Source: a virus
Virus record (IMG/VR): IMGVR_UViG_3300022204_000004
Coordinates: 1-64,000 of that record
Reading direction: 5' to 3' (one strand)
DNA length: 64,000 nucleotides
Position 1 is the first letter of the stretch; each line of letters opens with the position of its first letter. Below are positions 1 through 64,000 of the stretch, in pieces. The notes under the pieces were generated by a model. That model saw only the letters and a list, made by a program, of their open reading frames with translations, was not told the origin of the DNA and ran no database searches. The position numbers were made by a program, and so were the translations under genes.

Positions 1-2
1 AG

Positions 3-1091
3 ACAGAAAAACCTATTGATACTCTTAGCATAAAAGATTTTGAACAAGATGAGTTGATATCAGGAATGTTAGGCAATACAGAGTTTAAAGTGCAAGGAAG
101 TAACGATGCAAGTTTTGACTCTATAAAAGGAGGTGGACTCGGTGGTCAAGATTATAGATTAAGATCAGCTGTAGAAGTAAAAGGTGGATTCTCTCAAGAC
201 TTATTAAAACTTCAATATGGAGTAGACGGTTATCAATTTGAAGGTAATAAGATTTTGAAATTTAAACCAAACGATCATTATACAACTATTTATAGAGCAG
301 ACGGTGGTCAATTAGGAAAAGGCGAAGGTATATGGGAAAGGGATTTCAAAGTTATAGGTACTGCCTTTGCTTGGAAAGGTCAATTTGATACCGGACCCGC
401 TTTGATTGTTGACGGTGTGGATGAGAATGGAAATTCTGTGGAAAATGAAATACAAGGTTACAGAACTGAAGGAGATAATCCTGCAACAGCAAAACCAACT
501 TATGTTGTAATGCTTAAAGATGAAAAAAGTGGTTCAATTATTTACCAAGAAATAGACTATTCAACATTACCACAACAAACACAGTTGTCAGGTATATTAG
601 AGGGAAGAAACGACCTATCAGCTGCAAGAGATGAAAGCGCTGAGAAACTAAATACAGTGAACGCTATCAAAATGAAAGAACAAGTAAGGGTTGAAGGAGT
701 TCCTACAAAAGATTTTGAAATGGACACAAGTATCTTTAACGAACCATTATTTGTCGCTCAGGGTGAAGCTTTCAATCCAGAAAACCCAACAGAGGGAAGA
801 CGAAGACACGATTTAAGACAAGCCTATTATATGGCTAGTGCCGATTTTGCTCAAAAATATGGTCAAAGTCAGTTAAATATAAATGAAGCTGTTGCCGGAA
901 ACGCTTTCCAATCAGCTTTAGACCAATTAGGATTGAAGACTATATTCGCAAATCCTAATATTTCTGATTCTATGGCTTTAGATTATTTAGAAGATGCACT
1001 TAATCAAGGAGAAACAGACCAAGAATTGATAAAACAAAATATGATTTTTATTAACATGTTAAAAGGCTATATTAGTAACATAAGAAAATAG
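3..1091 (+). CDS. 5'-truncated virion cargo/ejection-type protein (gene preceding the vRNAP)
   Basis: The frame is open from base 3 (TEKPIDTLSIKDFEQDELISG...), so the true start lies outside the window. It sits immediately upstream of the giant RNAP gene, as in crAss-like genomes. Confidence 0.55.
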   Translation, partial: TEKPIDTLSIKDFEQDELISGMLGNTEFKVQGSNDASFDSIKGGGLGGQDYRLRSAVEVKGGFSQDLLKLQYGVDGYQFEGNKILKFKPNDHYTTIYRADGGQLGKGEGIWERDFKVIGTAFAWKGQFDTGPALIVDGVDENGNSVENEIQGYRTEGDNPATAKPTYVVMLKDEKSGSIIYQEIDYSTLPQQTQLSGILEGRNDLSAARDESAEKLNTVNAIKMKEQVRVEGVPTKDFEMDTSIFNEPLFVAQGEAFNPENPTEGRRRHDLRQAYYMASADFAQKYGQSQLNINEAVAGNAFQSALDQLGLKTIFANPNISDSMALDYLEDALNQGETDQELIKQNMIFINMLKGYISNIRK

Positions 1092-1097
1092 AACACC

Positions 1098-4000
1098 ATG
1101 CCAAGTATATTAGATCTAATTCAAAAAAATTCTCAGGAAGAAAGCCGTCAAGGTCAAGTCGATAATTCTTTAAACCAAAAAAACAACCTACAGGTTGATA
1201 AAGAAGAACCGCAAGAACCTGAAATGTCAGAAGGCCAAAAAGCCTATATATCCAAAGGCTATGGTTCTCAAGACCCTGTTGCAAAACAAAATCAAGGCAA
1301 TACCATAGAGCTAAATCCTGAAGAAATTGAAGCTGGTAGAAATGGTGAAGGACAAGAACCAAATCAAGAATTAGGTCTAACTCCTGATGAAATAGCACAA
1401 CAACGTATAGCTCAAATCTATACACCTTTACAATATGAAGCAAGTAAAAATGTTTTACATGATTCTCCTGAAACATGGACACCCGAATATACTCAAATGG
1501 GTTTCATTACCAAGACTGTAAAAAATTTAGGGAAAGGTATCGGTGAACAGGTTGTAGGTGGATTTGGCGATGTCGCACAGTTCCTTAATGGTCCAATCCC
1601 AAATATGGATATAGCCGAAGGGAATGTAATATCACGTTTCTTTCAGGATATTGGACAACAGATGTCCGATTCCATGGGAGAGGTTTATATGCTTCCTGAG
1701 ATAAGAGATCCAAAATTTAACTTAAATACATTCATGACTCCTGATTTTTGGTCAGGACATGCGGCTAAACTTCTTCCTAATATGTTGGAGTTTATATTTC
1801 TTTCTCATGGTGCTTCTGCTTTAGCTAAAGGTGGAGCAAAAAGAGCGGCTAAAAGATATGCCACAAAGAATGCAGGTAAAGTTGCTAAAAAAGGAAGACA
1901 AGTATCTGAAAATATAGTCGAACAAGTAGCCAAAGGAGCTGACGAGATATTGACTGAAATCCCTAAAACGGGTAAAGGAGTTCTTGGAAAATTACTTACC
2001 ACAAGAGGTGGTCTTACAAGTTTTGGTGAACAGGCCGCTCAAATGGTCGGTGGTGGTTTTACCATGAATACGCTTGTTGGTTTACAGAATGCTTCAGAGC
2101 TTGTAAATACAGAAAGAGAAAACGGAAATTATACCAATGATGAGATAGCTGAAATGGCAGCACTCACAATGGCTCACAACATGAAATGGATGGGAGTTGA
2201 TATGATTTCTTGGGGAGTTACTTATACCAAAGGAACAGGTAGAGGAACAAGAGCTATAAACAAGCTTAAACATAAAATAGTTCCTAAAGGTAATGCTTCA
2301 GGAAAACGTTTCTTTGGAAAAGATCAACAAATGATTATTGGCGCGTTGTCTTTTAACAACAGAGTTAAACCTGTTACCAAAATGCTTAAGCGAGTAGCAA
2401 AAGCTGGTGGAAAGCCTTTATTTGAGGGAACAGAAGAAATGTTCCAAGAAACTTGGGAAGAATGGTCAAAAAAGAGAGCCAAAGAGCAAGTCTCAGGCAT
2501 ATCTGATGGCTATGATGAATCTTTAGGGGGTTACATGGATTTCTTTCTATCAAAAGAAAATGAAGCCACTAGAACCATTGCATTTGCTTTAGGTGCTATT
2601 GGTGGTTCAATAGGTAATACTATGAACTATATAAATAAGGCAGCTGAAGAAGAATATAAATTAGCCAACAGAAGTGAACTTATCAAGCATCGTGTAGCTG
2701 ATAACAACAGAGGTGCTCTTGAAGTACAGCAAACAGCATTAAGAGAAATTCTTATAGACAATATGCTTTCTGAAGATGCTATTGATAACGTAGAGTTTAT
2801 CAAAACAATGGAGCAATACGAAACGGTCACTCCAGAAGAAGCTGAACAAATGTATGCTATCAATGAGGAACTTCAAAAAGATTATGCCTCAGCTGAAGCC
2901 ATGAACATAAAAGGTAAAGCTACCTTTCTTCAAGCTAAATCAAGAATAGCAATCAACAAACAAAACATTGATACACAGCAAGGATTGTTCAAAGAACGTA
3001 TAGCTGGCATCAATGAAGCAGTACAAGATCCACGAGCCAAAGAAAAAAAGATACAAGAAGAAACAGAGGCTCATGAAAAGTTGATCAAAGCACTTCAAAC
3101 AGAAGTTCTTTTTGACGAACAGAACATTGAAAATATCATTCTAGGTAAGGAAGCTTTTGAATCCAATACAAAAACTTTAAGAGATGAAAATGGTAATGTC
3201 ATAGCAGTCAATTTAGGTAAAGAAGCTTATGACGATTACTATAATAAGACAAACGAAGAAATCTTAGCTGAAGCTAGAAAAAACAGACCCAAAAAAGAAG
3301 AAAGCAAATCTTTTCGGGAAAGGTTAAAAAGTTTTTTTAGTAAAGAAGAAGAAAAAAAAGGTGAGAAACCTGAAGATAATATCAAGGTCTTTAAAGGAAT
3401 GGGGGATATCTTTAATCAGAATCCCGAAAGTGAAGAAGGACTAGGAGAAGAATACTCCGAATCCGTACAAAAGCAAGAGCCTTTAAGACAGTTTACGACT
3501 TCAAACATAGTTGAAGCCGACAAGGCTTATAAGGATGCTTTTGGCAAATCTGCATTGCCAGAGAATTACGAAGAACTATCAGCCGAACAAAAGAAAGCGG
3601 CAATAGAAGAAGCCAACGCTTCAGTAGATAATTTTAATCAAAGGCTTACAAAAGAAAAAGCCAAATACACTAAAGAAAATAAGCCGGCCACAACAGATGA
3701 AACAGATGATGGGTTTGAAGCTACTGAAGATAATGAAGAAGCTACAGAAGAAGCTCCTATTGAATTAACCCAAGAGCAAGTAGAGGATATTCAAAAACGT
3801 TTTAATGTTAGCATAAGTGAGAACAAAGATGGTTCACTTAATATTTCGGGAGATGGCGATATCAATGGAGCAAGTAACGCTATAAACAAAATATTATTTC
3901 CAAACGGACAAACCGATGAAAGTCAAGCTGAACAAAAAACAGATCAAAAAACTGAGCCAAAAGCTAAGCCAAAAGAAAAAACAGCAGAAGAAAAAGCTGA

Positions 4001-7000
4001 AGAACAAAAATTAATTGAGGAAGAATTAAAAAACATATACAATGAGAATGTTTTAAATACAAACACTCTTGAAGCCAATCTTATAGAGGCTATATATGGT
4101 TCTACTAGCGACGAAGAAATCACACAAGATGAAGTCGATGCTTATCTTTCTCTTTCTAAAATGGAGCTTACTGTAGGAGTTACTAATTTAGATAGAGCAA
4201 GAGTTTTGAACAATCATTTAAAAGCTTTGTTTCCTGATCAAAAAATTCAGGCTTATGCTTTTAGAAATCTTGTTTTGGCATTAGGCGGAGAACAAGCATT
4301 AGGTTATGCTTTAGGTTCAGCTATTCTTATTGATGACAAAGTTTGGAACCAAGAAGATATATACATGCATGAATTTGCACACATTTATTATGCAGCCAAT
4401 CCAAATTCTGAAGAAGTAAAAGAACTTATTTCAAAAGCCAGAAGAAACAGAAAGCTTATTCAAGGTCTTTATCAGGATTATAAAGACGACATCAAATATG
4501 AATATACAAGTGGTCTGAACAAAGGAAAAACGTTTTACGGGAGAAGTAAAAACAATACAGATCTAAAGTTGATGTTAGACCAAAATCTAGCTAAGGAATT
4601 ACCTGAAGAACGACAAGACATTATTTTGGAAGAAGCTTTTGTCAATATGCTTCAAGGACCAATGTCAAAAAAATACAGTAAGTATTTTGACTTGAAATCT
4701 GAAAGTTTAAGACAAGCTCGTGCAAAAACTTTTTGGGGAAGGGTAAAAGCTAGATCGGAAAGAGCAAAATTGACCAACAAAAGGCTTCAGGAAAAACTAA
4801 ATGAAGGCACACCAAATACGTTTAGATCCAATGAAGAAAGGATAATGAGCAATTTTGTGGAAAGCATGAAAGGGAAAGACGTTACAAGTGTTGGTCGTCG
4901 TTCTGCTGGTAGGTCTTACAGTATAAGACAGCTACAAGGTCAAGAAAAAATAAAGGAAATGCACAACAAAGAGGTCAAAGGTCTAAGAGCTTTGGGAACC
5001 CCTTTGTTTGATGCTGTTGCGCAAGCTGACCTTGCTAGGGAACAAAAAGCTCAAGGTGTTTATGAGCCTGATGAAGATGGACCAATCATTAACATTGATG
5101 AAGACGAGCCTATAAATCCAAATATGCAAGTCGATGATGATGCTCTTTCTTTAGTTGAAGAAGCTGAAATCAATCCTTACGAAAAAAGATATGAGTATCA
5201 GGAAACGCGAATAGCAAAAAACATATCTTATTTTATTGAAGAAGAAAATAAAAGGGAGAATCGTGAACGTTTAAAATCAGCTGAACAAGGTATCCCTAAA
5301 GGCAGAAGAAGTCCTTACAAATTGAAAGACTTTAAGGATAAGCTTACCCAAATGGCTGTAGAAGAACCATACTATGCTGAATACGTGAGAAGTCTTGTTG
5401 AATCAGAGAACGAACAAGTTAAAAGGTTTGTTAAGTATATGCAAGACAACAACAGTAGTGATTGGGTTTCTAAACTAATATCAGCACATTTCATTTTTAC
5501 CAATTCAGTTGTAGTAAATACTAAAACACACATGGTTGGCGAAAAAGGAGATTATATTTCCAATATAGGTCTTTCAACAAATGAAGCTTTAAATATTGAA
5601 AACATATCAGGTCAAATCATTAAAGATGAAGATATTGTTGCAGAGGCTATAAACCGAATCAAACAATCACAAGATATTAATGTAGAGCTAACTCCCGAAG
5701 AATCTAAAGCAATCATATATGCTTACAGTAACAGTTATTTAGAGCCTGACATAATGATGTCTAAAGATACTTTAAGAATAGACGGAAACAACTATTCTAT
5801 AGAAGGCGGTATCAATTATGCTGTAAAAAAAGGATATCTGGACGTTCAAGAAGATGGTGATTACTTAAGATTATCTCGAAACACAAGATTTATAGAAGTT
5901 TTGACTGAATCATCAAGACCTTATAGTTCTTTAAGTGTCATTGAAGGACCAAGTGGAAATATGATGAGTTCTCGTATGACCAACTTTTTACTTAATAAAT
6001 TGGTTGCTGAAGTCAATCAGGACTTATCACAAATGAGTCGTGATGAATTTGTCAAAAAACATTCATTAAGACCTAAAGATGCACAAAGAGCTATAAGAGA
6101 TGCGAAATCAGTTGGAACAAAATTAGGTGAAGCTTATTTAGGTTCAAACGAATTAGCGGCAAGATGGTGGGATAACTACCATAATTTAGGAATAAAGCCA
6201 AATATCACTATGGATTTAGGTGATATAAATTTGATCAACAATATCCGTACAGATTTCAAAAACTCTACAGCAAGACAGCAAATGTTAAATGAAACATTAG
6301 CGTTTTTGAGCAATTATCAAGAACAGACCTATGATGGTTCTATGGATATTTTTGGCGATTCATCTCGTAAGTTTGGATTGAGTGTTCCAATGTATAAAGA
6401 ACAACTCTTTAACAGAGACAATACACTTACTGCAAATGGAGAGGTATTGTTAAAAAATGCCTATGGTATTTATTTGGCAACAAGAACAAAAGAAGATAGT
6501 CCTAATTATGATGATTTCATGAGACAAAATCCTTTGATTTCTTATGATACATTTAAAAATGGTTTTTATAAATCAGTAAAAACTTGGAAAGAATATCTTA
6601 CTAAAAATGCTGTTGATTTTTCATCTGTAACCCAATTCAGAAATCTTTATAAAACAGATAAAGAAGGAGTGGTTCTTCATGAACTTACACCAATGGCAGA
6701 ACAACAAATGAATGAGTTCTTATATAATAGAATTATTAACTCTTTCAATATTCAACAAATGTTTAGACCAGGTATCTCTTTAGATGCTCGTGTAAAAAGG
6801 AACAAAACTTTAATTGCACCTGTAATGGCTCTTCACAAAAATTTGAGACCTGAAAAGATATTTGTTCCAAACGAATACAAATACAGAGACGGAAGAATGG
6901 TTCAGAATGATTCTGGACAATTTATATTGAGTTCTGTTGGTGATGCTATCCGAAAAAGAACCAATGGCTCTTTGGATTTAGGTCATGGGTTTAAACTTTA

Positions 7001-10000
7001 TTCAGGTGCTATTGAACGTGACAATCCAAATTGGCAAGGTCAGTCAATAATGATGAAAGGTTATACAACTGAACTTAATGACGAAAACACAAGACCCGGT
7101 GGTTCACAACAAGCCCACAGACCATATTATGAAATATTAATTGCTCAAAAAGAGAAATTTATAAAATGGTGGAAAGAACAACCACAAAATGAAGGGAGAG
7201 ATTATATTGAAGAAGATATTTTTCTTGAAGATCCAAACTCTCTTAACCCTGTTTACATGGGTATCATTACTCCCGTAACAGCAGAAAAAGCCGAGTTGCT
7301 TACAAGAAAAAACATTGAAGGTATCAATGCTTTTGGAACATTAGACCAACTTGGAACTAAGACAGGTCGTTTGGTTTACGAGAAAATCCTTGACAAAATG
7401 TACTATTCAAAAGGACAGTACATAGGCACAAACGGTTCTAATTTTGGACCACAACAAGTCATGGATAAAGAAAACAATAGAGCTAAGTTTTCAATTCAAG
7501 CTATGAGTTCTCCTTTAGTGAACCAAAAAGGCGATAAATTAAAAAGAGCTTTAAAAGCACAAGAGTATTTAAGACAACAAAAAATGAAAGTATTGAGAAA
7601 GAAGATACTTTCTAAAATTGAAGGCCCTTGGGATCAAGCTTTCACAAAGCTTATCATTGATACAGCAAATCTTAAAGACTCCGATGCTTTCTCAATTCTT
7701 CAGTTTATTGATAAAAACATCAATGCACTTCCTTATTCCCCAGCAACGGGAACTTGGTCATTAGACCAAATAAGAAAGCTTATCATAAACAACGGAAACA
7801 ATCTTACCGTAGATGGAACTTACGGACAGACCATATCTGATTTGGGATATACGTTCACAAATAAACAAGGAGAGCCTAGATTTAGTGCTAGAGGTGATTC
7901 CGATGGAAATGCTTTACAGGACAGTACCGTAAAACGTAGAGGCAGACTACAAGGGTATCGCGTTGGTATTGATGGTAGAACTATTGCCTTTGAGGGATTG
8001 TTACCACAGTCTCAACAGAAGTCAGGGGTTAGGGCTAGAGAGCTGTTTGATGTTTCTACATTGGGGAATGCCAAAACTGCAAAAGCAGCCGTTACAGCGA
8101 AGCTAAACAACGATAAAGAACTTCGTAATGAATTAGGCTTTAGAAAACAAGTTGTTGATGAAAGAACAGCATTAACAAAAAAAACAGCTGAAATTTCTAA
8201 TTATGGAACGCCTAAAGTTGCTGAAAACTTTGAAAACCTTTCTGATTTTGTGGAACAATTCAAATACTATGATGAAGATGGAAATGTTGCCGGATATTAC
8301 ATTCCTGGTGAAAATGTATTGACAACAAGAATACCGCATAACGGACCCGCATTTATGGGTGTTATGGAAGTTGTTGGATTTACCACTTCGGGAGCTTCGT
8401 CTATTGTAGTTCCGTCAGAATACAAGAATATCATAGGTTCTGATGATGATGGTGATGCTCTATTTGTTTATAGAAAATCACAAAGTGAATTTTACAGTGA
8501 TTGGAATAAGGCTTTTGATATAATGGTAGACCAATGGTTGTCTCCCGAAATGAGAGAAACATTAGATACTGAATTGGATTTTGAAGAAGATACAAACTTA
8601 AGCCTTGACATTATCAATGCAGAGTTAGAATCCAATCAGCCTCTTAAAGATTTGATAGCTACTTATCAAGCTAGTGAACAAACCGAAGAGGATAAAAAAG
8701 CCTATAAAGAGGGAAGAAAAAATGTAGTTAAAAATCAAGAATTCCAAATACCTTTTGGAGTTGAGGAATTTGAATCTAATTTCAACAATTCTGTAGTGTC
8801 TAGATCAACTGTTGGTATAGCTTTTCAAGCCACAAGGGCAATGAACCAAATAGCACCATATAGACCAAGACTACACGTTAGAAGTAAAGAAGGTGTTGCA
8901 AGTCCTGTTGAAATAACATTAAGAGGTGGTCGTCAAGTAGGAAGACAGACTTCAAAAGGACTTATAACAGATAGAGGTTCTGGTAAAACTTCAAGGGTTC
9001 AAAAGAATACAGTTCAAGGAAACCGAGTTTTGGATAGTACCAAAAACAAACATGCTGACGGACTTTATTACAATCCAGCTACAATTATGTCAGCTGTTAT
9101 TTTGGAAGCCGTAGGTTTCAGTACTGAAGCTGTAGGTCTTTTGATGAATCACCCTATATCCAAAAAATACTATAGTGAATTGCTTGATAGTAGAAATGGA
9201 TATATTCCAAGACAATCAGAACAACAAGTGATCAAAAAATTAAGACTTGAAAACAAGGTATTAAATGAAGAATACTATAAAAATAGAGCGTCATTTGAAA
9301 TACAACTTTTTAGTCCTAAATCACCTGAATATCGTTCTGAAGCGAATGAAGCTCAAATTATTCAACTACTTTCTTGGCTACATAAAGTAAGTAATGATTT
9401 TTCTAAAATCAATAATATTACAAATGGTCATAAGGATATTAGTAGAAACCCTATTGTTCTTGAACAACAAATCGATGCTTTAAAGAAGTTTATAAACAAC
9501 CAAGATGAAACAAGCACGATAATCTTTGAAGAAAGAGAGCCTGAATTAAGTATCAGTAACAATCCTGAGCTAAATTCATACTTGGACGTTGCCCAAGAAT
9601 TTATAAAAATCCAAAAAAGAATAAACCTTGTTTTTAACGATAATGTTAGAAGCGTATTGGACTTTGTAAAAGCTGAAATTACTATTGGTGATTTAACGAA
9701 CACGCAAATAGAACATTTTACAGAATTGTTGAAACCGTTTCTTTACAGTAGATTTTTGGGAATTAACAATATTCCCTCAAAAACAATACAAGCAATGTTC
9801 TCTAAAAATGGTTCAAAAAAACTTAATATCGTTCAAGATATTAATGACTATTTTGAAGAATTGGAAGATGAAACATATAATGACACTGGTTCTGACAATG
9901 CTCTTAAGCGTTCAGTATTATGGAATGATGCAATATTGAGATCTGGCACATCTATAAGCTTGAAGCCGGGCTTTATAAACAATGCTCTTACAGCTGAAGA

Positions 10001-12995
10001 TTTAGCCTATGTAAGAAATGAGTTTGAGCAAATGCCAAAAGAAATCCAAGAAAAGGTTATTCTGTATGATTTGGTCATGAACAAATGGGAGCCTGGTGAA
10101 AAAAACAAATCAATGTTTGCACTTTTCCCTGTTAAAGTTCAAAGACAAATCAATGACAATGCTGAAGCTTTTCAAAAATCTCAAAAAGATGGATTGAAAA
10201 CTATACCTCAACGTGTACTTGATGACGTTAATAGCATTTTAATGGATATTGAAGTAAATAGTGATAATACTAATTTAAAGAAAGTATTCATTAGGGAAAG
10301 TAAGTTGGACCAAATGGGAACTAACAGAGCCATTATACAAAGAATAATGGAAGCCGATCCCGACCTAAGAGAAAGGTTGGTCAACAACAAGTCTAGTTTT
10401 GTCTTTGAGGTAAGAACTCAAAACAAAAAAAACGAAACAGTCAAAAAGGAAATTTATAAATATCATCCACATCTTAGTGGAACTATTTCAAATGACCCTG
10501 ACTCGTTCAAGGAACGTTTTAAAAACCTTAAACGAATAGAAAGACTTGGGTTGCCAGAAATTGACACAAGACTTATAACTATTCAAGATAATCCTACTAC
10601 AGAAAACAAAATACCCCTTTTCAGTGAAGTAGTGGAAGAATCTAAAAAAAAAAGAATAGGTAGAGCCTATGTAGGCAATAGGGTAGGAACAGAGTATTTC
10701 CATTATCGAATGTTTGATCTTCTTTCAAGAGAAGAATATGACAATGCTCAAAAGTATTCTGTTCCTGTTTCTGAATTTAAGAAACAACAACTTTTCGAGA
10801 AATATGAAGCTGTAAAAGAAAGAGCAAATACATTTGCACGAAAACTTACACCTCAATATTTAAAAAGCCTTTCTACAAACGAGCTTTTGGAACTCTATAA
10901 CCAATGGGGAAATGAAGATATAGTTGCCTCAGCTGTTGTTCTTTGGCCTGTAACAGAAGAAGCTACCAAAAGATATTCAGCTGACCAATCAAGATTGACA
11001 GACAGATATGAAGATGGAAAAGACAGTGCTTTTCTTAAATCATGGTTTCAAGCAAATAACATTGATAGCAATCACCCAGCGACACAAGCTGCGGCTCGTA
11101 AAGTCGAAACAGAATTCAAGAAATTTGTCAATGAGAGAAAAATATATCTTAGAGAAATCAATGCTATTTCCAATAAGCTATATAAAGAAAAGCTAGGAAT
11201 AAACAGAACGGGATATAAACTGATAGACAACATACAAGCTACGTTTGTCTTATTGTTTAAAAACCGTAAAAATGTCTATGACAAACTTTATGGTGGAATT
11301 GTAGAGACAAAATTTGGAACTGATAGAGAGGGAAGACCTATTAAACGTATTCGTATGTTATCTGACAAAGAACTACAAGCAAAATTAAAAGCTGGTCAGA
11401 TCTCTGCAACAGAATATGAATTTGCAAGTACATTTAAAAAGATAACAAGGGAACTTCATCCCGCAAAATCTTTTGATTTCAATACACGTGGATTTGTTCC
11501 GGCTATTGCTCCAAATAGACTTGAAGCATTAGGCTCAAGAGGTTTATTGGGAATGATTACAAATGCCAAAGAACGTAGCCAAGCTGTTCACGATGTCTTT
11601 ATGAATTACAATGGAAACAAAGTAACTTTTAAATACATTGAAGACGAATTTAGAAATCAAGGTGGAAACAACTTTTCTAAAATTAAAGAATATGTGGCAC
11701 TGAAAGCCAAAGCAAACAAATTACTTAAAGCTGGTGTCAATGAAGATGGAAGCCCAATAGAGTCTTCAAAAGTTCATACAAACACGTTGTTAGGACAAGG
11801 AATGGTAAACCATTTTGCGGGAGAAGGATGGGTAAGAGCTGAAGACATGCTTTCCATGGACTTGAATAAAGCTTTGGTTGATTTTACACATTCATCGTTA
11901 TTTGTTACAGGAAACAAAAACTTTGAAGGGTTTAATAGACTGCAAATGCAAATCGACGGTCTTTATAATCACAATATTGCAAAAGGATATAATCAACAAG
12001 CAAAATTTGTAAAAGGTGTCTATAAAGAATATTTCTTAAAAGCAAAAAAAGAAACAACGAAAACCGATAGGGTTATCGATGCTCTTGTTAGAGGAAACCT
12101 TTTATATATTATGGGGTGGAAGCTTGTAGCTGTTGGGAAAGGAGCTTATATAGTTGGAAATGTTATTGTAGGTAAGTACAATAATATTAAAAATGAAAGC
12201 CCTATAAATTGGGTAAAAGGAGAGAAACGCTTTTGGGGATTGAACCCTAATGGTCCTTTTGGAACAAGAAAAGCGGCCAATGTGCTTGACAATCTTAACT
12301 ACATGGACATAAACCTTTATGACAATGTAAACATCGAAAGAAATTCAGGTCTTGATTCAATTATGGCTGACATAGCTATGATGCCTATGCAGTATTCTGA
12401 AAGATGGATTCAAGGAGTTCATTTCTTAGGATTGCTGACAGACGAGCAATGGAATAAATTTGATGATAATGGAAATTATAAGCCTGGCGTTGATCCGTTG
12501 ACCAATGAAGAAATTGCCGAGCTTGAAAATGAAGTGAAGAATGCACATGGTAAAGGTTATACACCTACTGACCAAAGATTGATCCAGCAGTACTCTTGGG
12601 GTAGAGCCATGATGCAATTTGCTAGATTTATACCAACAATGTACCATGATAGGTTTGCCAAAGAAGATATTGATATATACGGCAAACAGCATATCGGTAG
12701 CTTAAGAGTTGTTGGCGATTTAGTTTATAAAGTAGCAAGTGGACAGATAGCCCCTAAAGACATTCCAGCTTTTAGGAATAATATGACTCCTGAAATTCGC
12801 AAACGTTTTGATGCGGGTCTGAAAGGACTTGCTATGACTTCTCTAGCAATGTTTGTAGGTCAAGCCTACAATGTAGAAACTGCAAATGAACTTACAGGTG
12901 ATGCCAACTATGTTTTCAACACCGAAAAGCTTGAAAGGAAAATTTTCCCTTCTTTTGCAAGAACCATAATTAATTTATTTGGTGGATTGTTTTAA
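1098..12995 (+). CDS. Giant virion RNA polymerase polyprotein (crAss-like two-barrel RNAP) with a zincin-like motif
   Basis: 3965 aa. TTRIPHNG (RxP, ~aa 2411) is followed by IIGSDDDGDALF (DxDGD catalytic loop, nt 8442-8456). HEFAH (HExxH) at nt 4368-4382. Size and position convergent on the replication module match crAss-like phages. Confidence 0.85.
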   Translation: MPSILDLIQKNSQEESRQGQVDNSLNQKNNLQVDKEEPQEPEMSEGQKAYISKGYGSQDPVAKQNQGNTIELNPEEIEAGRNGEGQEPNQELGLTPDEIAQQRIAQIYTPLQYEASKNVLHDSPETWTPEYTQMGFITKTVKNLGKGIGEQVVGGFGDVAQFLNGPIPNMDIAEGNVISRFFQDIGQQMSDSMGEVYMLPEIRDPKFNLNTFMTPDFWSGHAAKLLPNMLEFIFLSHGASALAKGGAKRAAKRYATKNAGKVAKKGRQVSENIVEQVAKGADEILTEIPKTGKGVLGKLLTTRGGLTSFGEQAAQMVGGGFTMNTLVGLQNASELVNTERENGNYTNDEIAEMAALTMAHNMKWMGVDMISWGVTYTKGTGRGTRAINKLKHKIVPKGNASGKRFFGKDQQMIIGALSFNNRVKPVTKMLKRVAKAGGKPLFEGTEEMFQETWEEWSKKRAKEQVSGISDGYDESLGGYMDFFLSKENEATRTIAFALGAIGGSIGNTMNYINKAAEEEYKLANRSELIKHRVADNNRGALEVQQTALREILIDNMLSEDAIDNVEFIKTMEQYETVTPEEAEQMYAINEELQKDYASAEAMNIKGKATFLQAKSRIAINKQNIDTQQGLFKERIAGINEAVQDPRAKEKKIQEETEAHEKLIKALQTEVLFDEQNIENIILGKEAFESNTKTLRDENGNVIAVNLGKEAYDDYYNKTNEEILAEARKNRPKKEESKSFRERLKSFFSKEEEKKGEKPEDNIKVFKGMGDIFNQNPESEEGLGEEYSESVQKQEPLRQFTTSNIVEADKAYKDAFGKSALPENYEELSAEQKKAAIEEANASVDNFNQRLTKEKAKYTKENKPATTDETDDGFEATEDNEEATEEAPIELTQEQVEDIQKRFNVSISENKDGSLNISGDGDINGASNAINKILFPNGQTDESQAEQKTDQKTEPKAKPKEKTAEEKAEEQKLIEEELKNIYNENVLNTNTLEANLIEAIYGSTSDEEITQDEVDAYLSLSKMELTVGVTNLDRARVLNNHLKALFPDQKIQAYAFRNLVLALGGEQALGYALGSAILIDDKVWNQEDIYMHEFAHIYYAANPNSEEVKELISKARRNRKLIQGLYQDYKDDIKYEYTSGLNKGKTFYGRSKNNTDLKLMLDQNLAKELPEERQDIILEEAFVNMLQGPMSKKYSKYFDLKSESLRQARAKTFWGRVKARSERAKLTNKRLQEKLNEGTPNTFRSNEERIMSNFVESMKGKDVTSVGRRSAGRSYSIRQLQGQEKIKEMHNKEVKGLRALGTPLFDAVAQADLAREQKAQGVYEPDEDGPIINIDEDEPINPNMQVDDDALSLVEEAEINPYEKRYEYQETRIAKNISYFIEEENKRENRERLKSAEQGIPKGRRSPYKLKDFKDKLTQMAVEEPYYAEYVRSLVESENEQVKRFVKYMQDNNSSDWVSKLISAHFIFTNSVVVNTKTHMVGEKGDYISNIGLSTNEALNIENISGQIIKDEDIVAEAINRIKQSQDINVELTPEESKAIIYAYSNSYLEPDIMMSKDTLRIDGNNYSIEGGINYAVKKGYLDVQEDGDYLRLSRNTRFIEVLTESSRPYSSLSVIEGPSGNMMSSRMTNFLLNKLVAEVNQDLSQMSRDEFVKKHSLRPKDAQRAIRDAKSVGTKLGEAYLGSNELAARWWDNYHNLGIKPNITMDLGDINLINNIRTDFKNSTARQQMLNETLAFLSNYQEQTYDGSMDIFGDSSRKFGLSVPMYKEQLFNRDNTLTANGEVLLKNAYGIYLATRTKEDSPNYDDFMRQNPLISYDTFKNGFYKSVKTWKEYLTKNAVDFSSVTQFRNLYKTDKEGVVLHELTPMAEQQMNEFLYNRIINSFNIQQMFRPGISLDARVKRNKTLIAPVMALHKNLRPEKIFVPNEYKYRDGRMVQNDSGQFILSSVGDAIRKRTNGSLDLGHGFKLYSGAIERDNPNWQGQSIMMKGYTTELNDENTRPGGSQQAHRPYYEILIAQKEKFIKWWKEQPQNEGRDYIEEDIFLEDPNSLNPVYMGIITPVTAEKAELLTRKNIEGINAFGTLDQLGTKTGRLVYEKILDKMYYSKGQYIGTNGSNFGPQQVMDKENNRAKFSIQAMSSPLVNQKGDKLKRALKAQEYLRQQKMKVLRKKILSKIEGPWDQAFTKLIIDTANLKDSDAFSILQFIDKNINALPYSPATGTWSLDQIRKLIINNGNNLTVDGTYGQTISDLGYTFTNKQGEPRFSARGDSDGNALQDSTVKRRGRLQGYRVGIDGRTIAFEGLLPQSQQKSGVRARELFDVSTLGNAKTAKAAVTAKLNNDKELRNELGFRKQVVDERTALTKKTAEISNYGTPKVAENFENLSDFVEQFKYYDEDGNVAGYYIPGENVLTTRIPHNGPAFMGVMEVVGFTTSGASSIVVPSEYKNIIGSDDDGDALFVYRKSQSEFYSDWNKAFDIMVDQWLSPEMRETLDTELDFEEDTNLSLDIINAELESNQPLKDLIATYQASEQTEEDKKAYKEGRKNVVKNQEFQIPFGVEEFESNFNNSVVSRSTVGIAFQATRAMNQIAPYRPRLHVRSKEGVASPVEITLRGGRQVGRQTSKGLITDRGSGKTSRVQKNTVQGNRVLDSTKNKHADGLYYNPATIMSAVILEAVGFSTEAVGLLMNHPISKKYYSELLDSRNGYIPRQSEQQVIKKLRLENKVLNEEYYKNRASFEIQLFSPKSPEYRSEANEAQIIQLLSWLHKVSNDFSKINNITNGHKDISRNPIVLEQQIDALKKFINNQDETSTIIFEEREPELSISNNPELNSYLDVAQEFIKIQKRINLVFNDNVRSVLDFVKAEITIGDLTNTQIEHFTELLKPFLYSRFLGINNIPSKTIQAMFSKNGSKKLNIVQDINDYFEELEDETYNDTGSDNALKRSVLWNDAILRSGTSISLKPGFINNALTAEDLAYVRNEFEQMPKEIQEKVILYDLVMNKWEPGEKNKSMFALFPVKVQRQINDNAEAFQKSQKDGLKTIPQRVLDDVNSILMDIEVNSDNTNLKKVFIRESKLDQMGTNRAIIQRIMEADPDLRERLVNNKSSFVFEVRTQNKKNETVKKEIYKYHPHLSGTISNDPDSFKERFKNLKRIERLGLPEIDTRLITIQDNPTTENKIPLFSEVVEESKKKRIGRAYVGNRVGTEYFHYRMFDLLSREEYDNAQKYSVPVSEFKKQQLFEKYEAVKERANTFARKLTPQYLKSLSTNELLELYNQWGNEDIVASAVVLWPVTEEATKRYSADQSRLTDRYEDGKDSAFLKSWFQANNIDSNHPATQAAARKVETEFKKFVNERKIYLREINAISNKLYKEKLGINRTGYKLIDNIQATFVLLFKNRKNVYDKLYGGIVETKFGTDREGRPIKRIRMLSDKELQAKLKAGQISATEYEFASTFKKITRELHPAKSFDFNTRGFVPAIAPNRLEALGSRGLLGMITNAKERSQAVHDVFMNYNGNKVTFKYIEDEFRNQGGNNFSKIKEYVALKAKANKLLKAGVNEDGSPIESSKVHTNTLLGQGMVNHFAGEGWVRAEDMLSMDLNKALVDFTHSSLFVTGNKNFEGFNRLQMQIDGLYNHNIAKGYNQQAKFVKGVYKEYFLKAKKETTKTDRVIDALVRGNLLYIMGWKLVAVGKGAYIVGNVIVGKYNNIKNESPINWVKGEKRFWGLNPNGPFGTRKAANVLDNLNYMDINLYDNVNIERNSGLDSIMADIAMMPMQYSERWIQGVHFLGLLTDEQWNKFDDNGNYKPGVDPLTNEEIAELENEVKNAHGKGYTPTDQRLIQQYSWGRAMMQFARFIPTMYHDRFAKEDIDIYGKQHIGSLRVVGDLVYKVASGQIAPKDIPAFRNNMTPEIRKRFDAGLKGLAMTSLAMFVGQAYNVETANELTGDANYVFNTEKLERKIFPSFARTIINLFGGLF

Positions 12996-13008
12996 ATAAA
13001 CTGTTGTT

Positions 13009-13043
13009 AAAAAGCCCTCTAGTTAATTCTAAAGGGCTTTTTT
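13009..13043. terminator. Bidirectional intrinsic terminator between the RNAP gene and the replication module
   Basis: AAAAAGCCCT...AGGGCTTTTTT hairpin with A/T tracts on both sides, between convergent genes. Confidence 0.85.
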
Positions 13044-13048
13044 GTTTG

Positions 13049-13549
13049 TTATATACTAACAAGTTGAAGATTTTCTAAACATTCTTTTTTGATTTCTTCA
13101 GACATTAGTTCAGGATATTTAAACTTATTGCCCAAAGACTGTTCCATAGTGGTCGTTTCATCTGACCAACCTTGAAACTTATTGTCAAATAGAAGAACAT
13201 GTTTTTTGGTTTCAAGTTCATTCATAATGAATTTTAAACCCATAGGTGTTATTCTCCAAACTCCACTTGATTTTCTTATATCATCTTTTTCTATTTTTTC
13301 TTCAAGAAATCCCCAATGTCTTAAAAGAGTCCAATCGTGATTGTTTTGAAATCCTTGTTCTCTTAAAAATGATTTGACATTGACATAACTGAATTTGTTA
13401 TATTTCCAAATCTGATATAATGTTATTGCCATACCGGAATTAAGTTTCCGTTTGTAGAGTTTGACAAATTGACCACAGCACTCACAATGACTGCCTTTAA
13501 TAAAATTAATCCTTAAGCTTTGTTTAGCTTCTTTTAATGTGCGTTCCAT
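13049..13549 (-). CDS. Putative winged-helix DNA-binding protein with N-terminal CxxC
   Basis: CECCGQ...LRHWGFLEE...GVWRITPMG pattern. Start moved to MERTL, which follows an A-rich leader. Confidence 0.5.
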   Translation of the reverse strand: MERTLKEAKQSLRINFIKGSHCECCGQFVKLYKRKLNSGMAITLYQIWKYNKFSYVNVKSFLREQGFQNNHDWTLLRHWGFLEEKIEKDDIRKSSGVWRITPMGLKFIMNELETKKHVLLFDNKFQGWSDETTTMEQSLGNKFKYPELMSEEIKKECLENLQLVSI

Positions 13550-13584
13550 AATTTTTCTGATTTTTAAAGGTATTACTACCATGA

Positions 13585-13698
13585 TTAATAATTGGTTCCA
13601 AATAATATTAAAAGTGATATAATAATAACACTAATAATAAAAGAGAATAAAACATTACTTATTTCATGTCTCCAAAGTTTCTTTATTAATTTTTTCAT
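13585..13698 (-). CDS. Small single-TM protein (37 aa)
   Basis: Read by hand: MKKLIKKLWRHEISNVLFSFIISVIIISLLILFGTNY*. Confidence 0.6.
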   Translation of the reverse strand: MKKLIKKLWRHEISNVLFSFIISVIIISLLILFGTNY

Positions 13699-13708
13699 AT
13701 CTATTGTT

Positions 13709-13897
13709 TTAGTAGTTAAATATTTCAATAATAGCAATCGTTATAAAACTACTTAAAAAGATAAAAGCAAATATTACGCTTAATACAGCAGATATATCTT
13801 CTTCTTTTTTTGTTTTACATCCATTTGCACATATTAAACCAAATGCCATAAATCCCATCGCACTAAATAATATTATTAATACAAGTATATTTTCCAT
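13709..13897 (-). CDS. Small two-TM membrane protein (62 aa)
   Basis: Two hydrophobic segments; preceded by the junction repeat. Confidence 0.7.
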   Translation of the reverse strand: MENILVLIILFSAMGFMAFGLICANGCKTKKEEDISAVLSVIFAFIFLSSFITIAIIEIFNY

Positions 13898-13899
13898 AT

Positions 13900-14076
13900 C
13901 TATTGTTTTAGTAGTTGAATAATTATAAATATTGGGAAAAACAGAGGTATTACAATATGTTCCATAAGAACAACTACAAACCTTTGTTCTTCATTTTCTG
14001 CAGGATAAGGATATTTACAATGCACATAATATCCATAAGCTTGTCCAAGAACAATATAAAGTATTAGCCAAATCAT
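13900..14076 (-). CDS. Small two-TM membrane protein (58 aa)
   Basis: Read by hand: MIWLILYIVLGQAYGYYVHCKYPYPAENEEQRFVVVLMEHIVIPLFFPIFIIIQLLKQ*. Confidence 0.65.
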   Translation of the reverse strand: MIWLILYIVLGQAYGYYVHCKYPYPAENEEQRFVVVLMEHIVIPLFFPIFIIIQLLKQ

Positions 14077-14078
14077 AT

Positions 14079-14237
14079 CTATTGTTTTCGCTTTTTTCGA
14101 GACCTAATATTTTCAGCCCATTTTGTTAGTTCATCGCTTACGCCAAAACAGATGCGTATCCAATCTATTGCTATTTTTAAAATGATTAAAAACATTGCAG
14201 AACCTATAATAATTAATGCGATTTGAATACCTATCAT
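14079..14237 (-). CDS. Small single-TM protein (52 aa)
   Basis: Read by hand: MIGIQIALIIIGSAMFLIILKIAIDWIRICFGVSDELTKWAENIRSRKKRKQ*. Confidence 0.65.
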   Translation of the reverse strand: MIGIQIALIIIGSAMFLIILKIAIDWIRICFGVSDELTKWAENIRSRKKRKQ

Positions 14238-14239
14238 AA

Positions 14240-14527
14240 TTATTTGGATTTGATTTTTTCGTATAACTTCATATATAACATCATCAAATGATATGTTAGA
14301 TACTTTTGGTCAAAAGGAAGCTCAGCCGACCTTTTTAATTTTCTACGACCATCAGTACCTATAAATTCTAGTTCTATCGTTACCATACTGTTCTTTGAAG
14401 ATTCAAGAACGATAGGATAACATTTAATTCCTTTGGACAAGCATACGCTCATCGCTCGGAACTCTTCCTTGCTAGGACTATAATTGATTTTCATTTTATC
14501 AATCAAATGATCACTTTTGCTTCGCAC
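14240..14527 (-). CDS. Hypothetical protein
   Basis: Tightly packed in the leftward operon; the start may be the internal MKINY. Confidence 0.6.
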   Translation of the reverse strand: MRSKSDHLIDKMKINYSPSKEEFRAMSVCLSKGIKCYPIVLESSKNSMVTIELEFIGTDGRRKLKRSAELPFDQKYLTYHLMMLYMKLYEKIKSK

Positions 14528-15194
14528 TATAGGTATTTTTAAGAAGGTTTTCTATATAGGTTTTTCTTTTCAAGACATATTGTTCCATGCTCTGAATAGG
14601 AAACCTAATTCTTCTTTGTTGTCCTCCGCCATCTGTCAAAAGATAGCGTTGAGGAACAAAGGTCTTGCAAAACAAAGCCACAGTATAACCTGCTCCAGCC
14701 ATAGGAATAGGAATGACCTTATTTATATATCTACGATACCTTTCCCAAATAATCCTTTGTTTGATAGGAAAAGAAACCGCAGAACTGACCTTGCCCCCTT
14801 TTTGTTGAACAGCCGAAATAGGCTTAACATCTACATAAGAGACAACTTCAGGAGGAAAACCCTCTTTCAATACCGATTGGTGTGCTATAAAAACAGGCTT
14901 TCCAAACGAAAATATGCTACCCTCAAGCACCTCTTCATAAAAAAGGTACTCCGCAGTTGTTGCCCATACAATGATATAATCGTAAGTATAGGTTATCTGA
15001 TTGAACAGATTAAAATCCTCTACTTCCTTTTCCTTTCGCTTAAATCGTTTATAACGACCATAAGTTGCCGGACCTATAACAGAGATTGTTTCGGGCTCTC
15101 TCTTATAGTATTTAATATATCCTGCTTGCTGCATTTGGTTTAGCCACCATTGAAAATAGTCCTCAATAGTGTTGGTTTCCGTTTTTTTAGCCAT
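14511..15194 (-). CDS. PD-(D/E)XK-type nuclease (DUF1064-like)
   Basis: ITYTYDY...YVDVKP motif spacing typical of YTxDF...VDVKG nucleases. Confidence 0.55.
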   Translation of the reverse strand: MAKKTETNTIEDYFQWWLNQMQQAGYIKYYKREPETISVIGPATYGRYKRFKRKEKEVEDFNLFNQITYTYDYIIVWATTAEYLFYEEVLEGSIFSFGKPVFIAHQSVLKEGFPPEVVSYVDVKPISAVQQKGGKVSSAVSFPIKQRIIWERYRRYINKVIPIPMAGAGYTVALFCKTFVPQRYLLTDGGGQQRRIRFPIQSMEQYVLKRKTYIENLLKNTYSAKQK

Positions 15195-15198
15195 ATTC

Positions 15199-16224
15199 TT
15201 AACTTAAGTAATCAGTTGCTTTTGTTTGTAATTGGGTTAAATAATCAATCAATTCTTTCTTAATAATCCCTTCTCTTGGTTCTGCTGGGTTCAGATTTGA
15301 AATGCTTTCTATAGCATCATCAAGAATATCTGAAATAGCATTACTAAAGTAATCAGGATTTTCCTGAGTTATTGACGGAGCCACAAAAGATATCCCCGAT
15401 TCATTAACTTCAATATCCATTAGATCCACTGGCTTTGGTGGTGGTGGCAATGGTGGAGCTGAAGAAAGGTCAGGCTTAGAAAAAGCCATTTCCAAAATAG
15501 CAATAGAACTATCTATATTTCTATAGAATGTCTTTTTGATTTCTTCAGCTTGGTCTTCCAACAACAATGCAATATCATCATCATTAAAAGTATATCCTTG
15601 AATTTTAAGCTCTTTTAAAGCCTCTATCTGTTTTGATAAAGCTTCCTTTGAAAAGGTTTGTGCTTTCTCTACAGCATCGGGAACAAAAGAATTCAGTTCA
15701 GCATCAATACGCATTTTAGCGTTCATACGAGCCATTACAAGTTGTTGTTGTATTGTTTCGTCTGATAACTGCTCAATCTTTTCGATTGTAGCCTTGTTCT
15801 TTCTGTCCTCACGCTCTTGTTTCAAACGAGCTTCTTCTTCAATATATGGCTTAAATTCTTCCAATAAAGCCTCAAGAACATCTGTAGCTCTGCCTACAAA
15901 CGTCTTTTCTATAGTATCAAGCTTTTTACCTGTTTCCAATATTGGTTTCTTTAATGCTGATTTAGCACGCTTGGTACTTGCCCTAAAAGATTTAATAACT
16001 TTTGAAGCGTCCTTATACTGTTGTATAGTTTCCGGATCTTCTTCATTGTATTTAATATCCTTGAAGCCTTCAATGGTTATCATTGTTTCTACTAAAGGAT
16101 TGAACAGTTGAAGTTTTTCAACATTCAATTCCTTGCTCAAATCCTTTATAAGTTTTTGAGTCGGTAACGATAGGTGTTTCATAGATTTCTCGTCTATCAC
16201 CGTTAATTCTAATGTTTCTGACAT
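15199..16224 (-). CDS. Coiled-coil recombination-associated protein (DUF1351-like)
   Basis: Helical, with 'RAKSALKKPILETGKKLD' segment; lies next to the exonuclease and SSB. Confidence 0.45.
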   Translation of the reverse strand: MSETLELTVIDEKSMKHLSLPTQKLIKDLSKELNVEKLQLFNPLVETMITIEGFKDIKYNEEDPETIQQYKDASKVIKSFRASTKRAKSALKKPILETGKKLDTIEKTFVGRATDVLEALLEEFKPYIEEEARLKQEREDRKNKATIEKIEQLSDETIQQQLVMARMNAKMRIDAELNSFVPDAVEKAQTFSKEALSKQIEALKELKIQGYTFNDDDIALLLEDQAEEIKKTFYRNIDSSIAILEMAFSKPDLSSAPPLPPPPKPVDLMDIEVNESGISFVAPSITQENPDYFSNAISDILDDAIESISNLNPAEPREGIIKKELIDYLTQLQTKATDYLS

Positions 16225-16226
16225 AA

Positions 16227-17033
16227 TTATTTCTGATTTTTAATTAAACGTAATGTATCAAAGGCATGTTTGTATTTAGAAAGAAAATGTTCCCCTCTAT
16301 TGCCTCTTAATTTTAATAAATTCCAAGCTTCTACAAAACAATCCAAACCCTCTACGAGTCCATGATTCTTCATATAGGCTGTTAATACAGTGTGCCCCAT
16401 AGTCTTAACATTTATATTTGTTAATAAATTGGCCGCACCTACTGGTCCACAGGCTTTTAAACCGCTTATGTTATCAACACTGTCACCTGTTAACATTTGG
16501 GTCATTAGAAAAGAGAAAGCATCTGCTTTACTTACCTCTAAAAACCTTTCTTCTTTAATGTCAAAATGAGTACCTGGTATCTGTAAAAGGTCTTTATCCT
16601 TTGACCAAATAAAGGTTTCTTCATCTTGTAACATTGAAAGAACATCATCAGCTTCCAAGTCTTTGAACTGTAGTGAGGGAAATCGTTCCCTAATGTATTT
16701 GACCACTTCTTGCTTATCTAAAAGCTCTTGTGGATATTTAGGAACATAAGTCCTATTGCCTTTATACTTTTTATCAAAAGCTATATAGCTTCTGAAAGTA
16801 TATTCAGCGGGTCCTGAAAAGCAAAACAAATAACCTTTAGCTTTTACCGTATTCAAAATATGGTCTATTCTTTCTTTAGTGAATTTGTGAACCATATTCT
16901 CATAGATATAGGCTTCCTTGTTATTTTGAGCTTTCATTACACTATCGACAACCAAATATTTGATATAATCAGCATCTACAAGTGCAATCTTGTCTGTCTC
17001 GATAATCTGTTTTGTTGGTGCAACTATTTCCAT
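16227..17033 (-). CDS. 5'-3' exonuclease / flap endonuclease (T7 gp6/T5 D15-like)
   Basis: LVDADY, KYKGNR, EADDV, SKDKDL, QMLTGDSVDNISG motifs. Confidence 0.9.
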   Translation of the reverse strand: MEIVAPTKQIIETDKIALVDADYIKYLVVDSVMKAQNNKEAYIYENMVHKFTKERIDHILNTVKAKGYLFCFSGPAEYTFRSYIAFDKKYKGNRTYVPKYPQELLDKQEVVKYIRERFPSLQFKDLEADDVLSMLQDEETFIWSKDKDLLQIPGTHFDIKEERFLEVSKADAFSFLMTQMLTGDSVDNISGLKACGPVGAANLLTNINVKTMGHTVLTAYMKNHGLVEGLDCFVEAWNLLKLRGNRGEHFLSKYKHAFDTLRLIKNQK

Positions 17034-17218
17034 CTTTTGTTTTTATATATTATGATTTCAAATACAATAATCACTAAAGGCCATAACAGAACATCTACAA
17101 AAAACATAAGCACGTTGTACCATTGTTTATTTGTATCGACAGTCGTTATGGAGTGAAAATAAAGTCCACAAGCTACATACAAGAGAACTATTGTTATAAA
17201 TCCATTTATACTTACCAT
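17024..17218 (-). CDS. Small two-TM membrane protein
   Basis: Two hydrophobic segments; overlaps its neighbours in operon fashion. Confidence 0.6.
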   Translation of the reverse strand: MVSINGFITIVLLYVACGLYFHSITTVDTNKQWYNVLMFFVDVLLWPLVIIVFEIIIYKNKRWK

Positions 17219-17514
17219 GGGCGTTTTTTATTAAAATAATAAAATGGTTTCTTTTCTTTCTTAACCTCTTGTCTTTCTACAACAGCAACCATTTTTCCTA
17301 TTGTAAAGATTTGTTTGCTCTGAAGTTGCTCTCGATTCATCAATGCAAAATATCCAACTATGGACATTGATTGAAAAATTCTCTGTCGTTTTTTGGATTT
17401 TGACCAAACTCTACCGAGCTGACCTACCAATATCATTGAACGTAGCATCATTTTAATAAAAAGGCAAGAGCCGAAACCCTTGCCTATTCTGACTTTATTA
17501 AAATTCAACCTCAT
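17212..17514 (-). CDS. Basic hypothetical protein
   Basis: Operon packing only. Confidence 0.5.
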   Translation of the reverse strand: MRLNFNKVRIGKGFGSCLFIKMMLRSMILVGQLGRVWSKSKKRQRIFQSMSIVGYFALMNREQLQSKQIFTIGKMVAVVERQEVKKEKKPFYYFNKKRPW

Positions 17515-18571
17515 CTAAATCCTCACCTTGTGAAACCGGTGGTTGTGGAACCAAAGGAGTTGGTGGTGCGAATTGTGGTTGTGGAACAGCTTGTGGCTGT
17601 GGAACAGATTGTGGAGCTGGTGGAACTGCTTGAGGTGCAGGTGGAACAGGTGGAACAGGAGCGGGAACTACGGGTGCTTCAAAACGAGCATAACCGTTGT
17701 CTACCATTTGCTGAACAGTCCAATTACTGTTTGCAAGTTGCTCTTGCGTGTACTCATTACTTAACCAAACTAATTTTGGTCCAGCCTGTGGAACTGCTTG
17801 TGGCACCGATGGTGCTTGTGGCATTCTTTGAGCGGGTTGTGGAGCACTTTTAGGTATTTGCGGAGCTGAAGGAGTAGTAGTACCATCCCATTCAGCTTTT
17901 GGTGCAAATTTACCACCTCTTGAAGCATATTCTTTAGCTTCATTGCTTTCCATGATTTTATCTCTTATAAAATCAGGCAACTTACTGAAAGTTTCAGATT
18001 GAAAACAGTTGCCTTGTGGATCTATAAGAAATCCAACCAAGTCATTGTGACGTTTAATCAAAGACCAATCAATAGCATACATCTGTTTTACATGCTCAGT
18101 TAAACCCTGAACAGTGGTAATTTTGTTGTAAATCTTTGTTGGGTCTTTTTTAGACACTTGGTCAACAATATTAACCATTACTACTTTGCCCAAGAATTGA
18201 CCTATGTCAAATCCTTTAAGGTATTCATGTGGTTGAAGTGTTCTACCAAGAATGCCATCGGCAATCTTTTTAAGAGTAGATTTTTCAGCCATTTGAAAAG
18301 TCGGTTCCATACTGACTACAGTAGGGCGTGGTTCCGTATCATCAACATTAAATAACTGCATCTTTAGAGGAAATTCAAAAGACAATCTCAATAAGTGAGT
18401 GGTCTTTTTGAAATGCTCATTATAATGCGTTCCTAAATCAATCATAGAATATAAGATACCAACATTTGGTCCTACTTCTAATCTTTGTACGTCATCTCTT
18501 CTTTTGCTCATTTGGGCAGGTGCCGTCATTGCAAATCCATTTTGGGGCGTCTGTGCGCTTTGTGTATTCAT
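17498..18571 (-). CDS. Phage single-stranded DNA-binding protein (NGO0469-like) with Pro-rich linker and acidic tail
   Basis: MIDLGTH...SFEFP N-terminal domain; P/Q/A-rich linker; C-terminal DLDEVEF resembles the SSB DDDIPF tail. Confidence 0.65.
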   Translation of the reverse strand: MNTQSAQTPQNGFAMTAPAQMSKRRDDVQRLEVGPNVGILYSMIDLGTHYNEHFKKTTHLLRLSFEFPLKMQLFNVDDTEPRPTVVSMEPTFQMAEKSTLKKIADGILGRTLQPHEYLKGFDIGQFLGKVVMVNIVDQVSKKDPTKIYNKITTVQGLTEHVKQMYAIDWSLIKRHNDLVGFLIDPQGNCFQSETFSKLPDFIRDKIMESNEAKEYASRGGKFAPKAEWDGTTTPSAPQIPKSAPQPAQRMPQAPSVPQAVPQAGPKLVWLSNEYTQEQLANSNWTVQQMVDNGYARFEAPVVPAPVPPVPPAPQAVPPAPQSVPQPQAVPQPQFAPPTPLVPQPPVSQGEDLDEVEF

Positions 18572-18573
18572 AA

Positions 18574-18921
18574 TTAAAGTTTTATAAATTTTTCTAAAAA
18601 CATTTTCTTGTCGCGTAAACTCACCATAAAACCTATCTCTAGGAAAAAATATGAGTACACGCTTATCTTTCTTTTTTTCTTTCGGATACTAACTGTTTGG
18701 TCTATTTCATATAGTATATCTATTAAATAATTAGTAATTAACTCATAAGCTAACAAATAGCTGACACGCGTAGAAGTAGCCGTTTCAGATACGTGGTTGA
18801 TAAATTCTTGTTGAGAGAATACATCAGATTCCAAATATTCTTTAACAGCATCTCTATTAGCAAATTGTCTTACGCTTTTGCTTTCAAAAAACTTTATGTA
18901 GGGCTTAACACTCTTGAACAT
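18574..18921 (-). CDS. Degenerate HU/IHF-like protein
   Basis: Helix-helix then 'KISVYSYFFLEI' strand pattern; tandem with the HU gene. Confidence 0.35.
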   Translation of the reverse strand: MFKSVKPYIKFFESKSVRQFANRDAVKEYLESDVFSQQEFINHVSETATSTRVSYLLAYELITNYLIDILYEIDQTVSIRKKKRKISVYSYFFLEIGFMVSLRDKKMFLEKFIKL

Positions 18922-19209
18922 TTAATAAACTGTTTTGTCCTTAAGTTGATCAGCCATTTTCTTTGAAGGTCTAAAGCTTAAATAAAAAGACTTTTTGCTC
19001 ATTTCTGTTTTACCTGTTTTTAAATGCAGAAAAGGTCTGGGCTTTCTAATTCTTAATTTAAAAATCCCTATTTCCCTTAACGACACCTCACAACCAAAAA
19101 CCAATTTGTTTTTTAGTCGCTTTGTCAGGAATGTTATAATTTTTCTTGATTGCCTTTCGGAGAACCCGAACTCTTCTGATAAGTCTTTGGTGAAATCTGT
19201 AAAATTCAT
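18922..19209 (-). CDS. HU/IHF family DNA-binding protein
   Basis: MNFTDFTKDLSEE...VSLREIGIFKLRIRKPR...LSFRPSKKM. Start moved to 19209, just downstream of the promoter. Confidence 0.85.
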   Translation of the reverse strand: MNFTDFTKDLSEEFGFSERQSRKIITFLTKRLKNKLVFGCEVSLREIGIFKLRIRKPRPFLHLKTGKTEMSKKSFYLSFRPSKKMADQLKDKTVY

Positions 19210-19225
19210 ATAATAAGCTTTTTTA

Positions 19226-19233
19226 CAAATGTA
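19226..19233 (-). promoter_or_regulatory. Bacteroidota housekeeping-sigma -7 element (TACATTTG) for the HU operon
   Basis: Matches TAnnTTTG, 16 nt before the ATG. Confidence 0.65.
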
Positions 19234-19274
19234 ACAAAATAATAGTACCATAGTGTTGTTTTAAAATATTATAC

Positions 19275-19282
19275 TATATTTG
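19275..19282 (+). promoter_or_regulatory. -7 element TATATTTG, divergent, with no + strand gene downstream
   Basis: Matches TAnnTTTG in intergenic DNA. Confidence 0.55.
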
Positions 19283-19286
19283 TCAA

Positions 19287-19402
19287 GAAGTTTTCTACAA
19301 AAATCGTTTCAGAGAGTTAGGGCCTCTTGCTTACAAACGGTTACTTCGTTTACATAACTGCATTGGGAAAAGAGCTATTTCGTAAGATTTAGCTCTTTTT
19401 TT
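19287..19402 (+). ncRNA. Candidate ~115-nt small RNA
   Basis: Promoter, then internal hairpin (TCGTTT...AAACGG), then terminator AAAAGAGCTA...TAGCTCTTTTTTT. Confidence 0.4.
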
Positions 19403-19530
19403 TCAATTACCAATTCATTAGGCAAAGCGAACAAAGCAATCCTATAACATCGTTTTTCAAACTCTTCCTTGGATTCATCTGGATAGCTAATAATAGAACC
19501 TCCTTGATAGCCTAAACTTGCTTTAAACAT
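19375..19530 (-). CDS. Small hypothetical protein (51 aa)
   Basis: Read by hand: MFKASLGYQGGSIISYPDESKEEFEKRCYRIALFALPNELVIEKKELNLTK*; its start overlaps the end of the MTase gene. Confidence 0.5.
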   Translation of the reverse strand: MFKASLGYQGGSIISYPDESKEEFEKRCYRIALFALPNELVIEKKELNLTK

Positions 19531-20407
19531 TTTTATCTATCACAATGACTTTAGCACCTACAAGGGTTCCTGAAGATTTAAACGAACCTCTTTCGATGTC
19601 CATGATATGTGCACCAACAGATTGAAGCCAATATCTAAAATCAGATTCTTTTTGATTATTGGAAATTTCCCAATGTTCTGAAGCTACGGAAACCAATCTA
19701 CCATTATTTTCAAGACGATCGTACATATGTTGTATGTGGTCAATGTCCTGATTTTTTGTAAATGGTGGATTAGCTATAATCCTATCAAACTTACTACCAC
19801 TCCATTCAAGAAAGTCAAACTCTCGTTTTATTACAACGTCTTTATGTTGATATTTCTCTTTAAGGATTTCTGTGTTGGTTCCCATTAATTCTATAGCAAA
19901 AATCTCACGATTGCCATGTCTTCTATGGATTGCATCAATAATGGCTCCCTGACCGGCACTTGGTTCAAGAACTGTTGACCAAGGCAGAATATCGGCAAGT
20001 TCTACAAGCCAATCAGCAATTTCATCAGGAGTTTCAAAGAACTGAAATTCTTTCTTTAGATTGATTTTCTCGCCATTTTGAACCCTACCGAGTAACTCAC
20101 TAGGGTCTGTTGGAAATACGTGTGCTTTGGCACTTCTATTCCATTTACCGCCTATACCAACAAGTGCTTTGTTTACTTGTTGATATAAGGCTCTGTCTAA
20201 TTGTTGTGGTAGGTAAACATTGTTACCCTCGATGCGACATGCATCAAATACTTCCTGCGTTGTTTGCATTTTTTTATTTATTAAAAAAGTTAAATAGCTA
20301 GGGAAAGAGTCGCCTTTATTATATCCCAATACCTTGATTTGGTATTCTCGTTCTGCGATAAGCTCAAGTAATGACTTGCCTATACAAATTTCTTCATATT
20401 CAGTCAT
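19523..20407 (-). CDS. Orphan N6-adenine DNA methyltransferase
   Basis: FQFFETP, VLEPSAGQGAI (motif I), IIANPPF (motif IV). Confidence 0.85.
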   Translation of the reverse strand: MTEYEEICIGKSLLELIAEREYQIKVLGYNKGDSFPSYLTFLINKKMQTTQEVFDACRIEGNNVYLPQQLDRALYQQVNKALVGIGGKWNRSAKAHVFPTDPSELLGRVQNGEKINLKKEFQFFETPDEIADWLVELADILPWSTVLEPSAGQGAIIDAIHRRHGNREIFAIELMGTNTEILKEKYQHKDVVIKREFDFLEWSGSKFDRIIANPPFTKNQDIDHIQHMYDRLENNGRLVSVASEHWEISNNQKESDFRYWLQSVGAHIMDIERGSFKSSGTLVGAKVIVIDKNV

Positions 20408-20535
20408 TACCTTAAAGCTTTTATAGTTTCCTTAATCAATTCTATAGCTACAGATTTTACGTCTACATGGCTGTTGAATTTATAAGCCGATTCTATTGTA
20501 ACTCGCTTATCTTTAAATTCTACTACTATTCTCAT
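20407..20535 (-). CDS. Small hypothetical protein (42 aa)
   Basis: Read by hand: MRIVVEFKDKRVTIESAYKFNSHVDVKSVAIELIKETIKALR*; fills the gap exactly. Confidence 0.55.
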   Translation of the reverse strand: MRIVVEFKDKRVTIESAYKFNSHVDVKSVAIELIKETIKALR

Positions 20536-20537
20536 TT

Positions 20538-22022
20538 TTAGAATGGTACATTATTGTCCTTATCAGGAACGTTAAGTGATATTTGATTGCTTTGAGGTGG
20601 TGGTGGTGGAACCTTTGCACTTGGTGCTGTTACAGGAATGATGTCATAAGAGCCAGTATAACTGTAAGCACTTATGGTCATTTGAATAGCATCCAAAAAT
20701 ATGTGAATGGTTGTTGTACCCAAATCTCTACCTTTTGCAAATATGAATTCAGTATGGAAAAGTTCAGAATAAGGAATTGTCGCTCCGGGCAAGTCCTTGT
20801 CATAATAAGCTTGTCTATAAAGGAATACTGCAATATCTGCATCTTCCTCAATACTTCCCGATTCTTTTAGATCCGATAGCATTGGTCTTTTATTATGTCT
20901 GCTTTCCACACTTCTGTTAAGCTGAGATAATGCTATGACGGGAATATAATTTTCCTTTGCCATAGACTTACATTCCCTTGAAATAAGAGTTATCAGTATT
21001 CTGGGATCCATTTTACCTTCTTCCGATTTACATCTTTGAATGTAATCTATGAATACGGCTTTGACCCCTTTATCCCTGACATACTCTTCGGTCTTTCTTG
21101 AAATTTCCTCAATGGTCGTTACTTTGTCCAATATGAAGAAATACAAGCTGTCATCAATGAACTTGCTACAAGCTTCTACTCGTTGCAGTTCTTCGTCTGT
21201 AAGCATTCCTGCTTTTATTTTCTTATACGGTATCTTTGTCTCTAATGATATTATTTTAGATTTTAATTGATTCTTAGGCATTTCCAAAGAAAAGAACAGT
21301 ACGGGATTTCCCAACTTGGAAGTTTCCCAAGCGGATATAAGAGCAAAAGTTGTCTTACCCATACCCGGTCTTCCCGCAAGAATAATCAGTTCGCCAGGTG
21401 AATAACCACTCATGAAATCATCAATGACCTCAACAGTGGTCGAAACCCCAACGGATTGTCCTACTCTTTGTTTTGCTACTTTTTGCCTAATTTCAGCGTT
21501 ATAATCGTTTTCCTCTACGGTTTCGTTTCTCTTTAGGTTAATGGTCATTCTCTCGAACAGACTATTGTATTCAGCAATAATATTATCGCTTACCTGAAGA
21601 ACATCTCTACCGTTCCAATTTCCATAAAGCACATCATGAGCATTCCAATTCCAAAAGTCCATTATTACGTATTGCTTTAAAATAAAAATATCATGTTCCA
21701 AAGTGTTTATGGAATATGTACCAGCAAAAAGAACTTTAGCCAATTCAATTTCAAACTCTTTGTAATTATTCAATCTGTATTTCTCAGGTCTAAACTGACC
21801 AACAGCAACAACCGTAGGAACGGCATTTTGTTTATAGCACTCAAAGATCGCAGAACAAATGTCCTTATGGGCTTCTAATCTAAAATCCTTAACCCTAACG
21901 TTATGTGCTTCAACTATACTCCTTACCTCAGTATCTCGGTCAACATTCATTATTGTACCAAGTATCTGTGCCTCGACTTGATATCGATGGTCGATATCAT
22001 AGTTGTTATATTCATTTATCAT
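20538..22022 (-). CDS. dnaB: Replicative DNA helicase, DnaB family
   Basis: AGRPGMGKT, FSLEM, FIDYIQ, SQLNR, SDLKESGSIEEDAD; N-terminal EAQILG domain. Confidence 0.95.
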   Translation of the reverse strand: MINEYNNYDIDHRYQVEAQILGTIMNVDRDTEVRSIVEAHNVRVKDFRLEAHKDICSAIFECYKQNAVPTVVAVGQFRPEKYRLNNYKEFEIELAKVLFAGTYSINTLEHDIFILKQYVIMDFWNWNAHDVLYGNWNGRDVLQVSDNIIAEYNSLFERMTINLKRNETVEENDYNAEIRQKVAKQRVGQSVGVSTTVEVIDDFMSGYSPGELIILAGRPGMGKTTFALISAWETSKLGNPVLFFSLEMPKNQLKSKIISLETKIPYKKIKAGMLTDEELQRVEACSKFIDDSLYFFILDKVTTIEEISRKTEEYVRDKGVKAVFIDYIQRCKSEEGKMDPRILITLISRECKSMAKENYIPVIALSQLNRSVESRHNKRPMLSDLKESGSIEEDADIAVFLYRQAYYDKDLPGATIPYSELFHTEFIFAKGRDLGTTTIHIFLDAIQMTISAYSYTGSYDIIPVTAPSAKVPPPPPQSNQISLNVPDKDNNVPF

Positions 22023-22030
22023 CTCATAGT

Positions 22031-22279
22031 TTATTTGTATTTATGATATTGGCATCTGTAATTACCTTTATCGGTTATTTTATAATTCCAATTCCAACAT
22101 GAACGGATGAGTTTCTCTCTATAAAACATAGAAACATCACCAATACTATTGTGGCGACTATATTGACAGACACGTTTCCAAAACTGTTTAAGAGTTTCTT
22201 CTTTGTATTTGTAATACCTTATTCTCATATTACCAAAATTTGCATGATAATCTAAGTCCTTGTCATCATTCTGGTTCAT
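22031..22279 (-). CDS. Hypothetical protein
   Basis: Operon packing between ThiF and DnaB. Confidence 0.5.
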   Translation of the reverse strand: MNQNDDKDLDYHANFGNMRIRYYKYKEETLKQFWKRVCQYSRHNSIGDVSMFYREKLIRSCWNWNYKITDKGNYRCQYHKYK

Positions 22280-23013
22280 ATCTTATTTGTTTTAACGTTA
22301 ATAGGATTTAAGCTAAAATATATCTGACTTTGCAGTATATTGAAATCAAGCAACAGTGATGACAGCATTTCTAAAGCATACACGCCTGTCAGCTTGTTTA
22401 TCATAAAGCTTTGCTCTCTAAGTGAAGCACGAAGAGAACAGCTTGGTTCGTTGACCTTATCTTCCATATTTGGGTGTAGGTCAATAATACTTGGTAATAT
22501 CATTTTTGTTTCTTTACCATAGGCACTTAAAATTATTTGTCCATAATCTCTTGAATTACCACAATCAATCCAATAATGTGTTCTTTGTTGACCATGATAA
22601 TTCCCTTTTTTGCCATTTTTCTTAATGGCTTTATCAATTATCTTTCTTGTCCTGACATTATCAACACAAGAAATAACAATGTTATATTTATCTCTTTCCA
22701 AATCTTCACCTGAAAAGGTTTCATTTCTAAATTCCACATCTGTTCCATAGGCTCTATTGACCCTATTGACCAATGTTTCGGCTTTTGATTTACCAATGTC
22801 AGAGGGAAAGAATTTCTGCCTACCAACATTATGTTCTTCTACAATATCATCATCATAGACAATGATTTTCAGTTCCTTTCTGTCAAGTATCTTCAATGTA
22901 TTTGACAAAGACACCAATTCGGGAAGAACAAAGCTTCCGGTTCCACCCACACCTACAAGAACAACCGTTATTCTATGTACGGGATTTACGATATAATCAC
23001 TTGTGCACAACAT
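22276..23013 (-). CDS. PRTRC system ThiF-family (E1-like) protein
   Basis: GVGGTGS, DDDIVEEHNVGRQ, CVDN, DCGN and PSCS (putative catalytic Cys). True start is MLCTSDY at 23013. Confidence 0.9.
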   Translation of the reverse strand: MLCTSDYIVNPVHRITVVLVGVGGTGSFVLPELVSLSNTLKILDRKELKIIVYDDDIVEEHNVGRQKFFPSDIGKSKAETLVNRVNRAYGTDVEFRNETFSGEDLERDKYNIVISCVDNVRTRKIIDKAIKKNGKKGNYHGQQRTHYWIDCGNSRDYGQIILSAYGKETKMILPSIIDLHPNMEDKVNEPSCSLRASLREQSFMINKLTGVYALEMLSSLLLDFNILQSQIYFSLNPINVKTNKI

Positions 23014-23698
23014 TTCTAAGATATTTATTAAGTGGCAACAGTTCTTTTGATGGAAACCGTGTTTGGTTTTCGTCTTTGATAAGACTTTCCAATAACGGTA
23101 GAGTTGGAGATTTCGTTCTTCCAGCAGCGTAATCTGTAGTGAATGTTGAATTGAAGAAACCATCTTCAACCATTCTCATTATTTTTTCATAGCTGTTGTT
23201 GGAAGTGAAATTCTTAATATCCATAGTTCCCCAACATAAGTTTTCGTCTTTCTTAATGTTAGGAAAAGGAGCTTGGAACAAAGGCGTATATTCATCGATA
23301 TTTGTTGTCTTTACAGCATAGATATAAAGCTCATTGTTGCTCAATCTAAATATCAAATGAGGATAGAACAATCTTCCCTTTACCTTTTTGTACTTAATTT
23401 TTCTGAGCATACCTTTACAAAACCAAGTAATTCTTGGAGATAAGGCATTTGGATCAAAGTGAAGTACATTTCTTGGTATCATTCCCGTAAAGACAATCTT
23501 TCGGTCTTCACTTTTGACCAATTTTGTCTTTACTGTATTGAATAGTTGGTCTAATGCTTCATAAGAAACAGGTTTGTAGCTTTGAGCCACATCGTTTACT
23601 ATTTCAGCATATTCAGTATAAAAACCATTTCTACTCTTATAGAACACCATATTGAAGAACGGTTTTAAAGGTTCTTCGTCAATTTGTGAAACAATCAT
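22997..23698 (-). CDS. PRTRC system protein B (prokaryotic E2-like)
   Basis: YPHLIF...PLFQAPFPNI...LCWG...FFNSTFT signature; directly upstream of ThiF. Confidence 0.85.
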   Translation of the reverse strand: MIVSQIDEEPLKPFFNMVFYKSRNGFYTEYAEIVNDVAQSYKPVSYEALDQLFNTVKTKLVKSEDRKIVFTGMIPRNVLHFDPNALSPRITWFCKGMLRKIKYKKVKGRLFYPHLIFRLSNNELYIYAVKTTNIDEYTPLFQAPFPNIKKDENLCWGTMDIKNFTSNNSYEKIMRMVEDGFFNSTFTTDYAAGRTKSPTLPLLESLIKDENQTRFPSKELLPLNKYLRNVVHK

Positions 23699-24680
23699 AT
23701 TGCTTAAAGTATAATTTAGTTAATTTGTTAATTCTCTCTTTTCTGCTTTCAATAGCTTGTTTGCTTATTTCAACACCAGGTCTATATAACAATACAGAAT
23801 AAGCTCTCTCGGTTATCATGTTTTGCCCCATTTGGTCCATATTGTAATAAATGTATGAATCGTATGCAGAACCCTCAAGGTCTGTATCATATTCATATCT
23901 AAAATGAAACAAGTCCTGAAGAGCTAAATAAGTTTCTTGTCTATCTTCATCAGAAACATTCAATGGAACCATATCATTAAACTTGCAACCACTGTTAAAA
24001 CTGTCCAAGGCATCATAAATAAACTCTTTCCATTTAGGATGTTTCTTGACCATTTTTTTAACGTATTTATCATCAAATTCAAAATAATTCCCTTTAGGAA
24101 TTCTCTTGAGATAAGGTCTAATGATTTTTGTATAAATCTTATAGGCAAAGTAGTCATTGGAATGGTCTTCAAATGCATAATCACTTTTGGGATCTTGTAC
24201 TTCCCAATAGATTTCATAAGCCATTTCCATACAACTTTCATGTATATAGTTGTCAAATAGACTGTGACCACACCAATCAAGATTAGCCAATATCTTTAAA
24301 AGAAAATCTGTAAATTCTTCATCTTTCCTTTCTTTAATAAAAGCTTTGATTGGTATAGAACCACTATCATATTCATTACCGGCATCCAATCCGATAACAA
24401 ATACATTGGCCACATCTATTTCATAGGTATTGTCTTTCTTAACGATAAAACGTGAGAGCAATAAAATACAGTCATTCAAAGAATCATTTTCAAAAAGCAT
24501 AAGGTCATCAATGCTATCATCAATGTCTTTGGCAAATCGATAAAGATTTTTGATAAGACGTATTTTTTCTTCTCGGTCATGGTCTTCAAGCCAGACAACA
24601 CCTTCTTCAGCTCCTAAAGTAATACCCTTATAGAAAGGAATTACGTTAAAACTATTTCGTTTGAAGGTATTTTGTAACAT
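23679..24680 (-). CDS. PRTRC protein F-like (positional)
   Basis: Acidic ~330 aa protein immediately upstream of, and overlapping, protein B, as in Bacteroidota PRTRC cassettes. Confidence 0.45.
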   Translation of the reverse strand: MLQNTFKRNSFNVIPFYKGITLGAEEGVVWLEDHDREEKIRLIKNLYRFAKDIDDSIDDLMLFENDSLNDCILLLSRFIVKKDNTYEIDVANVFVIGLDAGNEYDSGSIPIKAFIKERKDEEFTDFLLKILANLDWCGHSLFDNYIHESCMEMAYEIYWEVQDPKSDYAFEDHSNDYFAYKIYTKIIRPYLKRIPKGNYFEFDDKYVKKMVKKHPKWKEFIYDALDSFNSGCKFNDMVPLNVSDEDRQETYLALQDLFHFRYEYDTDLEGSAYDSYIYYNMDQMGQNMITERAYSVLLYRPGVEISKQAIESRKERINKLTKLYFKQYDCFTN

Positions 24681-24802
24681 CCGTCTTTTCTTGTTTTTTG
24701 AAGCGTTCTTAATAGTTCTTCAGCATCTAAATTGCTTGCTACACAATTATCGTTTTTACTGTCTATATTCTCAATATATTCAGCTATGCTTATCTTTTTC
24801 AT
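24641..24802 (-). CDS. Small hypothetical protein (53 aa)
   Basis: Read by hand: MKKISIAEYIENIDSKNDNCVASNLDAEELLRTLQKTRKDGCYKIPSNEIVLT*. Confidence 0.5.
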   Translation of the reverse strand: MKKISIAEYIENIDSKNDNCVASNLDAEELLRTLQKTRKDGCYKIPSNEIVLT

Positions 24803-25139
24803 CTATGATTATTTTATATTCATGTATGCCTATGATTTTACCAAACGAATTATTATTAATGAGTTTATCCGTAAAGTGGTCATAAGCTTCCATATTTATA
24901 AATTCATGCCATCGAGTATCGTAAACACCATCTTTCTTAATGGTCATCTTTACTTGCACTCTATTGTTGTCTTTTACTATAATCCTCTTAAATGGAGTAT
25001 AGTTTGTATTCATCCATGAATGACCTTTTGAATGAAGAAAATCCCAAATGGCTTCATCATTCCAATCACTGTCTATTTCGTACACGAATACGTCATCAAA
25101 GTGACTATCGGTAACAAGTATGGTTATCAAATATCCCAT
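24780..25139 (-). CDS. Hypothetical protein
   Basis: Operon packing. Confidence 0.6.
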   Translation of the reverse strand: MGYLITILVTDSHFDDVFVYEIDSDWNDEAIWDFLHSKGHSWMNTNYTPFKRIIVKDNNRVQVKMTIKKDGVYDTRWHEFINMEAYDHFTDKLINNNSFGKIIGIHEYKIIIDEKDKHS

Positions 25140-25363
25140 CAGTTTTCGTTTAAAATGATTATTTGTTCTAATTCTATTAAAATATTTATCAGTTTTTCTT
25201 TAATCTGATAAAGCCTGATAACATCTTTATCGTTAATTCCCTGTTTCATTGGATCTATGTTGTCATACATCACTTTGCACTGGGCTACCATGTCTTCGCA
25301 GTCAAAGGCATTTCCTAAGCCTCCATATAATTGCGACTCTTTTTCGTTAGCTAAATTTGGCAT
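25139..25363 (-). CDS. Hypothetical protein
   Basis: TGATG-type stop/start overlap with the next gene. Confidence 0.6.
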   Translation of the reverse strand: MPNLANEKESQLYGGLGNAFDCEDMVAQCKVMYDNIDPMKQGINDKDVIRLYQIKEKLINILIELEQIIILNEN

Positions 25364-25380
25364 TTCTTTAATGATGCAAT

Positions 25381-25432
25381 AGGGATAAAAAGATACACCC
25401 CCCTAAAGGGAGGTATATCCTATCCTTATCCT
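25381..25432 (-). terminator. Long hairpin/terminator after the DUF932-like gene
   Basis: - strand GATATACCTCCC TTTA GGGGGGTGTATC TTTT. Confidence 0.65.
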
Positions 25433-25436
25433 TATA

Positions 25437-26513
25437 TTAAATTGAAGCGATTTTTCCAGCTAATTCGTCAAGCTCTTGTTTCCGTCTTTCACCAATGTCA
25501 TTGCTGACAGCTGTAATAGCTTGTGAAAGCTTCCATCTGGTAGGAGCACCTACTACACCTTGACTTGGATCACTTTGAAGTAACTTGGTCTGTACCAAGC
25601 TTGTTTCTTCTTTTGTGAATCCCATTCGTGGAAGTTTAATGATTTCCTTGTCAATGTCAATCATTTCATGACTTGCTTTATACACGTTCTGAACTGTTTC
25701 CATAATTCTGTTTGGAGACAGTACACTTACCATGATATCGTCTATAGCACTTGCCATAGCACGAGTATCTAATGTATAGGTTCGTTCACTGAAATTGATA
25801 TCGTCAGGAAGACGTTTGCCCAAATGTATCTGTTTCAGTAAAGTATCTGTAACCATACCGTTAAGACAAGCAACGTTCATTTGAAAGGCTCTTACACCTA
25901 AAGCACCATCACCATAATCACTATTGCCAATACGAGCACCAAAGACAGAATAAACGTTACCGTTATTCGGTGTCTCAATGGTATATACTCTTGGTATGAT
26001 AGTATGGATATAGCTTTTGGTTTCACTATAATAAGCATCATAAATGACTGCTCCCATATTATGACAGCCTTTGATAAAAGACTCATAAATCTCATTAGAG
26101 TTTAATCGTCTGTACTTGTCACTTAAAACAGCTCTTGTTTCATCTCCAACTGTTCTAACTAACAGTCTGTTACGGTCAATGTTTGCTGAATGTTCCGTAA
26201 GAACATTGTTTAGCAACTGTCTTCCCCAATCGCTTTCGTTTAAATAACCAACATACTTTCTTGGTATATTGAACTTATCACCTAATTGCATTAGGGCATG
26301 CGGGTGTATCTGAAATTGAGAATCATCAAAGTTCATATACATTTTTCCGTTCGCATTGAACGTAACATCCATATTGGAACCCAAGTTCACAATATAATCT
26401 GTCAATAGAGAATTGTCTCTTTCTATTCTTTCCAAAACAGATTGATTTTTCCCTGTTCGCTGACTCAATAAGTGGTCAACTTTGTTCTGAAGAATTTCTA
26501 CTTCTGCATTCAT
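25437..26513 (-). CDS. DUF932-like phage/plasmid protein
   Basis: RAVLSDKYRRLN, NSDYGDG, VACLNGM, IHLG, WKLSQAIT motifs. Confidence 0.7.
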   Translation of the reverse strand: MNAEVEILQNKVDHLLSQRTGKNQSVLERIERDNSLLTDYIVNLGSNMDVTFNANGKMYMNFDDSQFQIHPHALMQLGDKFNIPRKYVGYLNESDWGRQLLNNVLTEHSANIDRNRLLVRTVGDETRAVLSDKYRRLNSNEIYESFIKGCHNMGAVIYDAYYSETKSYIHTIIPRVYTIETPNNGNVYSVFGARIGNSDYGDGALGVRAFQMNVACLNGMVTDTLLKQIHLGKRLPDDINFSERTYTLDTRAMASAIDDIMVSVLSPNRIMETVQNVYKASHEMIDIDKEIIKLPRMGFTKEETSLVQTKLLQSDPSQGVVGAPTRWKLSQAITAVSNDIGERRKQELDELAGKIASI

Positions 26514-26515
26514 TG

Positions 26516-26731
26516 TTATTTATTTAAAGGATTAATATTAAATTGATTTTCTACAAATATCAATGCACCGTTTTCTACGGCTTCATCAATTTTGCAGTCA
26601 CATGCATTATCTTCTACATTGAGTTGCCAATCTACCTGATGACTTTCGTCATAAGCAAATACTGCATGTGTTTTCCATACTTTCTTTGCTTCTTCGGGAG
26701 TTATTTCGCTCCATGTACTATGAAATGCCAT
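26516..26731 (-). CDS. Hypothetical protein
   Basis: Operon packing. Confidence 0.6.
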   Translation of the reverse strand: MAFHSTWSEITPEEAKKVWKTHAVFAYDESHQVDWQLNVEDNACDCKIDEAVENGALIFVENQFNINPLNK

Positions 26732-26858
26732 GTTTTTGTCTTTTAAATTTCTTCATTGCTGCTTTTACTGTCGTACTCCAGCCTTTAGGCTTGTAAGAGC
26801 CATCGGTAATAAGAGTTTCAAGAAACCCTGTACGTTTGCATTTTCTGAATACTTTCAT
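26718..26858 (-). CDS. Small basic protein (46 aa)
   Basis: Read by hand: MKVFRKCKRTGFLETLITDGSYKPKGWSTTVKAAMKKFKRQKHGIS*; first ORF after the terminator. Confidence 0.55.
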   Translation of the reverse strand: MKVFRKCKRTGFLETLITDGSYKPKGWSTTVKAAMKKFKRQKHGIS

Positions 26859-26880
26859 TGTTTTTGCGAGTTATAAAATT

Positions 26881-26910
26881 AAAAAAGCCATCTGAATAAA
26901 CAAATGGCTT
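26881..26910 (-). terminator. Intrinsic terminator
   Basis: - strand AAAGCCATTTG...CAGATGGCTTTTTT. Confidence 0.75.
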
Positions 26911-26921
26911 TGTGTTAAAAC

Positions 26922-27191
26922 TTAGTGAACGACTTTAGTGACATGCAATAAGTTCATCAAATTATCCAATCCACTTCTTGATAAATAAGGATAATTTTTA
27001 GGGTCTTTATGTGGCATTTTAACCATTGCTTCATAAGGAAAAGCAAAGGTTGATTCTGCCATCATTCCTGTGGAAACCCTTATGGATATGCCATTTTCAA
27101 ATGTGAAATCAGCATACTCGTTGAGCTCTGTATAATTCTCTCCAAATTCTGTTGTATATCTTTTGAATGTAAGTCTTTGGAAAAAATTCAT
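26922..27191 (-). CDS. Hypothetical protein
   Basis: Start MNFFQ lies 1 nt after the Ubl stop. Confidence 0.6.
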   Translation of the reverse strand: MNFFQRLTFKRYTTEFGENYTELNEYADFTFENGISIRVSTGMMAESTFAFPYEAMVKMPHKDPKNYPYLSRSGLDNLMNLLHVTKVVH

Positions 27192-27192
27192 A

Positions 27193-27402
27193 TTAGCCTT
27201 TTGTTCCAAGGTTCTTACTAAACTCATATACAGCTTTATCATTCTCAATCTTTGGACCTGTTACAGATGCATTCAACAGTTCCGGATGTTGATTGGAATA
27301 GATTTCCATAATTGCTTCAGGAGATAATGACGGATCTATATCCAACAAAACTTCCTTGTTGTACTTGAACTCTCTAACGAGTTGTTTAGATGTTACTGCC
27401 AT
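27193..27402 (-). CDS. PRTRC system protein C (ubiquitin-like, C-terminal Gly)
   Basis: LVREFKYN...LLDIDPSLSPE...YSNQHPELLNASVTGP...YEF...GTKG*. Confidence 0.9.
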   Translation of the reverse strand: MAVTSKQLVREFKYNKEVLLDIDPSLSPEAIMEIYSNQHPELLNASVTGPKIENDKAVYEFSKNLGTKG

Positions 27403-27404
27403 AT

Positions 27405-28478
27405 TTAAGATTGTTTAACTCCGTTTTGTAATATATGATTTTCTAAGAACTTAAGACTTTCCTCATTCTGTTCATCTGCAATAGAATCAGGATTGAAACC
27501 GTACTCAACAGCAAGTTTCTTTAGGTCAGCAACACGTTCTGCCATAGTTTTAACCTTTGGTGGTTCTGGCATCGCTACAGGTGTAGGCACTGCAACCGGT
27601 GTTGGAGGAACAAATGCGGGAGCAAGTTCCTTCTCTTCACTGAAACTAATGTCATTCCCTAAGTCTTTGAACTCACTGAATGACATTGTTGGTTTTGGTG
27701 CTTGTGGCTCTATAAACTTCGGTTCTACGGGCTGTAACGAACCATTGCTCTTGTTTATATTTGTTTTCAAATCTTGAAAGCCACGTTCAAATTCTGCCAT
27801 TGTTGCTTTCTCTACATAAGCTATCGAAAGTCCAATACCACCTCTTACATATTGTTTCTCTTCTTCTTTTTTAATAAAACCAAGAGCTATAAGCCTTGCT
27901 TCTCTTTCCAAAAAGAGTTTAGATGGTTCCATTGCTTGTTCCTTTTGTTCAACTTCCATAGCTTCAACATCTTCTTTAGGAACAATAACTTCAGTAGCTG
28001 TAAGGGTTGCCGATGTTGTAGACATTCCTTGCACTGGAGCACCACGCTCAGGAACAGTTGCAAACATATCCAATGTTTCAGGTTCTTTAGGTTTTACAGG
28101 TTCTTTAGGTATATCAACTTTAATTTCAGTCTGTTTGGACGTAGTTGTTTTAGCCTCTGTTTTACCTTTAGCCTTTGACTTTGGCTTGGCCGCTGCTTCA
28201 CTAGAAGCTTTTTCTGCTCTTTTCAACGATTCCTCAACAAAGGCTATACGCTCAATAGGAGACAAGCTTCTACTGACCAGCTGTGTAATGGTCGTTAAAA
28301 ATTCAGCATCAATCTCTTCAGGTTTCCCTGAAATACGAATAGGAGCTATGTTCAAGCTTTTGTCGTCTTTATCTTTTACGATAAAGAAAACAATCACTTC
28401 CATAAGTCCATCGTCTTTGGTCTCAATGACCAACTGAACTTTTGCCTTTTTGGCAATAGGATTTAATTCGTTTAACAT
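27405..28478 (-). CDS. PRTRC system protein E with long C-terminal extension
   Basis: N-terminal PIRISGKPEEIDAEF signature, then K/P-rich linker; directly upstream of protein C. Confidence 0.8.
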   Translation of the reverse strand: MLNELNPIAKKAKVQLVIETKDDGLMEVIVFFIVKDKDDKSLNIAPIRISGKPEEIDAEFLTTITQLVSRSLSPIERIAFVEESLKRAEKASSEAAAKPKSKAKGKTEAKTTTSKQTEIKVDIPKEPVKPKEPETLDMFATVPERGAPVQGMSTTSATLTATEVIVPKEDVEAMEVEQKEQAMEPSKLFLEREARLIALGFIKKEEEKQYVRGGIGLSIAYVEKATMAEFERGFQDLKTNINKSNGSLQPVEPKFIEPQAPKPTMSFSEFKDLGNDISFSEEKELAPAFVPPTPVAVPTPVAMPEPPKVKTMAERVADLKKLAVEYGFNPDSIADEQNEESLKFLENHILQNGVKQS

Positions 28479-28513
28479 TTTTCTGCTTTTTAAGGGTTAA
28501 TAATTAATTTAAT

Positions 28514-28744
28514 TTACCATCCCATTCTGGCTAACAAGCCATCAGGAACAGTTAATGCTACATCTATCAAAGTTGGTCTGTTGCCCAATCTATCTAATAG
28601 TTGATCGTAATAAGCAATCTCATTTTTGTGGTATTTAATAGTTTTAAATTTCCACCAATAAGTCTTGCTCAATCTCTCTTGGTGTTGTCGCCTATATTCT
28701 TTAAGCTTCAACATTGTAAAGTCTACTGACTGTTGTCCTTTCAT
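28514..28744 (-). CDS. Hypothetical protein
   Basis: ATGA overlap with the upstream gene. Confidence 0.6.
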   Translation of the reverse strand: MKGQQSVDFTMLKLKEYRRQHQERLSKTYWWKFKTIKYHKNEIAYYDQLLDRLGNRPTLIDVALTVPDGLLARMGW

Positions 28745-29322
28745 TCTTTTTTAGGTTTGTAGAAAAAGATTTTATCCGTATTTATTTCCATACGTTTTTC
28801 ATCTTCGTCAAATTCAACAATACTTGTATGCGGTCCTGTCTGTTTGATAATGGTTATTCTTTTTCTTTTGCCATTTCTAACAGTCATCGGAACACTGAAA
28901 TTACCTGTTTTCTTATATTGAAAATGGTACAATTTCTTTATGCTCCAAGTCTCAGCCCTTATACAATTTTTCTTATTATAGTAAGCAATATCGGCATATT
29001 CAATAGGAACGCCAATATATTCAGACAACTCTTTCAAAGCTTCTTCTTTGGTCATATGCTCTTGTAACCAAATCTTATTAAACTGTGATTGAGCCGCTCG
29101 TCTTTGAAGTAAAAGTTCTTCGTTAGCCAATCTGCCATGTGGTTGTGTAGAATTAGGCAAACTATGTGTAAACGAAAAACATTTTGGAAAGTTTTTACAT
29201 GCTACAAGAAAATCAACACCTACCAACTCGTAAGTTGTACCAGGCACTAATTTTGTAGAGCTCTTGCAGTATGGACATCTTTTACCTTCCAAAATTTCTT
29301 TGTGTAAGGCATTTATTTCCAT
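28741..29322 (-). CDS. DUF3268-like zinc-finger protein
   Basis: CPYC...CxxxxxC...PHGRLAN...FNKIW. Confidence 0.7.
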   Translation of the reverse strand: MEINALHKEILEGKRCPYCKSSTKLVPGTTYELVGVDFLVACKNFPKCFSFTHSLPNSTQPHGRLANEELLLQRRAAQSQFNKIWLQEHMTKEEALKELSEYIGVPIEYADIAYYNKKNCIRAETWSIKKLYHFQYKKTGNFSVPMTVRNGKRKRITIIKQTGPHTSIVEFDEDEKRMEINTDKIFFYKPKKE

Positions 29323-29324
29323 GA

Positions 29325-29747
29325 TTAAAGCAAATCGTAAAGTCTTTTTAGCTCTTCAAGACTATCTTCATGTGTCCAACCTTTGGCACCCAATAAGGTA
29401 AGCTGTTCAATGTAATAAGCTTTTTGATCCTCTTTGGATTCTTCTTCTTCACGTTTCTCTTTATTGTGAATCTGACCAAAAGCTTTTTTAATGAAGTCCT
29501 GACCTTGTTCCGGTGAGAGTTGTGTTATCTCTATTTTTGCACCAGAACCAAAAGGACTGTTCTCTAAAAACTTGATTTTCATCATAAGCTTAAGGTTGTC
29601 ATGATTGGCTTTCTCTAAAGTGTTTATCAATTCCTTATGTTGTTTAAGGAAAGGTTCTACCCTAAAGTAGTTCACAAGAAGAAATCCAACAATAGCACCT
29701 GTTATGAATATACCTATAAAGCCCAAAATTATGAATGTGGTTTCCAT
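29325..29747 (-). CDS. N-terminally membrane-anchored coiled-coil protein
   Basis: TM helix at aa 5-27. Confidence 0.6.
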   Translation of the reverse strand: METTFIILGFIGIFITGAIVGFLLVNYFRVEPFLKQHKELINTLEKANHDNLKLMMKIKFLENSPFGSGAKIEITQLSPEQGQDFIKKAFGQIHNKEKREEEESKEDQKAYYIEQLTLLGAKGWTHEDSLEELKRLYDLL

Positions 29748-29750
29748 TTG

Positions 29751-30248
29751 TTATAAAATTATTCCAAATTTAAGTCTTAAATACCAAACTGTGTGTGTAT
29801 CCTCACCCCATATTTTACTATCGGCTTTGTAATCAACACCTATTTTGGCTCCATAATACCATTTTTCATCTATATAATTCTCTATTCCAAAGTCATGACC
29901 AAACAATGCGTGTGGTCCACCATCACGAAGAATGAAGCCGGGTCTTAAAACCCCTAAATGTAATCTCCATCTATCCATATTGGTGTGATAATTGAAACCA
30001 AGAACGGTTCCTTGAAAATGTAAATAGTCTATATCATTCAATGCTGGAAACCAATAGACCTCAGCATTAAAATAGAGCAATGTCATTTGATACTCAATTT
30101 GAGTAGCAATATTGAACCCATAATCAAACTTATCGTTATGTGTGTTCTTGTCTGCAAGTTCAGTTCCAACTGAAAGAGTGAACCTTTTGTCCTGTGAATA
30201 TCCCCATAAAACCAATAGCATTAGAGGGATTGCTATTATTCGTTTCAT
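29751..30248 (-). CDS. Secreted outer-membrane beta-barrel-like protein
   Basis: Signal peptide MKRIIAIPLMLLVLWGYS-Q; about 8 alternating amphipathic strands; C-terminal WYLRLKFGIIL strand. Confidence 0.6.
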   Translation of the reverse strand: MKRIIAIPLMLLVLWGYSQDKRFTLSVGTELADKNTHNDKFDYGFNIATQIEYQMTLLYFNAEVYWFPALNDIDYLHFQGTVLGFNYHTNMDRWRLHLGVLRPGFILRDGGPHALFGHDFGIENYIDEKWYYGAKIGVDYKADSKIWGEDTHTVWYLRLKFGIIL

Positions 30249-30249
30249 T

Positions 30250-30396
30250 TTATCCTATGATTGTATGTATTTGTAATTCATTTAATCGAGAACAAAAATC
30301 AGGTTTTCTAGAGTGCCATCTCTTTCCATAAATATCAATGGCATGTTGCTTGATATTTATCTTTTCATTGATTGTTAACTGATGCCAGGTTCTCAT
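30250..30396 (-). CDS. Small hypothetical protein (48 aa)
   Basis: Read by hand: MRTWHQLTINEKINIKQHAIDIYGKRWHSRKPDFCSRLNELQIHTIIG*. Confidence 0.5.
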   Translation of the reverse strand: MRTWHQLTINEKINIKQHAIDIYGKRWHSRKPDFCSRLNELQIHTIIG

Positions 30397-30759
30397 TTAT
30401 AGCCTAAATATACGAATGATATCTTCAGCTAATGTACTGAGCTTGGCATAGTTGTTCTGACCACCTGTATAATCCTTATAACTACTTGCCGTTCTTACAA
30501 GTATTTGTTCAGGTGCTCTCATGTTCCATCGAACATCACTTAAGCTTATATAATAAGCCTGTTCCCCTACACTGAAAAAGCCACTTATGTAAAAGTGTCC
30601 TTTGTTCAGTTGCAAGGAATGATATCCATCTATTTTCAAAAGCTTTTTATGTATGGCTTTTTTAAAGTCCATATAAAACTTGTTGAACTCAGGTGTAGTA
30701 TGTCCTCCACTTCCGAAGTAATCCTCACCTTGTCTGATTTTTTCAATTAGATCTGTCAT
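30397..30759 (-). CDS. Conserved phage hypothetical protein
   Basis: HFYISGF...YYISLSDVR...LVRTA...KDYTGGQN motif string. Confidence 0.6.
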   Translation of the reverse strand: MTDLIEKIRQGEDYFGSGGHTTPEFNKFYMDFKKAIHKKLLKIDGYHSLQLNKGHFYISGFFSVGEQAYYISLSDVRWNMRAPEQILVRTASSYKDYTGGQNNYAKLSTLAEDIIRIFRL

Positions 30760-31186
30760 TTTGTTTTATTAATTCTATTAGTATTGTACTTATTGAATTC
30801 AAAGTGTTGTCCAAGATGTTCTGTTGCTCTGGCGATATGTCACCACTGCATTCATATATCGTTAAAAACTCTTTGAACAAACCCTCTACCACAATCTTTG
30901 TTCTGTGGTTAACTTTTTCGCTCAATCCAAGATACCTTAACTCATCTTTCACATAATCATCCCAAAATATTCTTTCGATTACTTCAAGACTTTCGTTAGA
31001 TTCATCAGTATTACCGTATTGAACATAGTAAGTTCCGTCATTACAGACATCAATGTAAAGTCCATTCACATAGGAATAAACCCTTCTATTGATATCTTCG
31101 TGTTCTGTGTTTATTCCCCATAACTGACAGTGCACAAACCAAGGCAACAATACCTTGCTTCGTTGAAATTCCTTAAATGTTACCAT
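30743..31186 (-). CDS. Hypothetical protein
   Basis: Operon packing. Confidence 0.6.
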   Translation of the reverse strand: MVTFKEFQRSKVLLPWFVHCQLWGINTEHEDINRRVYSYVNGLYIDVCNDGTYYVQYGNTDESNESLEVIERIFWDDYVKDELRYLGLSEKVNHRTKIVVEGLFKEFLTIYECSGDISPEQQNILDNTLNSISTILIELIKQNDRSN

Positions 31187-31452
31187 TATGCATCAACTTT
31201 TTGTAGCAATGATGGATGACAACTGTATCTCACATTCCTTTGTTTATCGAGTATGACAATGTTCTTTGGGTTTATTTTCACAACCTCATAAACTTTGTCA
31301 GCTCCCTCTCTTGTTACAAAAACCTGTGATCCAACACTAAGTTCCTGTACTGCATTTGCGCTCATGATTCTTAAAGCTTCTTTACGAACCAACGCAAGTT
31401 CGTTTGTTGTCAAATCATATAATGACTTGAATACTTCTTTTAAATTACTCAT
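31186..31452 (-). CDS. Small SH3/KOW-like beta-barrel protein
   Basis: LSVGSQVFV...EVVKINPKNIVI...YSCHPSLL. Confidence 0.5.
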   Translation of the reverse strand: MSNLKEVFKSLYDLTTNELALVRKEALRIMSANAVQELSVGSQVFVTREGADKVYEVVKINPKNIVILDKQRNVRYSCHPSLLQKVDA

Positions 31453-31459
31453 AGATTTA

Positions 31460-31597
31460 TTAATAAAAGGTTAAACATTCATCTTCATCATCATAATCAC
31501 CACTACATTGTGAGCATAATGATTCACTATCTTGTTGGCCACTATAATTGAGACCAATGAATTTTCCACAATTCATACATGTTATCGGTTCCGGCAT
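31460..31597 (-). CDS. Mini zinc-ribbon protein (45 aa)
   Basis: Read by hand: MPEPITCMNCGKF...LCSQCSGDYDDEDECLTFY*. Confidence 0.6.
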   Translation of the reverse strand: MPEPITCMNCGKFIGLNYSGQQDSESLCSQCSGDYDDEDECLTFY

Positions 31598-31914
31598 TAT
31601 TTCAAAGTATTAAGTTCTTCGTAAGATTCCCAATCAGATTGCTCCCAAGCATCTCTTGTCAGCCCTCTGCCTTTCTCAAATGATTTCAGCTTGATTTTCT
31701 CAATATGCTCATCATAAATCTTTGGTAGATCAATACCACGAGAAGCGGCCTCGGTCTCCAAATTTTGCAATTTGCCATATCTATGTGGCTCATTGTAGTT
31801 CACAACATGGATAGACGTATCTATCTTATGCCAAAGACCTATAGGAATAGCACTGTCAATGTGCCTTAATTCTTCATCACTATAGATCAGCTTCATTTTC
31901 TGTCCTTTGTTCAT
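31597..31914 (-). CDS. Hypothetical protein
   Basis: TAATG overlap with the next gene. Confidence 0.6.
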   Translation of the reverse strand: MNKGQKMKLIYSDEELRHIDSAIPIGLWHKIDTSIHVVNYNEPHRYGKLQNLETEAASRGIDLPKIYDEHIEKIKLKSFEKGRGLTRDAWEQSDWESYEELNTLK

Positions 31915-31928
31915 CTTTAATATTTTAA

Positions 31929-32252
31929 TTAATTAATCCCCTTTAATAGCTTACACCTCGGTACCTGTACAAAGCCTGACCTAACAATACCAAGAGGCGA
32001 TGATACAATACCAGCCTCCATAAGAGATGCCAATATTCCTCCATTCTCAGAATAGTCCTTGATGAAAACCTCATCAGACTCCAATTCCCTGTCAGGTAAA
32101 TTCACTGAAGCCATAGCAATAGGTTCTCCACCATCACTATCTACCAACTCCAATGCCTTCCTACCATTTACATATTGTTGTAACAACACATCACAGTTCC
32201 ACTCCCGAAACTTACATGTGCCTATCTTTTTGTTGAAAAAATCTCTTTCCAT
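31929..32252 (-). CDS. DUF4313-like protein
   Basis: YVNGRKALEL...GEPIAMASVNLP...FIKDYSENGG...SGFVQVP. Confidence 0.65.
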   Translation of the reverse strand: MERDFFNKKIGTCKFREWNCDVLLQQYVNGRKALELVDSDGGEPIAMASVNLPDRELESDEVFIKDYSENGGILASLMEAGIVSSPLGIVRSGFVQVPRCKLLKGIN

Positions 32253-32285
32253 TTGTTATAATTTATTTATCCTAAAAACCAATTA

Positions 32286-32648
32286 AAAGTGGCTCCCTAT
32301 AACCACTTTACAATAATGAGCATAAACGCTGATAAGCCACTCCAAGCCTATCCAAAGCATCTAACAACAACTATAAGCCTACCCGTTAGCAATCAAACAA
32401 GTCTAATTATTAACCAAATAATGAACAGATAAGCAGAGAATAGCAGCGTCTAGACAGTTCGCTTCGTGTGTCTTAGTGTGGCTTAATAGCTATAGAGATA
32501 TAATACTATATATACTCTCTTTAGCTTAAATCAGCGTTAAGCCCAGTGTTTATGAGGGTTTACAGCGATTTAACGGCTTGAAAAAGTGGTTCTGTGTGAC
32601 CACTTTCTATCCAATATTAGCCAAAAGTGGTCCGTAATAACCACTTTT
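32286..32648. repeat. Three palindromic sites AAAGTGG(T/C)-N8-ACCACTTT (putative RepL operators/iterons; candidate origin)
   Basis: 32286-32309, 32583-32606 and 32624-32647 have identical arms and spacing but different spacers. Confidence 0.8.
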
Positions 32649-32675
32649 TATGTTGTCTATATCAGTCTAATAATG

Positions 32676-32683
32676 TATATTTG
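32676..32683 (+). promoter_or_regulatory. -7 promoter element (TATATTTG) of the RepL-like gene
   Basis: TAnnTTTG 22 nt upstream of the ATG; lies inside the 12-mer TGTATATTTGAC, which is duplicated at 33113-33124. Confidence 0.75.
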
Positions 32684-32705
32684 ACTGTTCGCAAAACAAC
32701 ATATT

Positions 32706-33110
32706 ATGGCAAGTAACCTAGAGATCCATTCTCACATATCGACTTATCTTGAGAGCCAACGTACAGACATCCTAACGGATGACTTCGGTTACTCTACCTA
32801 CACGGCTCCCAATACAATGTTCCACATGCATAATGCAATGCCCGAGATCATGATAGCTATGCCTCCTCGCGTCCTCAAGGTTTGGCTTCGTAGTATCTCT
32901 CGTCTTAAACGAAACCACGACCCTGTTATTGCCTGTACCATTGTCATGGGCTACACGCACTACAAGGATATCGTGTCCAAAGGCTCCTACTACAAAGCCG
33001 TTAAACAGCTTGAAGAGGACAAGTTTCTGATACCTACCCTCAATAAAAAGATTTATATTGTTAATGTTAAGCATGTCAACAAACTTTATAAGCCTAAGTT
33101 TGAGATATAG
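32706..33110 (+). CDS. RepL-like winged-helix replication/regulatory protein
   Basis: VLKVWL...VSKGSYYKAVKQLEEDKFLIPT...IYIVN wHTH pattern of the RepL family; a lone counter-oriented gene with its own promoter. Confidence 0.65.
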   Translation: MASNLEIHSHISTYLESQRTDILTDDFGYSTYTAPNTMFHMHNAMPEIMIAMPPRVLKVWLRSISRLKRNHDPVIACTIVMGYTHYKDIVSKGSYYKAVKQLEEDKFLIPTLNKKIYIVNVKHVNKLYKPKFEI

Positions 33111-33114
33111 TTTG

Positions 33115-33122
33115 TATATTTG
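33115..33122 (+). promoter_or_regulatory. -7 promoter element (TATATTTG) for a small RNA
   Basis: TAnnTTTG 4 nt after the RepL stop; no + strand ORF follows. Confidence 0.7.
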
Positions 33123-33126
33123 ACAT

Positions 33127-33198
33127 GCATAATGATGGTGTTTTTGCGAACAACTTCATAACAGAGCCACTTAAACTTCCTGCTAAGTGGCTCTTGTC
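33127..33198 (+). ncRNA. Putative trans-encoded antisense sRNA against the RepL leader/AUG
   Basis: 33128-33152 is complementary to 32686-32708 (22 bp, 1 mismatch, 2 bulges); ends in the hairpin AGAGCCACTTA...TAAGTGGCTCT. Confidence 0.7.
33163..33194. terminator. 11-bp hairpin between convergent units
   Basis: AGAGCCACTTA / TAAGTGGCTCT; U-tracts are weak. Confidence 0.65.
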
Positions 33199-33200
33199 AT

Positions 33201-33731
33201 TTATCTTTGTTCTGACATTAGATTGGGATTAACTATTCTTAAGTTCTCAGAACAGTCTGCCAATTTCTTGACGTTCTTCACAAGCTCATAGCGTAGCCAT
33301 TCGCCTTTACTACGTGACTCAAACTTCCATCTGTCAAGCTTAACACCTAATGGGTGCATCATCTCCTCTTTCTTGCTGATGGCCTCATTGACCAGCTCTA
33401 GTCGATAATGCTCAGGGATATCACTGTTGCCAGTAGGCACAAAGTGCTTTAGCCTGAAAGGGTTCTCATGGATCTCTTGGCTCATGTTGTCGGAGCAATA
33501 GGTTGTTCCCACATACTCCTGACCAGGCAACAAGTGAGGTGTTGTACCTCGTCTGAGCCTACTGGCCAACTTGTTGCTGAGCTCCACAGTAGCCTGTGTC
33601 CATGGAGAGTTCGGAGGAAACTGAGTCCTCATACAATAGTAACCTGTCAATGGTTCCATACCATCAACCACTTCGTGTGTTGGGTTTGCTTTAACCAAGC
33701 AATACTCAATTCTAACTTCTTTTGCATTCAT
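33201..33731 (-). CDS. Early hypothetical protein
   Basis: Operon packing. Confidence 0.65.
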   Translation of the reverse strand: MNAKEVRIEYCLVKANPTHEVVDGMEPLTGYYCMRTQFPPNSPWTQATVELSNKLASRLRRGTTPHLLPGQEYVGTTYCSDNMSQEIHENPFRLKHFVPTGNSDIPEHYRLELVNEAISKKEEMMHPLGVKLDRWKFESRSKGEWLRYELVKNVKKLADCSENLRIVNPNLMSEQR

Positions 33732-33733
33732 AA

Positions 33734-34156
33734 TTAATTATTTGTTTTTGCTGCTCTTTGGCGTACCCAAGGAGCATAGATTAATGTATATCCAAGACCA
33801 GCAACAGTCAATGACGCTGCTATTGTTGGACCTAATTGTGCGGTAGCTATGAGAGAAGCACCAAAGATGATGACATCAACTGTCTTGTTCCCTTTGATGA
33901 TTATGTATCTCACATACTTGTTAGTCTCTGCCAATGCTACCAAGCCGGCTAGAGTTACTATTCCCACGAATAGATATGTGCCTATTGCAGCACCTATTCC
34001 TAGTCCTAGTACTGTCAGGCCACCAAACACAGCCGCCCCTACGGATAGAGGCAATGGCTGTATCTCTGGCACATCAATAGTCCACTTCTTCTTAGGAGGT
34101 GGATCAGTGATACTACCACCCTGTTCCCAAGGTGGTTTCTTCCAATTCAATCCCAT
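33734..34156 (-). CDS. Early multi-pass membrane protein
   Basis: 3-4 Gly/Ala-rich hydrophobic segments. Confidence 0.7.
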   Translation of the reverse strand: MGLNWKKPPWEQGGSITDPPPKKKWTIDVPEIQPLPLSVGAAVFGGLTVLGLGIGAAIGTYLFVGIVTLAGLVALAETNKYVRYIIIKGNKTVDVIIFGASLIATAQLGPTIAASLTVAGLGYTLIYAPWVRQRAAKTNN

Positions 34157-34157
34157 G

Positions 34158-35072
34158 TTATGCAGGGATAGGTTCTGAAACTGTTACAGCCTTTGGCATG
34201 ATAGCCTTGACTGTGCTCTTGACTGCTCGCTGTGGAGCTGTAAGTATGGCTTTCGCTCTGTCATCTATAGCTTGTTTGATTTGATCACGATCATCATCGG
34301 TGATATCAAGCTTGTGAATGATAAGGGCTTCGCCATCTCGTAATAGGTCAGTGCCTTTCTGCATCTGTTTCACAATGAACTTACCAATGTTGGTTGCTCC
34401 TTGTGCTGGTGTGTGTAGGCTTGTGCCTAATCCGAATGTTACTGCTCCCGCAGTCTTTCTGCTGTACCAATTCACTTTGGTGAACATGGTTACAGGCTGT
34501 TGTACTTGTTGCTCTTGTGGAGCGGTTGTTTGTTGTTCCATTTCTTTGTGTGTTTTAATGGGTTCAACTATTGGTTGAGGACTTTCCTCAACTTCTTCTT
34601 CGTCTATTTCCAACTGTTCTTCGACAGACTCTATGTCTGCTTCTGATAGTTGTGACTTGGAGTAGACTACTCCATCTGGGTCTACTGCGTAGTCGTCTTG
34701 GTCGTCGTCAGGACCGACATCGTAATGGTCAGTGTATGCCTGTTCATCGGCATACGGATCTTCGTCCGGGTCTTCGTCCTCGACTGTAGCTGTTCCGAAG
34801 TTTGGAACAGGTCCGAATGCATTCTCAAGGTCGTCCTTGATGTCGCTCGGTAGCTCGGCCACGTCTACTGCTTTAGTGCTCATCGTCGGTGGATTCTCTA
34901 CTTTGTAATCATCCCCGAAGTTTGACTTCATAGCTCTGAAGTATTGACCTCTGGTCATCCCGTTATCACGGTCAACTTCTTTACTGTGGATGAAGTGATC
35001 TCTACTTCCGTCCTCGAACTCTAGCATGAAGCCTTTGGCTGTCTCTACTACGATTGCATTTACTTTACTCAT
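34158..35072 (-). CDS. Early protein with a highly acidic central region
   Basis: DEDPDEDPYADE...DDDQDDY...EIDEEEVEE tract. Confidence 0.75.
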   Translation of the reverse strand: MSKVNAIVVETAKGFMLEFEDGSRDHFIHSKEVDRDNGMTRGQYFRAMKSNFGDDYKVENPPTMSTKAVDVAELPSDIKDDLENAFGPVPNFGTATVEDEDPDEDPYADEQAYTDHYDVGPDDDQDDYAVDPDGVVYSKSQLSEADIESVEEQLEIDEEEVEESPQPIVEPIKTHKEMEQQTTAPQEQQVQQPVTMFTKVNWYSRKTAGAVTFGLGTSLHTPAQGATNIGKFIVKQMQKGTDLLRDGEALIIHKLDITDDDRDQIKQAIDDRAKAILTAPQRAVKSTVKAIMPKAVTVSEPIPA

Positions 35073-35111
35073 TTGATTTATATTTAAAGGTTAATAATTA
35101 TTTATTGTTTA

Positions 35112-35282
35112 CTATTTTGCATGGTGTCTGTAGCTTTTATATGCGGCTACGCCTCCATCTATTATTCCGAATATCCCTGCGACTGCATGTTTGATACCGG
35201 TGTTGATGACATGTTGTGCAACAGCTGTTGTGTTTTCTACTTGTTGCTCTCTCCTTGATTTTGGTGTCTGAATTGTGATCAT
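35112..35282 (-). CDS. Small early protein (56 aa)
   Basis: Read by hand: MITIQTPKSRREQQVENTTAVAQHVINTGIKHAVAGIFGIIDGGVAAYKSYRHHAK*. Confidence 0.55.
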   Translation of the reverse strand: MITIQTPKSRREQQVENTTAVAQHVINTGIKHAVAGIFGIIDGGVAAYKSYRHHAK

Positions 35283-35461
35283 GACTTGTTGTTTTAATTG
35301 TTTGTTTGTGTCTCCGTTGGTCTTAGGCGGTTGACTATACCTCTTGATGACATATCAAGTATCGCTCTTAATATGTCTGTTTGGGTTAATGATTTATAAT
35401 TGATTTTAATAGTTCTTTAATTTCCTTTTTAATAGCCTGATGATTGACAGGCTTAACCTTC

Positions 35462-35734
35462 TTAAGCATTGGTTACGGCTTTTAGTTTCTCTGATTTATC
35501 CATGAAATCGACTAGTTTATCTATGACTTTGGGATTGGTATATACCTTGGCCATTAGATCTACCATAGTTTTGACTTGTTGGATGATTGCTTTGAGCTCT
35601 GATTGTTCTTCTTCTGGTGCTCCTAGCTCTTGCATTGTTACTTCTGCTATGACTTCCATTAAGTTTACTCCTGAGTGTACTAAGGGTACTAATGTGTCAC
35701 TGATTTCTGATGTGATTTGTTCTCTTGTTTTCAT
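35462..35734 (-). CDS. Small helical early protein
   Basis: A-rich leader; followed by a hairpin at 35434-35453. Confidence 0.65.
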   Translation of the reverse strand: MKTREQITSEISDTLVPLVHSGVNLMEVIAEVTMQELGAPEEEQSELKAIIQQVKTMVDLMAKVYTNPKVIDKLVDFMDKSEKLKAVTNA

Positions 35735-35736
35735 GT

Positions 35737-35937
35737 TTAATTGTATTTATTTATTAATGATTCGATTTTGCGTTCAAGTATTCCTGTCCTAGCCTGTACC
35801 TTGGTGTGATAATGGAATGATACATACCTTGGTATTTTCTTAATAGCTCTCTTGAAGTTGAACTCGTTTAATAGCTTGTTGTTTGTAGCTATTTGTTGTT
35901 GGTATCTCTCGATACGTTGTTGAATATTTGCATTCAT
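35737..35937 (-). CDS. Small coiled-coil early protein
   Basis: Operon packing. Confidence 0.6.
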   Translation of the reverse strand: MNANIQQRIERYQQQIATNNKLLNEFNFKRAIKKIPRYVSFHYHTKVQARTGILERKIESLINKYN

Positions 35938-35977
35938 GATTGTTGTTGTCGATTGATAATCTGCTGACCACAGGTTT

Positions 35978-36091
35978 TTAATTGTTAATACAGTTTATAC
36001 ATATTGTTGTTCCAGGCATTAATGGTCCTACGTCGGCATAACAGCCTCCACATTTAGAACATTCTTCAGGGTGATTGCGTGTATCTTCCAT
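35978..36091 (-). CDS. Mini zinc-finger protein (37 aa)
   Basis: Read by hand: MEDTRNHPEECSKCGGCYADVGPLMPGTTICINCINN*. Confidence 0.55.
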   Translation of the reverse strand: MEDTRNHPEECSKCGGCYADVGPLMPGTTICINCINN

Positions 36092-36093
36092 GA

Positions 36094-36255
36094 TTAGCGA
36101 TGTATTGCATAAGCACAAGCGGAAGGCAGTGACTTAATGAAGTTAATAATGCAGTGAATACGATGTCTGCGAGCAAGTGTAAGTTGCTCTTTTGATTGCA
36201 AGTAAGCCTCGTATTGAGCTTCAGCAATTTCAGGTAATGATGAGTAATGTCTCAT
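36094..36255 (-). CDS. First gene of the leftward module (53 aa)
   Basis: Read by hand: MRHYSSLPEIAEAQYEAYLQSKEQLTLARRHRIHCIINFIKSLPSACAYAIHR*. Confidence 0.5.
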   Translation of the reverse strand: MRHYSSLPEIAEAQYEAYLQSKEQLTLARRHRIHCIINFIKSLPSACAYAIHR

Positions 36256-36501
36256 GATTAAAAAGGATTTAGTTAAAACTTAAAAGACTCTCTTTTAAGC
36301 GATATATTATTTGAGGGGGGCTACCCAAAAACGAAACATCGATGGGGATCAAATGATATAGTGTTCCGCGAGCGAGGCTTTTTTAAAAGGGGGGGCTAGT
36401 TGTGTGCCACACAGAGGCGTGGGGGTATTCTTACGGGTCAAAAAATAATTTTGGATAGGTTATGAAGAATTGTTATATTGTGTGGGGATTAATTAATATT
36501 T

Positions 36502-36553
36502 AACCCTTTCCGGAACTTGTCAGAGAGTATCTTCAAACGGAAAGGGTTTTTTT
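36502..36553 (+). terminator. Terminator-like hairpin with a long loop
   Basis: AACCCTTTCCG...CGGAAAGGGTT followed by a T-tract. Confidence 0.7.
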
Positions 36554-36615
36554 GTATATTAGCGGTATTATGAATCAGCTTTAATTAGCTAAGGAGGTTC
36601 ATGGTAGATTTGGGT

Positions 36616-36648
36616 GGTTGAGCGGCAGGGATGTCGCTCACCTTTTTT
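36616..36648 (+). terminator. Intrinsic terminator
   Basis: GGTTGAGCGGCA GGGA TGTCGCTCACC TTTTTT. Confidence 0.7.
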
Positions 36649-36794
36649 ATATGGGTTTTAAAAAAATATCGCGAACCCTACGGGCTGTATATTAGGGTGT
36701 TGCGGGGGCGGTGTTTGGATTATACATTATTTTTTCATAGTTTTGTTATATAAAATCGATACAACTATGGAGTGTTATTTGAATAACCAAGGAT

Positions 36795-36826
36795 GAAACC
36801 CTTACTTTTGCGAGTAGGGGTTTCTT
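36795..36826 (+). terminator. Terminator-like hairpin
   Basis: GAAACCCTTAC...GTAGGGGTTTC; TAGTTTTG promoter element upstream at 36738-36745. Confidence 0.6.
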
Positions 36827-36843
36827 AGTTATAGTTGTTAGAT

Positions 36844-36975
36844 ATGGAAGAAGAGAAGGAAAAAGAGGGATTTGACATGAGGCACATGTACACCTTTCCA
36901 AAGGAATATATTTTCACACAGAGAGTTTGGTTTGATTACTCAAAATTCTGTAATAATTTAAAAACGTATATTTGA
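36844..36975 (+). CDS. Small hypothetical protein (43 aa)
   Basis: Read by hand: MEEEKEKEGFDMRHMYTFPKEYIFTQRVWFDYSKFCNNLKTYI*. Confidence 0.4.
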   Translation: MEEEKEKEGFDMRHMYTFPKEYIFTQRVWFDYSKFCNNLKTYI

Positions 36976-36998
36976 TACATAACTTTAAATTTTTTATC

Positions 36999-37352
36999 AT
37001 GAAAAACATTTTTAAGTATTGTTTAATAGGGCTGATTTTGCTCTTCTTTACAACAACGGCCTTTGCGCTATCACAAGACGTTCCTGACGTCGACTATGGA
37101 AACCCTAATTATTGGGTTTTATTATTAACGCCTTTAGTTGTTCTAGGAGCAACGTCTCTTGTCCACAAATACTTGCCTACGATCCCTGATGTGTTGGTTC
37201 TGGCAGTTGTGGGAGTTATATCGGCACTCGTTTCTTTACTTAACAACCTACTTATTGCACCTGATATCAGTTGGCTTGAAAGCTTCTTACTAGGACTATC
37301 GGCTACGTTTGTGCATCAAGTTTATAAGAAGATAACCGAAAGCTCTGCATAG
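36999..37352 (+). CDS. Holin-like three-TM protein with N-terminal signal peptide
   Basis: MKN...AFA signal; 3 TMs; C-terminal GLSATFVHQVYKK resembles the GLASTGLHQ holin motif; promoter TATATTTG at 36967-36974. Confidence 0.5.
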   Translation: MKNIFKYCLIGLILLFFTTTAFALSQDVPDVDYGNPNYWVLLLTPLVVLGATSLVHKYLPTIPDVLVLAVVGVISALVSLLNNLLIAPDISWLESFLLGLSATFVHQVYKKITESSA

Positions 37353-37425
37353 ATTAAATTAAAAAGGCTATATTTATAGTCTCTAAAAACCTTTTCTGCC
37401 CTCAAGTAGAATTAATAGCCATTTG

Positions 37426-37454
37426 ACCCTCTTAAGAAATTGAGAGGGTTTTTT
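37426..37454 (+). terminator. Intrinsic terminator
   Basis: ACCCTCTTAA GAAA TTGAGAGGGT TTTTT. Confidence 0.8.
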
Positions 37455-37473
37455 GTGTCTAATATTTATTCAT

Positions 37474-37481
37474 TAGATTTG
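37474..37481 (+). promoter_or_regulatory. -7 element TAGATTTG for the packaging operon
   Basis: TAnnTTTG between the terminator and ATG 37509. Confidence 0.6.
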
Positions 37482-37508
37482 TTTATTATTAATTAAAAAA
37501 TCAGAAGA

Positions 37509-38009
37509 ATGGCAAAAGCAAAACAGAACGGTCAGGAAGACACTCCTAAACCAAGAGGCAAAAAACAGATAAAGGATGCAGTCCTTTATGATGCTTCAGT
37601 AAAATCCGAAAATATTCAGGAAAAGATTTCTGAAGAAAACAAAAGGATTTTTCAATCTAACAACACTTTGGATATTGATGAAGGACTTATCAATATGCCT
37701 CCTATCGAACTTTCGGACGAAGAAAACAAAAGACTTGCAACACAGTCTTTGGAAAAGGAACTTCGTGCAATGGAAATTTCCAACTCTACAACAAAGCATG
37801 ATAACGGACTGAATGTTTGGAGACTTGTATCCAAGACAGAGAACAAAATTCTTCAATGGACAAATGTTGTTACTGCAATGAAAATTGGAACAAGTCGTGG
37901 TGTTTTGGTTTGTGTAAAAGAATCTCATAGTGACAAGGTTTCTTTATCTACTACATTTATACAGAATGGGATATTGGAAGAGAAGGACGGACTTTGGATA
38001 TTGAAGTAA
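37509..38009 (+). CDS. Hypothetical protein, head of the packaging operon
   Basis: Promoter and TCAGAA leader motif upstream. Confidence 0.7.
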   Translation: MAKAKQNGQEDTPKPRGKKQIKDAVLYDASVKSENIQEKISEENKRIFQSNNTLDIDEGLINMPPIELSDEENKRLATQSLEKELRAMEISNSTTKHDNGLNVWRLVSKTENKILQWTNVVTAMKIGTSRGVLVCVKESHSDKVSLSTTFIQNGILEEKDGLWILK

Positions 38010-38010
38010 G

Positions 38011-38448
38011 ATGAAAAAACTTGATCAACTAACAATAGGACATTTGACTTCTTACGCAGAAATGCTTACTAGGTCAGTACAGGAATTGGATGAATTTGGA
38101 ATGCAGACTACTGAATGTGCAACTAATGGGGGGATAACGGTGAATGAGAGAGATGAGGTACATAAGAAGCTGGTTCAACAAATTCAAATATTTGAGGACA
38201 AACGTATATTGCTCGTTAAAGAGCTTACAAAAAGAATCAAAAGGGATATAGGTGTAAACAGAGGTCCGGGTGATGTCGCAATAATGCTCAATGGCTTAGC
38301 GAAAGATTTTCCGATGATAGGAAGGTCAAAAGCCGAGATAGAACTTTTGAAGAAGAAAGACGAAATCATAGCCAATTCAGAGCCAGAGGTAAAAAAACCC
38401 TCAACAAAAGGAAAGTCATCTGTTAAAGCATCTTTATCTAAAATCTGA
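38011..38448 (+). CDS. Hypothetical coiled-coil protein
   Basis: Operon packing. Confidence 0.7.
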   Translation: MKKLDQLTIGHLTSYAEMLTRSVQELDEFGMQTTECATNGGITVNERDEVHKKLVQQIQIFEDKRILLVKELTKRIKRDIGVNRGPGDVAIMLNGLAKDFPMIGRSKAEIELLKKKDEIIANSEPEVKKPSTKGKSSVKASLSKI

Positions 38449-39212
38449 TGTATCTAGTAGAATTGGACAAACATACAGGACTTGTCAAAGTTGATGGCGA
38501 ATTCGATGGCGTAAGAGCTATAAAGGAATTTCGTGAAGTTATAAACCATCCCGATCTTGGGGTGGTTTGCTTTACAGCCATAGCCTTAACAGTCGATTAT
38601 CTTACTCCTATCGCTCATTACAAAGAGAGCGACAGACCCTATAAGGCAATGGAGCAAGCTACAAAAGGAAACCGTAGAGCCTTTGTATGGAACCAAGACT
38701 TGATACAGGAATGTTTGATAAAATACAATGAACTACAGTACAATCCCTCTTTAGAAGAAAAGAGGACATTGGACTTTATGTTATTGGAAAAGCTGAAAGA
38801 GATTAAAGAGCTCAAGGATCAGAATGCTACGGAAGGAATGTTGGAAGAGGTTACTGAGGAAACAATCCATGAAGTTCTTATAGATAACCTGGACGTAAAA
38901 AAACTTTTGGGAGACCGAGAATGGACAAACCTTTCGGAAGTGGCACAAAAGTCATTTATAAGAAAGGCGAACACAAGGATTATAGCACCTTACAATCAAA
39001 GGCTAAAAGAGAAAAAGAGTGAGAAAGATGAAGAAAGAATGCTCGTTCTCTTTAAGCAGTTGAATACGATTAAAGCTTTGATAGAGAATTTCAACAAAGC
39101 AAACGAAGACAGTGATTTACTGGCAGATGGTCCTGTTAGGAACGGATATAAGTTAACTAGATTAGAAGAAAAAGCTGAAAATGAAAACTCATTTTATCAC
39201 CAAGAACATTAA
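38448..39212 (+). CDS. Putative terminase small subunit (positional)
   Basis: Helical protein directly upstream of TerL, as in crAss-like gene order. Confidence 0.45.
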   Translation: MYLVELDKHTGLVKVDGEFDGVRAIKEFREVINHPDLGVVCFTAIALTVDYLTPIAHYKESDRPYKAMEQATKGNRRAFVWNQDLIQECLIKYNELQYNPSLEEKRTLDFMLLEKLKEIKELKDQNATEGMLEEVTEETIHEVLIDNLDVKKLLGDREWTNLSEVAQKSFIRKANTRIIAPYNQRLKEKKSEKDEERMLVLFKQLNTIKALIENFNKANEDSDLLADGPVRNGYKLTRLEEKAENENSFYHQEH

Positions 39213-39262
39213 GCCCTTAATTGGATGCGGTTTTTCTTCTGACTTTTTACTTTGTCCAATTT

Positions 39263-39294
39263 AAAAAGAGGGTCACTTTTGTGGCTCTCTTTTA
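39263..39294 (+). terminator. Terminator/attenuator upstream of terL
   Basis: AGAGGGTCAC TTTT GTGGCTCTCT TTT. Confidence 0.7.
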
Positions 39295-39309
39295 TTTTAT
39301 GATTCAACT

Positions 39310-41625
39310 ATGGCAGAAATATTAAAAAGGTTTAAGAAAAAAGACGTTTTACTCACTAACCAAGATGTTAGGAGCAAGATTTACAACCCTTATTCCAAGA
39401 CAAATTATTTTGAATTTGAGATACCTGTTATTGATGGATTTGATTCAGCCGTATATTCTCCTTTGGTATATCAGGAAATACCACCTCTTGAAAGGGGAAC
39501 ACTTGCCTATGATGATTTTTGGGACGAACAGGATAAGCGTTGCATAGAGGGATATGCCCCTTTAATTGATGGCATACAATATCCACGAATAACTGGCCCA
39601 CATTATTTTTATTTGAACATGGTTCAGATAATGATGCTGAAACAAGGTCAGAACAAAAAGAAACTTAACTATCCTTACTATCGTGTTTTAGACCATATGA
39701 TTTTTCTAGAGATAGAGAAAGCCGAACTGTTGGGCTATGGACTGATAATCGGTAAGGCAAGACGTATGGGATTATCCTATATCGGAGATTGCATGACCAT
39801 ATGGAACTTGTTGTTCCACATGAATGCTGAAACAGCTATCGGTGCCGGTAAAGCCGATAAAGCAAAAGACCTTTACAACAAAGTCGTCAAGTCCTTGGAA
39901 AATCTGAGAGACGAATACAAGGTAAGTTACAAAAGCAAACAGACCAATACAGGTCAGGAACTTAAACTTTCTTACAAGATTACAGAAAACAAAGTTCAAA
40001 AGGATGCGGGTATTGGCAGTAAACTTGAAGTAAAAACATTTTTTTCTGACCCTTCAGCTTTTGAAGGTGGTTCTTATCAGTTTTTCATATTTGAGGAAAT
40101 AGGACTTCAGGACAATCTCATAAAATCCTACAAAGCTTCCGAACCATGTTTCATGGAAGGAGCCAAACAATTCGGAGTACCAATGCTTTACGGTACAGGT
40201 GGTGAAGTTGATAAAGGTTCTCGTGATATGAAGATCATATACGAAAACCCTGAAGCCTACAATATGAAAAAGCTGTTCATACCAGCTTATCTTTACTATC
40301 CCGGAAACCTAGATGTTAAAGAAGACAAAGATGACAAGCGTTCCGAAATGGAAAAAATGGACGATGGCGTAAACTTCTTTGACATCAAGACAGGAAGAAC
40401 CGATCAACTTGCCGCACTTGAACATATTTTAAAAAGAAGAAAAAGAGCAAGTACATCAAGAGAAGGATATATCAAAGAGGTTCAATCAAGACCTACCGAA
40501 GAAGCTCACTTGTTCCTTAAGACTAGTGGAGGTATCTTGGATAGGATAAAACTGAACTCACAGCTACAGAAAATATATGATAAAGAATGTGCCTATGTTC
40601 CAAGAAAAGGACGATTGGAATGGGCATATTCTCCTGAACTTGAAATGAAGCTCATACGTTGCCAATCCCAAAAGGAACGTGACAAAGTGCATATACTTCA
40701 CAAAAGCAAAGTTGATTTTATTGAAGATGAAGACGGAACTGTATATGAAATTGCACCACCAATCAATAGGGCTGAAATGCCTTATGATGCAGATATAGCC
40801 GGAACGGACAGTTATGATGAAGTCGTTCCCGAAGACACGGGATCTAATGGTGCTACTATGGTGTACCGAGTTTTTAATGGATTGAGCAAAGACTACAATA
40901 TGCCCGTTGCACTTGTTTATGAAAGAGGTGATTCTTCCAATGACGATAGTTTTTATGGGAACTCGCTAAAAGTTTGCGTAAGATATAATTGCAAGACCCT
41001 TGTAGAATATTCAAAGATTACCATTATAAATTATTTTGAAGACTGTGGAGCTTCTAACCATTTGACCTTAAAACCTATATTGAGAAATGAAGCGATTGCC
41101 AATAAAGGAAGACAGACCTACGGTGTTCACGTTAAGGGAGAGATGAAAGGTATCATTACAAGACTATTGAAACAAGAGGTTTTGAACCATTACGAAAACA
41201 TATGGCTTGACAAAATCCTTTTGGACCTTATTGAATACGGTGACGGAAATACGGATATAGCTATGGCTTACGGAATGTGCCTGATTACCAAACTGGATAT
41301 GTTTGACGAGATAACCGACGACATAGAAATATACGACGAAGGAGATTTGTTGATGGATATGGCATATTATTCAACAGATGCCAATGGAAATCTTAAAATA
41401 AAAACTTATGGTTCAGACGATTTTGACGATGGAATTGAGACCTTTGACCCTCGAAAACACCTCGAAGGAGTTGATAGAGAAAATTATCTTAACTTTATGG
41501 CAATGAAGAAGAAAAAAATGGAGGAACAAAGAAAGCTTACAGAACAAATTCAACTAGAACGAGAAGTAGACCCTTTTAAAAGAGCAGTGCAATTAGAAAT
41601 AGAAAATAGAAAACGCCATGATTAA
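39310..41625 (+). CDS. terL: Terminase large subunit
   Basis: ITGPHYFYLN, GKARRMGLSY (Walker A), FIFEEIG (Walker B), YGTGG, AGTDSYD nuclease motif. Confidence 0.92.
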   Translation: MAEILKRFKKKDVLLTNQDVRSKIYNPYSKTNYFEFEIPVIDGFDSAVYSPLVYQEIPPLERGTLAYDDFWDEQDKRCIEGYAPLIDGIQYPRITGPHYFYLNMVQIMMLKQGQNKKKLNYPYYRVLDHMIFLEIEKAELLGYGLIIGKARRMGLSYIGDCMTIWNLLFHMNAETAIGAGKADKAKDLYNKVVKSLENLRDEYKVSYKSKQTNTGQELKLSYKITENKVQKDAGIGSKLEVKTFFSDPSAFEGGSYQFFIFEEIGLQDNLIKSYKASEPCFMEGAKQFGVPMLYGTGGEVDKGSRDMKIIYENPEAYNMKKLFIPAYLYYPGNLDVKEDKDDKRSEMEKMDDGVNFFDIKTGRTDQLAALEHILKRRKRASTSREGYIKEVQSRPTEEAHLFLKTSGGILDRIKLNSQLQKIYDKECAYVPRKGRLEWAYSPELEMKLIRCQSQKERDKVHILHKSKVDFIEDEDGTVYEIAPPINRAEMPYDADIAGTDSYDEVVPEDTGSNGATMVYRVFNGLSKDYNMPVALVYERGDSSNDDSFYGNSLKVCVRYNCKTLVEYSKITIINYFEDCGASNHLTLKPILRNEAIANKGRQTYGVHVKGEMKGIITRLLKQEVLNHYENIWLDKILLDLIEYGDGNTDIAMAYGMCLITKLDMFDEITDDIEIYDEGDLLMDMAYYSTDANGNLKIKTYGSDDFDDGIETFDPRKHLEGVDRENYLNFMAMKKKKMEEQRKLTEQIQLEREVDPFKRAVQLEIENRKRHD

Positions 41626-43915
41626 CAATCAATTTGAACTCCCTAATCAAAGGCATCCTGAGTCCAAGTGGACAAAAAAGATGTATTTGGATCATGCCAA
41701 CAGAATGATTGAATACCTTGGGAACAAGGATTTGACCACAAGAAATGAAATGATTTCAAAACTGTACAGAATTTACAGCTGTCAGTTGAGTAGCAAAGAA
41801 GAAGAAGCCAACAAAACATTGACGGAACAGTACGGATATGATTTAGGAGTTGAATATGTTGTTTACCCTTTAGCTGAAATGGTCGTTGACCAATTAATAG
41901 GCGAATATCTATCCTTGCCACTTAAAAAGAAAACCTATTCAATAAACAAGAAAGCCATTAACGAAAGACTTGATGAAAAGGTCAAATATATAGCTGAAGA
42001 AATATTCAGAGCAGAAAACAAAAAACTTCAGAATGAATTGGGCTTTGAGCCTGAAACAGAAAATCCCGAAATAGATCTGCCTGATGATATTGAATTCTTT
42101 TTCAATAAAACCTACAAGACATTATCTGAAGAACTTTCAGATGATATTGTAACCCACTTTTTAGATGTTCTAAAAGAAAAACGAAAACTTAAAACCTTAT
42201 TGAGAGATTTCCTTATAGGGGAGCAGGCGACAGCTTTACTAGACGAGAAGGACGGACATCCCACTATTAAACGTACCAGGTACGATGAAACATATATCGA
42301 CCTCAACCCAGATGAAGAAGTCCAAACGGATATAAATATCTTTGCCTACTTCCCTTTTAAGACAAAGAACGAAATCCTCAATGATTACATTTTAGACAAA
42401 GACCAACTCAAAAAGATTGATGATATCTTTACAAGAATGCAACAAGGCAAATTATTGGATGAGCCTTTTGCTTTTTCAAATGATGGAGTTGACAGACATG
42501 GTTACGCAAACTGTAAAAATGGTGTTTCCTACAAAGGTTGGTATGAGTCAAATGCGACACACAGACTTCGTGTTCTTGTAATGAAATGGAAATCAAGAAA
42601 GGAAATCAGAGCCAAAGTACACATTGATAAAGCTGGAAAGGAAGTCTATACATTACTCAAAAAAGACGAAAAACCTAGAAACAGAGATGAAGTAAGAACA
42701 GTCTCCATAGAGGTTATTCGAGAAATTGAAATGTTGGGGCCGGATATAGTTTTAAAATATGGCGAATGCAAAGAGCGATTGAGCTATATCGACAACAACA
42801 AAAAAGTAAACTTGCCAGTCATATCCTTAAGGGGAAGAAACACAATGTATTCTACAGAGATACGCTCGGTAGTTGCAAAAGTCGCTCCACTTCAGAAAAT
42901 GGCTTCCGATATCCTTTTTGAACTTCGATTAGCCATAAAAGCAAATAACGGTAGGGTATTGGTTTATGATGCTTCACAAATACCAAAACAGTTTATAGAT
43001 TCTTATGGTCAGGAAAATGCAATCAATAGAATGTTGCACCATATCAAAAAGGACAAAATTTTAATATTCAATTCCAAAGACAAAAAATCAAGAGCAACAT
43101 TCAATCAGTTTACAGCTCTTGATTTGACCAATAGAGGTCTCGTTCAAGATTTGATAAATGCTCTTATGCTCATGGAAGAATTGGGCAGAAAGTTTGTAGG
43201 CATTACAAAAGAACGTCAAGGTGAAGTTGGTCAGTACCAAACGGCACAAGGAACCGATAGAGCTGTACTTGCCTCAAATGCACGTACCGAGATATACTTC
43301 AATCCATTTGACGAGTTTGTTCAAGGTCTATTGAACAAAATGTTGATGAAGGCAAAATCTGTTTATAGAACAGGTCAAGTGTTCTCATATGTCTTTGGTG
43401 ATTTAATGACAAAATTTTTAACTATATTCCAAGAGTTCTTTAATGTGGATATAGGTCTTTATTTTGGAGATAGATTCAAAGACCAAAGGGATAAACAAAT
43501 CATTGACCAAGCTGCGATGCAAGCTTTGGGAAATGCAACTGACAGAGAACAGATATTGGATCTGATAAATGTTCTTGAAGCCGAACACGCTTCTGAAAGT
43601 AAAGCTATCTTGGAAAAAGGACTTAAAGCTTTTGAAAAACTTCAGCAAGAAAATGCTAAAGCGGCTCAAGAAAACCAAATGAAAATGGACCAACTTAAAG
43701 CCGAAGAAGCCGAAAAAGAAAGAGAAGTTAAAAGAGAAGGCTTTCAAAAAGACATTACAGTTGCCAAAATATATGCAGACAATAAAACTTTTAATTCTGA
43801 AGAAGATAGGGTTTCCAATGAAGTACAGACAGCGGCCAAGATTGAAAGTGATTTATTGAAAGCAGAAAAAAGTAGTATAGCAAAGCCTTCAACGGCTTCA
43901 AAAAACAATGAATAA
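41618..43915 (+). CDS. Portal protein
   Basis: 765 aa following TerL; GITKERQGEV segment and C-terminal coiled coil typical of crAss/P22-like portals. Confidence 0.85.
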   Translation: MINNQFELPNQRHPESKWTKKMYLDHANRMIEYLGNKDLTTRNEMISKLYRIYSCQLSSKEEEANKTLTEQYGYDLGVEYVVYPLAEMVVDQLIGEYLSLPLKKKTYSINKKAINERLDEKVKYIAEEIFRAENKKLQNELGFEPETENPEIDLPDDIEFFFNKTYKTLSEELSDDIVTHFLDVLKEKRKLKTLLRDFLIGEQATALLDEKDGHPTIKRTRYDETYIDLNPDEEVQTDINIFAYFPFKTKNEILNDYILDKDQLKKIDDIFTRMQQGKLLDEPFAFSNDGVDRHGYANCKNGVSYKGWYESNATHRLRVLVMKWKSRKEIRAKVHIDKAGKEVYTLLKKDEKPRNRDEVRTVSIEVIREIEMLGPDIVLKYGECKERLSYIDNNKKVNLPVISLRGRNTMYSTEIRSVVAKVAPLQKMASDILFELRLAIKANNGRVLVYDASQIPKQFIDSYGQENAINRMLHHIKKDKILIFNSKDKKSRATFNQFTALDLTNRGLVQDLINALMLMEELGRKFVGITKERQGEVGQYQTAQGTDRAVLASNARTEIYFNPFDEFVQGLLNKMLMKAKSVYRTGQVFSYVFGDLMTKFLTIFQEFFNVDIGLYFGDRFKDQRDKQIIDQAAMQALGNATDREQILDLINVLEAEHASESKAILEKGLKAFEKLQQENAKAAQENQMKMDQLKAEEAEKEREVKREGFQKDITVAKIYADNKTFNSEEDRVSNEVQTAAKIESDLLKAEKSSIAKPSTASKNNE

Positions 43916-43923
43916 TTATTTTA

Positions 43924-43931
43924 TACATTTG
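43924..43931 (+). promoter_or_regulatory. -7 element TACATTTG for scaffold-MCP
   Basis: TAnnTTTG in the intergenic gap. Confidence 0.65.
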
Positions 43932-43967
43932 TATTAAACATTTTAAAAATCAGAAAAAATTAAAATT

Positions 43968-44966
43968 ATGGCAGACGAAACTAAACAGTATGATCCTTCA
44001 AATACAGAAATACCTGTAGATTTTTTTGAAAATCAAAAAAGAGAAGAAGAAGATGAATTCATTAACAGTTTTGATGAGAGAACCTACGAAGAAGCAAACT
44101 CTCCAAGAATGACGGACGAGGTTGAAGAGGTCGTAGATCCACAAGACGCAAATGATGAAGAGGACCCAGCTGAACCGTTTAAATTTGACGACACTTTAGC
44201 TGAAGCTGAAAAAGCTGAATTAGCTGAACTTAATGCTAAACTTGGAACCAACTTTGAGGATTTAAAAGAGCTTAAAGAAAAAATCAAACAGACCGATACT
44301 AAAGAACAGATATCTGAAATCGAAGAGGACAGAGATTTTGTTGCTTATTTCCAAAGTGTAATGAAGTACGATGACAAGGATATAGTCATGGAAGATGAGA
44401 AATTAAAAGCTCAACAACTAGGAAAGAATATCAAAGACCCTCGTATTATGGAAGAAATAGAGGAAAAGGTCGAAAGATTGGAACAAAATGAAATGTTGGA
44501 TTATGCGGCTCAGGCTGTACGAAACAATGTTCAGAATGCCATTGACAAACGTCAAAGCAAAATCGATGCTTTTGAAAACAGTCAAAAACAAACATTAGAA
44601 CAAAAAGAAGCTGCCCGAAAAGAGCAACTTCAAGAAAGTATAAACTCTATCTATAAAGCTGGAAAGTTTTTAAACATCACGCCAAAGAAAGAGGATTTTG
44701 TTGAAATCTATAGAGATTTAAGCAAAGGAAAACTTATTGACCACTTGAATGCCGATCCTGCGAGTGCCGTAGAGGTTGCGCTTTATCTTAAGTACAAAAA
44801 CGAAATTAGTAAAAACTTAGGCAAGCCAGGCTTTAAAGCTGGGGTAAAGTCGGCCCTTGAAACCATAGGGATGACAACGACACAACAAACCGGCAAAGGT
44901 GTCACGAAAAATGACAGAAGCGACAATCAGGACGAGCTAAGCTATTTAGATGCGTTTGCAAAATAA
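43968..44966 (+). CDS. Putative scaffolding protein
   Basis: Acidic coiled-coil protein between portal and MCP. Confidence 0.65.
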   Translation: MADETKQYDPSNTEIPVDFFENQKREEEDEFINSFDERTYEEANSPRMTDEVEEVVDPQDANDEEDPAEPFKFDDTLAEAEKAELAELNAKLGTNFEDLKELKEKIKQTDTKEQISEIEEDRDFVAYFQSVMKYDDKDIVMEDEKLKAQQLGKNIKDPRIMEEIEEKVERLEQNEMLDYAAQAVRNNVQNAIDKRQSKIDAFENSQKQTLEQKEAARKEQLQESINSIYKAGKFLNITPKKEDFVEIYRDLSKGKLIDHLNADPASAVEVALYLKYKNEISKNLGKPGFKAGVKSALETIGMTTTQQTGKGVTKNDRSDNQDELSYLDAFAK

Positions 44967-45103
44967 CAACGGGCAAAGCTAGTTGTTCAAACAAAATAAA
45001 TAGTGACAAAAAGTAGTCAATATGAGGTAAGTATCCAAAGGCAAAGCTATTGGAAATTAGCCATTTTTTAAATTATTATAAACCCTTAAAAAAAACTTAA
45101 AAA

Positions 45104-46786
45104 ATGGGAACATTATTGAGAGGGGTGTCCGAAAGGTTCAACCCGCAAATTCACACAGAAGACAAGTCTCTTACTGTGAATATGGCGAAACATAACGCCA
45201 TTAAGAACAAAACATTTGATTTGTTCGCTTCCAAAAACAAGTTCATCTCGTTCTTATACGCGACTGGACGTGTAAACATGGGAGTTCAAGCCGGAAAAGT
45301 TATGAAAGCAAGTGGATCTATCCACGATAACGCTTATCGTATTGCTTATAAAGGCTCTTTGTTTATTCCATCGTATGCCTTTGGAAAAACATTATTTGCT
45401 GACAATGCAGCTGAAGTTCAAGCTATCACAAACTTGACAGCTCAACCGTTAGCTGTAAACTACGGAACAGGTGTAGCCGCAGCGGCTGACATCATTCACA
45501 ATGTCTATGTTGCTCTTGGAGTTAAACATGACCCAACCAACAACGTATTTGGAGACAAATACAACGAGGGTGACGTTATCTGTTTAGGAAACTACGAGGG
45601 AACCAACATCATTGTAATGGGGAAACCTGTTAAGTCGGTTTCAGGTGATCATTATGTTGTTTATGGAAAAGTAAACGGCAAAACAGGACTTTTCGTTGAA
45701 GCTCATTTAGCGGCTGACGAATTGTTATCTGAAGGTGGTAACAGATTTGGCGAAGGATCTGAAAGAGGTTATCAAAGAGAACGTAGAACAAAATGGAGAA
45801 TTAACTATTCTTTCATTTCTCGTGCTACGCTTACGATGACCGGTTCAGCCATGAGTCAAAAAGTTGCCGTTATCTACAATAGCGAAACAAGAGCCACTAT
45901 GTGGGAATTGGAAGCTGTTATGGATTTACGTGAGAAACACGCTATCGACATGGAATTGGGTGCTCGTCATTCAAGAATGTCAATGGATCCAAGTTCTCAC
46001 TTATGGTATGAAAATTACGGAACAAACCTACTTACCCTTGATGGCTTTACTGCTGACTATGGTATCGTAGCACCTGTCATCGGTGATGGATGGCTTCCTC
46101 AATTAGAGGATTCTTTGACCGTAAGCTATGACCCGAATAACGATTTAGATATTCAAATCATAGAATTAATGATTACTATTTTGGCGCAACGTGCTCCTAA
46201 CGGAAGTACAGGAAACACTTTTGTCATTCTTGGAGACAAGTTGGCTCACATGAAAGTGGACAAAGCGCTGAAATTATTAATAGGACATTCTTCAGACGCT
46301 ACTGTAGTTACAAACAACAACACTAATTATGTTGTCAATGTTCGTACAGGTGAGAAAAACAAAGTTGGCTTTACTGTTGATAGATATCACTATCTTGAAA
46401 ACGAAGTCATCTTTATTGAAGATGAATTGTCCAATCATCCTGCTTTTGCCCCTCAAAACGGTGGTATCGTTGGTACAGGTTCAATGTATATCTTAAACGC
46501 TTCTATGGTGAACGGTGTTTCAAACATCGATTTATTGTCACGTAGTGACAGAGCTTTAAGAGCTAAATACATTGACGGTATGCACTCATTAGATCCAAAA
46601 AGAAATGCTTCTCCGGTTGCTTTCTCAGGATTTGACGGTGGTCGATTCGACTTATTAAGCGAAGTTCTTCCTATCATCTATTCAACTGAAAGTTGTGGTA
46701 GATTATTGGCAAGTGCTAAGTTTGCTGGCGGTGCATTATCAGGAGCTCCTGTTGCAAGTGAAATTGCTCCAGTTTGGCATTATTAG
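45104..46786 (+). CDS. Major capsid protein
   Basis: 560 aa; position; RFGEGSERG, GDGWLPQL and VGFTVDRY segments resemble crAss-like MCPs; biased codon use; strong terminator downstream. Confidence 0.85.
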   Translation: MGTLLRGVSERFNPQIHTEDKSLTVNMAKHNAIKNKTFDLFASKNKFISFLYATGRVNMGVQAGKVMKASGSIHDNAYRIAYKGSLFIPSYAFGKTLFADNAAEVQAITNLTAQPLAVNYGTGVAAAADIIHNVYVALGVKHDPTNNVFGDKYNEGDVICLGNYEGTNIIVMGKPVKSVSGDHYVVYGKVNGKTGLFVEAHLAADELLSEGGNRFGEGSERGYQRERRTKWRINYSFISRATLTMTGSAMSQKVAVIYNSETRATMWELEAVMDLREKHAIDMELGARHSRMSMDPSSHLWYENYGTNLLTLDGFTADYGIVAPVIGDGWLPQLEDSLTVSYDPNNDLDIQIIELMITILAQRAPNGSTGNTFVILGDKLAHMKVDKALKLLIGHSSDATVVTNNNTNYVVNVRTGEKNKVGFTVDRYHYLENEVIFIEDELSNHPAFAPQNGGIVGTGSMYILNASMVNGVSNIDLLSRSDRALRAKYIDGMHSLDPKRNASPVAFSGFDGGRFDLLSEVLPIIYSTESCGRLLASAKFAGGALSGAPVASEIAPVWHY

Positions 46787-46805
46787 TTTAGTTAGTTAAT
46801 TGAGA

Positions 46806-46842
46806 TAAGGGCTGTGAGTTGAAAGCCATGGCCCTTTCTTTT
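46806..46842 (+). terminator. Terminator after MCP
   Basis: AAGGGCTGTG...CATGGCCCTT TCTTTT. Confidence 0.75.
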
Positions 46843-46860
46843 AAAAAATCAGAAACACAA

Positions 46861-47664
46861 ATGGAAGTAGCACAAAAACAAAAAGTATGGCATAATGTCG
46901 AAATTACGGGCAGATGGCTTTTGACTTATGAAATCAAAAACAATCAAGGTCCAATGGCTTTCGGTGGAAAGCATTTAAGTCCTTACCCAAACCCTTACAC
47001 GCAACAAAAGACGTGGAGAAAATCTGTAAATGGTACAGCCTTAAACGGACTGATGATGGACAGACTTTCTAAAATTTATTTACCTGACGAATATCCACAG
47101 GACAAACTAGATGTTAATTGGTTAATCATGCACCCAGAGGTTAAAGTCGAGGGAGTAAAAGATTTAGATCCAAAGATTGTTTCCGCTAAAACCGGAATGC
47201 AAATCACATTGAAATGTTTGGATTATGTCGTTATGCAGGATATTGAAGACGAAGATTTTATTGATAGAGTTATTGGAAGGCTTACACTTGATGGTGGAAC
47301 CCAAGCAATAGGTCTTGAAAAACTAAGATATGTATTGGCCGCTCTTGGACAAAGTTATTACGATAACAGATATGAGGGTGCTGCCGAAAAGAAAATGCTC
47401 CGTTCAAAATTAAAAACTTGGACACGTAAATCTATTGAGAACGCTAGATTGGTACAAGAAGCCATAGACTCAATGGACGAATCGCAAGACAATTATTATT
47501 TCAAAGAAATGTTGCGTTTCAAGGTATTGGTGCCTTCAAATGGTGTTTACAAATTTCAGAACACTCCAATCGGAGCGAATGAATCAGCTGTAAATGCTTT
47601 CTTTTCAAATCACCCTGATACCAAAGCCGCAGCAATGGAAGCCCTAATGAAACTGTTAAAATAA
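46861..47664 (+). CDS. Conserved crAss-like virion gene downstream of MCP
   Basis: Position; start moved to MEVAQ, after the terminator and TCAGAA leader. Confidence 0.6.
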   Translation: MEVAQKQKVWHNVEITGRWLLTYEIKNNQGPMAFGGKHLSPYPNPYTQQKTWRKSVNGTALNGLMMDRLSKIYLPDEYPQDKLDVNWLIMHPEVKVEGVKDLDPKIVSAKTGMQITLKCLDYVVMQDIEDEDFIDRVIGRLTLDGGTQAIGLEKLRYVLAALGQSYYDNRYEGAAEKKMLRSKLKTWTRKSIENARLVQEAIDSMDESQDNYYFKEMLRFKVLVPSNGVYKFQNTPIGANESAVNAFFSNHPDTKAAAMEALMKLLK

Positions 47665-47671
47665 ATTTATC

Positions 47672-48319
47672 ATGGCTTATACAGTAAATCATCTTTATCA
47701 AAAAGTATTGGAAGGAACCGACAAAATGGGAAGTGACTTCTATACGGTGGACTATGTAATGAACAGGCTTGAAGCCGCTGTTTATGATTTCATAGGTGAA
47801 ACCGTAAAATACATGGAGAACACCCAAGAAATCAGAGATGATATCAGAACACTGTATAAGCCATATAAATTGGCTGTCATTCCGGACCCCTCTGGAAATG
47901 GCAAATTTTTAGCATCCTTACCTACAGATTACCAACATTTGATGTCGGGAAAAGTTCTTGACCAAAATGTTACAACAAGAAAGACAAGGATATTGAGACA
48001 TGGACAGCTCGATATTTTTGAAACAAACCCGAACACCAAAGCAACCGCTGAATACCCTACAGTAGTTGTTTACGAAGATTATCTACAGATAGTCAGTACG
48101 GGAACACCTGAATTCATTGAGGGTTTCTATGTAAAGAAACCTGTCTTTGGAAACCACGACATACATCATGACGATTTAGATGTCGAAATTGCAGTTAATC
48201 TACCTGACCATGCAGTTGACAAGATTATAAAAACGATTATAAGAGACATATTTACAGCTGTTGGAGATCCAAGAGTTCAAATACAATCAGCATCAGTAGA
48301 AGACTACCGTAATAGATAA
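47672..48319 (+). CDS. Tail ring/adaptor protein
   Basis: SLPTDYQHL...YVKKP...LPDHAVDKII pattern of P22 gp4-like ring proteins. Confidence 0.65.
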   Translation: MAYTVNHLYQKVLEGTDKMGSDFYTVDYVMNRLEAAVYDFIGETVKYMENTQEIRDDIRTLYKPYKLAVIPDPSGNGKFLASLPTDYQHLMSGKVLDQNVTTRKTRILRHGQLDIFETNPNTKATAEYPTVVVYEDYLQIVSTGTPEFIEGFYVKKPVFGNHDIHHDDLDVEIAVNLPDHAVDKIIKTIIRDIFTAVGDPRVQIQSASVEDYRNR

Positions 48320-48324
48320 GCCCT

Positions 48325-49020
48325 ATGATTACTACAGAAGAAAACATATTATATCAGCTGTTAAGCTCTATCAGGTCAAGTGAACTTATCAATGATGAGG
48401 TCATTGACGAAAGAGAAATTAGGTCAATGATGCGTGTACATCGCAATGAATTGATCTATAAATATTCAAACAAAGGTGTGGATATTCAGGATATTTGCTT
48501 TCAGATGCTTCCAATTATAAACTTAAGCGTTCTGAACGCAAACGAGTATATTGCAAGCCTTCCTAATATAGTTCAGCTTCCCCACAATTTAGGCACATAC
48601 CTACAAACTTTGGAGTTTGGAAATATACCTATTCTGTCAAGTGAGACCTATGAGCTATCAAAAAGAAACCTTATTGATAAGTATCAGCCAAAAGCAACTA
48701 TTCAAAATCAACAACTCAAGGTTTATATCAATGGTGTCAGTCCACAAGCAATAGCTAATGGTACAAGGGTAAACAGTAGAAATGCCAGTATAATGACCAA
48801 ACAGGTTCAAATGAGAGCCGTATTGGACAACCCTGATGATGGTTACAATTATGATTGGACTACAAGTCAATATCCTTTACCAAATGAAATCGTAAATGAG
48901 TTAAAGGTAAATCTTTTGAAAAGAGATTTTAATATTATACTAAGTTCAAAGTCAGACCAAGTTCCTAATATGAAAAACGACACATTGAGATACCATGACC
49001 AAGGACAAGTACAGCGATAA
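48325..49020 (+). CDS. Tail ring/adaptor protein
   Basis: Similar size; AVLDNP...YPLP pattern; position. Confidence 0.6.
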   Translation: MITTEENILYQLLSSIRSSELINDEVIDEREIRSMMRVHRNELIYKYSNKGVDIQDICFQMLPIINLSVLNANEYIASLPNIVQLPHNLGTYLQTLEFGNIPILSSETYELSKRNLIDKYQPKATIQNQQLKVYINGVSPQAIANGTRVNSRNASIMTKQVQMRAVLDNPDDGYNYDWTTSQYPLPNEIVNELKVNLLKRDFNIILSSKSDQVPNMKNDTLRYHDQGQVQR

Positions 49021-49501
49021 TGAAATCATACGAATTGACTATTTCTATAATCTTTTTGTAAGCCGTAAACGGTTATTCTTTCCGTCTATGTTTTTGTTCC
49101 CTACCAATACCAGGAACAAGAAGATCCCTGTTGACTTTCAACTTTTCAAGAGAATAATTCAAAAGTATTTTGAGATATACTTTAATGAACTATATTTCAA
49201 TGACACACCCAAATACTTTCCACTGTCAGGAAAGATAAAAAAAGCAAAAGGTTCCAATTTTTTTGTAAACAGTAAAAAGAAAGTAAGAAGACTTGGAAGA
49301 AGTCTGACTTGGATATGGTACGATAGACCTTCAATATCTTTTTGCTCTAATGTGAAATTAATTAAATTAAAAGGCTCGACAAGTAGAGTTGGATTATTGG
49401 ACAAAAAGTACAAAGAACAAAAAGACATTGAATTGTTACCAAGTGCAAATTCAGCTTTAATGGAGTTAGTTAACAATAATAAAATGTTTAGAAATGGTTA
49501 G
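48995..49501 (+). CDS. IHF-like protein of the structural module
   Basis: Basic; FKRII..YF...FPLSGKIK...WYDRP; crAss-like capsid modules carry IHF-like genes here. Confidence 0.5.
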   Translation: MTKDKYSDNEIIRIDYFYNLFVSRKRLFFPSMFLFPTNTRNKKIPVDFQLFKRIIQKYFEIYFNELYFNDTPKYFPLSGKIKKAKGSNFFVNSKKKVRRLGRSLTWIWYDRPSISFCSNVKLIKLKGSTSRVGLLDKKYKEQKDIELLPSANSALMELVNNNKMFRNG

Positions 49502-50924
49502 TGGAATAGTATATTTTGAAGAAATTGTTGAAAACATAAAAGACATTACAGGATATGAAAATATGCGTCCGCTATATTCTAAAATCCGTCGTTTTATTTT
49601 CAACGCAGAACAAGAAATTGCAGCTGGTGGTCTTATCGTAAGAAAGAAAAGAAAATACACCAAAGGCGATGGTTGGTATGATGGCACGAACATTACAATG
49701 CCCGAAGACTTTATAGGAGAGTATTCTTATAGAGACCTTTCGCTTGGCGTTATCAATGGCAATGTCATGACCCTACATTGTGATGGGCCAGACGAAATAG
49801 AACTTTACTATTTAGGTTTTTTATTGGACAACAATGGCAATCCTTTTACTACTAGAAATCATTTGTTGGCTGTTTGTTACTATGCAAGACAGAGAATGTA
49901 TTCTGCAAGTGTCTTTATGAAACAAGGGAATGTAAACGCTTACAGACTCTTTACTCAGGAATGGGAAGATGAATGTTTAGCGGCTAGAGGAAATGACGCT
50001 TTCCCTTCAGAAAAAGAATGGGAAGAAATAGGAAGGACATTGAACGGTGGAATGTTTGAGGCTCTCACTAATTGTGGAATCAGAAGCATTTATAATGGAT
50101 GTAATGATACTACTGCCGAAGATGGAGGTGTAACTCCTCCCGATACAGGTGGTGATTTATTGCCTTGCAACCTTGTAGAGATATTCAATGCATCTTTGAT
50201 AGATCCTTATGTATATACTCCGCTTCCTACGACAACACCAAGTGTTCAAGGTGGATCGACTGTTACAGGGGCTTTAACATATCAGGAATTTCAACTGACT
50301 TCAGGACAGACAACATTAACAGGAACACTTACCATTAGTTCTTTATGGCTATGCAACAATAGTGAACTGGAATTGGCTTCGGCAAGTTCTCCAAACTATA
50401 ATTGGGCTCCGTTCCATGAGTATTCCGGAGGTTCATTAAATCAAATAATGAAAGTTTCAGTAAATGGATATATTCAGAAAATAGGTATAATAACAAGAAT
50501 TTTAGGTAATGCTTCAGCAGACATAAAACTTGATATATACAGTACTTTTGATGCTGGTCAACCACCTCAAAGTGGTGTGCTTAAAGCATCTGTTACTGTT
50601 CCTTTTGCCAATATAAAAAATGAACTTGAAACAATATTTGAGTTTTTTGATGTTCCTGCAACCGGAGAAGTTTATTTGGTATTTACCGCTATAAATCCTC
50701 TTAATTGGGATTTCTTCAACAATATGGGTATTAAATTTGTCAATGACGACCCTCAAGCTGACGGAAAATATTCGTTCTATTATTTTGATGGAACTTATTA
50801 CGGAGATCTAAGCGATACAAACAATAACGCTTGGGTAGGTAAATTATGTTATTCAAACACAATGCTTGGAACAATAGGTTCTTTATCTGGTGAAGCTAAT
50901 GGTTCAACAACATTAAACCCTTAA
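49494..50924 (+). CDS. Tail tubular/ring protein fused to a beta-rich C-terminal domain
   Basis: N-terminal ~200 aa ring-protein-like (MPEDF, YLGFLLD..GNP); C-terminal beta-sandwich plus GxxNGSTT repeat. Confidence 0.55.
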   Translation: MVSGIVYFEEIVENIKDITGYENMRPLYSKIRRFIFNAEQEIAAGGLIVRKKRKYTKGDGWYDGTNITMPEDFIGEYSYRDLSLGVINGNVMTLHCDGPDEIELYYLGFLLDNNGNPFTTRNHLLAVCYYARQRMYSASVFMKQGNVNAYRLFTQEWEDECLAARGNDAFPSEKEWEEIGRTLNGGMFEALTNCGIRSIYNGCNDTTAEDGGVTPPDTGGDLLPCNLVEIFNASLIDPYVYTPLPTTTPSVQGGSTVTGALTYQEFQLTSGQTTLTGTLTISSLWLCNNSELELASASSPNYNWAPFHEYSGGSLNQIMKVSVNGYIQKIGIITRILGNASADIKLDIYSTFDAGQPPQSGVLKASVTVPFANIKNELETIFEFFDVPATGEVYLVFTAINPLNWDFFNNMGIKFVNDDPQADGKYSFYYFDGTYYGDLSDTNNNAWVGKLCYSNTMLGTIGSLSGEANGSTTLNP

Positions 50925-50928
50925 TATT

Positions 50929-51423
50929 ATGGCAAACCCTACCACAAACGAACAGAATATAAAAATATTAAAACAGTGCATTGATGCTTTAGCTGTCGAG
51001 ATAGGAAATCAGTTTCAGAGAATAAATACTGTTTCTTCAGGAAATCCTGAATATGATATTACTCATTTAGAAACGACTATCAAAACAGATTTAGTTGCAG
51101 CAATCAATTCTTTAGTAACGATAAAAAATCCTCAAAAGATTGTTGTATCAGCTCGAAACTTTGCTGAAGATGATAATTGCTATGATTTAATATTCAGATC
51201 ACCGACAGATATTACAATGACTGTTCCTCAATTTTTAGTAGAACGTTTTGAATGTGGAATGTATAACGAAGGACCTGGGAATGTTTCTTTTGCTGTTGCA
51301 AACGGAACGGTAAATTTAGATTTACCTGACGGCTCTGTTCTTCCTCCTAAAAAAGTAGCGACACTTTTTAAAATATTAGACGAAAACAATCAAATTATAA
51401 AAGGTGAACTCGTTACTCCATGA
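50929..51423 (+). CDS. Tail fibre-associated protein
   Basis: LETTIKTDLVAAINSL helical fibre motif. Confidence 0.55.
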   Translation: MANPTTNEQNIKILKQCIDALAVEIGNQFQRINTVSSGNPEYDITHLETTIKTDLVAAINSLVTIKNPQKIVVSARNFAEDDNCYDLIFRSPTDITMTVPQFLVERFECGMYNEGPGNVSFAVANGTVNLDLPDGSVLPPKKVATLFKILDENNQIIKGELVTP

Positions 51424-53525
51424 GCCAAATCATAAGATACATATGGCGGAAAGGTGAAACAAATCCTCAATCAAAAGGCCAATTACAATCGAACGTAACC
51501 ATAACTTGTGGTTCTTCGGAAGTAACAGGAACATTGATTTGGCAAGGTTTCCTTTTTGCAAATATTTGGGGAACCTCAACAGTTACTGGAACCCTGTCTT
51601 CATATGTATCGGTTGAAGCCGAAAGCAATGGTGTTGCAACAGTAACAGGAACTCTTACAGCCGTAGGGGATCTAGAAGCTCTTACAAACGGAACAGCTAC
51701 CGTTACAGGAACTTTATTGGCTACGGGATATATGTATGTAGAGGTTTTAGGTTCTTCTTTGGTAACAGGGTTACTGACTTCCAAAAAACTTACCGATGGC
51801 TCTACCGATGGCTCGACTACGGTTACAGGTACGCTTACAAACGGAACTGTCTATATCAATAAAATGATTGGAATAACCATAAATGAAGCAAATCTTGTTG
51901 GCTCACAGACAGGAGCTATAAATTGGAACAGTGCTTCATCAGGACAATGGTATTTTTCAGATCCACCACCGTTAGCAATACCACAGCCTACATCTTATCA
52001 ATCATATACATTCAATAGCACTTCAGCGGCTTCACCAAAAATAATAGGAGAGCCAGTAACATTGTCACACCTTTCAATACCATTGTTTGGAGATATTGCT
52101 TTTGATCCGTCACAAGGGCACAAGTTTCATTATCTCATTTCTGCTACGGAATATTCAGCACTACAACTGACAGATATCCTTAACAATATGATAGAGATAT
52201 TTGGGCTTGTAAATGATGGAACGTACTATAAAGGCATATTTAATTGGGATGTTCAACAAAATGGAAGTGACAATTATATTTATATGATTTATGACTTCAG
52301 AAGAAACGTTTCTGAGATGGATGTAGTAACAGATGGAAGTGCCACAACTCAAGGAACATTGATAGGACATGGAGAACTTAGCGGGGCAATAAATGGTCTG
52401 ACAACAGTTATACCCGACCTTACAGCAATCAATTTCTTATTTGGTGGTGTAGCTGATAAATATCCTACAAAAGCCTTATTTGCGCCTCAACTTGATGCTG
52501 GAAATTTTCAAGGTTCTTCTGTTGCCTATTGGAACACAACGGGAATGGTAAGGTTTGAAAGACATTATAAAAATGGACCATGGAAATACTCACATGAACT
52601 TGGAATAATGGTAAGGCTTCCAAAAGCCATGTTTTATGTTGATTCATTTTTTGCAGACACAAGAATTACCTACGTACTTGATATAGATGGAAGATGTACA
52701 CTTATAAATCAGGGAGTGCTTCGTCAAGCTTCAAACCTTGAACGTATGCATTTTCCGGGAGCAACACATATTTCAAGTCCAAGTGGTTATTTTACATTCT
52801 TAAGTCTTACAAAATTAAAGGGTCATATTATCTTTCCAAAGCTTACGGGAGAGCTTTATAATATGAACCACATATTTAATAATGCAGTTCTCGTCGAAAC
52901 ACTTGAAATGCCATTATTGACAAGGATAGCATTACAGTTGGCTTCGCGTTCCAATTTCCAAAATATGAATGGACTAAAACGTGTCTATATGCCTTTATGT
53001 GTTACGTTTGTTTATGCAACAGGAGGGGTTCCTTCAATATTTGGAAATATACCAGCGGGAACAATCATGTATTTGCACCCAAGCCTTGAAACTTCAGATG
53101 GAGGATTAAGACATGCTTCAGTAGTGTATTGGGAAGATACAAGAGGGGCTGTAATAAGATATGTAAACGAATTTACCGCTCCAAATACAGTCAATGACCT
53201 TTCGGCAAGTTCTGTAACTGAAACAAGCTTTAATCTTGACTTTACTGTTCCAAGTGTTACTGTAAACGCAATCGAATATTATGAAGTTTGGATCTATGAT
53301 GATATAAACAGATGGAGATATTTTACATCACACCAAGAAATTGTAACAACAGGCGGAACAATATTAGGTCTTGAATCAGGAACAACTTATCGAGTTGAAA
53401 TAAAAACAGTAGATATTCTATTCAATAAGTCATCTTTTAGCAATCAGATAACAGTTAGAACACCTGGAATTAGAGGTGAAATAGTCCAAAGGACGTCTGT
53501 TGTAGGAGTGTTACAGAGCGTCTAA
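51420..53525 (+). CDS. Fibre/decoration protein with GxxNG repeats, LRR-like segment and FN3 domain
   Basis: SNGVATVTGTLTA repeats; LxxLxMPxL repeats; APNTVNDL...GLESGTTYRVEI FN3 domain. Confidence 0.7.
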   Translation: MSQIIRYIWRKGETNPQSKGQLQSNVTITCGSSEVTGTLIWQGFLFANIWGTSTVTGTLSSYVSVEAESNGVATVTGTLTAVGDLEALTNGTATVTGTLLATGYMYVEVLGSSLVTGLLTSKKLTDGSTDGSTTVTGTLTNGTVYINKMIGITINEANLVGSQTGAINWNSASSGQWYFSDPPPLAIPQPTSYQSYTFNSTSAASPKIIGEPVTLSHLSIPLFGDIAFDPSQGHKFHYLISATEYSALQLTDILNNMIEIFGLVNDGTYYKGIFNWDVQQNGSDNYIYMIYDFRRNVSEMDVVTDGSATTQGTLIGHGELSGAINGLTTVIPDLTAINFLFGGVADKYPTKALFAPQLDAGNFQGSSVAYWNTTGMVRFERHYKNGPWKYSHELGIMVRLPKAMFYVDSFFADTRITYVLDIDGRCTLINQGVLRQASNLERMHFPGATHISSPSGYFTFLSLTKLKGHIIFPKLTGELYNMNHIFNNAVLVETLEMPLLTRIALQLASRSNFQNMNGLKRVYMPLCVTFVYATGGVPSIFGNIPAGTIMYLHPSLETSDGGLRHASVVYWEDTRGAVIRYVNEFTAPNTVNDLSASSVTETSFNLDFTVPSVTVNAIEYYEVWIYDDINRWRYFTSHQEIVTTGGTILGLESGTTYRVEIKTVDILFNKSSFSNQITVRTPGIRGEIVQRTSVVGVLQSV

Positions 53526-53545
53526 AAGAATAAAAAATAAATTAT

Positions 53546-53553
53546 TAACTTTG
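53546..53553 (+). promoter_or_regulatory. -7 element TAACTTTG
   Basis: TAnnTTTG in the intergenic gap upstream of 53595. Confidence 0.6.
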
Positions 53554-53594
53554 AATAATATAAAATTTTATATAACCCTTAAATATTTTAAATC

Positions 53595-54047
53595 ATGAGT
53601 AAGAGTAATTCTTTTGAAACAGATTTGTTAGAATTGATTTTTAACAATGTAGCAATCACAAATGTAGGAGACGCGGGAGGTATATTGCCTTCAGTAGCTC
53701 CGGGCGATCTTTACATTCGTCTTTATACCGATGCAGTAGTTGTTGACGATGCAACCATTGGAACTGAAGCGGCCTATACAGGTTATTCTGCGGGTGGAAT
53801 CGCTGTTGCACGTAGTGGTGCAGGTTGGACTATCGCGGGTAACAACGCATCAAATGCTGCTGCAATCACTTTCGGTGCTTGTTCAGCTGGTTCTGAAAAC
53901 ATTCGTTATTTTGCTATTTGGAAAGATGGTGCCACGGGAACAGATTCTCACAGACTTTATTGGGGTCAGTTGACTTCTGATTTGGCTGTTAGCTCTGGTA
54001 TCACTCCTGAATTTGCCATCGGAGCATTGGACGTTAACGAAGACTAA
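53595..54047 (+). CDS. Small abundant fibre/whisker structural protein
   Basis: MSKSNSFETDLLELIFN...EAAYTGY...NAAAITF...L.VSSGITPEFAIGAL family; own promoter and terminator. Confidence 0.7.
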   Translation: MSKSNSFETDLLELIFNNVAITNVGDAGGILPSVAPGDLYIRLYTDAVVVDDATIGTEAAYTGYSAGGIAVARSGAGWTIAGNNASNAAAITFGACSAGSENIRYFAIWKDGATGTDSHRLYWGQLTSDLAVSSGITPEFAIGALDVNED

Positions 54048-54071
54048 TTCCAACGTCATTTAAGACAATTT

Positions 54072-54105
54072 GACCTCAACGCAAGTTGGGGTTTAGTTGT
54101 TTTTA
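54072..54105 (+). terminator. Terminator with GCAA tetraloop
   Basis: GACCTCAAC GCAA GTTGGGGTT followed by a T-rich tail. Confidence 0.65.
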
Positions 54106-54123
54106 TTAATCATATCTTAAAGC

Positions 54124-54681
54124 ATGAAATTGTTACAAAAAGAAGAATACAATATCAGTTATTTTGACGGAAAGCTTTCAAGAATAAAGCATAATGCTGG
54201 ATATGATTTTTATAATAAATCAGAAGTCTTCAACAAAAGAGCAAAATATCTTTTTGAAAAATACAACCTTAAAGACAAAAAAGTATTGGATATTGGTTGT
54301 GCCAAAGGGTATTTGGTTGAAGAATTAAGAAATATGAAAGTCGATGCGTATGGTGTTGATTTTTCAGAATATGCTCTATTAGAAGCCCCAAGCTCTATCT
54401 CAAAATATTTGTTCAATGGCGATCTTAAAGATTGCTTAAAAACATTCAATAAAAACCACTTTGATTTAATATGTTCAAGATTCGTTCTTTCATGCTTTGA
54501 TGACAAACAAATTGAAGATTTGGTTAAAGATTGCAACAGTGTGAGTGTGTTTCAAAATCATTTGATATCACACGAGCCAAACATTAAATTTTATAATTCA
54601 AAGACATTGGAAGAATGGGAAATCTTTGATTGGAAAAAAGGAACAGAGTTAAGTACAATATATAAAACCATAGTAAAATAA
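54124..54681 (+). CDS. Class I SAM-dependent methyltransferase
   Basis: VLDIGCAKG, YGVDFSEYA, FDLI motifs; TAATG overlap with the fibre gene. Confidence 0.85.
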   Translation: MKLLQKEEYNISYFDGKLSRIKHNAGYDFYNKSEVFNKRAKYLFEKYNLKDKKVLDIGCAKGYLVEELRNMKVDAYGVDFSEYALLEAPSSISKYLFNGDLKDCLKTFNKNHFDLICSRFVLSCFDDKQIEDLVKDCNSVSVFQNHLISHEPNIKFYNSKTLEEWEIFDWKKGTELSTIYKTIVK

Positions 54682-57600
54682 TGGCTACCACTATTCTTAC
54701 ACTTGCAAATGCAATAGGCAGAGACACGGGTTCGTGCCTTGTAAGAGATAATGCTGGTATCCCATATTTTATAGGTGCAAATGGCGTTCTTTATGAGGGA
54801 AATGCTGTTGTTCCTACAGGTTGGACTTCAAGGGGAACTTTTGGAAACGGTGTCATTCCTCCGGCAATGTGTATGGTTACAGCCACTACCATTGGAATGA
54901 TTGGAAGTGAAACGCAGGGAATGGGTACCAATCTCGTTTATGCGATATTTAATTGTGCCACTAATACTATTGGTTCTTCTACAACTATTGTTGCCATTGA
55001 CGGACTTTCAGCTGCAAACAGTTGGGATATTGCCAGAGATGGAAATGGGGACGTCCATGTTGTTTTTAGAGACAATGCGGCCAATATGGGAACGGATTAT
55101 TTTACCGTTTATTATACAAACAATATTGGAGGAACATTCAAAACCCCTGTAGAAATATATGGTGTAGCGCAACAGGTATTCTGTCACGATGTTTCTATTT
55201 TTATAAACACAGGCAACATTCCAGAGATAAGGTTCGACACCAACGGGTCTCCGACTTATGAAGAGAAAATAGGTGTTGGAAACTTAACTAACGCAACGAG
55301 TTTTACAATTCATGATGGAAGTGGAGATATTTCAAACTCGTCTGGTCGGCATATTATTTCTACATCACTTGGTGATACTATTACGATAGGGGATGTAACA
55401 AATGGAAGAGATGTTGGTTTTTATAAACATAGAGCCGGAGACGCATGGTCTTCTTGGGAAGCGACCATCGATAATACATATACAAATTATGGTAATGGTT
55501 GGGCAGGTGTTCCTTATGGAGATGGCACTGTTTTTTATATAGGAGATAGAGATCTATCAACGGATATGGTCATTACTCAAATAGACCATTCAACTACACC
55601 GGGCGTAAATGCCTCTTTTTCTGCTCCAGTACAAATTCAAGCTGAAAACGCTTCTCGTATAATAACAAAAAGAGCAAGATATCTCAATTACGGAAGTGAT
55701 GGGGTTGATCATGGTGTTGCAGATACTCAGACTGAAATTGATTATGTTTATTTAGTTGGCAGTAGTTTAAAATTTGACAGTTTTACCATAAACAAAAGAC
55801 CTACTATTGTTCCAAATACAGCAGAAGCTAATAATTTTGGAGCTGATTCAACTCCTACTTTAGAATTTACGGGTACCGATGACGATGGTGATGATTTAGA
55901 ATATGAAATTCATATTACAGATACCTTATCAACTATTTGTGATGAACATCCTGTAAGTGAAGCTAACGATTTTCTTACCCTTACAGATGGCGGAATAGTG
56001 TTTGTAGGACAGTCTTTTACGGGAAACGGAGAAAAAATTAAACAAGCAAAGCTTTATTTAAGAAAACAAGCAGGATTAACATCCACTGTTGGTTGTCAAA
56101 TTTATGCTCATAGTGGAACATTTGGAACAAGCAGTATTGCTTCGGGAAATGAAATAGCACACGCAAGTGTTCCCGCATCGGCATTAACTACATCGTTTAC
56201 CGAAATAACTTTTGATTTTGTTGGAGACGAAAGCATAACGTTGGTGAACGGAACAAAGTACTGCGTATTGATTGCTTCATGGACTTTGGGAGGAAATATA
56301 GATGTACAGTCTGATACAGGTCAAACATCGCCTCACAATGGTAATGCTTCAACATATCCTACGCCAACAGCTTTACCTAATGAAGATTTAATTTTTCAAA
56401 TTCTTACAGAAGGAGCGGCTATTATCAATAAATTTTCTGAGACGCCAGATGCAGGATTTTTAAATACAGTAAATGGTGGAGACACACATCCGTTTACTGA
56501 AGCTGAAAAAATAAGCTATACCGTTCAAGTAGGAGACGCTTTAGATGCTGGAACCTATTATTGGAAAGCAAGGGCCAATGATCCCTTGGGAACAGATTTA
56601 TGGTCTGACTGGACAACTCAAAGAAGTTTTATTATTGAAGATCCTGCTGGCAGTATTTTTGGTACTACCGATCCTATTTTAAGGCAACAACTTGATGAAA
56701 CTGGTTTGGCGTCAAATAGTGGAACAATATCAAAAGTAGGTCAGCTTATAACAGGCTATAATGCTCAAGTTAATAATTTCTCATTAAAGTTAAAAGAACT
56801 TGTAACGGATATACCTTCTTTTCTAATTAAAGCTGAAATATGGTCTATAAGCGGAGGTGTTCCAAATACTCTTTTAGAAACAAGTATCAATTCATTAGAT
56901 ACAGCAGACCTTACCGCAAGTTTTGTATGGTATGACTTTTATTTTAGTGGTACAAAGTACAATCAAGATATTTGGATTGGTATAGATGTTCAAGCTTTTG
57001 GTTCAGGACAGATGCAACACAGACGTTCTACAGCAAGTGTTGTTGCTGGAGAAACTGAGACATTATATTTTTCAAGTAATTGGTTCAATCAATCGACAGA
57101 TCTTACCTATAAGATTAATTCGATTAATGGTCTTAAATCATTAGGAACAATAATTGGAATAGGAGAACTTGCCGGAGCAAGTAATGGTGTCGCAACTGAA
57201 GAAGCTATTTTAAATAAAGTTTTTATTTCAGGAACTATAAACGGTTCTACCACAACTTCAGTTTATGTTATAAAAACAGTAAATATATCTGGCACAAGTT
57301 TCGGAGGGCAGGATATTGTTTTAAATACAGAAGACCAGCTAACAGGAAACAGAGCCATTGTTAGTGCTGTACCTTCATTAAAAACCCAAGCTGCTTCTGC
57401 CACTATTATATTTGGTTTTACTGGAAGAATACACAGTTTTGCCCTTTCACTTATACAAGTCGGAGACCCTATTAATCCTTCAAATTTAGCTTGGTCTGCC
57501 ACTATACGTTCAGTTATAGGTGGTCTTGCAACAAATGATGTTGATATAGGTTCTATTTTAGAGACTTCACCAACAACCCATGTTGCTAATGACCATCCAG

Positions 57601-58148
57601 CTACAGGGCCAAATTTTGAAACGTTTTTGTTTAATGGAAATTATTATAGTGGTAATATAGCTATTGTAGTTGAAATTGATGGTTATACAAGTGGAGGAAA
57701 CGCACAAGTACAAGGAGAGACTCGAATAACAGATCCCGATATTGATAATGTTAGAGTGCTTGTACAAACAAATGATGCAGCATGGAACGATTTCTATCTT
57801 GACGACCCTAGAGGAACTGCGGTTTATAGATTAAATTATCAACTTACAGCAGGAAATGGCAGTGTAAATGGTTTTTTAAGCTACACAGTTGATTTGGCTG
57901 GAATTTCAAATGGTGTTGCAACTGTTCAAGGACTATTAACAAAAAAAGTTTCAATAAAAGGAGTAAGTAATCCTACTTTATATAGAGAGCAACTTACTAA
58001 AGACTTTAATAGTTCTTTAGGTCAATTAGACGAATATGGACAAAAATTTATAGATTTTCAAGGCGCAATTCATGACTTTACTACAATCTTCAATAGAAGT
58101 TCTGGTGCTGTAGATTATTCTATAGAAGCTCGTATTTATTCTTGTTAA
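54681..58148 (+). CDS. Giant fibre/adhesin protein, N-terminal part (ends at an in-frame TAA)
   Basis: Beta-propeller-like N-terminus, YYWKARA Ig-like domain, repeated GQSFT-type beta-sandwich domains. Confidence 0.75.
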   Translation: MATTILTLANAIGRDTGSCLVRDNAGIPYFIGANGVLYEGNAVVPTGWTSRGTFGNGVIPPAMCMVTATTIGMIGSETQGMGTNLVYAIFNCATNTIGSSTTIVAIDGLSAANSWDIARDGNGDVHVVFRDNAANMGTDYFTVYYTNNIGGTFKTPVEIYGVAQQVFCHDVSIFINTGNIPEIRFDTNGSPTYEEKIGVGNLTNATSFTIHDGSGDISNSSGRHIISTSLGDTITIGDVTNGRDVGFYKHRAGDAWSSWEATIDNTYTNYGNGWAGVPYGDGTVFYIGDRDLSTDMVITQIDHSTTPGVNASFSAPVQIQAENASRIITKRARYLNYGSDGVDHGVADTQTEIDYVYLVGSSLKFDSFTINKRPTIVPNTAEANNFGADSTPTLEFTGTDDDGDDLEYEIHITDTLSTICDEHPVSEANDFLTLTDGGIVFVGQSFTGNGEKIKQAKLYLRKQAGLTSTVGCQIYAHSGTFGTSSIASGNEIAHASVPASALTTSFTEITFDFVGDESITLVNGTKYCVLIASWTLGGNIDVQSDTGQTSPHNGNASTYPTPTALPNEDLIFQILTEGAAIINKFSETPDAGFLNTVNGGDTHPFTEAEKISYTVQVGDALDAGTYYWKARANDPLGTDLWSDWTTQRSFIIEDPAGSIFGTTDPILRQQLDETGLASNSGTISKVGQLITGYNAQVNNFSLKLKELVTDIPSFLIKAEIWSISGGVPNTLLETSINSLDTADLTASFVWYDFYFSGTKYNQDIWIGIDVQAFGSGQMQHRRSTASVVAGETETLYFSSNWFNQSTDLTYKINSINGLKSLGTIIGIGELAGASNGVATEEAILNKVFISGTINGSTTTSVYVIKTVNISGTSFGGQDIVLNTEDQLTGNRAIVSAVPSLKTQAASATIIFGFTGRIHSFALSLIQVGDPINPSNLAWSATIRSVIGGLATNDVDIGSILETSPTTHVANDHPATGPNFETFLFNGNYYSGNIAIVVEIDGYTSGGNAQVQGETRITDPDIDNVRVLVQTNDAAWNDFYLDDPRGTAVYRLNYQLTAGNGSVNGFLSYTVDLAGISNGVATVQGLLTKKVSIKGVSNPTLYREQLTKDFNSSLGQLDEYGQKFIDFQGAIHDFTTIFNRSSGAVDYSIEARIYSC

Positions 58149-61100
58149 GCACTTATTCCAGATGCTCTCTTAGAAACTTCTACTAATTCTATTACAGCCT
58201 CTTCATTAACACCAACAAATCAGGATATTGAAGTAAAATTTCTTTTTACAGGAAAATCATATGCTGGAAATATAGCAATAGTTATAGCGGTTACAAATTG
58301 GATTTCTGGAACTACTGCTTCTTTCAAATTTACTACTCCAAGTACCGTTTCAAATGAAAACATAGTTGGTAATGAAACCGGAAGCGGCTGGAATGATCTT
58401 CCTACTCAAGACTTTTATTATAAACTTAATTCAGATTATAAAGTTAGTGGAACTGTAACAGGTACTCTTTCGGCAAAAATAGGAATAGCAGCAGTATCAA
58501 ATACAACTTTTTCAGCATATAAAGAATCTATAACCGGCGGTTCTAATAGATTTTTGGGGGTTTGGGATACTAAATATGCAGGACAATTAATGATTGGTTT
58601 TGAATCAAGAGTTTCATCTTTAGTTGTTCAGTTAAGAAAAACCGGAAGTCCTGTTTCAGATATAAGAGCTAAAATATTTAAAAGAGAAAAGGATAGTTTA
58701 ATATTTACTGATTATACTTTAAAAGAAACTTCAACCAATACAATATCTGCTTCTTCATTAACTGCAAGTTATGCAAGTTATACATTCAATTTTAGTGGTA
58801 ATGCTTATGTAAATGGAGATATTTTAATTGCTTTAGAGTCTTTCAATGAAACCGTAGGAGATATTTCTAATTATGTTGTTTTAAAAACAGACAACGCAAA
58901 TCCTATAGCTAATGAAAATTATATAGCGACAATAAGTGGTGTTACAACTCTTTTCACTAATTATCCAAACGATGATTTTTGGTATCAATTAACTTATACT
59001 GTTGAAACCAATGGAACACTTAGAGCTTTAGGATCTTTATTAGGCACTATCAATGGTGTCACAACAAAAAATGCTGTTTTAACTGCTGTTGATTTAGGAG
59101 GTATATTAGGAACCATAAACAACAATGCCACCACTTTAGGTGTATTGACGGCTAAAGGCTCTCTTACTGGGGCAATCAATGGCACAGTCACAGTAACGGT
59201 AAGTTCCATTACTTTAAAAGTGGATGCCAATATTAATGGTGTTGCTACGGTTACAGGTCTATTGCATGCAGATGCCAAAGCTTTTGGAACATCAAACGGA
59301 GTTGCCACAACAACTTCTATATTGACCGGTTTAGGAGATTTGTCAGCATCAATAAACACTTCAACCACAACTGTAAGTGTTTTAACTGGAAAAGCATCTC
59401 TGATAGGAATAATAAATACTACAACGACGACATTGAGCGATTTGACCAATGGCGTTACGATTCAACCAATAGCCGTAATCGTAAATGGTGTGGCTACGGT
59501 AAGTGGTATTTTGACTGCAAATGGAACGCTTCAAGGTATAATCAATGCAGTCGCAACTGTTGATGGCACAGCTTCAGCAAGAGCCGATTTGTTGGGTGTA
59601 ATCAATATCACAATTACCGTAACAGGAACGTTGTCAGCTAACGGTGAACTAGCTGGAGCTTCAAACGGTATTGCTTCCACTTCAGGACTGCTGAACAGTA
59701 ATCTACAAGGTTCGGTAATAGTAAATACCACAACACTCACAACAGGTACACTTACAGGTCAAGGGGCTCTTTTAGGGGCTTCAAATGGTATTGCAACCAC
59801 AGATAGTTCTTTATCTTCGACACAGCTTATTGCCGGTATTATAAATGGTGTAGCCACAGTATCGGGCACACTTAGTGCAAATGGTGTATTGGCTGGCAAC
59901 TCAAATGCTTCAGCAACTACAAGTGGAGTATTGACATCTAATGGTTTATTATCAGGAGAGTCCAACGGTGTCGGTTCTACCACGAGTGTATTAACAGCTA
60001 TTGGAACATTATCGGGTTCTTCTAATGGATTAGCTTCTCTTTCAGGATTATTAAATAGTAATTTACAAGGTTCCGTAATTGTAAATACAGACTCTTTAGT
60101 TACAGGTACTCTTACCGGAAGTGGTGCGTTACTTGGAACAAGCAATGGCTTGGCTACTACACAAGGAAATTTAGTTGGTGAAACATCTATAAGTGGAACA
60201 ATAAACGGAAGTGTTGTAACGAGCGGAACATTGACAGCCAAAGGAAGTCTTGTTGGCATAATCACAACAAGTACAACTGTACAAGGTCTTCTTATTAGTA
60301 ATTTTATGTTTGGAACTTCCGATGGAGTGGCAACAGTCCAAGGAACGCTTACAGCTAATGGAAGCCTTTTAGGTGTTTCAAATGGAACATCGATACTTTC
60401 AGGTCTATTGAACAGTAATCTTCAAGGCTCTGTTATTGTAGACACATCCACGCTTACTACGGGAACATTGACCGGAAGTGGAGCTTTAGTAGGAACGTCT
60501 AATGGTTCTGCTACTACGCAAGGAATATTAAGCGGACAGACATCTATTGTTGGAATTATAAATGGTGTAGCTTCCACAAGTGGAACATTAACAGCATTAG
60601 GTAATTTATCAGGTTCTTCTAACGGTGTAGCCACGGTACAAGGAAATATAATAACCGATGCGCTTAACGGAACTTCAAATGGAGTTGCAACCGTTCAGGG
60701 CATATTGACAGCTAACGGTTCTTTAGTTGGTCAATCTAATGGTTCTACTACTGTTCAAGGTGCTCTTGTTTCAGATGCAATGCTTGGAACAAGTGACGGA
60801 ATAGCTACAACACAAGGTACATTAACCGCAAACGGTTCATTAATAGGAGTTGTAAACACTACAACAACAACACAAGGTACATTAAACGCTAAAGGTTCTC
60901 TAGAAGGAACTTCCAACGGTTCTGCGACAGTACAAGGTGCTTTGATCAGTGACGCAATGATTGGAGTTTCCAATGGTATTGCAACTACAAGCGGAACATT
61001 GACGGGCAACGGTTCGTTATCGGGAATTGTTCTTGGACAGGCCACAACAGATGGTAGCCTGATTAGTGATGCTATGGCTGGTGTCACTAACGGTACAGCC

Positions 61101-63338
61101 ACGACACAGGGAACATTGACCGGTAACGGTACATTGCTTGGAACAATAAATGGAACAACAACAACATTAGGAGCTTTACAGTTAGGTTTATCTGGTACTA
61201 TAAATACCTTAACAATAGTTTCAGGAACTCTTACAGCAATAGGGTTATTAAGTGGAGCTTCTAATGGTTCTTCTTCGACTTCAGGCGTATTAACTTCGTC
61301 TGGAGTCCTTGAAGGACAATCAAACGGAATTGCTACAGTTCAAGGAACGTTGAGTGCCAATGGTTCTTTAATTGGTGTTATAAACACATCGACTACCACA
61401 CAAGGTATATTGGTGTCAAATGCTATAAACGGAACATCCAACGGAACGTCCATAACAAGTGGAACGCTTACGGGTCTTGGAAATCTTGTAGGTGTTGTCA
61501 CAACCTTAACAACAACCCAAGGAACACTTAGTTCAAATAATTTAGCGGGAACTTCTGATGGCTCGGCTACGGTTCAAGGAACACTTACAGCCGCAGGATT
61601 TATAATAGGAGTATTAGAGGGATTGGCTTCAGGAGAAAGCTTATTGGATTTGAACGAACTTACGGGATTAGGTGCTTTAGGTGGTTCTTCAAATGGATCT
61701 ACAACCTCTACAGCCGGAGTATTTTCTTCAGGTCAAATAGCGGGAATATCCAATGGTTCTAGTGACGCTATAGGTTCTACACTTACGGGTACAGGCGCTT
61801 TAGTTGGAGTAATAGAGAAAGAGCCAATTTATTTTGATTTAGCAGAAGGCTCTCTTATTGCCAAGTTCTTTGTATTTGATGAATCTTATGGAGAGACAAT
61901 AGATATAAGAAACAAAGCCGTAGAATATATTGAATTCTTTATGGGCAAAGTTGGTAATCCAAACTTTGCTATGAGAGCTGAGATATGGTCATTAGATGGT
62001 TCAAGATTACCTCAATCTTTATTACAAGTTTCCACAACTGTAATTCAAGCCATTAATGTTCAAAGTGGAATATTATCTTATCAGAGATTTTACTTTGATA
62101 CAATAGGTGCAAACTATAATCAAGAGGTTGGTATCGTTGTCCACATATTCAATCACACTGTTGGTGATGACGCAAATTATATAGAAAGGATTTATGGCGA
62201 TCAAAACCATTTCAAAAAAGGAAATATACTCTATAATTTCACAGGTGCTCTATGGAGTGAAAATTTAGATCAAGATATAAACGGAGCAATACAACTTGTC
62301 AAATCTGTTAGTGGAAACATTTCAGGTACAATGTATGGCAACGTCTTCGGAACAACTACTGTAACCGGAACATTAAATGCGAATGGAGTATTATCGGGAA
62401 CGATAAACGGAGATTCTTCGGCTATAGGCATCCTGTCAAACCCTCTAGTTGGAAACGTATCAGGGGTTTCAACTGTGACAGGAACGCTTATAGGAATAGC
62501 TAATTTGATTGGTGATTCTAACGGAACTGCAACTGTCATTGGTACTGTTTTAAGCGACGGAACCATGCTTGGCGAAATCAATGGCAGTTCTTCTGTTAGT
62601 GGAACTCTTTTGGGCAAAGTTCAAATGGAAGGCAATACAGATACGCTTTCCATTGTAACAGGAACATTATCAGGAATAGGAAATCTTGTAGGAACTTCCA
62701 ATGGCTCATCTACTGTAACATTAGAAAACTCAGGTTCTATAGGAACACTTGCGGGAATTATAAATAGTGTTACAACTGTAACGGGCAATATATCCTATCA
62801 AAGTGGAGCAAGTTCAAATGGTTCTACAACGACAAGTGGAACGCTTACAGCCATAGGCTCTCTAAGTGGAACGTCCAACGGATCTACAAGTACTCAAGGA
62901 ACTTTCCTAAGTCCTATAGCTGGGGAAAGCAATGGTTCTACTGTTGTAACGGGAACGCTTAATGCCAAAGGTGTACTTGAAGGAGTTATAAATGGATATG
63001 CAGTGACTTCTGCAAGGGAAACAGGTATTGTTTCTATTTCGGGAATTATAAATGGCTCTGCAACCGTAACAGGTTCAATATATTCAAAAGGCACATTGAT
63101 AGGTGTTATCAATACTTATAGCCAAACATCTGCAACGATTGTTCCCGATGTTGATTATGTTGTAAAAATATCAGGAATATCTAACGGTAGTTCAACGGTT
63201 ATAGGCTACATGTCAGACCAAGCTTCAGGTTATATGGATACTTCATGTTTCTATGAAGTCATATATTTGGAACCGACATGTTATCCTGTTGAATATGAGT
63301 ATGAAAAATATTATGTAAATTATAACTGTAAAATTTAG
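58149..63338 (+). CDS. Giant fibre protein, C-terminal part (same frame, open immediately after the TAA)
   Basis: 58149-58553 translates without a stop (ALIPDALLETSTN...GSNRF) into the 58554 ORF; dozens of ~17-20 aa GxSNGxATVxGTL repeats. Confidence 0.75.
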   Translation, partial: ALIPDALLETSTNSITASSLTPTNQDIEVKFLFTGKSYAGNIAIVIAVTNWISGTTASFKFTTPSTVSNENIVGNETGSGWNDLPTQDFYYKLNSDYKVSGTVTGTLSAKIGIAAVSNTTFSAYKESITGGSNRFLGVWDTKYAGQLMIGFESRVSSLVVQLRKTGSPVSDIRAKIFKREKDSLIFTDYTLKETSTNTISASSLTASYASYTFNFSGNAYVNGDILIALESFNETVGDISNYVVLKTDNANPIANENYIATISGVTTLFTNYPNDDFWYQLTYTVETNGTLRALGSLLGTINGVTTKNAVLTAVDLGGILGTINNNATTLGVLTAKGSLTGAINGTVTVTVSSITLKVDANINGVATVTGLLHADAKAFGTSNGVATTTSILTGLGDLSASINTSTTTVSVLTGKASLIGIINTTTTTLSDLTNGVTIQPIAVIVNGVATVSGILTANGTLQGIINAVATVDGTASARADLLGVINITITVTGTLSANGELAGASNGIASTSGLLNSNLQGSVIVNTTTLTTGTLTGQGALLGASNGIATTDSSLSSTQLIAGIINGVATVSGTLSANGVLAGNSNASATTSGVLTSNGLLSGESNGVGSTTSVLTAIGTLSGSSNGLASLSGLLNSNLQGSVIVNTDSLVTGTLTGSGALLGTSNGLATTQGNLVGETSISGTINGSVVTSGTLTAKGSLVGIITTSTTVQGLLISNFMFGTSDGVATVQGTLTANGSLLGVSNGTSILSGLLNSNLQGSVIVDTSTLTTGTLTGSGALVGTSNGSATTQGILSGQTSIVGIINGVASTSGTLTALGNLSGSSNGVATVQGNIITDALNGTSNGVATVQGILTANGSLVGQSNGSTTVQGALVSDAMLGTSDGIATTQGTLTANGSLIGVVNTTTTTQGTLNAKGSLEGTSNGSATVQGALISDAMIGVSNGIATTSGTLTGNGSLSGIVLGQATTDGSLISDAMAGVTNGTATTQGTLTGNGTLLGTINGTTTTLGALQLGLSGTINTLTIVSGTLTAIGLLSGASNGSSSTSGVLTSSGVLEGQSNGIATVQGTLSANGSLIGVINTSTTTQGILVSNAINGTSNGTSITSGTLTGLGNLVGVVTTLTTTQGTLSSNNLAGTSDGSATVQGTLTAAGFIIGVLEGLASGESLLDLNELTGLGALGGSSNGSTTSTAGVFSSGQIAGISNGSSDAIGSTLTGTGALVGVIEKEPIYFDLAEGSLIAKFFVFDESYGETIDIRNKAVEYIEFFMGKVGNPNFAMRAEIWSLDGSRLPQSLLQVSTTVIQAINVQSGILSYQRFYFDTIGANYNQEVGIVVHIFNHTVGDDANYIERIYGDQNHFKKGNILYNFTGALWSENLDQDINGAIQLVKSVSGNISGTMYGNVFGTTTVTGTLNANGVLSGTINGDSSAIGILSNPLVGNVSGVSTVTGTLIGIANLIGDSNGTATVIGTVLSDGTMLGEINGSSSVSGTLLGKVQMEGNTDTLSIVTGTLSGIGNLVGTSNGSSTVTLENSGSIGTLAGIINSVTTVTGNISYQSGASSNGSTTTSGTLTAIGSLSGTSNGSTSTQGTFLSPIAGESNGSTVVTGTLNAKGVLEGVINGYAVTSARETGIVSISGIINGSATVTGSIYSKGTLIGVINTYSQTSATIVPDVDYVVKISGISNGSSTVIGYMSDQASGYMDTSCFYEVIYLEPTCYPVEYEYEKYYVNYNCKI

Positions 63339-63342
63339 CATT

Positions 63343-63705
63343 ATGGCGAAAATGAAAATAATAAGAGTTCACAGAGACGAAAGCGATATTTGCTTTGTGA
63401 TTCGATTTCCAAAAGGGAAAACCATTTTGGATATACAAGACATCAAATTTCTTGTGAAAGAAAAAGACGATACAGCTCTTCCTAGTGCTATCATTACAAA
63501 AACTAAAAGCGGTGGAGATATTACATTATCGGGAAAAGATGTAGCTAAAGTAAAGATGAATGTCAGTAATTACAATAACATTGTTATAGGAAATCTTTAT
63601 AGATCAGCTTTATTTGTCAAGTGGACAGGCAATACGGATTTTGATGAAAACGTAAAATATTTGTTTGATTTTCAGACAAAACAAAACTTTGATAACGACA
63701 ATTAA
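63343..63705 (+). CDS. BppU-N-like Ig-fold structural protein
   Basis: Beta-rich 120 aa; IRVHRDESD..FVI...IKFLVK pattern. Confidence 0.45.
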   Translation: MAKMKIIRVHRDESDICFVIRFPKGKTILDIQDIKFLVKEKDDTALPSAIITKTKSGGDITLSGKDVAKVKMNVSNYNNIVIGNLYRSALFVKWTGNTDFDENVKYLFDFQTKQNFDNDN

Positions 63706-63706
63706 A

Positions 63707-63982
63707 ATGGGTAAAAAAATAAAAAATGCAGTTAAAAAAGTCAAGGAAGGAGCAATAGTTCCGGTCATTGACTTGGTTCTGGGTAGGACCATGAGCAAAA
63801 AGCTTATGGTCTTTATGATTGCTTCAGCATATTTAATGGCTAAATATCTACAACCTGACCAATGGGTCACAGTTGCAGAATGGTATATAGGAGGACAGGC
63901 CGCTGTTGATGTAACAGAAACAATAGTACAAAAGTTTAAGCACCAAAAAACGAATGTGGAATCTGACGAAGAACTACGATAA
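63707..63982 (+). CDS. Holin-like membrane protein
   Basis: SKKLMVF...QWV...YIGGQAAVD motif; start MGKKIK lies 1 nt after the upstream stop. Confidence 0.55.
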   Translation: MGKKIKNAVKKVKEGAIVPVIDLVLGRTMSKKLMVFMIASAYLMAKYLQPDQWVTVAEWYIGGQAAVDVTETIVQKFKHQKTNVESDEELR

Positions 63983-64000
63983 AATGAGTGATGAACAGTT

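Follow-up and report, generated by a model that had tools for sequence, protein, structure and literature searches.

In Iyer, Burroughs and Aravind 2006 (PMC1779556), the PRTRC operon (ParB-Related, ThiF-Related Cassette; NCBIfam TIGR03734-03742) is operon type 6d. In a canonical example, on pBB2 of Cupriavidus necator, the genes run in the order ParB-E-C-F-B-A-ThiF. PRTRC cassettes have been found in Burkholderia phage BgVeeders33 and in prophage AB2, whose set is described as complete, with A, F and ParB (PMC13366799), and also in a prophage of Phocaeicola vulgatus (bioRxiv 10.64898/2026.10.01.756045). Ralstonia phage Dina has an annotated PRTRC ThiF and is, like the phage described here, the carrier of a PRTRC-type cassette. 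The function of PRTRC has not been studied, according to PMC13366799, and we found no biochemical test of any PRTRC cassette in the literature. The proposed chemistry (E1 adenylation, thioesters on the E1 and E2 cysteines, and transfer of the ubiquitin-like protein, Ubl, to a target) is the same as that of Bil (BilABCD) and CBASS Cap2/Cap3. Bil and CBASS Cap2 are bacterial E1/E2/Ubl systems that act in defence.

We analysed a window of 64,000 nucleotides from an uncultured 77-kb phage that is distantly related to the crAss-like phages (record of 76,921 bp, 97% complete by CheckV). The phage has no integrase, and its lineage is probably virulent. The recorded phage carriers of PRTRC are, unlike this phage, temperate and infect Proteobacteria or gut Bacteroidota. 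The first-pass annotation had placed protein E, a Ubl, an E2-like protein and a ThiF-type E1 in one co-oriented group next to dnaB, and these genes were indeed present at those positions, all on the minus strand (Table 1). The motifs that it quoted are also real, namely the GTKG end of the Ubl, GxGGxG (as VGVGGTG) and PSCS in the E1, and APFPNI...LCWG in the E2.

Table 1. Features of the cassette region, with positions in the window
Feature	Position	Strand	Basis
PRTRC protein E homologue, 357 aa	27405..28478	-	TIGR03741 + PF19556
Ubl, PRTRC protein C / Prok_Ub, 69 aa	27193..27402	-	TIGR03738 + PF14454
89-aa protein (p89), no family match	26922..27191	-	homologue at same position in L002/L003
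Terminator-like hairpin, 11-bp stem then T run	26884..26911	-	sequence
DUF932-like protein, 358 aa, phrog_1362	25437..26513	-	PHROG + Atlas
X protein, 333 aa	23679..24680	-	hhalign to X family
E2-like carrier, Prok-E2_D / PRTRC protein B type, 233 aa	22997..23698	-	PF14460
E1-like adenylating enzyme, PRTRC ThiF family, 245 aa	22276..23013	-	TIGR03736
82-aa ORF (p82), no family match	22031..22279	-	ORF coordinates
DnaB-like replicative helicase (context)	20538..22022	-	phrog_19 E 2e-74

The genes form two translationally coupled sets. In the first, protein E stops 2 nt ahead of the Ubl ATG, and the ATG of p89 lies 1 nt past the Ubl stop. In the second, X and E2 share 20 nt at the start of E2, and E2 and E1 share 17 nt at the start of E1. 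Between E1 and DnaB sits p82, whose ATG overlaps with the stop of E1 (ATGA) and which ends 8 nt before dnaB; the latter is transcribed in the same direction. The hairpin closes the E-Ubl-p89 unit and parts the two halves of the cassette, and the 2.2-kb insert between them leaves two transcription units. A TTG start for the E1 at 23169 was rejected in favour of the ATG at 23013, with which the homologue start and the HMM register agree.

A JAB-less cassette of Bacteroidota elements and proviruses (e.g. L028-L031; about 55 IMG/VR contigs) is built of the five families of protein E, Ubl, X, E2 and E1, arranged as here. Both have a Ubl with a G[TV]KG-stop end and lack a JAB gene, for which E2 and E1 leave no gap. 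The present locus differs from it in being split by 2.2 kb and in having the extra 89-aa gene past the Ubl, and its carrier is an integrase-less, distant relative of the crAss-like phages rather than a provirus. The canonical cassette shares with the phage a homologous E1 (about 35% identical), Ubl, E2 and protein E, the order E-C-(F position)-B-ThiF, and a mostly helical protein between Ubl and E2. In contrast to it, the phage has neither ParB nor the JAB protein A. A profile search of the entire 76,921-bp record for PRTRC_A, Prok-JAB, PRTRC_D, PRTRC_F and PRTRC ParB gave no match at E<=1, and the absence of JAB, ParB and ParM-like partners, noted earlier for the window, holds over the whole record. 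The locus is the catalogued PRTRC cassette in a trimmed form.

PRTRC had initially been taken as mainly a plasmid and ICE feature, and by implication a rare one in phages. This view did not hold, since a scan of IMG/VR gave 133 E1 relatives, the compact protease-less E-Ubl-X-E2-E1 layout was present in at least 55 phage or provirus contigs, and the prophage examples cited above are in print. Further carriers of the protease-less five-gene layout are Bacteroidota genomes and Pseudomonas plasmids, and the carriers as a whole include plasmids, proviruses, DTR phages and this integrase-less phage. PRTRC-type cassettes are already common in phages, so that the present one is a useful lead and not the first case.

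The E1 matched TIGR03736 (PRTRC_ThiF) with 182.6 bits (cut-off 144.75). The alignment showed that it retains every nucleotide-binding and catalytic position common to bacterial cassette E1s (GxGGxGS, D54, D56, R65, Q66, K77, D118 and Cys192 of PSCS, all in invariant columns). In the tree it fell inside the JAB-less clade of Bacteroidota elements and proviruses (98/92 support), on a long branch; the E1s of proteobacterial PRTRC phages are <30% identical to it. The E1 belongs to the ThiF/MoeB superfamily and weakly matched the ThiF and MoeB models, and the Ubl has a Gly end as in sulfur carriers. The pair could act like ThiF-ThiS or MoeB-MoaD, making a thiocarboxylate for a cofactor or for a nucleic-acid modification and no conjugate. 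We regard this as very improbable, since the E1 profile preferred ubiquitin-type E1s (UBA6, UBA5, UBA3) and Cap2 over ThiF in the PDB, the cassette has no rhodanese domain or sulfur-transfer gene, and a UBC-like partner that carries a cysteine is both obligatory and conserved.

Among the PADLOC families, Cap2-type models gave the E1 at most 28.7 bits and BilD 18.8 bits, and no cassette protein showed anything beyond such generic E1 similarity. The sequence relation to Bil and CBASS is thus that of the E1 Rossmann domain only. Unlike those systems, the phage lacks a CD-NTase as well as a JAB or Cap3 peptidase, its E1 and E2 are separate proteins, and the element is a phage and not a host defence island. 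It is very improbable that the cassette is a defence or exclusion system against competing phages or plasmids that this phage merely carries along. The defensive role of Bil and Cap2 would fit such a system, as would the carriers, most of which are proviruses (many of them), plasmids or ICEs. However, the PADLOC match is generic, the catalytic residues are conserved in an integrase-less, probably virulent lineage, and the cassette lies inside a replication operon, where a lysogen-protecting gene is not expected.

The Ubl scored 77.3 bits with TIGR03738 (cut-off 45.95) and 79.4 bits with PF14454. Its GTKG end is followed directly by a TAA stop, with no C-terminal extension; it is thus made in finished form, as proposed at first pass, and resembles the Ubls of other JAB-less cassettes in this. 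Nearly all cassette Ubls have the G[TV]KG end. In JAB-containing plasmid cassettes the Ubl continues past KG by 3 residues (Cupriavidus) or ~55 residues (Xanthomonas), whereas among the JAB-less ones the Ubls of Pseudomonas, Vibrio and this phage terminate exactly at KG, and the Ubl ORFs in IMG/VR end in Gly (59/60) or in KA (1/60); the association of a finished Ubl with a missing JAB is clean in this small sample. Protein E scored 44.9 bits with TIGR03741 (cut-off 37.95) and 36.3 bits with PF19556, and the match covers only residues 1-105/117. The protein is twice the usual length, with the N-terminal PRTRC_E domain (1-105), then a low-complexity middle rich in Lys, Ala, Pro and Glu, and last a C-terminal part that belongs to no family. 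We found no sequence relative of it in the PDB.

The E2 scored 79.5 bits with PF14460 (Prok-E2_D; cut-off 25), but its 70.4 bits with PRTRC_B (TIGR03737) were under the cut-off of 131.45. Of the PRTRC model search suggested by the first-pass annotation, then, E, C and ThiF came out over the cut-off, B did not, and the protein F model TIGR03742 gave no match. Across 32 aligned sequences Asn147, Cys155 and Gly157 are kept, and Cys155 lies 8 residues past the invariant Asn147, a spacing that matches the HPN...Cys site of classical E2s. An extra N-terminal domain (about residues 1-62) precedes the UBC-like core of the protein. The top structural matches of its AF2 model (pLDDT 85.6) were almost all UBC E2 enzymes, the best being UbcH10 (118 residues, 3.9 A); as matches of a predicted structure they are moderate (Z at most 5.7). 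Most cassette E2s have a downstream His that is part of the active site according to Iyer et al. 2006 (PMC1779556), and in this phage lineage it is replaced by Thr.

X occupies the position of PRTRC protein F and had been labelled 'F-like'. This label was dropped, as X has no TIGR03742 match; nor was similarity to proteobacterial F-position proteins detected. A profile-profile comparison, the sole means by which the similarity could be detected, aligned the X family with the 360-415-aa gene family between Ubl and E2 (hhalign probability 96.6%, E 5.3e-10, 235 columns). X is thus a very divergent homologue of the Bacteroidota/phage-type gene that always lies between Ubl and E2. It is mostly alpha-helical (AF2 pLDDT 82.8), its relatives form only 17 clusters among 1.8 billion representatives, and we recognised in it neither a fold nor a motif that might account for its role.

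A phage of the same lineage (G002; portal 64-65% identical) keeps the split layout with intact ORFs; in the relative L003, the halves are 7.5 kb apart and a syntenic DnaB is 46% identical. Between this phage and G002 the E1 is 61%, the Ubl 56%, the E2 36% and X 23% identical, compared with 68% for TerL, about 64-65% for the portal and 46% for DnaB. The E1 is thus conserved on par with TerL and portal, and above DnaB. By these identities, E2 and X have diverged fast within the lineage, while E1 and Ubl were conserved.

We consider it probable that the cassette is a working, protease-less PRTRC-type Ubl conjugation pathway, vertically inherited in this distantly crAss-like and probably virulent lineage. 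This is suggested by the family matches (E1, Ubl and protein E over curated cut-offs, E2 over that of Pfam), the catalytic residues kept in E1 and E2, the UBC-like E2 model, the KG end shared with other JAB-less Ubls, the translational coupling, and the layout, ORFs and E1 conserved in G002. The low PRTRC_B score, the Thr in place of His and the modest Z argue against it, as do the lack of a recognisable E3-like protein or deconjugating enzyme in the phage and of an explanatory fold or motif in X. We infer all of the chemical steps and the target as follows. The Ubl would be translated mature, with its Lys-Gly end; the E1 would adenylate Gly69 and load the Ubl onto Cys192. It would then be handed to Cys155 of the E2 (the Cys165-equivalent carrier cysteine) and end up on a lysine of its target protein, which the fast-evolving E2 and X, perhaps with protein E, would choose. 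With no JAB peptidase, the tag would not be removable by the phage itself. As to the role, our preferred reading is that the cassette helps to establish the element in a newly entered cell, and would tag host or replication-fork proteins early in infection.

In the Phocaeicola prophage, which has a diversity-generating retroelement, PRTRC protein B is reported in a preprint to be a recurrent mutational hotspot (10.64898/2026.10.01.756045), and this fits the E2 as the part that contacts the target. The same hotspot would suit a phage that inactivates host proteins, for instance those of immunity or stress, by tagging them, an offensive mirror of Bil and CBASS-Cap2 serving counter-defence or host take-over. 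We hold this as a possible but tentative reading. The far faster divergence of E2 and X than of E1 and Ubl would be expected facing a fast-changing partner, but relaxed constraint could also produce it. The carriers span all kinds of mobile element that have to become established in a new cell, yet apart from the generic E1 similarity the cassette proteins match no defence or anti-defence family. Such tagging would be a specific version of the target step given above.

Replication or partition genes adjoin the cassette in plasmids and other elements, which also speaks for the conjugation pathway proposed above. In Xanthomonas the context is DnaN-ParB-cassette-SSB, and around L031 lie DnaN, a DEDD exonuclease and a Toprim primase; the X-E2-E1 operon runs into dnaB both here and in L003. 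Among the homologues of protein E, many combine an N-terminal domain with a disordered linker and an acidic tail, and in a few the last residues form a Q-x-S-L-F-like peptide, a layout that resembles replication-fork adaptor proteins (a resemblance only). The Ubl might thus regulate DNA replication or partition by modifying a phage or host helicase, clamp, SSB or ParB-type protein. We think this rather unlikely, since any early-region gene is expected near replication genes, the lack of ParB in this phage shows that it is not an obligatory partner, and the phage's own protein E has no acidic or clamp-like ending.

Of the remaining genes, p82 had no match in Pfam, NCBIfam, PHROG or PADLOC and no homologue in L002/L003. 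The p89 protein also had no match in these databases and no convincing relative in the Atlas; its homologue in L002/L003 is 44% identical, and a p89 gene after the Ubl was seen in this phage lineage only. The DUF932-like protein (phrog_1362, E 1.8e-64), part of the 2.2-kb insert, had DUF932 sets as 29 of its 30 nearest Atlas clusters (score 0.97, TM 0.94). It is a neighbour and not a proven component of the cassette; one Bacteroidota/provirus subclade has a true DUF932 gene upstream of its cassette.

The cassette is a divergent, split member of a PRTRC-type cassette that is already catalogued and already associated with phages. All of the genes named in the first-pass annotation were present on the minus strand, and their families were checked with NCBIfam and Pfam models. 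The cassette is real and correctly named; its novelty is modest, since it has been catalogued and linked to phages before.

Features of the cassette region, with model scores and structural remarks
Feature	Position	Strand	Evidence or remark
PRTRC protein E	27405-28478	-	TIGR03741 44.9 bits (cut-off 37.95); PF19556 36.3 bits (cut-off 26)
Ubl (protein C)	27193-27402	-	TIGR03738 77.3 bits (cut-off 45.95); Prok_Ub PF14454 79.4 bits; GTKG-stop end
p89, 89-aa protein	26922-27191	-	
Terminator-like hairpin, strong	26884-26911		End of the E-Ubl-p89 unit
p358, DUF932-like, 358 aa	25437-26513	-	phrog_1362; Atlas score 0.97, TM 0.94
X, 333 aa	23679-24680	-	
E2-like protein	22997-23698	-	Prok-E2_D 79.5 bits (Pfam cut-off 25)
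E1 (PRTRC ThiF)	22276-23013	-	TIGR03736 182.6 bits (cut-off 144.75); 183 bits in genome search
p82, 82-aa Cys/His/Tyr-rich ORF	22031-22279	-	ATG overlaps E1 stop (ATGA); end 8 nt before dnaB
DnaB	20538-22022	-	Downstream of p82

The match to protein E covers residues 1-105 of 357, that is, its N-terminal third only. The E2 scored 70.4 bits with the NCBIfam PRTRC_B model (TIGR03737), which is under the curated cut-off of 131.45, though the match spans 199 residues with E 1.3e-19; the genomic PRTRC_B copies of Bacteroidota also mostly fall just below this cut-off. For the E1, the ATG at 23013 was taken as the start, in agreement with its homologue, in place of an upstream TTG.

We observed that the genes are split into two parts, E-Ubl-p89 and then X-E2-E1, with about 2.2 kb of other genes between them. 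The gaps are 2 nt between E and Ubl and 1 nt between Ubl and p89, while the reading frames of X and E2 overlap by 20 nt and those of E2 and E1 by 17 nt, and X-E2-E1 runs on into p82 and dnaB. The insert holds p358 and a second terminator-like site. Pairwise BLASTP of p358 against true DUF932 gave nothing significant, and p82 was without a family match and without a homologue in the related phage. In one subclade of Bacteroidota and provirus loci (L030, 4727-5800; L078, L084 and L088), a true DUF932 gene (TIGR03299) is located 0.7-3 kb upstream of protein E, although within the fetched flanks DUF932 was near the cassette in only 4 of 60 loci. Directly downstream of dnaB, and co-oriented with it, is a DNA methyltransferase-like gene (19523-20407, minus strand; phrog_9133 and phrog_15406 matches).

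We further evaluated the catalytic features of the two enzymes. The E1 retains GxGGxGS, D54, D56, N62, R65, Q66, K77, D118 and Cys192 (in PSCS), which are invariant across the E1s of phage and Bacteroidota cassettes. The best PDB sequence matches of its profile were, in order, the ubiquitin-type E1s (UBA6, UBA5, UBA3), Cap2 and ThiF; sulfur-carrier chemistry appears a less likely role for these genes. The E2 retains Pro144, Asn147, Cys155 and Gly157 in an alignment of 32 sequences, and Asn147 and Cys155 are invariant, with the Asn 8 residues before the Cys. In classical E2s, too, the spacing from HPN to Cys is 8 residues. In the AF2 model of the E2 (pLDDT 85.6), an additional N-terminal domain accompanies a UBC-like core, whose Cys is at the catalytic position in the loop that follows the beta-meander; this places the protein in the UBC/E2 fold superfamily. 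When the model was searched with VIA-align, UBC enzymes filled nearly all of the first 30 rows, the best being UbcH10 (Z 5.7, 118 residues, 3.9 A); the Z values are moderate and the match list is homogeneous. Bacterial CdnG-E2 and BubCD were also among the structural matches. A homologue search with the E2 returned the query itself only.

According to Iyer et al. 2006 (PMC1779556), the E2 of operon type 6d carries a conserved Cys and, downstream of it, an 'absolutely conserved' His. In contrast to type 6d, the His of the ...SEFSH... motif is a Thr in the E2 of this phage and of its two relatives (L002 and L003), while Cys155 is kept. This downstream His is replaced in several other phage cassette E2s as well.

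The absence of a JAB peptidase and of ParB, noted earlier for the window, was borne out across the whole 76,921-bp record. At E<=1, the record gave no match to protein A (TIGR03735), Prok-JAB (PF14464) or the PRTRC-type ParB (TIGR03734) that is the namesake of the system, while among the control genomes PF14464 was positive in 11 of 14 and the ParB search picked up ParB-like genes in 9 of 14. There is no room for a JAB gene between E2 and E1, as their ORFs overlap. Protein D (TIGR03739) was also without a match in the genome at E<=1, and protein F (TIGR03742) at either E<=1 or E<=10. The phage therefore differs from operon type 6d (PMC1779556), where a JAB peptidase with a JAB-N domain is adjacent or fused to E1. 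It differs also from Bil and CBASS Cap2: the phage E1 gave only weak, partial Rossmann-domain matches to these (28.7 bits or less), the other proteins gave no hit, and the phage E1 falls outside the BilD and Cap2 families. A defence role on behalf of the element that carries the cassette is likewise less likely.

When we examined the C-terminus of the Ubl, we observed that in JAB-containing plasmid cassettes it extends beyond KG (3 further residues in Cupriavidus, some 55 in Xanthomonas), whereas in the JAB-less cassettes of a Pseudomonas IncP-type plasmid, Vibrio pSEA1 and this phage it stops at KG. Among the Ubl ORFs from IMG/VR, 59 of 60 end in Gly and one in KA. The presence of JAB tracks with a C-terminal Ubl extension, with two JAB-containing cassettes in the comparison. 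This agrees with the earlier proposal that the phage Ubl needs no processing protease. The four plasmid loci (L113, L115, L116 and L117) comprise two with both JAB and the extension and two with neither. The Pseudomonas IncP-type plasmid retains ParB and is missing JAB, and the order on the Xanthomonas plasmid is DnaN-ParB-cassette-SSB.

Together, the best-supported reading is that the cassette is an active Ubl conjugation pathway without a dedicated deconjugase, in which we infer all of the chemical steps. The Ubl would pass from E1 to E2 and then to a target protein, and specificity would be set by E2 and X, perhaps along with protein E.

X gave no family match in Pfam, NCBIfam, PHROG or PADLOC, and only 17 clusters came up when HMMER was run in full over 1.8 billion representative proteins. 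Its AlphaFold model is confident (pLDDT 82.8) and mostly helical. Against the PDB, Foldseek found nothing at E<=0.001, and the best match of a wide VIA-align search was a helical hairpin at Z 4.1, which does not imply a new fold. In Bacteroidota genomes and IMG/VR contigs, we observed that the gap between Ubl and E2 is always filled by a gene of 360-415 aa. Pairwise BLASTP of X against this Bacteroidota protein gave nothing significant, but in a profile-profile comparison the two families matched with 96.6% probability (E 5.3e-10, 235 columns), and the phage thus carries the complete five-gene core. For both X and p358, profile and Atlas methods were needed, since pairwise BLASTP had found nothing significant. 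The same position is occupied in Cupriavidus pBB2 by an annotated protein F. The label 'F-like' given to X in the first-pass annotation is therefore right by position but unproven by descent: there was no TIGR03742 match, and when the X and p333 families were compared by hhalign with four proteobacterial proteins from the F position, the probability was below 1%, with an F profile that is thin at four sequences. The X family alignment of this lineage (A5) has few conserved residues: Tyr47, Pro215, Phe220 and a near-invariant Cys330. This Cys is part of a Y-E/D-C-F/Y motif and stands three residues before the C-terminus, an ending not obviously present in the Bacteroidota X.

We observed the same arrangement in two IMG/VR contigs (L002/G002 and L003/G003), where E-Ubl-p89 is followed by a 7.5-kb insert, X-E2-E1 and then DnaB. 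G002 belongs to the same phage lineage, as its portal is 65% identical to that of the window phage. A portal-based search for further relatives yielded 12-20-kb fragments only, and searches for related loci gave 3 loci in genome contigs and 6 in metagenome contigs, one of the latter being the L003 contig again. Between the window and its relative, the identities were 68% for TerL, 64% for the portal, 61% for E1, 56% for Ubl, 46% for DnaB, 44% for p89, 36% for E2, about 29% for protein E and 23% for X. Conservation of E1 and Ubl is therefore on a par with that of the packaging genes, and E2 and X rank with the shared genes that change fastest. Since E1 and Ubl are tightly held while E2 and X diverge fast, this pattern in the sequences points to E2 and X as the putative target-selecting parts. 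A complex prediction for E2 and X from their family alignments (A4 and A5) scored 0.00 and bears on neither side; these alignments were also too variable to serve as scan seeds. In the E1 tree, a long stem carries the window and L002 within a well-supported clade (98/92) of IMG/VR and Bacteroidota cassettes, apart from the proteobacterial plasmid cassettes. The exact sister group is unsafe because the branch is long.

As one hypothesis, the cassette would tag proteins of the host, in counter-defence or to take the cell over. This role is favored by how fast E2 and X evolve and by the report that protein B is a variation hotspot in PRTRC-carrying prophage (preprint 10.64898/2026.10.01.756045). 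A second hypothesis, control of replication or partition proteins, draws on the recurrent neighbourhood of DnaB, DnaN, SSB and ParB. As a more specific form of host-protein tagging, we tentatively suggest that a probably virulent phage uses its own Ubl enzymes offensively, and that the E2/X pair might steer the irreversible tagging of immunity or replication proteins of the host at an early stage of infection; we consider this proposal rather unlikely. If true, it would be the phage-side counterpart of Bil and CBASS-Cap2 and the first function for the widespread PRTRC cassette.

The source record is linear, 76,921 bp long and 97% complete by CheckV. The large terminase and portal matched phrog_6681 and phrog_6547, and terminase identity is about 25% with crAss-like gut phages and with Flavobacterium and Cellulophaga phages. 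A search of the phage genome for a tyrosine integrase was negative. The sole sequencing run with the whole stretch was a sediment metagenome, from which this DNA may itself derive, and no RNA runs containing it were listed. On the terminase and portal matches, the lack of an integrase and the sediment run, we treat the phage as probably a virulent, distant crAss-like phage with a Bacteroidota-type host. In INPHARED, megablast with the cassette region gave no match, and tblastn with the E1 gave 8 hits, none in a catalogued Crassvirales genome. The minimal core retained by this streamlined phage, which has no integrase, is the E-Ubl-X-E2-E1 set without ParB or JAB. This phage also carries a single ORF of 3,965 aa (1098-12995, plus strand), a fragment of which is 57% identical in L003.

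Of the Ubl conjugation systems predicted in bacteria and in bacterial mobile elements, PRTRC-type cassettes rank with the most widespread. When IMG/VR was scanned with an E1 profile, at least 133 relatives were found, and at least 55 among the 80 of these that were fetched had the compact E-Ubl-X-E2-E1 set, in which E2 directly abuts E1. We examined 50 such records: 23 were at least 90% complete, about 20 were classed as provirus, 5 had terminal repeats, and none carried the Bacteroidota conjugative TraG. Terminase_6N was seen in 8 of 31 carriers and HK97 capsid in 2 of 31, with at least 10 of 31 having either, though single Pfam models of this kind are only partly informative. PRTRC_B was present in 10 of 401 sampled Bacteroidota-phylum genomes (about 2.5%), and E1 relatives in 424 PLSDB plasmids. 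PRTRC has been recorded in prophages in print; one of these papers notes that its function has not been studied (PMC13366799), and we found no papers testing any PRTRC-type cassette. Literature searches on 6A-MBL, phage Prok-E2 and crAss ThiF gave nothing relevant, and a paper on leading-region anti-defence makes no mention of ThiF, ubiquitin or PRTRC. As this phage is uncultured, culturable carriers are better suited for testing.

One Bacteroidota-phylum locus (L031, G062:C1:184000-203900, 4778-14898) has its cassette within a replication block, which may be an integrated phage or a plasmid-like element. Its neighbours are a DEDD exonuclease and a DnaN-like clamp, followed after E1 by a 254-aa protein and a Toprim primase-like protein, and its protein E has a 140-aa N-terminal extension. 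In most protein E homologues of the IMG/VR loci (L035-L099), an N-terminal domain is followed by a low-complexity linker and by a C-terminal tail that is strongly acidic, with E/D runs. The protein E of the window has neither this acidic tail nor the Q-x-S-L-F-like end seen in a few homologues, namely QTSLF in L066 (7434-7904), NQNSLFGGE in L053 (4165-4713) and QQPGLFT in L075 (6592-6969). Such ends resemble SSB-type tails and sliding-clamp-binding peptides.

Follow-up and report, generated by a model that had tools for sequence, protein, structure and literature searches.

In the lytic replicon of phage P1, a repressor-controlled promoter is followed by the repL gene, and the origin oriL is located inside repL. 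Plasmid initiators are typically subjected to dual transcriptional and antisense control, as exemplified by CopG and RNAII in pMV158 and by CopB and CopA in R1. Another well-described arrangement is the ori of phage lambda, which comprises four closely packed O sites and an AT-rich region of ~40 bp inside the O gene. RepL-like genes constitute the main argument for a plasmid-like life of the crAss-type phages and, to our knowledge, nothing is known about the DNA targets of their RepL-like proteins. For crAssphage (Carjivirus communis), an origin was predicted directly upstream of repL, with ~2.6 kb of near-zero skew alongside; this origin is a prediction with coverage support, and the RepL proteins were found by means of a Pfam profile (PMC10983915).

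In this work, we analyzed an intergenic locus of a tailed, distantly crAss-like phage with a Bacteroidota-type host, whose record spans 76,921 bp; the studied window corresponds to the first 64 kb of this record. A preliminary description of this DNA had interpreted three spaced palindromes, next to a gene encoding a 134-aa protein (P0001), as the sites of an autoregulated initiator together with its origin. From this proposal, self-regulation by the protein is most likely, and private pairs of dyads are found at the promoters of related loci; the origin was left unsupported by the strand skew and by the absence of both a broad unwinding element and a DnaA box. We therefore favor, with a probability of roughly 0.58, the reading that the three palindromes (O1, O2 and O3) are operators of the neighboring homodimeric 134-aa winged-helix protein. 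The features of the locus are the following:

31929-32252, - strand: first gene of the leftward operon (107 aa; weak DUF4313 / phrog_37545), downstream of O1
32286-32309, no strand: O1, AAAGTGGC-N8-ACCACTTT, 34-57 nt upstream of the ATG (32252) of the leftward gene
32494-32520, no strand: short AT-rich dyad AGAGATATA...TATACTCTCT, an imperfect palindrome of ~27 bp with 78% A+T
32526-32573, no strand: weak inverted repeat TTAAATCAGCG / ACAGCGATTTAA, with 18-nt arms that are 72% complementary
32583-32606, no strand: O2, AAAGTGGT-N8-ACCACTTT, promoter-distal member of a tandem pair
32624-32647, no strand: O3, AAAGTGGT-N8-ACCACTTT, 41 bp from O2
32676-32683, + strand: -7 box TATATTTG of the 134-aa gene, of the Bacteroidota TAnnTTTG type, part of the 12-mer TGTATATTTGAC
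32684-32708, + strand: mRNA leader and start codon, target of a small RNA (sRNA) by complementarity
32706-33110, + strand: gene of the 134-aa winged-helix protein P0001, RepL-like by fold and language-model features only, predicted homodimer
33113-33205, + strand: second promoter copy and RNA of ~75 nt, with a -7 box at 33115-33122 and an anti-leader part at ~33128-33152

Several of these features recall the systems mentioned above. With phage P1, the locus shares the tight control of an initiator-type gene by operators, as well as antisense transcription; however, P1 RepL is about twice as long, the P1 operator is bound by the C1 repressor and not by RepL, the P1 origin lies inside the gene, and no sequence relationship to P0001 was shown. 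Dyad-operator repression combined with an antisense RNA over the translation start resembles pMV158 and R1, from which this locus differs in that P0001 appears to be self-controlling, the RNA is trans-encoded downstream on the same strand, and the replication role is putative. As in the lambda ori, where they are bound by dimers, dyad-symmetric repeats are found near an AT-rich stretch, but here there are two sites plus one located 297 bp away, and the AT-rich dyad is only 27 bp long. The closest homologue of P0001 in a cultured phage is gp103 of Tenacibaculum phage Gundel_1 (Pachyviridae; 24% identity, tblastn E 3e-5), a podophage of ~78 kb with one recognised DNA replication protein; gp103 belongs to the P0001 family, is annotated as hypothetical, and is located ~1.5 kb from the terminal repeat in a co-directional row, 5 bp after the preceding gene and without an upstream operator region. 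Regarding crAssphage, both phages display a small RepL-type gene at the edge of the replication-strand block, with a near-zero-skew zone alongside; conversely, the P0001 family is invisible to the Pfam RepL model, its gene is inverted relative to the module, and it is accompanied by a downstream antisense sRNA, whereas none is described for crAssphage (PMC10983915).

Genome context

The completeness of the phage record was estimated at 97% with CheckV, and its first 145 bp are repeated at the record end. The large terminase and the portal matched the crAss-type PHROGs 6681 and 6547, with the large terminase displaying ~25% identity to Crassvirales terminases. A leftward block at 13-36 kb includes genes for a DnaB-type helicase, a 5'-3' exonuclease, an HU-like protein, a methylase and PRTRC/ThiF-type genes, and the structural genes are found in rightward blocks along with an ORF of 3,965 aa. 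Near-identical DNA is carried by contigs from sediment and wetland metagenomes; when the 31-36 kb segment was compared by blastn with the phage collection, no match was obtained, no tRNA was found, and Rfam returned nothing credible on 31.5-37.6 kb.

On the leftward side, a conserved ATCCTAA(A/T)A block (TTTTTAGGAT on the - strand) was identified at 32268-32280 and in equivalent places of the related loci L002-L005 and L008, preceding the leftward gene's start by 15-25 nt in all of them. Since no TAnnTTTG box was found on the - strand within 30.1-38.2 kb, the leftward genes may be transcribed from another promoter type.

Three exact palindromes

The palindromes of the AAAGTGG(T/C) type, with constant spacing and unrelated spacers, were fully corroborated: AAAGTGGY-N8-RCCACTTT occurs in exactly three copies in the full 76,921-bp genome, and AAAGTGG-N10-CCACTTT was recovered with 0 mismatches at 32286-32309, 32583-32606 and 32624-32647. 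When up to two mismatches were allowed, a single extra match of poor quality appeared at 24873; the shuffle expectation was 0.41 matches, and seven matches were reached in 0 of 100 shuffles. Identical arms flank three unrelated 8-nt spacers (TCCCTATA, TCTGTGTG and CCGTAATA), and the start-to-start distances are 297 bp and then 41 bp. The positions relative to the genes were also as initially described, with two copies adjoining the promoter of the 134-aa gene (O2 and O3, before the ATG at 32706) and one upstream of the leftward operon (O1, before 32252). From the end of O3, the distance is ~5 nt to the presumed -33 TTG and 28 nt to the -7 box.

The AAGTGG hexamer is over-represented in the whole window on both strands (53 copies versus 32 +/- 5 expected; 53 were reached in 0 of 100 shuffles), and its copies are numerous on the + strand at 57-63 kb. 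It had been pointed out that the hairpin at 33163-33194, downstream of the 134-aa gene, reuses the CCACTT/AAGTGG half-site; these letters are literally present, but the halves face the opposite way, and the terminators of the relatives reuse none of their own half-sites. Given this orientation, the lack of conservation in the relatives and the genome-wide over-representation of AAGTGG, the reuse is probably a coincidence. For its wrong-facing halves and its non-conserved reuse, the hairpin was discarded as a fourth operator; a centromere (TubR-like) role of the palindromes was likewise discarded, as only three dyads are present and the TubR matches are weak and generic.

The 134-aa protein

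P0001 was not assigned to any Pfam or NCBIfam family, and PHROGs gave phrog_20023, which has no assigned function. An exhaustive HMMER search yielded a family of ~40 representatives, all of ~130-180 aa, and P0002 is a homologue with 82% identity. No relatives in viral contigs were recovered by a single-protein scan, and a profile search of a 5.8-billion-protein set returned no Pfam-labelled relatives.

An AlphaFold2 model based on the family alignment (pLDDT 95) displays an N-terminal helix, a beta-hairpin and a winged helix at residues 40-126, the latter aligning to many winged-helix domains (Z 6-8.5, rmsd 2.1-3.4, 63-85 residues aligned). The winged-helix fold is common to many unrelated families, and the resemblances found in the PDB, which are generic (STAND, ORC/Cdc6, CRP, Fur, TubR and pPS10 RepA WH1), inform on fold and not on function; at E<=0.001, the Foldseek search of the PDB was without matches.

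The identification of the protein as RepL is weakly sustained. In its favor, the best Foldseek match among predicted viral structures was Gundel_1 gp103 (E 2e-9), followed by models that bear the labels 'replication protein', 'plasmid replication initiation protein' or RepL and come from crAss-like phages and others (E 7e-5 to 4e-4), and PF05732 was carried by 23 of the 30 nearest clusters in the ESM Atlas (score 0.95); in both resources, the labels are automatic. Conversely, the Pfam RepL model (PF05732) found nothing in P0001 at E<=1, matched 1 of 36 family members (E 0.11), and gave no six-frame match in this genome at E<=10 or in the records of five relatives at E<=1; cr6_1 showed no RepL match. 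P0001 is not a Pfam RepL member, and the term 'RepL-like' denotes a remote resemblance.

The homodimer prediction for P0001 reached a score of 0.80 (best of 3 controls, 0.00), with at least 97% contact agreement in the runs and a partner pLDDT of at least 89. Among proteins of solved structure, 20 of 30 one-chain pairs and 1 of 23 single chains attained the homodimer mark, counts which hold only roughly here because our own alignment was used. The model lends support to a symmetric dimer, rather than proving it.

Promoter, leader and small RNA

A second TATATTTG-type box is placed directly after the stop codon, followed by 60-100 nt that end in a GC-rich hairpin and a T-run. In the window, the whole 12-mer that contains the -7 box of the 134-aa gene recurs here, at 33113, and the terminator hairpin (33163-33194) is followed by a T-rich tail. 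The promoters were predicted from the TAnnTTTG motif only, which is not enriched genome-wide, and therefore the calls were based on its position and conservation.

The sRNA is complementary to the whole leader and the AUG of the 134-aa gene mRNA in 8 of 8 loci, and the leader-sRNA duplex is stronger than those of shuffled sequences in every one of them (p 0-0.018). The duplex of the window has -24.0 kcal/mol, compared to -13.0 +/- 2.8 for the shuffles; L002 combines a long leader with a long complement (-42.8 kcal/mol), and in L005 the complementarity involves an entirely different sequence. This sRNA layer is more strictly conserved than the operator dyads. The sRNA is encoded on the same strand as its target, 3' of the stop codon and behind its own copy of the promoter (i.e., trans-encoded), and it differs in this from the cis-encoded antisense RNAs of plasmid initiator cassettes, which lie opposite their target.

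Related loci and co-variation of sites and protein

Nine further distinct loci, obtained from metagenomes, were read. As in the window, the gene stands alone on the + strand in L002-L005, flanked by genes of the - strand, and the convergent neighbor (33201-33731 in the window) is also conserved beside it. Most relatives carry two tandem dyads just upstream of a Bacteroidota-type TAYATTTG box. Two identical AGTAGTC-N5-GACTACT dyads, 52 bp apart, are present in each of L003 and L004, and two CAGTACCAA-N6-TTGGTACTG dyads, 33 bp apart, in L005; one or two AAAGTRN-type dyads were found in each of L008 (AAAGTGC-N8-GCACCTTT), L010 (ATAGTAGTAC-N5-GTACTAT) and L002 (weaker AAAGT...ACTTT sites). In a distant subgroup, L015 (1403-1467) and L019 (1373-1440) harbor two repeats of 22-25 bp, 41-42 bp apart and with weak dyad symmetry only, and there the gene is followed by another gene, with no sRNA. 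In every one of these loci, the sites immediately precede a TAYATTTG box. The dyad spacings of 33, 41 and 52 bp approximate whole helical turns. The proximal dyad is centered at ~-30 in L003, L004 and L010, covering the -33 element; in the window and L005 it is centered at ~-53, about two turns further upstream, a position that suits activation as well as repression. The third, distal site near the leftward gene (O1) is exclusive to this phage and absent in the relatives read.

The dyad sequences are private to each lineage, and the half-sites group with the recognition helix of the protein, SKKYYY/SRKYYY corresponding to AGTAGTC, SRNTFY/SRNSFF to AGTAC, and SKGSYY to AAGTGG, a correlation drawn from few independent lineages. 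L006 has neither dyads nor an upstream non-coding region and keeps the promoter, the leader and the sRNA; thus, the operators are dispensable in some lineages.

The sole homologue found in a bacterial genome is located at 3830-4328 of L014, a 220-kb contig of a Flavobacteriaceae MAG, where it is split by a frameshift into ORFs of 114 aa and 64 aa. Its immediate neighbor is a tyrosine integrase, on the border of an island that includes RadC, DpnII-like and SRA-domain genes. Dyads of the AGTAGTA type are situated between the promoter and the start of this homologue, and no sRNA was observed downstream of it.

Proposed regulation of the 134-aa gene

Exact dyads matched with a predicted dimer, sites placed by the protein's own promoter, and the co-variation of sites and recognition helix are the features that we found in common with autoregulators, and the lineage-private dyads at the promoter, tracking the recognition helix, are what sustains the operator reading. 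P0001 most likely controls its own promoter. In the proposed mechanism, P0001 dimers would bind O2 and O3, which, as their centers are 41 bp apart (about four helical turns), would be exposed on the same DNA face; binding beside the -33/-7 promoter would set the transcription of the P0001 gene, most likely by repression. Through O1, in this phage only, the same protein may also influence the leftward operon at its start, possibly by forming a loop with O2/O3. The sRNA would provide a second control layer, as its pairing with the whole leader and the AUG should block translation. Simple autoregulation accounts neither for the conserved AT-rich dyad nor for the ~270-bp conserved non-coding stretch that separates O1 from O2.

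Is the locus a replication origin?

The alternative that best survives is a replication origin, wherein a RepL-like initiator bound to O1-O3 would melt the AT-rich dyad and recruit the phage DnaB-type helicase and the host replisome, with the sRNA and autorepression acting as plasmid-like copy control. This proposal is compatible with the operator role, although we judge it less likely; we regard it as unlikely but of appreciable weight, because the AT-rich dyad is conserved, no other initiator is apparent, and crAssphage offers a parallel.

The AT-rich imperfect palindrome at ~32494-32520, already recognised in the preliminary description, is unique in the genome (AGAGATATA...CTCT) and ranks 5th among its least stable 30-bp windows. 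It is preserved in six loci, where the arms show compensatory changes (AGAGG/CCTCT in L004, AGACA/TGTCT in L002 and L008); in the consensus fold of the intergenic region of six loci, it alone is retained. It is located 62 bp from O2 and 184 bp from O1. Further points in favor of an origin are the replication and RepL labels of the viral Foldseek matches and ESM Atlas clusters, the dual transcriptional and antisense control typical of plasmid initiators, and the absence of matches to polymerase, primase or other initiator families among the leftward-module ORFs that were scanned, a subset of the total. In addition, GC skew is near zero at 33.0-35.2 kb, directly adjoining the 134-aa gene, as is the ~2.6-kb zone beside repL and its upstream predicted origin in crAssphage (PMC10983915).

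Against this possibility, the putative unwinding element spans ~27 bp only, whereas origins of the iteron or lambda-ori type would be expected to have at least ~40 bp flanked by initiator sites, and on a 100-bp scale the region is unremarkable, 15% of the windows in the genome being less stable than its least stable one. The intergenic region has 63% A+T, no richer than the genome, no DnaA box was found within 32.2-32.7 kb, and the Pfam RepL model finds nothing in the protein. The inverted repeat AAATCAGC...GCGATTT that had been noticed beside the dyad does exist, but it is weak, with arms that are 72% complementary; its right arm GTTTACAGCGATTT is a semi-conserved block in the relatives. Most loci retain both the tandem pair and the AT-rich dyad. 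O1 is not conserved, and the whole upstream non-coding region is missing in L006 and in Gundel_1 gp103, two points that count against an origin.

The switch in strand composition lies elsewhere. Phage skew mostly follows gene direction and constitutes weak evidence on origins, and per-gene third-position skew was computed in addition. The + strand GC skew is -0.24 at 31-33 kb and +0.06, with an AT skew of -0.37, at 35-36 kb, where the genes are on the - strand; it was thus correct that the + strand is C-rich on the left and G/T-rich at 35-36 kb in spite of the - strand genes, but the sign changes at ~35.2 kb and not at the palindromes. A cumulative GC-skew minimum had been expected near 32.5-33 kb and was found at 35,177, the curve falling steeply to 33.0 kb, remaining nearly flat to 35.2 kb and rising afterwards. 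The coding-strand GC3 skew of the - strand genes is mostly positive up to 34,156 and consistently negative at 34,158-36,255 (-0.17 to -0.43), with the flip at ~34.15 kb; most of the genes in this negative stretch are also very A-rich at third positions (AT3 skew +0.30 to +0.68 for the four genes up to 35,937), in contrast to the - strand genes to their left, and the 134-aa gene itself shows the left-side GC3 bias. There is, then, a real composition switch beyond the effect of gene direction, and it is located 1.5-2.6 kb to the right of the palindromes; an origin of the iteron or lambda-ori type would be expected to show it at the initiator sites.

The switch coincides better with the 36.3-37.0 kb divergent non-coding region than with the palindromes. 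This region of 734 bp (36256-36989) separates divergent blocks, is G-rich on the + strand (177 G, 88 C), and carries G-runs and several hairpin-plus-T-run elements; it corresponds to both contig ends of the complete relative G001, in which one copy of a 131-bp repeat spans 322-453 and another is at the contig end. The 734-bp region is a candidate for a genome terminus, a repeat or a non-coding RNA region, and a rival place for the origin. Nearby, a 43-nt intergenic element (35945-35987) shows ~84% DNA identity in L002, L003 and L004, phages whose proteins are ~40% identical.

Other readings of the palindromes

A more elaborate proposal, which we consider distinctly unlikely, is that 32.25-33.2 kb would constitute a plasmid-type minimal replicon, in which an origin and a RepL-like initiator would be combined with autorepression and an antisense RNA encoded in trans, and through which this lytic-looking phage, for which neither a polymerase nor a primase was recognised, could persist as a copy-controlled episome in sediment Bacteroidota.

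That the palindromes are bound by another phage protein or by a host factor, with the 134-aa protein acting elsewhere, is highly improbable: the convergent neighbor conserved beside the gene in L002-L005 would be a possible source of such a binder, but the site sequences change together with the recognition helix of the 134-aa protein, the sites accompany its gene in distant subgroups with otherwise different neighbors, and their dyad symmetry fits the predicted homodimer.

It is scarcely credible that the palindromes are RNA hairpins (i.e., weak intrinsic terminators or processing sites insulating the intergenic transcript from the flanking genes), even though O3 (+ strand) and O1 (- strand), each followed by T-rich tails, were picked up by a terminator scan and the - strand intergenic RNA folds unusually well, given that the stems are weak (-6.6 to -11.7 kcal/mol, with loops of 6-10 nt), the T-tails are part of the palindrome, and terminators need neither identical arms with unrelated loops nor a lineage-private arm sequence. 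The sites fit a dimeric protein rather than hairpins, as originally suggested, with free loops, identical arms and a neighbor predicted to be homodimeric. The - strand RNA of 32253-32582 has a folding energy of -92 kcal/mol (z = -3.6; 0 of 100 shuffles), compared to z = -1.7 for the + strand, and no RNA structure other than the AT-rich dyad was found to be conserved across the relatives in this stretch.

Implications for phage biology

The operator reading brings together several novel elements, namely a protein family invisible to Pfam, operator variants specific to each lineage, and their coupling to a downstream antisense RNA. With a 134-aa dimer, three 24-bp sites, lineage variants of these sites in the relatives and an adjacent regulatory RNA, the locus constitutes a compact and testable system. 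If P0001 were purely transcriptional, the 'RepL' labels in such phages would be poor evidence for plasmid replication. Replication of the fragment, on the other hand, would provide a replicon to Bacteroidota phages and to hosts that are short of genetic tools, and, were the minimal-replicon proposal true, a phage-plasmid or carrier state would be implied, extending the phage-plasmid proposal made for crAssphage to a profile-invisible protein family.

Follow-up and report, generated by a model that had tools for sequence, protein, structure and literature searches.

In plasmid R1, the antisense RNA CopA controls a replication gene, and in tisB/istR-1, zorO/orzO, and the systems of the P1/P7 c4 RNA and the P4 CI RNA, a regulator that is adjacent to its target and does not overlap it binds a short segment of the 5' UTR by base pairing. 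Pairing by the fold-back inhibition element of hok belongs to a toxin-activation pathway. Antisense control of an initiator gene is also described for RNAII and repB of pMV158 (PMC4485353) and, going by the account of PMC306884 as cited in PMC9948254, the lytic replicon kilA-repL of phage P1 has an antisense RNA. Other systems involve 3' UTRs. The 5' and 3' UTRs of icaR of S. aureus pair within one mRNA and mask the Shine-Dalgarno sequence (PMC3868564), pairing between the 5' and 3' UTRs of hbs of B. subtilis protects from 5'-end-dependent decay (PMC5737220), and OppZ and CarZ of Vibrio cholerae are small RNAs that derive from a 3' UTR and repress the transcript they come from (PMC7398697).

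Here we describe a phage locus in which a gene for a 134-aa protein is followed by an anti-leader element that, judged from its sequence, is probably a real RNA brake on that gene. The original prediction was of an RNA element on the same strand as its target and not overlapping it, complementary to the leader and AUG and likely to be regulatory. Its description of the sequence is confirmed, with small corrections given below, and both the layout and the pairing recur in seven of seven loci. Literature searches for a regulatory RNA, antisense or small, in crAss-like phages found none, and we know of none in marine flavobacterial phages.

The window, our term for the whole 64,000-nt stretch that was analyzed, is positions 1 to 64,000 of IMG/VR record IMGVR_UViG_3300022204_000004, an uncultivated marine phage with a genome of 76.9 kb that is 97% complete. 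No close relative was found among deposited phage records (megablast of the locus, no match). The label "crAss-like" given to this phage is acceptable, but the relationship is distant, with a terminase only ∼25% identical to those of crAss-like phages. The gene for the 134-aa protein is the sole plus-strand gene within a block of minus-strand genes and is preceded by a divergent intergenic region of ∼450 bp. The features of the locus, with the two putative promoters named P1 and P2, are:

32582-32649: palindrome AAAGTGGT-N8-ACCACTTT, present twice, immediately ahead of P1
32676-32683, plus strand: P1, a Bacteroidota -7 box (TATATTTG) with TTG 20 nt upstream; predicted start ∼32688
32686-32708, plus strand: leader arm, from the predicted mRNA 5' end through the AUG; core UCGCAAAA
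32706-33110, plus strand: gene for the 134-aa protein, from the list of open reading frames; AUG at 32706-32708
33115-33122, plus strand: P2, another -7 box (TATATTTG) starting 4 nt past the stop; predicted small-RNA start ∼33127
33127-33205, plus strand: predicted noncoding RNA of ∼75 nt, proposed from the box, arm, and hairpin; also the 3' UTR of a read-through mRNA
33128-33152, plus strand: anti-leader arm, complementary to 32686-32708; core UUUUGCGA
33163-33173/33184-33194, both strands: GC-rich, perfect hairpin of 11 bp; probable bidirectional terminator
33201-33731: convergent downstream gene, ending at 33201, from the list of open reading frames

The convergent gene (33201-33731) stops 6 nt short of the hairpin at 33163-33194, which probably terminates both the small RNA and the mRNA on the plus strand and acts in both directions. 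As originally noted, the hairpin follows the second copy of a repeated 12-mer, TGTATATTTGAC, which is found at 32674-32685 and 33113-33124 and has no other exact copy in the window. The second copy begins 3 nt past the stop of the gene for the 134-aa protein and contains a TAnnTTTG box. The observation that an identical 12-mer precedes both units is true of the window, but relatives share only the 8-nt box between their promoters. The downstream unit was likewise thought to have no open reading frame. A frame of 35 codons does start at 33125, upstream of the predicted RNA start, but no frame is conserved across loci and three relatives are without any ATG there. A search of Rfam with the predicted small RNA gave no meaningful match at E ≤ 1.

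Two other origins for the repeats were considered and rejected. A transposon target-site duplication does not fit, as the second direct repeat is inside the right inverted repeat, not outside, and the 12-mer is absent from relatives. Nor does an invertible segment, as the arms are bulged and unequal in length and inversion yields no sensible expression unit. The palindrome AAAGTGGT-N8-ACCACTTT has a third copy at 32285-32309, and relatives have paired palindromes of other sequences at the same place upstream of P1. The palindromes upstream of P1 are plausible candidate operators for the encoded winged-helix protein, outside the RNA pairing. For replication initiated in or near the gene, as by a RepL protein, they are no more than an indirect hint.

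In this genome, TAnnTTTG has a frequency of ∼7e-4 per position (103 in 154 kb of strand). The box is 2.4-fold enriched in noncoding DNA of the phage, and several copies are located 18-41 nt ahead of start codons. Its use as a promoter in this phage is therefore plausible on sequence grounds. All 14 boxes at P1 and P2 of the seven loci fit the revised TAHHTTTG consensus (PMC6847099). The spacing from box to start is 4-5 nt in F. johnsoniae, and on the basis of these data we placed predicted transcription starts 5 nt after the G of the box (PMC6847099). An altered P2 box, TATATTTG to TATACCCG, would separate a cis mode, in which the anti-leader acts within its own mRNA, from a trans mode.

The target gene encodes a protein with a DNA-binding fold. 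In the AlphaFold model (pLDDT 89.5), residues 40-126 form a generic winged helix, preceded by an N-terminal helix and hairpin. The best structural matches, with Z of 6-8.4, are to winged-helix domains of unrelated proteins, which include ORC/Cdc6, RPA32, CRP, Fur, TubR, and plasmid RepA. We describe the product, as modeled, as a C-terminal winged-helix protein of an unnamed family. The original prediction called it RepL-like, which profile methods do not support. Pfam has no family for the protein at E ≤ 1 and no RepL match among 35 family members at E ≤ 0.1, and six-frame searches of the 76.9-kb genome and four related records with PF05732 gave nothing for the gene. A search of 5.8 billion proteins with the family profile had no RepL-annotated match, and searches of NCBIfam and PDB sequences with the same profile returned only noise. 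In a language-model feature search, RepL-domain clusters rank at the top, with a score of 0.95, 191 of 256 features in common, and 23 of the 30 matches. Kinship to RepL rests on these language-model neighbors and is a lead, not a finding. Separately, the single match to PF05732 in 301 Bacteroidota genomes is a CRP/FNR-type regulator, not RepL, and was discarded.

The arm at 33128-33152 matches the reverse complement of 32686-32708 imperfectly. Both arms lie on one strand, separated by 420-445 nt with no overlap, and an exact block of 11 bp joins 32686-32696 with 33142-33152. A hand count recovers the 22 bp first proposed, but the interruptions are about four single-base bulges, rather than one mismatch and two bulges. 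Comparison of duplex energy with shuffled controls, a check suggested at the outset, comes out in favor of pairing, with z from -3.6 to -5.4. For the whole 74-nt RNA against the leader, the energy is -22.9 kcal/mol, relative to -13.2 ± 2.7 for dinucleotide shuffles (z -3.6; 4/2000). The single-stranded 5' arm against the leader gives -22.4 kcal/mol (shuffles -9.0 ± 2.5; z -5.4; 0/1000), and the two RNAs cut at their predicted starts give -17.7 kcal/mol (shuffles -7.5 ± 2.3; z -4.4; 3/1000). When flanks are added to the arms, duplex folding gains weak extra helices and the boundaries of pairing blur.

When 82 translation-initiation regions from the 76.9-kb genome are ranked as targets, that of the gene itself comes first, at -23.1 (mean -10.0, sd 3.3; runner-up -17.4). 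Across all 40-nt windows on both strands (19,222), with the antisense strand of the small RNA itself set aside, the leader is approximately ninth, and eight unrelated genome windows outscore it in pairing with the arm. A 46-aa open reading frame at 26858 on the minus strand was considered as a second target and rejected; its leader gives just -14.9 kcal/mol, a value that falls in the upper tail for ordinary start regions. The window alone is suggestive, not decisive, and the weight comes from conservation in relatives.

The 134-aa protein has ∼40 representative relatives among 1.8 billion cluster representatives. Searches for related loci that used the window protein alone or a two-sequence alignment found none, nor did searches that used the downstream gene. 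The closest protein homologues are P0002 (82% identity), P0003 (57%), and P0043 and P0044 (46-48%), and their loci are outside the set that we compared. That set has seven members, the window and loci L003, L004, L005, L007, L010, and L012, and the proteins of the six related loci are 33-48% identical to that of the window. All seven have the same layout: a P1 box, leader, gene, stop, second box, anti-leader, and a GC-rich hairpin with a T-rich tail. The P1 box is TA[CT][AC]TTTG throughout. The second box is TAT[AC]TTTG, located 4-10 nt past the stop in all seven loci (8-10 nt in the six relatives), and its columns are invariant in the alignment of related loci. Leaders are 17-31 nt long in six loci and 81 nt in L003. 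Five of the seven loci have the gene alone on the plus strand and facing a convergent neighbor. Because these neighbor genes, though homologous, are only 28-35% identical between loci, neutral intergenic DNA should be randomized. The leader/anti-leader module is not universal to the protein family; it is absent from distant members that are in operons, including those of Tenacibaculum phage Gundel_1, L013, and L014-L017.

Complementarity is maintained as well. We compared the pairing of each locus's own leader and arm, cut at predicted starts, with 1000 dinucleotide shuffles, and own pairing beats shuffles in seven of seven loci (z of -3.0 to -7.3). Energies are -43.0 kcal/mol in L003 (z -7.3), -24.1 in L010 (z -6.7), -20.2 in L012 (z -4.5), -16.7 in L007 (z -3.1), -13.5 in L004 (z -3.5), and -12.0 in L005 (z -3.0). 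Conserved complementarity in relatives, on which the original prediction had staked itself, is thus kept in every locus, with compensatory changes. The 81-nt leader of L003 pairs along most of an 85-nt anti-leader arm, for 51 bp. Six of the seven loci share a core, UCGCAAA in the leader and UUUGCGA in the arm, that is kept as sequence. In L012, the core differs on both sides, with UCUCUAAA and UUUAGAGA in place of UCGCAAA and UUUGCGA, and the own pair has -20.3 kcal/mol, whereas the twelve cross pairs all lie between -3 and -10. Immediately next to the core, the base pair varies by locus among U-A, A-U, G-C, and G.U. Only 19 of the 5040 partner permutations of the seven loci score as well as the true pairs. 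In every locus, the first nucleotides of the predicted mRNA are part of the duplex, which in six of seven also covers the AUG or adjacent bases.

The strength of this signal varies among loci. Once the core is taken out, what is left of the pairing reaches individual significance only in L003 and L010; for the window and for L004, L005, and L007, most of the signal comes from the shared core of 7-13 bp. Pairing is weak in loci L004 and L005 (-12 to -13.5 kcal/mol), where noncognate RNAs match the leaders as well or better and pairing is not specific among the six core-sharing loci. In the genome of L012, the own start region is the best among 67 targets. In that of L004, where crude gene calling used an upstream false start, it is outside the top five.

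On balance, and with confidence a little past even, we read the locus from its sequence as a self-contained leader/anti-leader RNA module that would repress synthesis of the winged-helix protein. Host RNA polymerase would begin the mRNA at P1, near 32688, giving an 18-nt leader that has no Shine-Dalgarno sequence. Because no terminator is present between the stop and P2, every full-length mRNA would hold the anti-leader in its 3' UTR and end at the hairpin at 33163-33194. P2 would separately yield an RNA of ∼75 nt with a single-stranded 5' arm and a terminator hairpin. The arm is predicted to pair with the mRNA from the first nucleotides through the AUG. This duplex should block 30S binding, because initiation in Bacteroidota needs an unstructured, A-rich start region, and it may also expose the mRNA to decay. 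The small RNA would then repress in trans, and each mRNA, once complete, would probably silence itself in cis, with protein synthesis confined to a brief co-transcriptional interval or to times when the output of P1 exceeds that of P2. We infer an active P2, pairing between the RNAs in vivo, and an effect that is repression rather than activation. Cis and trans modes acting together are favored, and the main rival is action in cis only.

If the module acts only in cis, the anti-leader serves solely as the 3' UTR of its own mRNA, in the style of icaR or hok, and the second box is inactive as a promoter. The stop and second box are only 4-10 nt apart, no terminator precedes the anti-leader in any of the seven loci, and a cis mechanism would need the two arms to be as tightly linked as they are. 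Folding of whole mRNAs pairs the leader with the 3' anti-leader in six of seven loci (mean pairing probability of 0.37-0.77); the L004 fold has no 5'-3' pairing. Because no terminator is found before the second box and because of these six folds, the fold-back, which had been offered as an alternative in the original prediction, finds support in silico and is at least as well founded as the trans RNA. P2 is also without a recognizable -33 element, which is consistent with an inactive box, and the -33 element is generally weak in Flavobacteria (PMC6847099). However, a pure fold-back provides no role for the TAT[AC]TTTG that is invariant after the stop in all seven loci, and the predicted RNA has the classic anatomy of a small RNA, a single-stranded 5' arm and a terminator hairpin. 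We regard action in cis only as unlikely.

The original prediction linked the circuit to copy-number control and carrier-state persistence, for which we found no support. A related and more speculative reading, which we consider rather improbable, is that the leader/anti-leader pair is a co-evolving specificity determinant of an RNA-based immunity or incompatibility system. The small RNA of a resident or first-arriving phage would silence the winged-helix gene, as a key regulator or initiator, of any incoming genome of the same pairing type, and lineages would escape by a switch of type, for example, from UCGCAAA/UUUGCGA to the UCUCUAAA/UUUAGAGA of L012. If this reading is true, lytic crAss-like marine phages would have plasmid-like control of copy number or superinfection.

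The inverted repeats could instead function as DNA, either as sites bound by a protein (the encoded one, for instance, with a DNA loop spanning the gene) or as a structure of a replication origin. We think this quite improbable. The gene product has a DNA-binding fold, the core TCGCAAA/TTTGCGA is kept as sequence in six of seven loci, beyond mere pairing, and pairing without the core is weak in four loci. Covariation fits an RNA pairing and a DNA inverted repeat equally. But the 81-nt leader and 85-nt arm of L003 pair via many interrupted helices, far beyond a binding site, the core of L012 is altered on both sides, and the arms are bulged and unequal in length. Every locus frames one arm by a promoter box and AUG and the other by a promoter box and terminator, and the paired palindromes upstream of P1 are better operator candidates. 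Differences of the G.U type favor the transcribed strand. Plus-strand duplexes sum to -147 kcal/mol versus -134 kcal/mol for mirror-image RNAs and are stronger in five of seven loci, a modest asymmetry in favor of RNA, as expected if G.U pairs are used. The cumulative GC-skew minimum, at 34-36 kb, is away from the locus and coincides with a switch in gene orientation, and does not mark the locus of the 134-aa gene as an origin.

We also doubt, and strongly, that the pairing has a positive effect, whereby 5'-3' pairing or the small RNA stabilizes the mRNA, as in hbs, or times its translation. Stabilizing interactions between 5' and 3' UTRs are known (PMC5737220), and inclusion of the first nucleotides of the predicted mRNA in the duplex of every locus is compatible with protection. 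However, AUGs or adjacent bases are within the duplex in six of seven loci, and in Flavobacterium, initiation drops when the start region is structured (PMC6847099). A chance resemblance that has no function is barely credible: AU-rich sequences pair easily and eight unrelated windows of the genome outpair the leader, but seven loci that are not near-identical copies (protein identity of 33-48%) share one layout and show both significant own pairing and compensatory changes, and the own start region is the top target in the genomes of both the window and L012.

Regulation by a leader/anti-leader RNA module is well supported in silico, and unproven. RNA control in Bacteroidota, which are without Shine-Dalgarno sequences, is only starting to be mapped, and the module, being small, clearly bounded, and conserved, is a testable case of translation control by masking of a leader that lacks such a sequence. 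It would combine two known ideas in one element, fold-back of a 3' UTR on a start site and a small RNA that acts in trans from its own promoter. The two natural pairing types, those of the window and L012, are ready-made controls for swaps of specificity. If the protein is a replication initiator or master regulator, the module bears on the level of phage replication or on persistence in the host.

Relative to known systems, the module has likenesses to several. Antisense RNAs of replication genes, those of kilA-repL (as far as the cited account of P1 goes), RNAII, and CopA, are likewise short RNAs, made constitutively and directed against the leader or start region of a small gene for a DNA-binding or initiator protein that is also likely to be controlled through an operator. 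These RNAs are encoded on the opposite strand across their target, again going by the cited account for kilA-repL, and complementarity is perfect and automatic. Unlike CopA, RNAI, and RNAII, the phage RNA gene would be on the same strand and ∼420 nt downstream, with an imperfect complementarity that is maintained by co-evolution. A cis-encoded antisense RNA is on the opposite strand and overlaps its target, whereas the arms of the phage module are 420-445 nt apart. Unlike the targets of replication-gene antisense RNAs, the phage protein is not shown to be RepL or any other initiator.

As in tisB/istR-1, zorO/orzO, c4, and CI, the regulator adjoins its target with no overlap and linkage keeps the cognate pair together. 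The targets in those systems are small toxic peptides or an antirepressor operon, whereas the target here is a 134-aa winged-helix protein. The RNAs istR-1, orzO, c4, and CI are located upstream, are divergent, or are processed from the same transcript, and none is a promoter-bearing unit inside the 3' UTR of its target. Targets of type I systems are toxic peptides of less than ∼60 aa that are usually hydrophobic; a soluble winged-helix protein of 134 aa falls outside that class.

Like icaR, hok, and hbs, the phage gene has a 3' UTR segment complementary to its own initiation region, and the fold is predicted in six of seven loci. In icaR, hok, and hbs, the 3' segment has no separate promoter, unlike in the phage module, and icaR masks a Shine-Dalgarno sequence, whereas phage leaders have none to mask. 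The module is also like OppZ and CarZ in that, in seven of seven loci, the predicted small RNA would be the 3' end of the mRNA, share its terminator, and be complementary to the parental transcript. OppZ and CarZ are cut by RNase E and dependent on Hfq; the phage RNA instead has its own conserved promoter box, which suggests a primary transcript rather than an RNase E product. To our knowledge, Bacteroidota are without Hfq. Also unlike OppZ and CarZ, the module is carried by a phage, and the predicted target is the whole 5' leader and AUG of a single-gene transcript. What differs from all of the systems compared, and is in this sense new, is a promoter-bearing small-RNA unit that is merged with the 3' UTR of its own target, on the same strand and without overlap, and that covers the whole of a leader without a Shine-Dalgarno sequence in a phage of Bacteroidota.

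Repeated palindromes lie immediately 5' of the promoter of the gene encoding the winged-helix protein in the window, and paired palindromes occupy the equivalent place in three related loci that share its leader/anti-leader layout:

32285-32309, 32582-32606 and 32623-32649: palindromes, window
L004, ~2385-2460: paired palindromes
L005, ~1860-1925: paired palindromes
L012, ~1375-1430: paired palindromes

Those in the window combine half-sites AAAGTGGT and ACCACTTT across eight nucleotides (N8), with unrelated spacers. Half-sites in the relatives differ from those of the window and read either AGTAGTC...GACTACT or CAGTACCAA...TTGGTACTG. The upstream palindromes look like operators whose half-sites change from locus to locus in step with the winged-helix protein. 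Cumulative GC skew across the window (1-64000) has its maximum near 13 kb and its minimum at 34-36 kb, and follows switches in gene orientation rather than the intergenic region at 32.3-32.7 kb.

One member of the gene family resides in a bacterial contig:

L011, 1321-1828: gene-family copy, Flavobacteriaceae MAG contig of 220 kb

Its reading frame is broken past the LKRNxDP motif, and neither a promoter box nor an anti-leader was found on its downstream side. The copy may be a decayed gene or an assembly error.

Three further features of the window resemble the leader, the anti-leader or the unit encoding the predicted small RNA:

19275-19405, plus strand: second orphan unit of box, ORF-less stretch and hairpin, set among minus-strand genes
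26718-26870, minus strand: 46-aa basic ORF whose leader, CUCGCAAAAACA, abuts the AUG
36790-36825, plus strand: 13-bp hairpin inside an ORF-poor region (36440-36830)

The 13-bp hairpin carries the anti-leader core motif (UUUUGCGA) across its loop and upper stem, but it pairs only weakly with the leader (-9.8 kcal/mol). In the leader of the 46-aa ORF, 11 nt are complementary to the small RNA (33139-33149), with a pairing energy of -14.9 kcal/mol that is unremarkable relative to other start regions. In the related locus L007, the next downstream gene begins with AUGUCGCAAACA (1684-1700), so that the core found in the leader recurs at the start codon of this neighbour. Possible pairing of this start with the local small RNA (-14.0 kcal/mol) hints that the small RNA could have more than one target. 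The orphan unit consists, in order, of a TATATTTG box, ~90 nt without an ORF, and a hairpin plus T-run that resembles a terminator (19369-19405); it may be another small RNA.
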